A stretch of 30,778 nucleotides of DNA from an uncultured Actinomycetota bacterium (GTDB lineage Bacteria; Actinomycetota; Actinomycetes; JAFAQI01): contig CAVYQE010000005.1 of NCBI GenBank assembly GCA_963770565.1, positions 1 to 30,778 on the forward strand, in the 5' to 3' direction. Positions 1 through 30,778 of this stretch are shown in pieces; the stretch's first letter is position 1; each line of letters begins with the position of its first letter. A program made the position numbers and the translations under genes. The notes below the pieces were generated by a model that worked only from the letters and a program-made list of their open reading frames with translations, searched no databases and was not told the DNA's origin.

Positions 1-99
1 CGCACCGGTTCGGGCTCGGCCCACGTCGGATCACTGCCGTGGCAGCCGACGCGATGGTGGGAGTCGATCGACGGCTCGTGAGGCTCGGCGAATTTCCGG

Positions 100-1644
100 C
101 TAGGCGTGCCGGACGATCGACACGCTGTCCATGACAGTCGGGCTCGCGATGCCGGTGACGGCACCGGCCGTCTGCGGCGGCTTGAGGGCCCGAATATGCA
201 TGGTGGTCTTGTGCTGAGCACCGCTCGGGGCTGTGACGTCGACGACCAGGCAGCTGTAGGCAGCCTGCCGAAAGGCCGAGAACCCCTTTGTCTTGTCAGT
301 CACCTGCTCGGGGCGCCCGCTGCCGCCCTGCGCGGTGTCGCCGCCGGTCCATCGCCAAATCTTTGGTGCCGTTGAGTTTCCGGCGTCGCCCGCGCCGCTC
401 CTCCCATACCAGGTCGTGTACAAACCCTTGCCGCCACCGCCTGCGCAGATGTATGTCGTGCCGTCTGTGGCCGGGTGGACCGTGCCACCGCTGCCGACCG
501 CCCGGGTCGGCCTTCCGGCCCGGATCGGGTTCGTCCGCTCATAGGCGTGGACATGGCCGCTGACGACCAGATCGACCGTAAAGCGATCGAACAGCGGACC
601 CCACACGTCGCGCAGGCCCCCGTCGGAGCCGTGCGTGCGGTTCGTCGAGTAACAACAGCAACTGCACACCACCACGATGAAGTCGATGCCGGTGCCGGCC
701 GACCGGTAGTGGGCCAGCGTCCGCTCCAACCATGCCGTTTGTGCCCCGGCGGTGTACCCGTTGTTGATCGTCGCCTGCGCGGACAGGTCATTGGCGTCCA
801 GGTGAATGAAGGCGACGTTGCCGTACCTGAACGTGTGCACGACCGGGGACCCGGAACTGTGGTCGAAGTGCTGACGGAATCGGGTGACGAAGCCGTCGTA
901 ACCATGGGAGCCGAGCGGTTGGACCTCATGGGCGCCTACCGACGCCAGCCAGGGAACGGAGTGAGCTCCCGTGCGCCCGATGATGTTCAGGTAGGTGTCC
1001 CAGAACTCAGGGTGGAAATCCGTGACATCCGGAATGGCCAGGCCCTCCGGGGTGGCGTAGGCGAGGTCGCCGGCGAGGAGATGGAACGCGGGCTTCAGCG
1101 AGGTGACCAGCGAGACCATCGGTGCCGCGGTATCGGTGCCGATGCCCTGGTCGCCGAACGCGGTGAAGCGGAAGTTCGACGGGCTTGCGACGGCGGTCCT
1201 GAAGGTTCGTTCGGTGCTCCAACTGTGGCCATCGTTGCTGACCGAATAGTGGTAGGTCCTGCCCTGCGCCAGCGAAGTCAGAAGGGCGGAGCTGTAGAAG
1301 GTGCGCTCCGCGGGCTCGCCGATCACCCCGTCCGGAAGGGGAACTTGGATGCTCCGGTCCGCGGGCTTGCGCTTATTGGCGGCCTTGTTGTGATGCCAGC
1401 GGATCTGGGGGGCCGAAGGCGGTCGCGCCTGGCCAGACCCGGGGGACGACCAGCACACGTACATCTCGGTAGTCGGATCCGGTCCGAAGGCGACCCAGTG
1501 TGGCCCGTTCGGCGTGGTCGCGGCCAGGGCGTCGGACTGTCGCCAGAGCGCCGGTCCCGTGACGCCGAGCGCGACCGCTCCCTTGAGCACTTCGCGGCGC
1601 TTGAATCGGCGGGTCGGGAACTCGACGTTCGGAGAAGGACTCAT
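100..1644 (-). CDS. Tat-exported purple acid phosphatase-like metallophosphoesterase (FN3-like N-domain plus calcineurin-like domain) with altered metal ligands
   Basis: Twin-arginine signal KRREVLK followed by a hydrophobic stretch and ALA cleavage site. PAP motifs FGDQG, GDLAY and SGHVH are present. GNH(D/E) appears as GAHE, and the VxxH position reads VVCSCCC. Confidence 0.85.
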
Positions 1645-1708
1645 CGGTGCTCATCAGGGTTGCCGGTGAGAGCGAGCCGGTCAAGTCCGTCCACCGTCCA
1701 AGGCTCGG

Positions 1709-1714
1709 TAGGCT
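1709..1714 (+). promoter_or_regulatory. Candidate -10 element (TAGGCT) for glmU-prs
   Basis: Matches actinobacterial TANNNT about 40 nt upstream of the start. RBS AGGAG at 1746-1750. Confidence 0.4.
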
Positions 1715-1755
1715 CGACGCTGGCCTTCCCCGTCGTACGCGTTCCAGGAGCCTGG

Positions 1756-3237
1756 GTGACTGACACCGCGCCGGCCGCTGTCGTGGTGCTCGCGGCGGGC
1801 GAAGGCAAGCGGATGAAATCCGAGCTCGCGAAGGTGCTGCACGCGATCTGCGGGCGCTCCCTGCTCGGTCATGTGCTCGCCGCCGCGGCGCCGCTTGGCG
1901 CGCCGACAACCGTGGTTGTCGTCGGCAACAAGCGGCACCAGGTGATCGACCATCTTGCCGAGATCGATCCCACGGCTCAGGCGGTCGTGCAGGACGAGCA
2001 GCTCGGCACCGGGCACGCCACCCTGCTCGCGCTCGACGCCCTTGGCGCGACGACGAACCGCACGGTCCTCGTCCTGCCCGGTGACACCCCGCTGCTGACC
2101 AGCACGACACTCGAGCAGCTGGTCGCCCGGCACCAGGAGATCGGCGCGACCGCGACCCTGCTCACTGCGAGCCTCGACGACCCGACCGGGTATGGACGGG
2201 TGGTCCGGGACGCGGACGGCCACGTCCGCGAAGTGGTCGAGGATCGCGACGCCGACGACCGGACCCGCCAGATCCATGAGATCAACACCAGTGTCTACGC
2301 GTTCGAGATCGACAAGCTGCGCGCGGTGCTGGCGAAGGTCGGCACCCACAACGCGCAGGGCGAGCGCTACCTGACCGACGTGGTCGGTCTACTGGCCTCG
2401 GCCGGCGAGGTGGTAGCGAGTGTGGCGACCGACGACCCGGTCGAGACGCTGGGCGTCAACGACCGGATCCAGCTGGCCGTCGTACGCCGGACGATGCGGG
2501 ACCGGATCGTCGAGCACTGGATGCGTGAGGGCGTGACGATCACCGACCCGCAGACGACCTGGATGGGTGTGCGGGTCACGATCGAGGCCGACGCCACGAT
2601 TCACCAGAACACCCAGCTCCATGGCGCGACGCATATCGCGCGGATGGCGACCGTCGGCCCCGATTGCACCTTGCGCGACACGATCGTCGGTGAGGGCGCA
2701 TCGGTCACGAAGTCGCAATGCACCCGGGCCGAGATCGGCCGCGATGCCACCGTCGGGCCGTTCGCATTCCTGCGCCCGGGCACCGTGCTCGGTGCGGGTG
2801 TGAAGGCAGGCGCGTTCGTCGAGCTCAAGCAGGCCGTCGTCGGCGACGGGAGCAAGGTGCCACACCTGTCGTACGTCGGTGACGCCGAGATCGGCGAGCG
2901 GACGAACATCGGTGCGGCCACCGTGTTTGTGAACTACGACGGCTCCGAGAAGCACCCGACCAAGGTCGGCGACGACGTCCGGATCGGCTCCGACACGATG
3001 CTGGTTGCGCCCGTCACGATCGGCGACGGGGCCTATACCGCGGCCGGCTCGGTCATCACCAACGACGTCCCACCAGGGGCGATGGGCGTCGGGCGGTCCC
3101 GGCAGCGGAACGTCGAGGGTTGGGTGGAGCGACGCCGGCCTGACTCGGCATCGGCCCGGGCGGCACGGCGGGCCCGCGGCGAGTCCACAATGGATGACAC
3201 TTCCCCGTCCGAGACCGAGCAAGGGGCAGACGAGTGA
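1756..3237 (+). CDS. glmU: Bifunctional UDP-N-acetylglucosamine pyrophosphorylase / glucosamine-1-phosphate N-acetyltransferase
   Basis: [46 protein letters not shown] and hexapeptide repeats. GTG start at 1756 follows RBS AGGAG; the ORF-track extension from 475 is an antisense shadow. Confidence 0.97.
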
Positions 3238-4214
3238 CGGGCATCAAGACCACCGGCGAGAAGACCCTGCTGCTCTTTTCCGGCCGGGCACATCCGGCGT
3301 TGGCCGACGAGGTTGCCTTCGAGCTCGAGCTCTCGGTCAGCCCGACGATGATCCGCGAGTTCCCGAACGGGGAGATTTACGCCCGCCCGGAGGAGTCGGT
3401 GCGCGGCTGCGACGCGTTCGTCATCCAGGCGTTCGGGCCGCCGATCAACAAATGGATCATGGAGCAGCTGATCATGGTCGACGCGCTGAAGCGCGCCTCG
3501 GCCAAGCGGATCACCGTGGTCATGCCGTTCTATCCGTACGCACGGCAGGACAAGAAGCACCTCGGCCGCGAGCCGATCTCGGCCCGGCTGATGGCCGATC
3601 TGTTCAAGGTGGCCGGCGCAGACCGGTTGATGTCGGTGGACCTGCACACCGCGCAGATCCAGGGGTTCTTCGACGGTCCGGTCGACCACCTGTTCGCCCT
3701 GCCGTTGCTCGCCGACTACATCGCCAACCACTACGACCCGGCCAGCTTCACCGTCGTCTCGCCCGACACCGGCCGGGTGCGGATGGCGGAGCGTTGGGCC
3801 GACCGACTCGGCGGCGTACCGGTGGCATTCGTCCACAAGACCCGCGATCCGAAGGCGCCCAACCAGGTGGTCGCACACCGGGTCGTCGGCGACGTCGACG
3901 GCCGGGCCTGTCTGCTGATCGACGACATGATCGCGACCGGCGGCACGATCACGAAGGCCGCCGACATCTTGCTGGACTCGGGCGCCTCCGACGTCATCGT
4001 CGCGGCGACCCACGGAGAGTTCTCGGAGCCGGCGATCGACCGGCTGAAGAACAGCCGGATCAGCGAGGTCGTGGTGACCAACACGCTGCCGACGTCGGAC
4101 GAGCAGTTCTTCGACCGGCTGACAGTGCTTTCGATCGCACCACTGATCGGCCGGGCGATTCGCGAGATCTTCCAGGACGGCTCAGTCACCAGCCTGTTCG
4201 ACGGTAACGCCTGA
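3234..4214 (+). CDS. prs: Ribose-phosphate pyrophosphokinase
   Basis: [48 protein letters not shown] overlap with the glmU stop. Confidence 0.97.
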
Positions 4215-5015
4215 TCACAGCGTCGCGTGGGTGTCGTACCACCCTGGGCTGCGCACCATCTTCATAATCGTCGAGCCGAACGGTGCTGTTGCGAGGAGGC
4301 CGACGTCTCCGCGCAGGCGGTACTGGCGGAAGATCCGCCGGTACCGCTCGATTGCGTCTTGCGCGGACAGCCACTGGCCGGGCGCTTCCTCACCGAACGG
4401 CCCGCTCGACCCGAGGATGAACTTTCGGTCCACGTACTTGCCCTCGAGCGGGGGGTTCGGAAGGGTCAACTTCGGCAGACGGTGTTGTGGGACGACCTTG
4501 AATCTGCGATAGCCGAGACCCTGGAGAACGTCGAACTCCTGGATCAGGCCCGACCAGTTGACCTTGTCCGACTCGACCGAGAGGTACTTCGGGATCTCTG
4601 GTGCGTGGAGTCCTTCGAGGCACAGCATGTCCGCGCCCTCGATGTCGATCTTGAGGTAGTACGGCACGCCGTGTTCGGCGATCAGCGAGGCGAACTCGAC
4701 ACCCGGCACGGTAATCACGTCGACCGATGGCGAGCCGATCTTCGTGTTGCGCTCCGACCACTCCGGCCTGATTGTGTTCCACTCGGTGTGCGGGTTGACG
4801 TAGAGGTCGATGGGCCCGGCGGACGGAGCAATCGCGACCTGGACAATCGTCAACTGCCCGCTCGCGACCGCGTCCTTCAGGCGCGCGCTCGCGGCGTCGC
4901 ACAGGTCGGGCGACGCCTCGATGGCGACGACGCGGAAGCCCTTGTCGAGATAGAACTCGGTGTCGAACGCCTTGTGCATGCCGACGTCGAAGATCAGGTC
5001 GTCCTGGTACGCCAT
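4215..5015 (-). CDS. FkbM family SAM-dependent methyltransferase
   Basis: IFDVGMH..DT.FYL.KGFRVVAIEA.P and LKIDIEGAD motifs. ATG at 5015 lies 7 nt after TAGAGT; the alternative start is GTG at 5024. Confidence 0.88.
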   Translation of the reverse strand: MAYQDDLIFDVGMHKAFDTEFYLDKGFRVVAIEASPDLCDAASARLKDAVASGQLTIVQVAIAPSAGPIDLYVNPHTEWNTIRPEWSERNTKIGSPSVDVITVPGVEFASLIAEHGVPYYLKIDIEGADMLCLEGLHAPEIPKYLSVESDKVNWSGLIQEFDVLQGLGYRRFKVVPQHRLPKLTLPNPPLEGKYVDRKFILGSSGPFGEEAPGQWLSAQDAIERYRRIFRQYRLRGDVGLLATAPFGSTIMKMVRSPGWYDTHATL

Positions 5016-5022
5016 GGTCTGC

Positions 5023-5028
5023 ACTCTA
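5023..5028 (-). promoter_or_regulatory. -10 element (TAGAGT) of a probable leaderless FkbM-family transcript
   Basis: TANNNT hexamer 7 nt before the ATG, with no Shine-Dalgarno. Confidence 0.5.
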
Positions 5029-5061
5029 GAGCCGAGCGGCTCGAGCCATTGCTGCTTTCGG

Positions 5062-6096
5062 TTAGTTCACCTGGCCGAGCACGTACGGCGCCGTTGAAGA
5101 TGCGGTGAAGCCCGCAAGTGCGGCAGGATCGGCCTCGATCCTGAAGTCGCAGCTCGACGTCTCATGGTCGAACTCCATGACTGCCTTGATCCGCGGCATG
5201 CGCCGTAGCGTGCCGGCGATGCCGGCGTACCAGGTTTCAATGGTCGGGCCAGGGGCCGACGCGTACTCGCCGAGCATGATCGGCTTGTGTCGCATCCCTG
5301 GTTGATTCGAGAGCCAGCGGTAGTAGGGATGGATCGTGCGGTAGGGACTGTGCCACGGCCAGGTGTGGCACTGCGCGAAGTTGTACGGGTCGTAGCCCAC
5401 CCAATCGACGTAGCGGCTGCCCGGATAGCCCGCGCGCACCTGCTTCGCGTGGTAGCGATCACCGGTCGTGACCCACACCCAGATCACGTTGTGAACGCCG
5501 GCCGACCGGAACACGTCATGGATGTGCCGGTAGGCCGCGACGTACTGCGCCGGCGTGCCGTGACCGGACTGCGCCCGGCTGTCGAACTCGTGGTTGAAGT
5601 CGATGAAGATCCGGTGATGGAAGTGCTTCAGCGCACGTGCCTCGGGCCGGATCACCGAGGCGTCCCACTGTCCGCTCGCGATCGACTGGTAGGAGATCTT
5701 GGCACGGGTGCGGTAGTCGACGGCGTTCCAGCTGATGTCGAGGGTGCGGTGCCCGGCTGCCAGCCCGCGATCGGTGCGGTTCGGAAACGTAACCCCCGAC
5801 TGCCAGTCGACGTAGTTCTTCACGATGTCGAAGCGACGGCCGATTCGTTTCTCGACCGCGCCGTAGTCCTGTGACGTCGTGAACAGGCCCCACAGCACTC
5901 CGCAGACCGGGACGTCGAGCCCGGAGCGCTTGCATCGGTTGTCGAGCACCGGGGTCCGAGCGGTGGGGACGGTGGCGCCGGCATCAACCCGTTCCGGGCT
6001 TGGCGTGCCGACCGAGGCTCCGGCCCCGACCAGCGACACCGTGAGAGCAACGGCGCCGGCAATGAGTGCTGCGATCCAACCGTTCGTCCGATGCAT
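5062..6096 (-). CDS. Secreted GH26-like glycoside hydrolase (Arg/His-rich copy)
   Basis: Signal-like WIAALIAGAVALTVSLVGAGA. Acid/base motif IFIDFNHEFD, NVIWVW, YPG..YVDWVGYDPY, nucleophile motif KPIMLGEY. The start is uncertain (ATG 6096 versus TTG 6177). Confidence 0.8.
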   Translation of the reverse strand: MHRTNGWIAALIAGAVALTVSLVGAGASVGTPSPERVDAGATVPTARTPVLDNRCKRSGLDVPVCGVLWGLFTTSQDYGAVEKRIGRRFDIVKNYVDWQSGVTFPNRTDRGLAAGHRTLDISWNAVDYRTRAKISYQSIASGQWDASVIRPEARALKHFHHRIFIDFNHEFDSRAQSGHGTPAQYVAAYRHIHDVFRSAGVHNVIWVWVTTGDRYHAKQVRAGYPGSRYVDWVGYDPYNFAQCHTWPWHSPYRTIHPYYRWLSNQPGMRHKPIMLGEYASAPGPTIETWYAGIAGTLRRMPRIKAVMEFDHETSSCDFRIEADPAALAGFTASSTAPYVLGQVN

Positions 6097-6183
6097 GGGC
6101 AGGCGGTGATGACGGTTCGGGTTGACGGTCTCGTCCTCTCGTGCTGGTTGGCGGCCCCCGATGGTCTTCCTGCGCAAACCCCG

Positions 6184-7215
6184 TTACGTGCCGGTCACGT
6201 ACGTTGAGAGCCCTGAGGCGATGAAGCCCTTCATCGCCACCGGCGACTGCGAGAGTAGCCAGTCGCACGCGGCCGAAGGCTCGGCGTCGTACATGATCGC
6301 TGCCTTTAGGAGCGGCAAGGCCTGCAGCGCCGGAGCGACGCCGGCGTACCACGCCTGCACCCCTGATCCCGCGAGCGACCCGTACTCGCTCAGGAGCACC
6401 GGCTTGCCCTTCATCCCGGATTGGGTCTGTAGCCAGTTGTAGAACGGCGCAAACACCTGCGTCGGGCTGTACCAGTGGCCGTTATGACAGGTGTAGAAGT
6501 TGTACGGGTCGTAGCCGATCCAGTTGACGTCCGACGACCCGGGGTATCCGGCCGCGATCTGACTGGTATGACCCATGAAGCCGGTCGACACCCACACCCA
6601 GATCACGTTGGTCACGCCCTGAGCGGCGAACACCTGATGGATGTGCTGGTAAGCGGCGGCGAACTGCGCAGGCGTACCGTTCTGGGCCTGCGTTTTGTTG
6701 TCGAACTCGTGGCTGAAGTCGAGGAAGATCTTCTGCTTGAAGGCGATCAACGCCTTCGCCTCGGGGATGATCACTGACTTGTCATACGTGCCGTTCGCGA
6801 CCGCCTGGTAGGAGATCCGCGCGTTCGTCGAGTAGTTGACCGCGTTCCAGCTGATGTAAAGCGTGCGCTGGCCGTTGGCCACCAGCGCCTTGTCGGTCGC
6901 GTTCGGGAACGTGCTGCCCGCCTGCCAGCCGACGTAGTTCTTGACCAGGTCGAACTGTCGGCCGACCTGAGACTCGAGCGGAGCGTAGTTCTGGGACTGC
7001 GTGAACAGCCCCCACAGCACGCCACACGACGGCACGTCGAGCGACGATCTCGCGCAGGTGTTCCGGACGACAGACTGCGGGTGGTTGCCCGCCGGTTGTG
7101 GGGCGGTCGCGCCGCTCGCGGTCGCCGCTCCGGTCGCGGCAACGAGGGACCCGAGTGCAAGCCCGGTCAGAAGGATGAGTGCGCGCGAGCGCACAGGTCG
7201 AAAAGCATGATTCAT
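6184..7215 (-). CDS. Secreted GH26-like glycoside hydrolase (Gln/Asn/Ser/Thr-rich copy)
   Basis: ATG at 7215 with GGGAG RBS and a signal peptide. Motifs IFLDFSHEFD, NVIWVW, YPG...VNWIGYDPY, KPVLLSEYG. Colinear paralog of 5062-6096. Confidence 0.85.
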   Translation of the reverse strand: MNHAFRPVRSRALILLTGLALGSLVAATGAATASGATAPQPAGNHPQSVVRNTCARSSLDVPSCGVLWGLFTQSQNYAPLESQVGRQFDLVKNYVGWQAGSTFPNATDKALVANGQRTLYISWNAVNYSTNARISYQAVANGTYDKSVIIPEAKALIAFKQKIFLDFSHEFDNKTQAQNGTPAQFAAAYQHIHQVFAAQGVTNVIWVWVSTGFMGHTSQIAAGYPGSSDVNWIGYDPYNFYTCHNGHWYSPTQVFAPFYNWLQTQSGMKGKPVLLSEYGSLAGSGVQAWYAGVAPALQALPLLKAAIMYDAEPSAACDWLLSQSPVAMKGFIASGLSTYVTGT

Positions 7216-7371
7216 CAGAAACGCTCCCGTGACAGGTTGTCGAGGCCTGTGCGGCGAGCGCGGGGGACTCATACCTGCCCGACGCCACCTGCTGTATGAC
7301 TTCCAACCTAACCGGCTCCCAAACGTGGTCCCACCCGGACACGCGGGTTCGCCACGTCCATTCATCTCCCC

Positions 7372-7377
7372 TACACT
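7372..7377 (+). promoter_or_regulatory. Candidate -10 element (TACACT) for rplY-pth
   Basis: TANNNT 45 nt upstream of the GTG. RBS AAGGAG at 7409-7414. Confidence 0.5.
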
Positions 7378-7422
7378 TGGCGGCGCAGAAATTCCGACAA
7401 AATTCGACAAGGAGTTCGAGTC

Positions 7423-8094
7423 GTGCCCGAGGTCCGCATGGTCGCCGAGACCCGAACCGAGTTCGGGAAGGGCGGTGCCCGGCGCACCCGGCGCGCTGGC
7501 AAGGTGCCCGCCGTGCTCTACGGTCACGGCACCGACCCGCGGCACCTGTCCTTGCCTAGCCGTGAGTTCGAGCACGCGCTGCGTACTGATGGTGCCAACG
7601 TCCTGCTCGACCTGCAGCTCGTCGGCGGGAGCGAACTGGCGTTGCCAAAGTCGATCCAGCGCGACCCCATTCGTGGCGCGATCGAGCACGTCGACCTCAT
7701 CCTGGTACGCCGGGGCGAGCGGATCACGGTCGAGGTCGTCATCCAGGTCAGCGGCGAGGCTGTGGCGGGTGGTCTGCTCGACCAGTCGCTGACCACCCTT
7801 TCGGTGACGGCCGAGGCGACCAACATCCCGACCTCGGTCGAGGTGTCGATCGAGGGTCTCGAGATCGGCCGATCCGTTCACGCGGGCGACATCGTGCTGC
7901 CCGAGGGCGTCGAGCTCGGCGGCGACAGCGACCAGGTGGTCGTCCACATCGTGCCCGCACCGACCGCCGAGGAGCTCGAGGCCGAGGTCGGCGAGGTCGA
8001 GCCGACCGAGGCTGCGGAGGTCACTGAGACCGAGTTGGCGGAGGGCGAGGCCGAGGCCCCGGCACCGGCCGAGGGCGAACCGGCTCAGGACTGA
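7423..8094 (+). CDS. rplY: 50S ribosomal protein L25 / general stress protein Ctc
   Basis: [32 protein letters not shown] and an acidic C-terminal tail. Sits directly before pth. Confidence 0.97.
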
Positions 8095-8114
8095 CGTCCG
8101 GGAGCGTCGCTGCC

Positions 8115-8690
8115 GTGACCGAGACAGGTCCGTGGCTCGTCCTTGGCCTTGGCAACCCCGGCCCTCAGTACGCCGGCAACCGCCACAACGTGGGGTTCCT
8201 GGTCCTCGACGTACTCGCCGATCGGGTCGGTGGCCGGTTCAAGAGCCACAAGGCCCGTGGCGAGGTGATCGAGACGCGGGTCGCCGACCAGCGCACGGTG
8301 CTGGCCAAACCGCGCTCGTACATGAACACCTCAGGTGGTCCGGCCGCCGCACTCCGTGACTTCTTCAAGGCTCCGATCGAGAAGATCGTCGTCGTGCACG
8401 ATGAGCTCGATCTCGAGTCGGGGGCCTTGCGGCTCAAGCTCGGAGGTGGCGACAACGGCCACAACGGCCTGAAGTCGCTGCGCCAGTCGCTGGGATCCGG
8501 AGACTTCTACCGGGTGCGGCTCGGCATCGGCCGGCCGCCGGGACGTCAGGACCCGGCCGACTTCGTGCTCCGTGACTTCTCCGCGGCCGAACGCAAGGAC
8601 CTGGGCGTCCACCTCGAGCGAGCCGCGGATGCGATTGAGACGTTGATCGGAGAAGGGCTGGCCGCCGCCCAAAACGCCTACAACACCTAG
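8115..8690 (+). CDS. pth: Peptidyl-tRNA hydrolase
   Basis: [48 protein letters not shown]. Confidence 0.97.
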
Positions 8691-8713
8691 CGTCGCCCCG
8701 TCAGCGACGGCGG

Positions 8714-8719
8714 TAGGGT
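8714..8719 (+). promoter_or_regulatory. -10 element (TAGGGT) of a probable leaderless ybjQ transcript
   Basis: TANNNT 6 nt before ATG 8726, with no SD sequence. Confidence 0.5.
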
Positions 8720-8725
8720 TCGGCC

Positions 8726-9052
8726 ATGATCGTCGTGACGACCAATGACCTCCCAGGCTGGCAGATCGATGAGGTGCTCGGTGAGGTCTGGGGCCTCACG
8801 GTTCGTTCGCGAAACGCGTTCTCGCAGATGGGCGCCGGCTTGAAGTCGATGTTCGGCGGAGAGCTGAAGGGCATGACCAAGGCGCTCTACGAGAGCCGCA
8901 ACGAGGTCATGAACCGCATGATCGAAGAGGCCGAGCGCCGCGGGGGAAATGCCGTCCTCGCGATGCGGTTCGACACGTCGGAGATGGGCGACGTCTGGAC
9001 TGAGATCTGCGCGTATGGGACCGCTGTACGCGCCCACAAGCTCGGCGCCTAG
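8726..9052 (+). CDS. ybjQ: YbjQ / UPF0145 family protein
   Basis: MIVVTT..LPG.I...LGEV.G, GLK..FGGEL, A...G.NAV..MRFD, AYGTAV. Confidence 0.92.
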   Translation: MIVVTTNDLPGWQIDEVLGEVWGLTVRSRNAFSQMGAGLKSMFGGELKGMTKALYESRNEVMNRMIEEAERRGGNAVLAMRFDTSEMGDVWTEICAYGTAVRAHKLGA

Positions 9053-9073
9053 AGACCCTGGGCGACCGGGACG

Positions 9074-9994
9074 TCAGACTCCCTTGCCCCGCTTGTGCAA
9101 GGTTCGAAGTACGCGCTCCGCGGGAACGCCTGCGGCCACAAGGACCGCCAGGTATGCGCGCGGCTCGACCGGGCGCCGGCCGATCGCGCGGCCCGCCCAC
9201 CGAAGCGCGGTGATGCGGTTCTTGGAGGCCGCGTAGGCGAACGCGATCTGCCCGTAGACCCGCGCTGACCCCTTCCGTGACGCCTCGACATCCGGATGGC
9301 GTTCGAGCATCCAGGTTCGCGAGGCGATCTTGGTCTCCCAGTCCCGGGAGAAGTAAGACCGCGCCGACCAGTAGATGCGAACCAGCGGTTCGTCGACGTG
9401 CAGGATCGGGCTGCGCGCGGACGCTCGGAGCAGGAGGTCCCAGTCTTCGTTCTGGCTGCCCGGCGCGTCCTCGGCGATCAGGCCGATTCCGTCGGTCAGT
9501 GCCCTGCGACGGATCAGGAATGTCGAGGAATGCAGCATCGACATGCGACTCGGTAGCAGGTCCGCGTGGGTGATCACGTTCTTGCTGGCCAGCCGCACTG
9601 ACCGGGTGTCCTCGAAGTCAACCTCGATCGAGCAGCTGGCAAACTCTGCGGCAGCGTCCTCGTCCAATCGCGCGACCTGGCGCGCGAGTTTTCCGGGCAG
9701 CCATTCGTCGTCGTCGTCGCAGAAAGCGACGAGATCAGTTGTCGCAAGCAGGATGCCGGTGTTGCGTGCGCCGGAAAGGCCGGGCGTGCGGGAGTTGCTC
9801 ACCACCTGGATCCGCGGATCCTCGGGCAGTCGGGCAACCGCGTGGTCGCGATCGTCCTGATCGACGACGATGAGAACTTCGAGATCGCCTGCGTACTCCT
9901 GGTCCAGGATCGCGTGCACCGCGCGGGCTAGCAGGGCAGGACGGTTGCGGGTCGGGATAATCACGCACACGCTCGAAGGGTGGTCTGCCGTCAT
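9074..9994 (-). CDS. Glycosyltransferase family 2
   Basis: VIIPTRNR, VVDQD, GLSGARNTG, VAFCDDDD (DxD) and EDWDL. ATGA overlap with the upstream sulfotransferase. Confidence 0.92.
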   Translation of the reverse strand: MTADHPSSVCVIIPTRNRPALLARAVHAILDQEYAGDLEVLIVVDQDDRDHAVARLPEDPRIQVVSNSRTPGLSGARNTGILLATTDLVAFCDDDDEWLPGKLARQVARLDEDAAAEFASCSIEVDFEDTRSVRLASKNVITHADLLPSRMSMLHSSTFLIRRRALTDGIGLIAEDAPGSQNEDWDLLLRASARSPILHVDEPLVRIYWSARSYFSRDWETKIASRTWMLERHPDVEASRKGSARVYGQIAFAYAASKNRITALRWAGRAIGRRPVEPRAYLAVLVAAGVPAERVLRTLHKRGKGV

Positions 9995-10942
9995 CGGGCC
10001 GCACCCCGTGGTCGTACGCGGTAACCGAAGTGATGCAGCAGCGGGAGCGATAGCACGGTGACCGTCGCGCGGGTCTGACAGTCGGTCGCGGTCTGCCAGG
10101 TCTCGTCTGCCACCACTGGCACGTCGCCGGTGCGGAACCGCATCGGGTTCCCCGACACCGTGTGTGCTGCGGTCAGGTGTGCCACCTTGTCTGCCGAGAC
10201 CGGGAGCTTGAGGTCGGCGGGCAAGCCGGCGAGGTCGGCGATTCGCCGCAGCTCCCGGGCCGGGTCGGTCACGACGTCCTCGTGCCGAACAGTCACCATT
10301 GGTATGCCGAAGCGGCGAAGTCCGGTCAGCGAGGAGTTGTGTCCGAGCCAGAGCAGAGCGGTCCGGGCTGGCGGGTAGCGGGTCATGTTGGCGATTCCGT
10401 GCTCACCGGCATTTGGGCGCTCTAACAGCTTGGTCCAGGAGTATGCGACCGCGCGTGGGTCGCGAACCGTGCGGACCAGTCGCAGGTCGAGGTCGCCGCG
10501 CGCGGCGAGGGCGAAGGCGAGCGAGGGGTGCTTACTGGAGTCAACGACCACCGCGCATCCACTGACCGTCCGGATCGCGTCGTAGACCGCAGCGTAGTGG
10601 TCGGTGTAGTGGCGGAGTTCAGCGCTGAAGCCGGGACGTAGCCCACCCATCAGCATCGCCGGGATCCGCCGGCTGCGATCCAAGGACCGCCGGGCCTCTT
10701 CCATCCGCTCGACGGCGACGTTGCCCCACCCCGCCGAACGCCGTATCCCCGACCGCTCCCCAGAACTCGCAGCGCGAAAAGGGATTACCACAGCCACATG
10801 CTTCGTCGAGTTGGATCCCCCGGTGCCACAGGTGCACGATCTCGCCGGCTGGGCATACCCCGTCCAGCTCACCGACCATCCGTTCGAGGAGGGTGCTTCC
10901 GCTTCGACCGAGGCCAGCGAGATAGAGGACCGCGTTCGGCAC
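9991..10942 (-). CDS. PAPS-dependent sulfotransferase (Sulfotransfer_3-like), one frameshift as assembled
   Basis: 5'-PSB motif GLGRSGSTLL in the 10942 frame; VDSSK, VRDPRAVAYSW (3'-PB) and VRHED in the other frame. Removing one base from the run at 10729-10732 restores AFGGWGNV. Confidence 0.85.
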
Positions 10943-10943
10943 A

Positions 10944-11981
10944 CTAGCTCCGAGGCTGGCTAACAGTCTCGGAGTGCTGGCGGGGGCGGGGGATGATGGT
11001 CTGCGGTCGGGCCATGGACCGTCGCGCGGTCGGGCGCGAAGTCCGGAGCGTCAGCGGGGCCGGCGAGTCCGCGTTGCGCACCCCGCGGATCGCTGCCTCC
11101 TCGATGGTCGCGGTGGACAGCGCCTCAGCTTCGACCGGTAATGCCAGGCCGAGGCCGCCGAGCCGCCGCGCGATCTGCTCCTGGTGGTCGTCGACGTGCT
11201 CGCCGTGCTCGATCTGCCGGGGCACGAGGATGGGCGACCTCCCGACGCTCATCGCTTGCAAGGCCGAGCCGACGCCCGCGTGGCAGACGACGACATGGGC
11301 CTCGCTCATCAGTTCGGTCAGCTCGTCGTGGCTGAGGAACTCCTCGATCCGGGCGGCCCGCATGCCGGCAATCGGTGGGGTGTGGCCGAGCTGCCAGACC
11401 ACCTCGGCGTCCTTCGGGAGCACCGCGTTGAGGTTCTTCACCAGCCGGGTCATGGGATGGTGCATGCTGCCGACGGTGACCAGAACGCGAAGCGGACCGG
11501 TCGGCCGCTCAACCGCGCAGCCGGTGTAGCCGTCGAACACCGAGCCGGCGTACGTCCACTTCGAGTCCGCCCAGTCGGTCGACTGGGTGTAGCAGCGCAC
11601 CCGCGGCATCGCCGCCGCGACCTGACCGGTGATCGACGGGCCGTCGACGCGGGCCGCGCTCTCGATGTAGTGCCCGGAGGCGCGATAGATCCGCGCCGCG
11701 ACGAAGAAGGGGATCGCGACGCTCGCGCCCGTGCTGACGACGACATCGACCTTCTCCTGGCGCACGATTCGGCGGGCAACGCCGAGCAGCGACATCGTCT
11801 CCCGCAGCTGCCTTGGCTGGATGTCGGGAATCCAGTGGACGTCGTGACCGGCGAGCAGCGCCTTGCTCTGCGGGCTCTCGGCGGCTGCCCAGACGACCTC
11901 GTCGATGCCTGCGATCCGTCGCGACCAGGACTCGAGTTGCACCATATGACCGCCTGTCGAGGCAACCAATAGCGCACGCAT
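10944..11981 (-). CDS. Fused PssD/PssE (Alg14/Alg13, CpsF/CpsG-like) glycosyltransferase
   Basis: N-half: VASTGGH..QL, VVSTGA.VA.PF, YIES.AR...PS.TG. C-half: VLVTVGS, VVCHAGVGS, VPR....GEHVDDHQ. Confidence 0.88.
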   Translation of the reverse strand: MRALLVASTGGHMVQLESWSRRIAGIDEVVWAAAESPQSKALLAGHDVHWIPDIQPRQLRETMSLLGVARRIVRQEKVDVVVSTGASVAIPFFVAARIYRASGHYIESAARVDGPSITGQVAAAMPRVRCYTQSTDWADSKWTYAGSVFDGYTGCAVERPTGPLRVLVTVGSMHHPMTRLVKNLNAVLPKDAEVVWQLGHTPPIAGMRAARIEEFLSHDELTELMSEAHVVVCHAGVGSALQAMSVGRSPILVPRQIEHGEHVDDHQEQIARRLGGLGLALPVEAEALSTATIEEAAIRGVRNADSPAPLTLRTSRPTARRSMARPQTIIPRPRQHSETVSQPRS

Positions 11982-12193
11982 AAGTCGAACATAGCGCCCG
12001 GTTGATTGGGCCGTTCGGGGAATGCCCAGATATCACCCGAATGCCGTATCAAGGATCGGTCATACTCGGTGCGGTCGTGCCGCAGGTGACCAGTCGACCT
12101 GCTTGTGACCAACCGGGAGCCCACGGATTTCGAGGCAATCAGGACGGTAGGCGTCGGCGGTCGCCGGACTCCGAGTGAGGATGTGGAAGGCAG

Positions 12194-13738
12194 TTGCCGA
12201 GCCCGACGACCCAGGCCGAGGCGGCCTCGCCGACTGCCGCCCACGGCGTCGCGCGCGGCAGCGCGCTGAACGTCATCGGGGCAGCGGCGACCGCCGTACT
12301 GAGCTTCGTGGTCGTCGCGGTGGTCACGCGGGGAATGACCAGGACCGACGCCGGCGTCGTCTTCACTGCCACGTCGCTGTTCGTCCTGGTCGAAGCACTC
12401 GCTCGCCTCGGCGCCGACGTCGGCGTCGTCCATCACTTGGCCGGTGCGCTGGCGCGCGGACGGGATCAGGCCGCGAGCAGCGTCCTGGTGGCCTCGCTGC
12501 TGCCGGTCGCGCTCGGTGGCACCCTCGCCGGGATCGTCCTGTTGGCAGTTGCCGGGCCGCTCCAACCGCTCATCGTCGGCCATCACGGCATCCGGCACGG
12601 CCTGCTCATCGTTGTGGTCCTCGCGGTGTGCATGCCGATCGCCGCGACCTACGACGTCATGACCGCTGCGACGCGAGCGCTCGGCTCGACCCGGCCCACC
12701 TTCGTGGTCGAGCGGTTGCTGCGTCCGATCGTGCAGCTCGCCGCGGTGGGTGTGACCGTCGGGCTGCACGAAGGTCCAGTGGCCGTGGTGGCCGCGTGGA
12801 CCCTGCCCTACGTGGTGTCGGCAGCCGTCATGGCGGGCTGGCTGCGGCGACTGATGCACCGGGCCGGCCTCCCGCTGTGGTCAAGCGAGTGGGCCAGCGT
12901 GATGCGACCGGTCTGGGCTTTCACCGGGCCCCGCGCGGCCGCCAGCGTGCTGCAGATGGCGTTGCAGCGCCTGGACATCGTGCTGGTCAGCGCACTGCTC
13001 GGTTTGCCCGCCGCCGCGGTCTATACCGGCGCCACCCGCTTCGTCGTGGTCGGGCAGCTCGGCAATCAGGCGGTCGCCTACTCCGTCCAGCCGCAGCTGC
13101 GTCGCCTGCTGGTCCGCGGCGAGCGGGCCGATGCCTTCCACCTGTTCCAGACCTCGACGACGTGGATCGTCGCTTTGACCTGGCCGCTGTACCTGACTGT
13201 CATCTCGATGGCCCCGCTGCTGCTGCGGATCTTCGGCGCGCACTACGGCAGCGGTGAAACTGCGGCAATCACCGTGACTGCGGCAATGTTGGTCGCGTCG
13301 GCTTGCGGGCTGGTCGATATCGCACTTCTCACGGCCGGGAAGTCGGTGTGGAACCTCGCGAACGTCGCGCTCGGCCTGACCGTCAACGTCACGATCGATC
13401 TGATCCTGATCCGCCGGATCGGCATCGAGGGAGCTGCGGTGGGCTGGGCGGCGGCAATCCTGCTGTGCAACCTGGTCCCGCTCTGGCAGATCCACCGGCG
13501 GGTAGGGCTGCACCCGGTGAGCCGGACCTGGCTGCTGACCATCGTCGTCGCGCTGCTGGCGTTCCTCGGCCTGCCCGAGCTCGGCGGTGTGCTGCACCCC
13601 GGCCATTTCATCGGTGCGCTCGCCGGCCTGATGCTCGGATCGGCCCTCTATCTGGCGGTGCTCTGGCGGTCTCGCCGTGCGTTGGCGCTCGATCAGCTTC
13701 TGGTCCGACGCGGGCGTGGTCGGGCGGCCGTGGTCTAG
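12194..13738 (+). CDS. Wzx-type polysaccharide flippase (MOP superfamily)
   Basis: Many hydrophobic helices, VARGS.LN start, QRLDIVLV, LI...GIEGAA.GW. TTG start follows GGAAGG. Confidence 0.88.
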   Translation: MPSPTTQAEAASPTAAHGVARGSALNVIGAAATAVLSFVVVAVVTRGMTRTDAGVVFTATSLFVLVEALARLGADVGVVHHLAGALARGRDQAASSVLVASLLPVALGGTLAGIVLLAVAGPLQPLIVGHHGIRHGLLIVVVLAVCMPIAATYDVMTAATRALGSTRPTFVVERLLRPIVQLAAVGVTVGLHEGPVAVVAAWTLPYVVSAAVMAGWLRRLMHRAGLPLWSSEWASVMRPVWAFTGPRAAASVLQMALQRLDIVLVSALLGLPAAAVYTGATRFVVVGQLGNQAVAYSVQPQLRRLLVRGERADAFHLFQTSTTWIVALTWPLYLTVISMAPLLLRIFGAHYGSGETAAITVTAAMLVASACGLVDIALLTAGKSVWNLANVALGLTVNVTIDLILIRRIGIEGAAVGWAAAILLCNLVPLWQIHRRVGLHPVSRTWLLTIVVALLAFLGLPELGGVLHPGHFIGALAGLMLGSALYLAVLWRSRRALALDQLLVRRGRGRAAVV

Positions 13739-14799
13739 GGACTCCTCACGGCCGTGGGTTTGGACGGGTTGAACCATGGGTCGGACGCGACCTGCCGCAA
13801 TGCCTCGGCAGCTGGCGAACCCGGCCCGATCACATAGTCCCGGTTCGAGGAGTGCCCGATCGGGTTGTAGTCGAAGTACACGGCTGCCTTGATCTGCGGC
13901 GTCTTGCGGATGAACACAGCGGCGTTGGTGATCCACTGTGCGCGGACGTCCGGTGCGTAGCTTTCCGGTACGCCGATCTCGCCGAGCATCAAGGGCTTCC
14001 CCTGGCCTCGGGCCCAGGCGAGGAAGGCACCGATCTCATGCGACAGCTGTTCCACCGGCCCAACGGGATCGGGGTAGGCATCGGTGCAGATCCAGTCGAC
14101 CTCGGCCGCCCCGGGGTAGTACTGCTGCGCCGTACCGCGCTCGAACCCGGTCGCGGTCGGGCACCAGACCCAGGATGCGTTCGTGACCCCGGCCGCACCG
14201 AAGATCTGACGGACGTGATCCCAGGCTGCGATGAACGTGGCCGGACCGTGCACAACCGAGGCGAGGTTCGGCCGGTCCATCTCCCAGCGCAGCTCGAGGA
14301 AGACCGGAGCGCGCAACGAAGCCACCTCGGCGGCCACGCCCCGAATCTCGGCGTCATCGGCTCCGCTGGCCATGGTGGCCAGGTCGGTGCCCGTCCAGGA
14401 GATCAGAAGCATCTGTCCAGCCTTGGCCGTCGCCCGTTGGCTGTCGGTCGGAAACGGCTTCTCCCACTGGAGGTAGCTGTGCACGATCGCGATCGGATGG
14501 CAGATCGCGACCTCCAGTTCGGCGGTGGAGGCGATGTACTTCTCCTGGGTGAAGACCGTGCCGTTCAGGGCGAAGGCGCCGAGGTAGGCGCCATGAGCGG
14601 GGACTACCGGCGCCCCGGCCGCGATCGACCGGGGAAAAGCGGGCTTCGGTACGGCGGCCCGGCACTGGGCCGTGCTCGCTCCGCTCGGTTCGCTCGAGCC
14701 GCAGGCGACCGCGCCGGCGGCGGTCAAGACGAGGGCCGCGACGGCCCGGCTCCAGCCTCGACCGCTCAGGCCCGCCAACTCGGAACCCAGCCCAGCCAT
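13735..14799 (-). CDS. GH26-like glycoside hydrolase, probable lipoprotein
   Basis: Hydrophobic stretch ending in the lipobox-like GAVA-C followed by GSS. Motifs PVFLELRWEMD, WVWCP, YYPG...VDW...D.Y, KPLMLGEIG. Start is approximate. Confidence 0.82.
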   Translation of the reverse strand: MAGLGSELAGLSGRGWSRAVAALVLTAAGAVACGSSEPSGASTAQCRAAVPKPAFPRSIAAGAPVVPAHGAYLGAFALNGTVFTQEKYIASTAELEVAICHPIAIVHSYLQWEKPFPTDSQRATAKAGQMLLISWTGTDLATMASGADDAEIRGVAAEVASLRAPVFLELRWEMDRPNLASVVHGPATFIAAWDHVRQIFGAAGVTNASWVWCPTATGFERGTAQQYYPGAAEVDWICTDAYPDPVGPVEQLSHEIGAFLAWARGQGKPLMLGEIGVPESYAPDVRAQWITNAAVFIRKTPQIKAAVYFDYNPIGHSSNRDYVIGPGSPAAEALRQVASDPWFNPSKPTAVRSP

Positions 14800-15622
14800 T
14801 CGGCCAGCTCGTCGTCCCACGGGCGGAAGTGGTCCTCGAGCTGGTGCCGGATCGGCTCGGGCATCGGCGACCTGGGCCGGGCATTGTGTCGCTCGAAGAC
14901 CGGGTCTCCGGCAAGCGGGAGGTCGAGAAACTCGAGGGTCTCGGTCCAGACCGCTTCCGGCTCGGCGAAGAAGCGGTGGCTGTCGACGACGTGCAGCCGC
15001 GGCCGGCCGAAAACCGCTTCGAGGCGGCGGAGCAACTCGACATAGTGTCCGCGCGCGACGTACGCGTGATGTTGGTGGTCCAGGCTCACGAGGTGCGGAT
15101 TGCGGGTCAGCAGGTCGTCCTGGCCCTCAAGGCGCAGCGACTCGAGTTCGAGCGCGCGCTCGAACGGCTCGGTTTCGAAACCGCGGGCGAGCTCGTGTGC
15201 ATGGGCGGAGTAGGCGCGCTCGACCGGGTCGCGAATGAGCACGATCAGCTTGACCCCGGGCAGATCAGCATTGATCCGGGCGGCCGCAAGCGGATGAAAG
15301 CCGTAGTACGGGCTGGACTCGAGAATGACCGGCGCCATTCCGGTCCGCCGCCGGACCCGGTCGACCGTGGCACGAAGTGGGAAGTGTCCGCGGTACCACG
15401 TCTCGCCCGGTCGTAGCCAGTGTCGAAGTAGTGCACGCCCTTGCGACCGACCGCGCGCAGGACGGCGGGGTGCTGGATCAGTGCCCGGTACATCGATGTC
15501 GTACCGCATCGCTGCCCGCCGGCGATGAGCACGTTGGGCAACGTGCGCAGGCTCGCGGTCGGCCGGCCGACGACGGGGACGAAGGATGCCTGGAAGGCGT
15601 GAGTGAGCTGTTGACGTGCCAT
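14766..15622 (-). CDS. PAPS-dependent sulfotransferase (Sulfotransfer_1, heparan-sulfate sulfotransferase-like), one frameshift as assembled
   Basis: LPNVLIAGGQRCGTTS, KGVHYFD, ESSPYY, KLIVLIRDPVERAYS, G.Y...L. Adding one base to the run at 15406-15408 restores YDRGETWYRGHFP. TAATG coupling to the upstream gene. Confidence 0.87.
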
Positions 15623-16847
15623 TACACGCCTCGTGCGGGAGCGAGATCAGCGAGCGCAGCTTCGACGGTCGGGAGCAGCCAGCGCTCGAGGTGTCCGATC
15701 GCTGCGCCGGCCTCGGCCTGACGGTCGCGCTCGTAACGCAGACCAATGTGCACGAGGTAGAGCAGCGCACTGACCGCCGGATCCGTGTCGCCGGCACCGA
15801 GGCCGGCGAGGACACGAGGTGCGTCGGCGACCACCCGCTCGGCCAGGGCCGGCAGGTCGTCCGGCGTACGGACGTAGAGCTCGTTCAACCGGAAGTGCAG
15901 CAGGTCCAGGCCGGCCGGCGTCGCCGGCTCGTAGCGCTCCCAGTCCCAGACCAGGAGCGCATCGTCGGTGAGCCACATGTTCCACGGCGTCCAGTCGCCG
16001 TGCGAGGCGGTGAACGTCACCGGCCGGTCGCCGAGGTCGTCGGTGATCCGCTCGACGCAGTCGGCGAGGCGCCGGGCCCGCTCGCCGGACGGCAGCGCGC
16101 GCACGCCGAGCCGGATGTCGGCCCAGTAGGCGCTGTCCCGCAAGGGACCCCGGACGCCGAGTCCGGTTGCCGCGACCGCGCGGGCAGCCCTGGTGACGTC
16201 GCCGAGCTGCGGGGACCGGCCGGGCAGCCAGGTGGGCAAGGGCTCGAGGGTGAGCACCGGTTGCCCGGCAAGTGACCCCATGTGGGTGACCTTCGGCACC
16301 CGCACCGAGCTCGGCAGTCGCTCGCCGAGAGTCGGGAGCGCCGCACCCTCGCGGCGGACGAGCTCGGCGGTGAGCTCGTCGACGCCCACCTTCGCGAACG
16401 CCACGGGTCGCGAGGAGTCGGCGGCCAGCGCCTGGACCACCGGCTTGCGGTTCGCGCGGTCGGGCGTGAGATGTACCGCCACCGAAACCGGTCGGCCCAG
16501 CGCGCGGGAGAGGTGGTCGTCGATGCCGGCCACCGGTGACGTACCGGGCGAGAGGACGCCCAGCCGGGTACGCAGCGGTGCAGTCCCGGTCACCGCGAAC
16601 AGGCCGCCCGCGGCGGAGAAGCCCCAGCGGGCGCCGCGGGTCAGCCGGCCGCCGTACGCCGGAGCGCGATCGCAGCGGCGCCGCGGGGCTCGACCGGCAC
16701 GAGCAGGCGCGGCCGGGCCGCGCTGGGGGCGACGGCAAAGGTCCGCCCCGGGTCGGTCCGCGGTCCGGCGGCGCCCACCTCGGCGCCCGGGAAGAGGTCG
16801 GTGAGCGCGGTGACGGCGTACCGAAGCCGCGGGTGGTCAGGGCTCAC
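15622..16847 (-). CDS. APH / choline-kinase-fold phosphotransferase, one frameshift as assembled
   Basis: FAKVG, Brenner-type HGDWTPWN and VWDWE. GTG at 16847 overlaps the wzy stop (GTGA). The N-terminal frame joins the 16593 frame if one base is added near 16658. Confidence 0.78.
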
Positions 16848-18229
16848 GCAAGCTCGCCGGTGGGTTCGCGCGTGGGCCAGACATGGAGGTTCCGGCAGGC
16901 GATACCGATCGAGAGCATGCTCAACATCAAGCTGGTCGGCAGGTTGTTGTAGAAGAAGGTGTAGAAGACGCTCAGGATCGCGATCAACCGGGCCGCGGAG
17001 CCGATCAGACTCCGGTCGGCTCTCAGCCGCCACCAGGCGACGGCGAAGAAACCGACATAGAGGAACGCTCCGACCAGGCCCTGGTCGAACATCACCAGCC
17101 AGATCTCGCCAGTGCTGCCGAGGTTGACCGCGCCGCAGGTCGGGCATTTGGCGCTGGGTCCGATGGCGATGGACTGCGAGCTGCCGATGACCTTGCGGCT
17201 GCCGCCCCACCCGATCAGGGGGGATTCCAGCGCGCCCTTCAACGAGGCGTGGTCGACGTTTGATCGGATGCCGTTGCTCGCGCCGTGGTTGGCGCGTTGC
17301 TGGACGACCTGGTTCAACGGCGTGAGTAGGAAGAGCACCGCGCCTACCCCCACTGTCGCGATCGCCACCATCGTGGCGCGGGCATCGCCACGGCGGGCCA
17401 GTCGCACGATGACGAACGCGAGGCTGAGCAGCAGGCCGAACCACAGTCCCCGGTTGAGCGAGTAGACGATCGGGACAATGGCAATGAGCAGGACGACCGC
17501 GAGGCGGGCGCGGTTGCGCATGATCGCCGGCTCCCAGAGGTAGGCGCAGAACCACACCAGCAGGATCGACAGGTTGTTTCCCCACAGGTTGGTGTAGCCC
17601 CACGGTGCTGCTGGACGAGGAGCCTGGAAGCCAAGGACGTCCTGAACCTGCGCGGCCTGCGGGTGGACGAGTGACTTGACGTACTGGTTGGAGCGGAAGC
17701 TGTGCGGGAGTAGGTGTTCGAACGGAGCGTTGTACGAGAAGTGTGGTGCCGCCAGGGCCAGCAGCCCGCCCCCGACGGTCACGATGAACAGCCAGGCCAT
17801 CCACTTCACCAGCCGTCGTTGCGGAAGCTCTGCAGGCGAGAGGTTGACGACGTAGAGAAGGAAGATCGTGGCGGTAACCAGCTGGATCAGTCGCAGCAGC
17901 AGGCTGATCGAGCGCCCGCTGATCGAGCCGGCGGTGGTGTCCGGCGCGTGCGCCGGCAACATCACCAGGCTGAGCAGGTTCCAAATCAGGAACACGGCCC
18001 ACACCCGGATTCCCGCGGGGAGCCGGATCGGCCGGCGGTGCAGCAGGGTGATCGACATCGGGATCGCGGCGAGGATGAACTCGAATGCGCCCAGACCGAG
18101 TGCCCACCAGAGCGGGTAGAGAACGAGCGCTGCCCACAACGGCCACCCAGGGAACAACAGCCGGCGCCGTTGCCTCCCCGTGGCCGGCCGCTGTTGCGAG
18201 ACGACGTGCGGGGCTTCAGCGAGCAGCAT
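16844..18229 (-). CDS. Wzy-like polymerase / O-antigen ligase family membrane protein
   Basis: About 10-12 hydrophobic segments, RP.AP..YTN.WG, SLNRG.W, SN..R, SPLIGWG, G....V....GLVG. Located directly downstream of the co-polymerase. Confidence 0.8.
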   Translation of the reverse strand: MLLAEAPHVVSQQRPATGRQRRRLLFPGWPLWAALVLYPLWWALGLGAFEFILAAIPMSITLLHRRPIRLPAGIRVWAVFLIWNLLSLVMLPAHAPDTTAGSISGRSISLLLRLIQLVTATIFLLYVVNLSPAELPQRRLVKWMAWLFIVTVGGGLLALAAPHFSYNAPFEHLLPHSFRSNQYVKSLVHPQAAQVQDVLGFQAPRPAAPWGYTNLWGNNLSILLVWFCAYLWEPAIMRNRARLAVVLLIAIVPIVYSLNRGLWFGLLLSLAFVIVRLARRGDARATMVAIATVGVGAVLFLLTPLNQVVQQRANHGASNGIRSNVDHASLKGALESPLIGWGGSRKVIGSSQSIAIGPSAKCPTCGAVNLGSTGEIWLVMFDQGLVGAFLYVGFFAVAWWRLRADRSLIGSAARLIAILSVFYTFFYNNLPTSLMLSMLSIGIACRNLHVWPTREPTGELA

Positions 18230-19858
18230 CGACCGGACGCGTCGGGACCGACGACCCGCCCGAGGAGTGCGCGCCGGCACTCGACGACTGGCTGGGCAGC
18301 ACCGAGTCGCCGCCCTGCGGTTCGCTTACCTTGCGGCGTGGCGCTCGCCACAACGCGGCCCCGAGCAGCCCGGCTACTGGTCACCGAGATCTGGTCGATG
18401 ACCTCCCCGAGGTCGGCTCGCTTGGTACGCATCGGGTCGACCACGAGAATGCTCGCTTCGCTGAGTTCGGCCAGGACATAGGCATTCGCGTCGGTGGAGG
18501 CCGGGTCGCCCTCGATGATCACGTAGCGCGCCCGCCGCCGCGCGTCGTCGAGGTTGGCCCGCATCGTGGCTGGGAACGAGCCCGGTGAGGCCTCGATCGG
18601 CGTGCGGATGAATGCGCCAAGCGCGGCGCCGGACAGATCCGGCTCCGGCTGGCCTGGGTCGCGCCGGCTGGGCCAACGCAACGCGCTGTCGCCCGGGTCC
18701 GGCGGCGGCTCGGCGAACTGCTTGGCGACGACCGCGACTGCGGTGGCGGGCAGCGGCGCCGTGTGGGCCGCCGCGACGACCTCCACGTCGTTGCCCAGGG
18801 AGGCGAGGATCGCGGCGAGGCCCCTCGCGAGACCGCTGTCAGCCTGACCGGGCGAAACCGGCGCTATGTAGACGATGCCGCCCTCGTGGCCGAAGGCGCC
18901 CGCGACGACGCTGGCGATCCGTGGTCGAACCGGCTTCGCGCGGCCGCCTCTCGGCGTCGGCCCGTCGAGCGACCCCCCGGCGGGCCGGCATCGCTGCGAT
19001 CACGTCGACGCCGACTGCGGCCAGATCGTCACTATTACCGACATAGCGCCCATAGCGTTCGCGACCGATGACAGCGCCGATCCCGAGCAGGACCCCGAGG
19101 ATCAGCCCGGTGAGCGGCAGGATCGCCCGGCGGATTTGCTCGCCGTCCCGGGGCCTGCGACGACGATCACTCGACCGGGGTCCTCGGGCGTGTTCACCAG
19201 GTTGTCGAGCTGAAGGTTCAGCTGGTTGAGGTTGGTCTGGAGGGTGGCCTGAAGCGCGATCGCGTAGGTCTTGACCGGGCCGGCAGGTGCTTGGGCGACC
19301 ACTTTCGCCTGGTTCTGGAGCGCCTTTCGCGCTGAACTGAGTGTCTTCTGCGTCACGGTGATGTCAGCGTCGAGCGTCGACTTCTGAACCGCTGCGCGGT
19401 CTTGAAGGTACGCAGTGGCGAAGGCGTTGGCGCAGGTTTGGGCGCCCAGCGCCGAGCGGGCCTTGCACGCGATTTGCAAGACGGATGAATTGGGCGGAAC
19501 CGTCACGGACACGCGACTCAGGAGCGAACCCACCGTACTGGGTAATCGAGAATCTTCTTCGCAATAGTCCCAACCGTCGTCGATACGACGATTTGTGCTT
19601 TGTGTCGAGAAGGTCACCGGCTGGTTGGTGCGCCCATTCGCGACGTTGATCGAGGCTTGCTGGCTCACCACGTTGGTCGCATCGACCTGAACCCGGGCAG
19701 CTCAGCTGTACAACGGTGGCTTCACGGCCGCGCCCGCCGCGCCGGCGAGAAGCCCTAAAACAATACAAACGATGAGCAACCACCGGTGCCGCTTGAGTGG
19801 CCTGAGGTAGTGGCCGAGGTCGAAAGCTCGAGTCGTGGCCGGTGACTTGACTGGGCAT
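18216..19858 (-). pseudogene. Wzz/Wzc-type polysaccharide co-polymerase with degenerate BY-kinase domain; several indels and one in-frame stop as assembled
   Basis: Reconstructed across frames: ATG 19858 (GAGAGG RBS), FDLGHYLRPLKRHRWLLIVCIVLGLLAG (TM1), TGA at 19702-19704, DT.AQIVVS, VSVTVPPNSSVLQI, coiled coil, PGRVI, LTGLILGVLLGIGAV (TM2), P-loop-like region, YVIIEG, stop at 18216. Confidence 0.78.
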
Positions 19859-21203
19859 CTGGGCGGCACCTCTCGAGAAGACCTTGGGCCCCCTGGTTCG
19901 GCCTTTCAGGGTACGCGCTGTCCCTGGTCTTCGTAACAGGCGCTTTGGCGGAGTTCGAGTGCGCCGTTCGGGTGATCGGTGCAGGGTTCGAGTGGAGGAT
20001 TGATACCGGCGCGCGGTCCGGGCGGCCATAAGAGCCCTTAATCGGCCTTAAGCCACGCAAATAGTGATGAAGAACCCAAAATGTACGTGAACAGCGCATT
20101 CGGTATTGATAATCTTCGGGGGGTCTCCGGCTTGCCCTGTTCGTCGGCCGCGGCGATCGACGGTCGAGCCACTTTCCGGCCCGCTGCCCGGTCCATGCGG
20201 CCCTGGTCGGATGGCCTAGGCCAAGCGAGTGGTTTGCGCTGGGCTACTTGGCGTATGGCTCAAGTAGGCCAACAGCCAGGGCGATGAACGACTAGGTACC
20301 GCCTAGTCACAGAAGTTGGTGTTGGAGATGGGTTCGCACGCGAAGCCGAGACACCCCCATCGGCTTCATCCCCGGCGTGCGCTGATGGCGCTCCCGGTGG
20401 TCGGCATCGTCACGGCCTCAGTGGCCGGCGTCTCCTATGCCGCGGTCGGCGGGGTGAATCCCCGGGGGTCAGTCGGGCACGAAGCCGGTGCACGCCCTGA
20501 CCCTCGAGCCTCGTCAGCAACGGGCGATCCTCGTGGGCCACATGCTCGTCGTTCGAGATGCCGGCGATACCTACACAGCCTCGGCCAAGCCGCGTATGCA
20601 CCACGGTGGGCGGGCTCGGATCGCTGCCATGACAGCCGGCACAACCGCCAGGTCGCCTACATCAAGTTCGACAACGTCCCTGGGCACCGCGCCAGGGTCA
20701 GTTCATCGGAGCGGCCGTCCTCAGGCTGCAAAAGGCATCCCGTCGGCTACCAGCCGGCGGATCTGCGGGTCTACGAAGTCAGCCCAAGTCAATGGACACA
20801 ACACAGCCTCGATGCCCGCGACGCGCCAAGGCTCGGGCGGCTGGTCGCCACCGGACAGTCCCGTCGGACCGACCAGACCGTCTCGTTGACGGTCGGGTTG
20901 TCCGTCTCGACGGCCGGCACTCATGCGTTCGCCATCACCACCTCGGCCCGGTCCGAGGTGGAGCAGTTCCACGCTCGGGAGTCCGGCACCGCGCCGACCT
21001 TGACCTTGACTTACCGGTACGTCGCGCCCGGGGCGGGGCGCAAGCTGCCGAGAAGGCATCCGACCTCGAGCCCGTCTCCCACTCCTTCCGACACCCCCAG
21101 CCAGAGCCCGTCCCAGACGCCGACCGCGTCGCCGACGACCTCGATCCCGCCGACCCCGACCTCGAGTCCGACCACGTCCTCGACGCCGACCTCTTCGCCA
21201 ACT

Positions 21204-21290
21204 CCGACCGATTCCGGCACCCCGACGGCGTCCGCGACCCCGACCGATTCCGGCACCCCGACGGCGTCCGCGACCCCGACCGATTCGGGC
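21204..21290 (+). repeat. 36-bp coding tandem repeat ([12 protein letters not shown]), two full copies plus a partial copy
   Basis: ccgaccgattccggcaccccgacggcgtccgcgacc at 21204 and 21240, partial at 21276. Confidence 0.9.
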
Positions 21291-21326
21291 TCGCCGACGC
21301 CCACCGTGACCCCGACCGTCAGCAGT

Positions 21327-21442
<116 letters not shown>

Positions 21443-22662
21443 CGTCAGCCGTACCCCGACGCCGTCAGTCTCTCCGACCTCACCGGCGAACGGCTGTTCG
21501 CTGTCGACCATGCTGGTGCCGAGCTGCGGAGTCCTGCTCGGTGGATACCTGAGCAGCTTCGGCGGCACGAACGCCGACGGCCAGATGACGAACTTCGATG
21601 CTGACAGTGGGAGCACGGTCTCGGTGGTGCACGACTACCGCCGCCCCGGACAGACCCTGTCGGCCGGTGACGTTCAGGTTGCCCAGACCCCGGGTGTGCT
21701 CCTGCTGCTGAACTGGAAGCCGGCCAACACCTGGTCGGACGCCGGAGGCGACAATGCCAGCGTGAACTCCCAGATCGACGCCATGGCGGAGAGCATCAAG
21801 GCGCTGGGCAACACCAAGATCTTCTTGACGATCTTCCACGAGCCCGAGAACGACGTCAGCGGCGGCGCGAGTAACTGCCCAAACACGATCTACAAGGGAA
21901 GTGCGGGCACGCCGGCCGACTATCGAGCGATGTGGGCGAACGTCGAAGCCCGGTTCGCGGCGCTGAACGTGACCAACGTGGTCTGGGTCATGAACTACAT
22001 GGGCTTCACCGGCTGGAACTGCATGGTCGACGACCTATCGGCCCGGCAACAGTCTCGTGGACTGGATCCTCTGGGACCAGTACTCGAGCGACACCACGAA
22101 CTTCGTGCAGGCGGTGAGCCCGTTCTACAACCTGCTCACCAGCACGTCGGACGCGACTCACGACTTCACCTCGAAGCCGTGGGGGCTTGGGGAGTTCGGT
22201 GACCGGGCTACCTCCGACGCCAACCAGGAGCAGTTCTACTCGACGGTCGCCCAGGCGATCGACGCCGGCGACTTCCCAAAGATGAAGTTGTTCACAATGT
22301 TCGACGCGATCGGCACGACTGGCGACTATCGGGTCGCGTACGACCATGCCGGGATCTTCGACCCCAAGGAGCTGGCCGACCTCAAGGTGCTCGACCAGGA
22401 CCCGAACGTCGTGGGTGGCCAGGAGTCGATCGACGGGGGATTCTTACCAGAACGGCGCAGCGCCGGGGGCGGTCCGTTCGACGGGCGCGGTCTCCGGCTA
22501 CGCCGTTGGAGTTAAATGTCGGTGAGATCCGGACAAATACTGCTGTGAGTTTGCTGGATCGCCTGACCCGGGGTCACGGTCGTCCTATCGTCGTCCCGCA
22601 ACACCGATGGTCCCGGCGACTTGAAGCAGGACGAATCGGGTGTTGGCTGGATAAGGATCCTC

Positions 22663-25600
22663 ATGCCCAGGATTCGCTTCTCCCTTCCTGTCTTGCCCGT
22701 GGTCGTCGGCCTGTTGGCCAGCTCGATAGTGGGACTCGCCGCCTCTCCCGCGGCAGCGGTCTCACCGACACAGCCGAACATCGTCAACGCGGTGCCCGCC
22801 ACCGCGACGCCGGACGTGAACAACGGCGCGGTGTACGCCATCGGACAGGTCGGCAACACCATGTACCTGGGCGGGTCCTTCACCTCGGTGAGCCCACATG
22901 CGACTCCGGGCACGGTCTACACGAAGAACTATCTCTTTGCCTTCAACGCGACAACCGGCGCGATCGACACCACCAACTTCCTGCCGACGGTCAACGGTGA
23001 AGTCGACCGGATCATCCCCGGCCCGGCCGCCAACGAGATCTACATCGCGGGCACGTTCTCGAGCGTCGACGGCAAGACCATGCACGTCGCGCTGCTGAAC
23101 ACGACGAATGGTGCGCTGGTCAGTACGTGGAAGCCGGCGTCGCTGAACGGCACAACCAAAGGCATCGTGCTCGCCGACGGTTACCTGTTCGTCGCCGGCT
23201 TGTTCTCGACCGCCGGTGGGGTCAGCCACGCCGGCCTCGTGGCGCTCGACCCGAACACCGGCGCGGCCACCAACTACGTCCAGCTGGCGTTCACCGGGCA
23301 CCACAACTACGGGACCCTGTGCAACCCGGGCACATCGTCGTGCGCCAACGCAGGCACCGGCGTTCGCCGCATCGATGTCGACCCATCGGGCACGCATCTG
23401 ATCGCGATCGGCAACTTCAACACCGCCGGCCCGACCGGCGGCCCGGGCCTGCCACGTGACCAGATCGCCATGATCGACCTCGGCCCGACGTCCGCGCGAC
23501 CGTTGACCCGAACTGGGCACCGACGCCTACACCGCGCAGTGCTACAACGGGCGCGTTCGACACCTACGTCCGCGACATCCAGTGCTCGCCGGACGGCTCG
23601 TACTTCGTCGTCGTCGCGACCGGTGGCAGCGGACGAACAGCGACGGCACCAACTCCTCGTGTGACACGCCGCCCGCTTCGAGACCAGCCGACCGGCTCCG
23701 ACGTGCGCCCGACCTGGGTCGACTACACCGGCAAGGACACGCTCTAGTCGTGTCGCGGTCATCGGCGCGGCGGTCTACGTCGGCGGCCACCAGCGCTGGC
23801 TGAACAACCGCTACGGCTACGACTACGCCGGCGCCGGGCGCGGTCCCGCGTCCGGGCCTCGCCGCGCTCGACCCGGCCAACGGCGTGCCGCTGTCCTGGA
23901 ACCCGGGCCGCAACCCGCGCGGCCAGGCGCCGAGGTCACTTCTCGCCACCTCGCCGGCATCTGGGTCGGCAGCGACACCGACTACATCGGCAACCACCCG
24001 TACAAGCACGGCAGAAGATCGCGTACTTCCCGTTCGCCGGCGGCGACGGTCGCGCCGAGCGATCGACCCGGCGACCCGCCGGGCAGCGTCTTCGACGGCC
24101 GGGGCAGTTCGCCAACCAGCACCCAGTGCTCTACCGCGTCGACGCCGGCGGCCCGGCATCCAGTCCAACGACAACGGACCCGACTGGGCGGCCGACACCA
24201 GCCAACCCCCCCTAGCACAACGGCGGCAGCAACACCGCGGGCTACGGCCCGCTGCACGCCAGGCGCGGCACCGTCCCGTCCTACATGCCCCGGCGATCTT
24301 CAACACCGAACGCTGGGATCCGGGCAGCACGACGACGGCAGCGAGATGACTGGGACTTCCCGGTGCCTGCCGGACACCTAAGTCCGGCTGTTCTTCGCCA
24401 ACCGCTACACCGGAACAGCCAGGTCGGCCAGCGCGTCTTCGACATCACGATCGACGGCACACGGTCCTGCCGAACTACGACATCGTGGCCGACGTCGGCG
24501 ACCAGACCGGCACGATGAAGAGCTCACCGCGACCAGCGCCGGCGACGTCACCATCGACTTCACCCAGAGGTCGAGAACCCGCTGATCAACGGCATCGAGA
24601 TCGTGAAGGAAGTCCGGCTCTCGACCAACTTCTCCCCAACCCGGTGCCGATCCACTTAGGTCTGAGATCCGGCGGTGCGGAGATCAACGCCATCGAGACG
24701 GTCTAGGCCTGCTAGACTGGCTTCGAGGACGACGGGCGACACAGTCGGCCACACCGGCGACGTGGTCCGCACCGGCTGGGGCAACGTCGCCAACTGGGGC
24801 CCCAGGCCTCTGGAACGGCACGGCTCTCGGCCCGACCGTCCCGTCGGACGTGCCGGCGGACATCTATTTCTCCACCGAGCGCGGTGGGGGCGCCTGGCAG
24901 ACCCTACAACTTCTCCGGTTGCGGCCGGGACGCCGCTGACGGTCAACCTGTTCATGGCCAACAACTGCAGCTGCACCCAGAACCCCGGCAACCGGGTCTT
25001 CAACGTCGCCATCGACGGGAACCCCGTGCTGTCGAACTACGACATCGTGGCCGACGTCGGCAACCTGGTCGGTGAGATGAAGTCGTTCAACGTCACTGCA
25101 CCGGCCAACGGCATGGTCACGGTTGCGTTGACCAACGGGCCGTCGGACAACGCCGTGATCAACGGTGTCGAGGTCGACCAGACCGGCCCGACTCCCACGC
25201 CGCCGACAGTCAATGTCGACCGGCTGAGCTACCGCCACTACGACGGTACGACGGCCGGGTCCGGGGTCACGCTGCCCAGCAGCATCCCGTGGGGCTCGAT
25301 CCGAGGCGCGTTCACCGTCAACGGTGAGCTCGTCTACGGCAAGGGCGACGGCAACCTCTATGAGCGCAGCTTCAACGGCTCGACGTTCGGATCCGAGGTC
25401 CTGCTCGACCCGTGGAACGACCCGACCTGGGACAACGTCCAGACCGGCTCCGGCCAGACCTACCAGGGTGCGGAGTCGCAGATCGGCGCCGAGATTCCCT
25501 CGATCACGTCGATGTTCTTCACCAACGAGCGGCTCTACTACACGTTGGCCAACAACCCGACGATGTACTGGCGCTGGTTCGAACCACGACGGCATCGTCG

Positions 25601-27632
25601 GCTCGGACGAGTTCACCGTGAACGACGGCGAGAACTGGTCCGACGTCGCAGGCGCCTTCCTGTCCGGTAACACGCTCTACTACGCCGACAAGGCCACTGG
25701 GGAGCTGTTCTCGATCGCGTGGAACGGCACCCAGGCGACCGGTTCGCCGAGTGTCGCGGACACGTCGACCGACTGGGCCAGCCGCGGGATCTTCATGCTC
25801 GCGGACGCGACCAACCCGAATCAGCCTCCGGTGGCGGGCTTCCTCGCGACCTGCTCGACGACGTCGACGGCGTGCACGATGGATGCCTCGGCCTCGCACG
25901 ACCCGGATGGGACGATCACCGATTACGCGTGGGACTTCGGCGATGGCACGTCTGAGCACCACCCGGACGCCACGGTGTTCTCCCATGACTTCGGTACGGC
26001 GGGCAAGTACACCGTGACCCTGACGGTGACCGACAACGACGGAGCGACCTCGACCAAGACCGAGACGGTGACGGTCGGCGAAACGACGCCGGTCCCGACG
26101 TTCGCCGGTGCGACGACCGCCTGCGGTCCTGGCACTGGTGCCTGCGGGAGCAGCCCGACGACCAACGTCGCGGTGCCGCAAGCACCGCGAAGGGTGACGC
26201 GTTGTTGATGTACGTCACGTGGCCGACCAGCACGACGGTCACTGCGTCGGTTCCGGCTGGCTGGCACCTGCTCGGCACCGACGTCAGCAGCCCGCTGGAG
26301 ACGGATGTCTACTACCGCACGGCGACCGGTGCCGACGTCGGCACCAACGTCACGGTGACCTTCAGCGCCAAGACCCGTAACTCGGTGACCCTGGCCGACT
26401 ACAGCGGTGCTGACTCGAACACCATCGAGGCCTTCGCCAAGTCGGGCGACTCCAGCACGGCGTCGCACACCACACCGACGGCAACCGTGTCGACCGACGG
26501 CAGCCTGGCGGTGTCGTACTGGGCTGACAAGTCCTCCTCGACCTCAGCCTGGACGCCGCCGGGAAGCGTGACGAGCCGCGCAACGTTCTTCGACACCGGC
26601 ACCGGGTACGTCACCTCGCTGCTCGCCGATTCCGGGTCGACGGTCAACAGCGGCTCGTACGGTGGCAAGACGGCGACGTCGAGCCCGGGAACGAGCGGCA
26701 AGGGCACGGAGTGGACGATCATCTTGGCGCCGGCCGGCACGACCAACGCTGCACCGGTCGCCGCGTTCACCTCGAACTGCAACACGTCGTTGCAGTGCAC
26801 CTTCGATGGCTCGAGCTCCTACGACCCGGACGGCACGGTGAGTACCTGGGCGTGGACCTTCGGTGACGGCAACACCCAGGCCGCCAGCGGCTCGTCGAGC
26901 GCGTCGAACACCTACGCGGTGCCGGGCACCTACCCGGTGACCTTGACGGTGACGGACAACGGCGGCGCCACGAATTCGGTGACGCAGTCGGTGAATGTCT
27001 CCGGTCCGGTGCAGAACATCGGGTTCGGCGGGACCAACACCTTCGACGGGACCAGCACCGGGCCGTCGGTGTCGGTTCCGAACTCGACGGCAGCCGGCGA
27101 CACGTTGCTGCTGTTCGCGTCCTACGCCTCGACGTCGATCACCGCGACGACGCCGTCCGGTTGGACGCTGGCCGGGACGAAGACCGGTAGCAATCTCACC
27201 AGCTTGGTCTACGAGAAGTCGGCCACGGCCGGCGATCTCGGGTCGAGTGTGGCGGTGGCGCTGTCCGGCTCGGTCAAGGCAAGCCTGACGATTGCCGACT
27301 ACGCGAACGCGGCGGCCTCGCCGATCGAGACCAGCGCATCTGCGACCTCGACCGGCACCTCGCACTCCGCGCCTGCGGTGTCAGGTCTGGTCAGCGGCAC
27401 GTGGGTAGTGTCGTACTGGACCGACAAGTCCTCGACCACGTCCCTGTGGACGCTGCCCGGTGGGGTGACCCAGCGGGCGACGGTCTACGGTTCGTCGGGC
27501 GGCGCGATCAGCGCGGCGCTCGGTGACACGAACGGCGCGGTCAGCGGCAGTTACCCGGCTCAGACGGCGACGACGAACGTGTCGAGTGGTGCGGCGGTCC
27601 AGTGGACCATCGCACTGTCGCCCGCGTCGTAG
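22663..27632 (+). pseudogene. Large secreted protein of about 1650 aa: beta-propeller-like repeats + 2 malectin domains + (PKD + C-terminal beta domain) x2; many indels as assembled
   Basis: ATG 22663 with AAGGA RBS and a signal peptide ending PAAA. Repeats V.AI...G...Y.GG.F. Malectin motifs VLYRVDAGG, ERW, RVF.I.IDG, NYDIVADVG, INGIE. PKD motifs WDFGDG/WTFGDG and YTVTLTVTDN. Continuity is inferred from the colinear paralog downstream. Confidence 0.78.
24471..25061 (+). repeat. 29-bp exact direct repeat marking the tandem malectin duplication
   Basis: cgaactacgacatcgtggccgacgtcggc at 24471-24499 and 25033-25061. Confidence 0.85.
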
Positions 27633-27655
27633 GGATCCAGCAAGGGAGAGAGTGA

Positions 27656-30642
27656 ATGCGCGGGAGACCCCGGCTACGCTCGCGCGCGTTCACCTCTCGC
27701 CTCTGGATCGTCCCGCTCGCAGGTCTCGGCCTCATCGCGTCGAGTGCGTTGTGGGCAGCGCCGGGCGCAGGAGCTTTTCAGGCTGACCAGCAGAGAGTGG
27801 TCAGTGCGGTGCCCGCGGCGAACACCCCGGACGTCAATGACGGCGTGGTCTTCGCGATCAGCCAGGTCGGACCGAAGGTCATCCTTGGTGGCAGCTTCTC
27901 GTCGGTGCGGCGGGCGGGCAGCAGCACGGTCTATCCGCTGCGATACGCGATGGCGTTCGATGCCCGGACCGGCGCGGTGGATCACACCGGGTTCACCCCG
28001 ATCGTCAACGGCACCGTCTACACGGTGATCCCCGGGCCGGCCCCGCACGAGGTGTACATCGGTGGTGCGTTCACCACCGTCAATGGGCGCCAGATGACAG
28101 TGGCGCTCCTGAAGACCACGACGGGTGCGGTCGTGTCGTCGTGGCGACCGACGCCGATCACCGGCGAGGTCAATCGACTGGTTCTCTCGCACGGCCGGCT
28201 GTATGTCGGCGGCTACCTGTCGAAGGTCGGTGGTCGCGGCAACCACTATCAACGGGATCTGGTGGTGCTCAACCCGACCACCGGCCGGATCAGGCCCTAC
28301 TTCCGGCTCACCTTCACCGGGCACCACTCCTACGGCTCGAAATGCGATCCGGCCAAGGCGAAGTGCGCACCCGGCCGGCTGGGTATCAAGGCCTTCGACG
28401 TCAACCCGGCCGGCACCAAGCTGGTCGCGGTCGGGAACTTCACGGACATCTCCGGTTCGCAGCGCGACCAGGTGGCGCTGATCGATCTTCGCAAGTCCTC
28501 GGCCGTGGTCGACCCGAAGTGGAACACCCTGGCCTACACCGCCACCTGCCTGGATCACTCGTTCGACAGCGATGTCCGCGACGTTCAGTTCTCGCCGAAC
28601 GGGTCGTACTTTGTCGTTGCCGCGGCAGGCGGCGTCGGGACGAACAGCGACGGCACGCGGTCAAGCTGCGACGCGGCGGCGCGGTTCAGACGAACGGTAG
28701 CGGCCACAACGTGCGCCCGACCTGGATCGACTACACCGGCGAGGATTCACTGTGGTCGGTCGCCATCACCGGCCAAGCGGTCTATGTCGGAGGCCACCAG
28801 CGGTGGATGAACAACACCTTCGGCCACAACGCGGCCGAAGGCGGTGCGATCCCTCGTCCGGGGATCGCTGCGCTCAGCCCGCAGAGCGGCCTGCCGTTGT
28901 CCTGGAATCCGGGTCGCGACCCGCGGGGGAACGGCGCCTTCGCGCTGCTTGCCGCCTCGACCGGGCTGTGGATGGGCAGCGACACCAACTACATCGGACC
29001 CGGCAAGTACTTCCGCGCCAAGGTGGCGTTCTTTCCCCTCGCGCACGGGACGGTGGTCCCGCCTGACCCGACGCCGAAGGCGCCTGGGCGGATCTATCTG
29101 GTCGGCGCCACCGCGAGTGGAGCGCCGGATCCGGATCGACTCGTCTATCGCGAGTTCGACGGTGCGACTGCTGGTGCCGAGGAGCCATTGACGACAGGCC
29201 TCGACTGGGGCTCGGTCAACGGAGCGTTCGAGGTCGACGGCAACGTCATCTACGGCGAGTCGGACGGCGGCAGTTCGGGCAACCTGTTCGAACGAAGCTT
29301 TAACGGATCGACGTTCGGGCCCGAGGTCGAACTCGACCCGTTCAACGATCCGGTGTGGGACACCATCAAGACCGGGTCCGGTCAGACCTACCAGGGCAAG
29401 GCGTCGAGTCTGGCGATCCAGTCCCCGTCGATCACGTCGATGTTCTTCTCGGCCGGTCGACTGTTCTATTCGCTGAAGGGCCAGTCGAAGCTGCACTGGC
29501 GGTGGTTCAACCCCGAGTCCGGTGCGGTCGGCGCGGATCAGTTCATCGTTTCCGACCGCCTGGACTGGTCGACGGTCGCCGGGGCGGTTCTGTCCGGGCG
29601 CACGCTGTACTACGCGGACAACACAACGGGCGAGCTTCGATCAGTGCGTTGGACCGGGCATAGGACCCGTGGATCGAGCCGGCTCGTCAACGACGCGACC
29701 GACTGGGCCAGCCGAGGGCTGTTCTTGTTGTCGGGTGCGACGAACCCGACAACAAAGCCGTCTGCGGCCCTCGGCGGCAGCTGTGGGCACAGCGCCACCT
29801 GCACGTTCACGGCGACTCCGTGGGTGGACCCCGACGGCGGGGTGGTGAAGTACTCCTGGAACTTCGGCGACCGGGTGGTCACGCCGTTCTCGACGTCGAC
29901 ATCGGTGTCACATCGCTTCGTGGCCAACGGGGTCCATCAGGTGAAGCTCACGGTTCAGGTCACCTCGGGCACGCAAGCCTCGGTTCGCCACTCGGTGACG
30001 GTCGCCGCGCCGACCGAGAAGATCCGCTTTGTCGGCACCACGCATGCTCGAGGCGCCGGCGCCAAGGTCAACGTGGTCGTCCCCGGGCGGGCGAAAGCCG
30101 GTGACGCACTTCTGATGTTCGGTTCCTACTCATCCTCGAAGGCCACGCTCGGAACCCCAAAGGGTTGGCGCCGAGTGGGACTGCGGCGGCGCAAGGCGCT
30201 CACCACAGTCGTTTACGAGCGGGTGGCCGGCGCGCATGACGCCGGCCGGAGCGTTTCGTTGAAGTTTTCGAAGCCGGTGAACTCCAGCCTGATCGTTGCT
30301 GCTTATCGCCACACCTCGAGCCTGCCGATCGAGGCATTTGCGTCACGACTCGGCACCACCAAGAGATCGAACGCGGCGCCGGTCCTGCGTGGCTTGCCGC
30401 CGGGCGGGTGGGTCCTTGGCTACTGGACCCAGATCTCGAACCGGCCGATGACGTTGCGCGCTCCCAAGGGACTAGTCCTGCGGGCGGTTGCCGACAGCGG
30501 TGGCCGTCCGGTGGACGCGGGGATGCTCGCCGATACCGGAGCCACCTGCGAGGGCAGGTGCCGGATGGGTTCGGCAAGAGCGCAGCGCCACAGCCTCGCC
30601 ACCATTCAGTCGGCCGTGGCGATCGCAGCCGCTCTGAAATGA
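27656..30642 (+). CDS. Secreted beta-propeller-like / PKD domain protein of about 995 aa; Arg/Lys-rich paralog of the upstream gene, one frameshift as assembled
   Basis: GGGAG RBS and a signal peptide ending AGA. Colinear with the upstream protein (TPDVN.G.V.AI.QVG, LSWNPGR.PRG, ERSFNGSTFG.EV.LDP, DWASRG). PKD motif WNFGD. One base is missing near 28688. Confidence 0.82.
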
Positions 30643-30672
30643 AGGCCGCAACAAGGCGGGCCCTCCGACACG

Positions 30673-30678
30673 TAGCCT
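30673..30678 (+). promoter_or_regulatory. -10 element (TAGCCT) of a probable leaderless transcript
   Basis: TANNNT 8 nt before ATG 30687, with no SD sequence. Confidence 0.4.
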
Positions 30679-30686
30679 GAACGGCG

Positions 30687-30778
30687 ATGTCGCTCGCCGC
30701 GCTCTCCGACCTTCTCAGCACCGAACCAGCGATCGCCGACCTGGTCGATCGCCTGGGTACGTCGGAGCTGGACCTTTC
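30687..30778 (+). CDS. mfd: 5' end of a gene running off the window, probably transcription-repair coupling factor
   Basis: MSLAALSDLLSTEPAIADLV resembles actinobacterial Mfd N-termini, and mfd commonly follows pth. Only 30 codons are visible. Confidence 0.5.
   Translation, partial: MSLAALSDLLSTEPAIADLVDRLGTSELDL

Follow-up and report, generated by a model that had tools for sequence, protein, structure and literature searches.

The Vibrio cholerae proteins Bap1 and RbmC have been described as biofilm adhesins that act as a "double-sided tape" and whose common propeller binds the exopolysaccharide of the cell itself (PMC10102183; bioRxiv 10.64898/2026.08.03.742583). They form a secreted, modular paralog pair with a common beta-propeller and differing outward modules; additional lectin-type domains are found in the longer paralog, and the genes lie close to exopolysaccharide genes. 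The same features, with secretion as a prediction, recur in two neighbouring genes, here termed copy A and copy B, in the window, i.e., the whole 30,778 nt stretch of DNA from an uncultured soil bacterium of the Actinomycetota that was analysed. The two pairs have no sequence relation. The propeller of A and B is seven-bladed and WD40-like, that of Bap1 has eight blades, and neither Bap1 nor RbmC is among the Foldseek matches listed. The module that distinguishes A and B from each other is a cationic beta-sandwich, in place of the hydrophobic loop or beta-prism of Bap1/RbmC, and exopolysaccharide binding is putative for A and B.

Non-covalent cationic wall anchors are known from the GW modules of Listeria InlB and from the basic wall-binding regions of Lactobacillus S-layer proteins. 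Like these, copy B has a strongly basic terminal module, without LPXTG or membrane anchor, on an otherwise differently charged, putatively secreted protein. Those regions are retained by electrostatic binding to anionic wall polymers, which is putative for B. The C-terminal domain (CTD) of B is unrelated to them in fold and sequence (no Pfam match) and, unlike them, the CTD family shows two discrete charge states, with about one in seven sampled copies being cationic. A further similarity exists to a Methanosarcina surface-layer fragment (tandem YVTN propeller and PKD, PDB 1l0q), a cell-surface protein in which a propeller is likewise followed by PKD. B matches it in Foldseek (E 9.5e-12) and by profile in the PKD part (E 3.2e-11), but the similarity (TM-scores 0.12 and 0.29) is a general one shared by proteins with this combination of domains, and a lattice is only putative for A and B.

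A and B belong to a widespread and so far unstudied Actinomycetota family, listed solely under the names "PKD domain-containing protein" or "PKD repeat protein", with which they share the motifs GGH(Q/E)RWxNN and WNPGR(N/D/Q)PRG, the architecture and the taxon range. The family name has no function attached to it, and two of the four domains lack a Pfam model. The common architecture consists of a signal peptide, a seven-bladed propeller, an unannotated middle domain, PKD and an unannotated beta-sandwich CTD of 209 aa; A has malectin modules and a second PKD-CTD cassette in addition.

Features and integrity of the two genes

Neither gene is a single open reading frame in the window. The following features were assigned:

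22663..27632, + strand: copy A, long acidic paralog, placed by frame-following alignment to the intact allele on contig C4; about 32 frame breaks in the assembly
22663..22761, + strand: A, putative Sec-type signal peptide MPRIRF...AAA/VS without lipobox cysteine, read by eye from the translation
22771..24090, + strand: A, seven-bladed beta-propeller, 57% identity to the B propeller (416 aligned positions), sub-threshold Pfam DUF5122 and Rax2; end coordinate approximate because of the frame breaks
23495..24914, no strand: error-dense assembly stretch, about 30 frame breaks in 1.4 kb
24090..25215, + strand: A, insertion with two malectin-like modules, missing from B; first module within the error-dense stretch
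25218..25812, + strand: A, unannotated middle domain with a 2-base deletion at 25586, 58% identity to the B middle domain (198 positions)
25816..26076, + strand: A, PKD domain 1, Pfam PKD_4, 75.4 bits
26133..26642, + strand: A, CTD1, beta-sandwich of the C-terminal type with a 1-base deletion at 26179, 32% identity to the B CTD
26754..27008, + strand: A, PKD domain 2, Pfam PKD_4, 72.4 bits
27012..27629, + strand: A, CTD2, near-neutral type, 37% identity to the B CTD (204 positions)
27630-27632, + strand: A, stop codon TAG
27642..27652, + strand: Shine-Dalgarno-like AAGGGAGAGAG within the 23-base spacer between A stop and B start
27656..30642, + strand: copy B, basic paralog, 995 aa, frame break at 28690, 96% identical to the intact 996-aa ortholog P0001
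27656..27787, + strand: B, putative signal peptide of about 44 aa with arginine-rich n-region, ...GAGA/FQ, read from the translation
27788..29079, + strand: B, seven-bladed beta-propeller, net +18, AlphaFold model
29080..29742, + strand: B, middle domain, net -7, no Pfam match
29743..30012, + strand: B, PKD domain, net +3, Pfam PKD_4, 47.5 bits
30013..30639, + strand: B, cationic CTD, beta-sandwich, 209 aa, net +25, pI 11.7, AlphaFold model

The malectin assignment in A is based on a Pfam Malectin (PF11721) match at about 24975-25130 (26.3 bits, cut-off 23) and on a second RVF(D/N)I(T/A)IDG stretch in the translations; both modules are visible in the intact C4 allele. Since no promoter-like or terminator-like site was found between the genes, A and B are likely to be co-transcribed.

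Of the 32 breaks in A, 30 fall within 23495-24914 and the others at 25587 and 26180, while B has the single break at 28690. Such numbers could indicate decaying pseudogenes, and a protein-level reading would then be moot, but this is very improbable considering how the breaks are distributed. They are patchy and differ between near-identical contigs (A has 20 in C2 and none in C4, B has 8 in C4 and none in C2), and the dense ones are confined to one 1.4-kb stretch. Comparison of the window with the metagenome contig L071 (95.1% identity over 6214 columns, both frames open, last 1007 aa of A in a single frame) revealed 29 extra-base events in 24611-24914, with a single base inserted at intervals of about 10 bases. 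Contigs from four public runs scarcely map to the error-dense stretch, and restore the missing bases wherever they cover the sites: two extra G at 25582-25585 in runs X1-X3, and one extra base each at 26177/26178 and 28687/28689 in all four runs. Every isolated break is hence restored by independent contigs and intact orthologs exist; the frameshifts are almost certainly assembly errors.

Charge of the two copies and of the C-terminal domain

The identities of the propellers and middle domains, together with 32-39% identity of the PKD and C-terminal domains, characterize A and B as true paralogs. The three peptide pairs given as examples in the original prediction of a charge-swapped pair were found in the translations, where the propeller, the middle domain and the C-terminal domain each contain one of them. 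Charge and composition were calculated from frame-followed translations with X at each break. Mature A (about 1670 aa, 32 breaks) has a net charge of -65 and a pI of 4.49 (S 9.7%, T 12.8%, D 6.2%, R 2.6%, K 1.5%), mature B (995 aa, one break) a net charge of +33 and a pI of 9.86 (R 6.8%, K 3.3%). The postulated acidic/basic pair is thus clearly seen, and the pI values of the frame-corrected proteins (4.5 versus 9.9) are not similar. The gap is no artefact of frame or composition, as judged from the ortholog P0001, which is predicted to fold with a mean pLDDT of 91.7 (below 50 for residues 1-35).

At aligned positions, K/R occurring only in B outnumber those occurring only in A in every domain, as had been suggested: 25 versus 9 in the propeller, 11 versus 3 in the middle domain, 5-6 versus 0-2 in PKD and 24-29 versus 2-5 in the CTD (29 versus 2 for A CTD2). 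The A residues replaced are nearly all neutral, with 0-2 acidic ones per domain. The view that B is basic along its whole length holds for this excess, but not for net charge: the middle domain of B is negative (-7), and the positive charge comes mainly from the CTD (+25 in 209 aa) and the propeller (+18), with +3 in PKD. A regular-expression search for LPXTG gave no match in B nor, for the 95%-identical A ortholog, in its last 1007 aa. The chain ends with the final beta-strand of the fold and not with a membrane helix; both results agree with the original prediction.

For the model of B, VIA-align matched the propeller (residues 44-470) to WD40-type propellers with Z up to 29.5 over about 290 residues. 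The nearest Atlas cluster of the middle domain, "Tachylectin (Fragment)" (score 0.94), is a lead only. A profile search of solved structures with B matched the PKD part only, e.g., collagenase ColH (E 3.9e-32). Modelled alone, the B CTD reached a pLDDT of 96.7; it had no Pfam match and no Foldseek match at E<=0.001, and its best VIA Z of 7.3 covered half of the domain. Its weak fold neighbours (Z 5-7) are binding modules, e.g., phage tail fibre tips, collagen-binding domains and CBMs.

The conserved trait is the cationic C-terminal module and not a basic whole protein. All 17 members of the B clade have a CTD charge between +12 and +33, while their whole-protein charges range from -40 to +56 and five are acidic overall. 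Among four alleles of the bin, CTD charges of +25, +17, +23 and +23 go along with whole-protein charges of +33, +27, -12 and -13; the version with -13 overall and +23 in the CTD is that of the bin's main contig. In the sub-lineage of the window the propeller is basic too. Across the family (n=184) the CTD net charge is bimodal: 157 copies lie below +5, two between +5 and +9, and 25 at +10 or above. Cationic CTDs also occur outside the B clade, in P0073 and P0078 (+38 each), P0101 (+21) and one L055 member (+12). Basic residues of the B-clade CTD are spread over 103 of the 209 columns, and only three clade-specific columns are basic in at least 80% of the members. That the net charge is kept while the positions shift fits diffuse electrostatics better than a specific site. 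Of the B-specific K/R in the CTD, 30 of 31 replace polar or small consensus residues, in columns of above-average entropy, which fits the proposed surface exposure of the basic residues.

Charge could also differ without function, by drift in a fast-evolving, strain-variable surface protein. The wide range of whole-protein charge in the B clade, its variation between alleles of one population and the hypervariability of the locus (75-80% DNA identity between flanks of 97-99%) would be explained in this way. Drift would hardly, however, keep the CTD cationic in 17 of 17 proteins with a median pairwise identity of 43%, nor leave a gap between +5 and +10 in the family while similar states arose in other branches, and we regard it as improbable. 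The basic state is under some constraint, as a pI above 8 was found for 16 of the 22 closest homologs and for 10 of the 98 others among those listed. The protein set was gathered by similarity to B and over-represents B-like proteins.

Genomic context and putative function

Among 55 family loci of at least 20 kb, 26 contain a sulfotransferase-like gene, 22 a Wzy-like gene, 21 a flippase gene and 19 a GH26-like gene. In the 4.4-Mb genome of the window all four types are confined to the A/B locus, which has three GH26-like genes. The putative sulfotransferases score below the Pfam thresholds (24 versus 27 bits; 21.8-21.9 versus 22) and had no match in an NCBIfam search; their assignment rests partly on an RDP...S motif, which we take to be indicative. 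Basic members show no association with sulfotransferase-like genes at the locus: of 67 loci of at least 15 kb, 29 have such a gene and 38 lack one, and either group includes five loci with a basic member (Fisher p=0.74). A sulfated polymer as partner of B stays putative, because most family members in sulfotransferase loci are acidic.

The tight linkage to glycan-assembly genes would also suit enzymes that process the polymer of the locus, e.g., a propeller-type lyase, epimerase or hydrolase, with the charge of B and its CTD tuning affinity or processivity instead of anchoring to the cell. Exopolysaccharide loci often encode a polymer-cleaving enzyme. Moreover, nine polar residues of the propeller are invariant in 76 sequences (H224, D304, D339, H381, R383, N386, R401, R421, R424), and a set of this unusual density could well form an active site. 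We nevertheless consider an enzymatic role unlikely: the GH26-like genes are already present in the locus, Pfam and NCBIfam give no catalytic family for A or B, and the best 50 propeller fold neighbours listed are all WD40-type scaffolds and include no such enzyme. Malectin, PKD and portable beta-sandwich add-ons suit binding proteins equally well.

The original prediction also considered that the two might co-assemble as a matrix or S-layer-like coat, which would here mean electrostatic binding between acidic A and basic B. The order A then B is kept in the window (C5), C3, C2/C4, L071, L001/L073 and L002, and this, the apparent co-transcription and the Foldseek hit to the archaeal 1l0q would be in line with such a coat. 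Homologous loci seldom keep an acidic/basic pair: of 30 tandem pairs of the family at other loci, only 7 are oppositely charged, and both proteins are negative in 13. Since B is acidic overall in C2 and C4, charge complementarity of the whole proteins is not kept even within the bin. As Pfam also revealed no SLH or other lattice domains in A or B, co-assembly appears rather implausible.

Our tentative preference, held with slightly less than even confidence, is that A and B share a transcript and are exported by the Sec route, as modular surface or matrix proteins that bind glycans, and that B is held by a cationic CTD anchor; this agrees in part with the original prediction. The family is associated at the genomic level with loci for a glycan of the Wzx/Wzy type that is probably sulfated. 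The common propeller and middle domain would be the putative glycan-recognising part, blades 5-7 of the propeller having an invariant His, Asp and Asn as well as four invariant Arg. Glycan binding is argued from malectin, context and analogy only, because the propeller matches generic WD40-type folds and no structural neighbour of the middle domain or the CTD is informative. The outward modules differ, with two malectin-like lectin modules and two near-neutral PKD-CTD cassettes in A, and in B a single cassette, the CTD of which has changed over to a discrete and strongly cationic state. The B CTD probably sticks the protein to a negatively charged cell-surface polymer, as a non-covalent and largely non-specific electrostatic anchor. 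This polyanion may be an anionic wall glycopolymer of the envelope or the polymer of the locus itself, while A may be more soluble or face outward.

The combinations in which the CTD is found mark it as a portable accessory module: it is present twice in A, follows a phosphoesterase domain in another protein of the same genome, and elsewhere follows Metallophos, LamG-like, RCC1-type and RHS-type parts.

Reading frames and strain versions of the gene pair

The region 22663-30642 contains two genes on the same strand:
22663-27632, plus strand, copy A, about 1670 aa
27656-30642, plus strand, copy B, 995 aa

They are separated by 23 bases with a Shine-Dalgarno-like AAGGGAGAGAG, and neither a promoter-like nor a terminator-like site was found in this spacer. 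In the window assembly neither A nor B forms one open frame. Frames were traced by protein-guided alignment with an X placed at each break, which replaced tblastn since its high-scoring pairs ran through stop codons. This gave 32 breaks for A, 30 of them within 23495-24914 and the remaining two at 25587 and 26180, and a single break for B, at 28690. Frames of this kind could mean that A and B are pseudogenes. A metagenome contig, L071, which is 95.1% identical to window positions 24573-30778 over 6214 columns, carries open frames for the last 1007 aa of A and for all 996 aa of B (this intact ortholog of B is P0001). Aligned to L071, the window shows 29 small insertions between 24611 and 24914. 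Isolated sites at 25586, 26179 and 28690 lack 2, 1 and 1 bases, respectively, and at 29269 the two differ by 3 bases without loss of frame. Contigs of four public runs contain extra bases at 25582-25585, 26177/8 and 28687/9 wherever these sites are covered. They barely map to the noisy stretch, and 24611-25032 is almost uncovered.

The whole 30.8-kb window contig (C5) is, together with C3 and C4, one of three alternative versions of a locus at 366.9-397.2 kb on C2, the main contig of the same genome bin. C4 matches C2 at 96.4% identity. For C3 and C5 the figure is 75-84%, with the exception of glmU-prs (99% between C3 and C5). The bin thus contains the same chromosomal region four times over, in differing versions and with the single-copy genes glmU, prs, rplY and pth in it, which argues that several strains or species are mixed. 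L071 continues past the window end straight into C2 sequence with 97% identity. Frame breaks are inconsistent between versions: A is broken 20 times on C2 and unbroken on C4, B is unbroken on C2 and broken 8 times on C4. The open frames of L071, the run contigs, this scatter and the alternative locus versions together identify the window breaks, at the level of sequence comparison, as assembly errors, and the apparent gene decay as assembly noise in a strain-variable region rather than biology. The demonstration that these frameshifts are artefacts is new here. Judged by the same comparisons, the glycan locus is a hypervariable island with conserved flanks.

Domain architecture of the family

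P0001 was folded from an alignment of 76 sequences with a mean pLDDT of 91.7, and consists of the following parts:
residues 1-44, signal peptide, pLDDT below 50 for residues 1-35
residues 45-475, 7-bladed propeller, VIA Z up to 29.5 against WD40-type propellers among the matches listed
residues 476-697, middle domain, one Atlas look-alike, no Pfam match
residues 698-787, PKD domain, matches in Pfam and among sequences of solved structures
residues 788-996, beta-sandwich C-terminal module (CTD, 209 aa), pLDDT 96.7 when folded alone

A and B both match the family profile, and the motifs GGH(Q/E)RWxNN and WNPGRxPRG are invariant in the 76 aligned sequences including P0001. The Pfam model PKD_4 follows the propeller and middle domain with 75.4 and 72.4 bits in A and 47.5 bits in B. 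A has in addition two malectin-like modules downstream of the propeller and a second PKD-CTD cassette. One of these two modules is above the cut-off of Malectin (PF11721; 26.3 bits versus 23), and no Malectin match was obtained in Pfam for B or P0001, so that malectin membership is assigned to A only.

For the middle domain no match was obtained in Pfam or among sequences of solved structures; its nearest Atlas cluster (score 0.94; 195 of the 256 features in common) carries the automatic name 'Tachylectin (Fragment)' and is a lead only. Pfam had no meaningful match for the middle domain or the CTDs on their own, and NCBIfam nothing useful for P0001 and the neighbour genes. Two of the four family domains have no family model. 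The CTD alone had no Foldseek match at E≤0.001, and its alignment profile had one match among solved-structure sequences, at E 0.95. A wide VIA-align search gave a best Z of 7.3 for residues 7-98 only, a range that the tool calls common.

Foldseek with the whole model against the PDB returned generic double-propeller matches, from which no function could be read. The top match was the heparin-sensing sensor domain of BT4663 (E 4.5e-13), with a TM of 0.13-0.21, and it was likewise not used to read function. The aligned family sequences share invariant His, Asp and Asn residues and four invariant Arg in the propeller and middle core. Such residues leave room for the view that A and B are polymer-processing enzymes; the fold matches themselves are to generic propellers, and we prefer to regard this core as a putative glycan-binding unit.

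Charge of the whole proteins and of the end module

The original prediction described A and B as a charge-swapped pair of secreted paralogs, and the calculated values bear this out:
A: mature net charge -65, pI 4.5, T 12.8%, S 9.7%, D 6.2%
B: mature net charge +33, pI 9.9, R 6.8%, K 3.3%

The peptide pairs quoted in its support were found in the A and B translations. Identity between A and B is 57-58% for the propeller and middle domain and drops to 32-39% for the PKD and end domains, and domain-by-domain alignment confirmed that basic residues of B stand in for neutral ones of A. In each domain, more positions are basic in B alone than in A alone, so the swap does extend along the whole length as proposed, but the resulting charge does not: the middle domain of B stays at net -7, and the charge sits mainly in the end domain (209 aa, +25, pI 11.7) and in the propeller (+18). 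LPXTG was absent from P0001 and from the last 1007 aa of the A ortholog in a pattern search, in line with what the original prediction had noted. No SLH, CWB2, LysM, GW or choline-binding domain family of Pfam was found in the pieces of A and B or in P0001; the only related hit was a choline-binding repeat with E 0.1, far below cut-off.

Whole-protein charge varies widely in the family. Family frames have a pI below 6.5 in 72 of 103 cases at species-genome loci and in 77 of 106 at metagenome loci, and a pI above 8 in 19 cases each. That A and B co-assemble would fit two adjacent genes of opposite charge, and the check proposed with the original prediction was whether an acidic/basic pair is kept at homologous loci. 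Mostly it is not: 7 of the 30 tandem pairs combine a positive with a negative protein, and in 13 both members are negative. The B-ortholog clade spans net charges from -40 to +56, and the B allele on C2 has -13. Among the strain versions of this population the whole-protein charge flips between -13 and +33, beside the hypervariable glycan locus. Loci with sulfotransferase-like genes were not enriched in basic members (5/29 with such genes versus 5/38 without, p=0.74).

What is conserved is the cationic CTD and not the charge of the whole protein. All 17 CTDs of the B clade (the B orthologs) are strongly cationic (+12 to +33), including those on acidic proteins, compared to a family-wide median of -1. 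The distribution is bimodal: of 184 CTDs, 157 carry less than +5, 25 reach +10 or above, and two fall between, at +5 to +9. The clade was delimited in a FastTree tree (LG+gamma, midpoint root; built without 9 of the 274 unique sequences, whose core had more than 25% gaps), which was not used for formal event counts, and cationic CTDs occur in other branches too (P0073, P0078, P0101 and one member at locus L055). P0078 is encoded by Solicola gregarius, whose genome also has the acidic member P0081. Within the B clade, CTDs have a median identity of 43% and basic residues spread over 103 of the 209 columns, at least 80% of members are basic at only three clade-specific columns, and the added K/R of B stand at variable columns with a polar or small consensus. 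Drift is a rival explanation of the charge difference, and against it the net CTD charge is kept in all 17 members. A kept net charge on fluid positions is the pattern expected of a non-specific polyanion-binding surface, which is the reading we favour. This two-state cationic end module and its conservation in the B clade are described here for the first time.

In other genomes the CTD is also found downstream of Metallophos, LamG-like, RCC1-type and RHS-type parts. In the genome of the window, an 880-aa protein (L150, G000:C11:713912-716551, minus strand) combines a Phosphoesterase domain (PF04185, E 2e-29) with a C-terminal CTD (profile E 7e-44), which shows that the module is portable. A number of B-type orthologs have no CTD and end at the PKD domain (L001:10791-13235, L002:10936-13326, P0019, P0024 and P0034); here the PKD itself is basic, with +9 to +11 versus a family median of -5. 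Another route to a basic protein is seen at L055:5771-8701 of a Nocardioidaceae genome, with +42 overall, +32 in the propeller, +17 in the middle domain and a neutral CTD, flanked by paralogs of +8 and -19.

The adjacent glycan locus and a putative role of A and B

Of 7999 proteins scored in a search with the C-terminal 651 aa of B, 544 reached E≤0.001, and those named by their source were only PKD proteins of Actinomycetota. A motif pattern scan gave at least 605 relatives among 624 matched stretches listed for species genomes, and 564 of 595 for metagenome contigs. In order, the other window genes are purple-acid-phosphatase-like, glmU, prs, FkbM methyltransferase, two GH26-like, rplY, pth, ybjQ, GT2, two sulfotransferase-like and GT28-like; a flippase, a Wzy-like and a third GH26-like gene are also present. 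With window genes as queries, 55 family loci of at least 20 kb contained sulfotransferase-like (26), Wzy-like (22), flippase (21) and GH26-like (19) genes. By these counts the propeller-PKD family is a regular companion of a Wzx/Wzy glycan cluster; in the 4.4-Mb genome of the window these glycan genes are found at the window locus only. The link of the family to Wzx/Wzy loci with sulfotransferase-like genes is new here. The gene set of window positions 9077-18325 (sulfotransferase-like, Wzy-like polymerase, flippase, GT2/GT28 and GH26-like hydrolases) recurs around the family at loci L001-L149 and adjoins rplY-pth or prs in some genomes (L031, L143), as in the window. Our literature search found no paper on it.

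Three genes of this locus need comment on their frames or assignment:
9994-10959, minus strand, sulfotransferase-like; the Sulfotransfer models of Pfam (Sulfotransfer_1, Sulfotransfer_3) at 24.0 versus 27 and 21.9 versus 22 bits
14769-15884, minus strand, sulfotransferase-like; the Sulfotransfer models at 21.8 versus 22 and 20.4 versus 27 bits
20307-22515, third GH26-like gene, with a long Pro/Thr (PTPTPT...) linker

Both sulfotransferase-like genes contain an RDP...(Y)S stretch, which we take to be the 3'-phosphate-binding motif. The assignment to PAPS-dependent sulfotransferases is tentative, since all Pfam scores are sub-threshold and NCBIfam gave none for either gene. The N-terminal parts of both frames are arginine-rich nonsense, so these genes are probably frame-shifted in the assembly as well, which may explain the low scores. 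Near 22000-22200 the third GH26-like gene is divided over two frames, for which a further assembly error is the probable cause.

From domain content and gene neighbourhood we infer that A and B are exported, modular proteins that bind glycans, sit in the matrix or on the cell surface and serve the glycan locus next to them. Propeller and middle domain would be a shared recognition core, and the outward modules differ. The cationic CTD of B would most likely hold the protein by electrostatic attraction on an anionic polymer of the envelope, a tether that A, with its malectin modules and CTDs of the ordinary kind, would lack. A bolder and, in our estimate, rather unlikely proposal is that this portable 209-aa beta-sandwich, with ordinary and polycationic states and several independent switches, serves Actinomycetota as an electrostatic anchor that has so far gone unrecognised. 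It would fix propeller proteins that bind glycans on the anionic, possibly sulfated, surface glycan of the adjacent Wzx/Wzy locus, and the charge flips from -13 to +33 would reflect co-adaptation to polymer chemistry.

Cationic non-covalent wall anchors exist in Firmicutes surface proteins; the role proposed for the CTD is similar, without homology. Bap1 and RbmC of Vibrio cholerae are presented as a 'double-sided tape' pair (PMC10102183; bioRxiv 10.64898/2026.08.03.742583), and A and B may work alike. No homology between the two pairs was seen: Bap1 and RbmC are not among the Foldseek and VIA-align matches listed for P0001, all generic propellers. As both lists give the best matches only, this absence is no exclusion. 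Unlike exopolysaccharide binding of the Bap1/RbmC type, the glycan connection of A and B is drawn from genomic linkage to glycan-assembly genes.

To our knowledge, the formation and retention of the extracellular matrix are little understood in non-mycolate and uncultured soil Actinomycetota. The family occurs in hundreds of species genomes beside glycan-assembly genes and has no studied member; our literature search found no paper on it, which is not proof that none is in print. The two-state charge of the CTD suggests a new type of non-covalent surface anchor and offers a simple hypothesis for the bench, as it predicts which family members would be cell-bound and which free. A third full-length member (L151, G000:C2:643061-646087; 1009 aa, net charge -36) is encoded far from the glycan locus.
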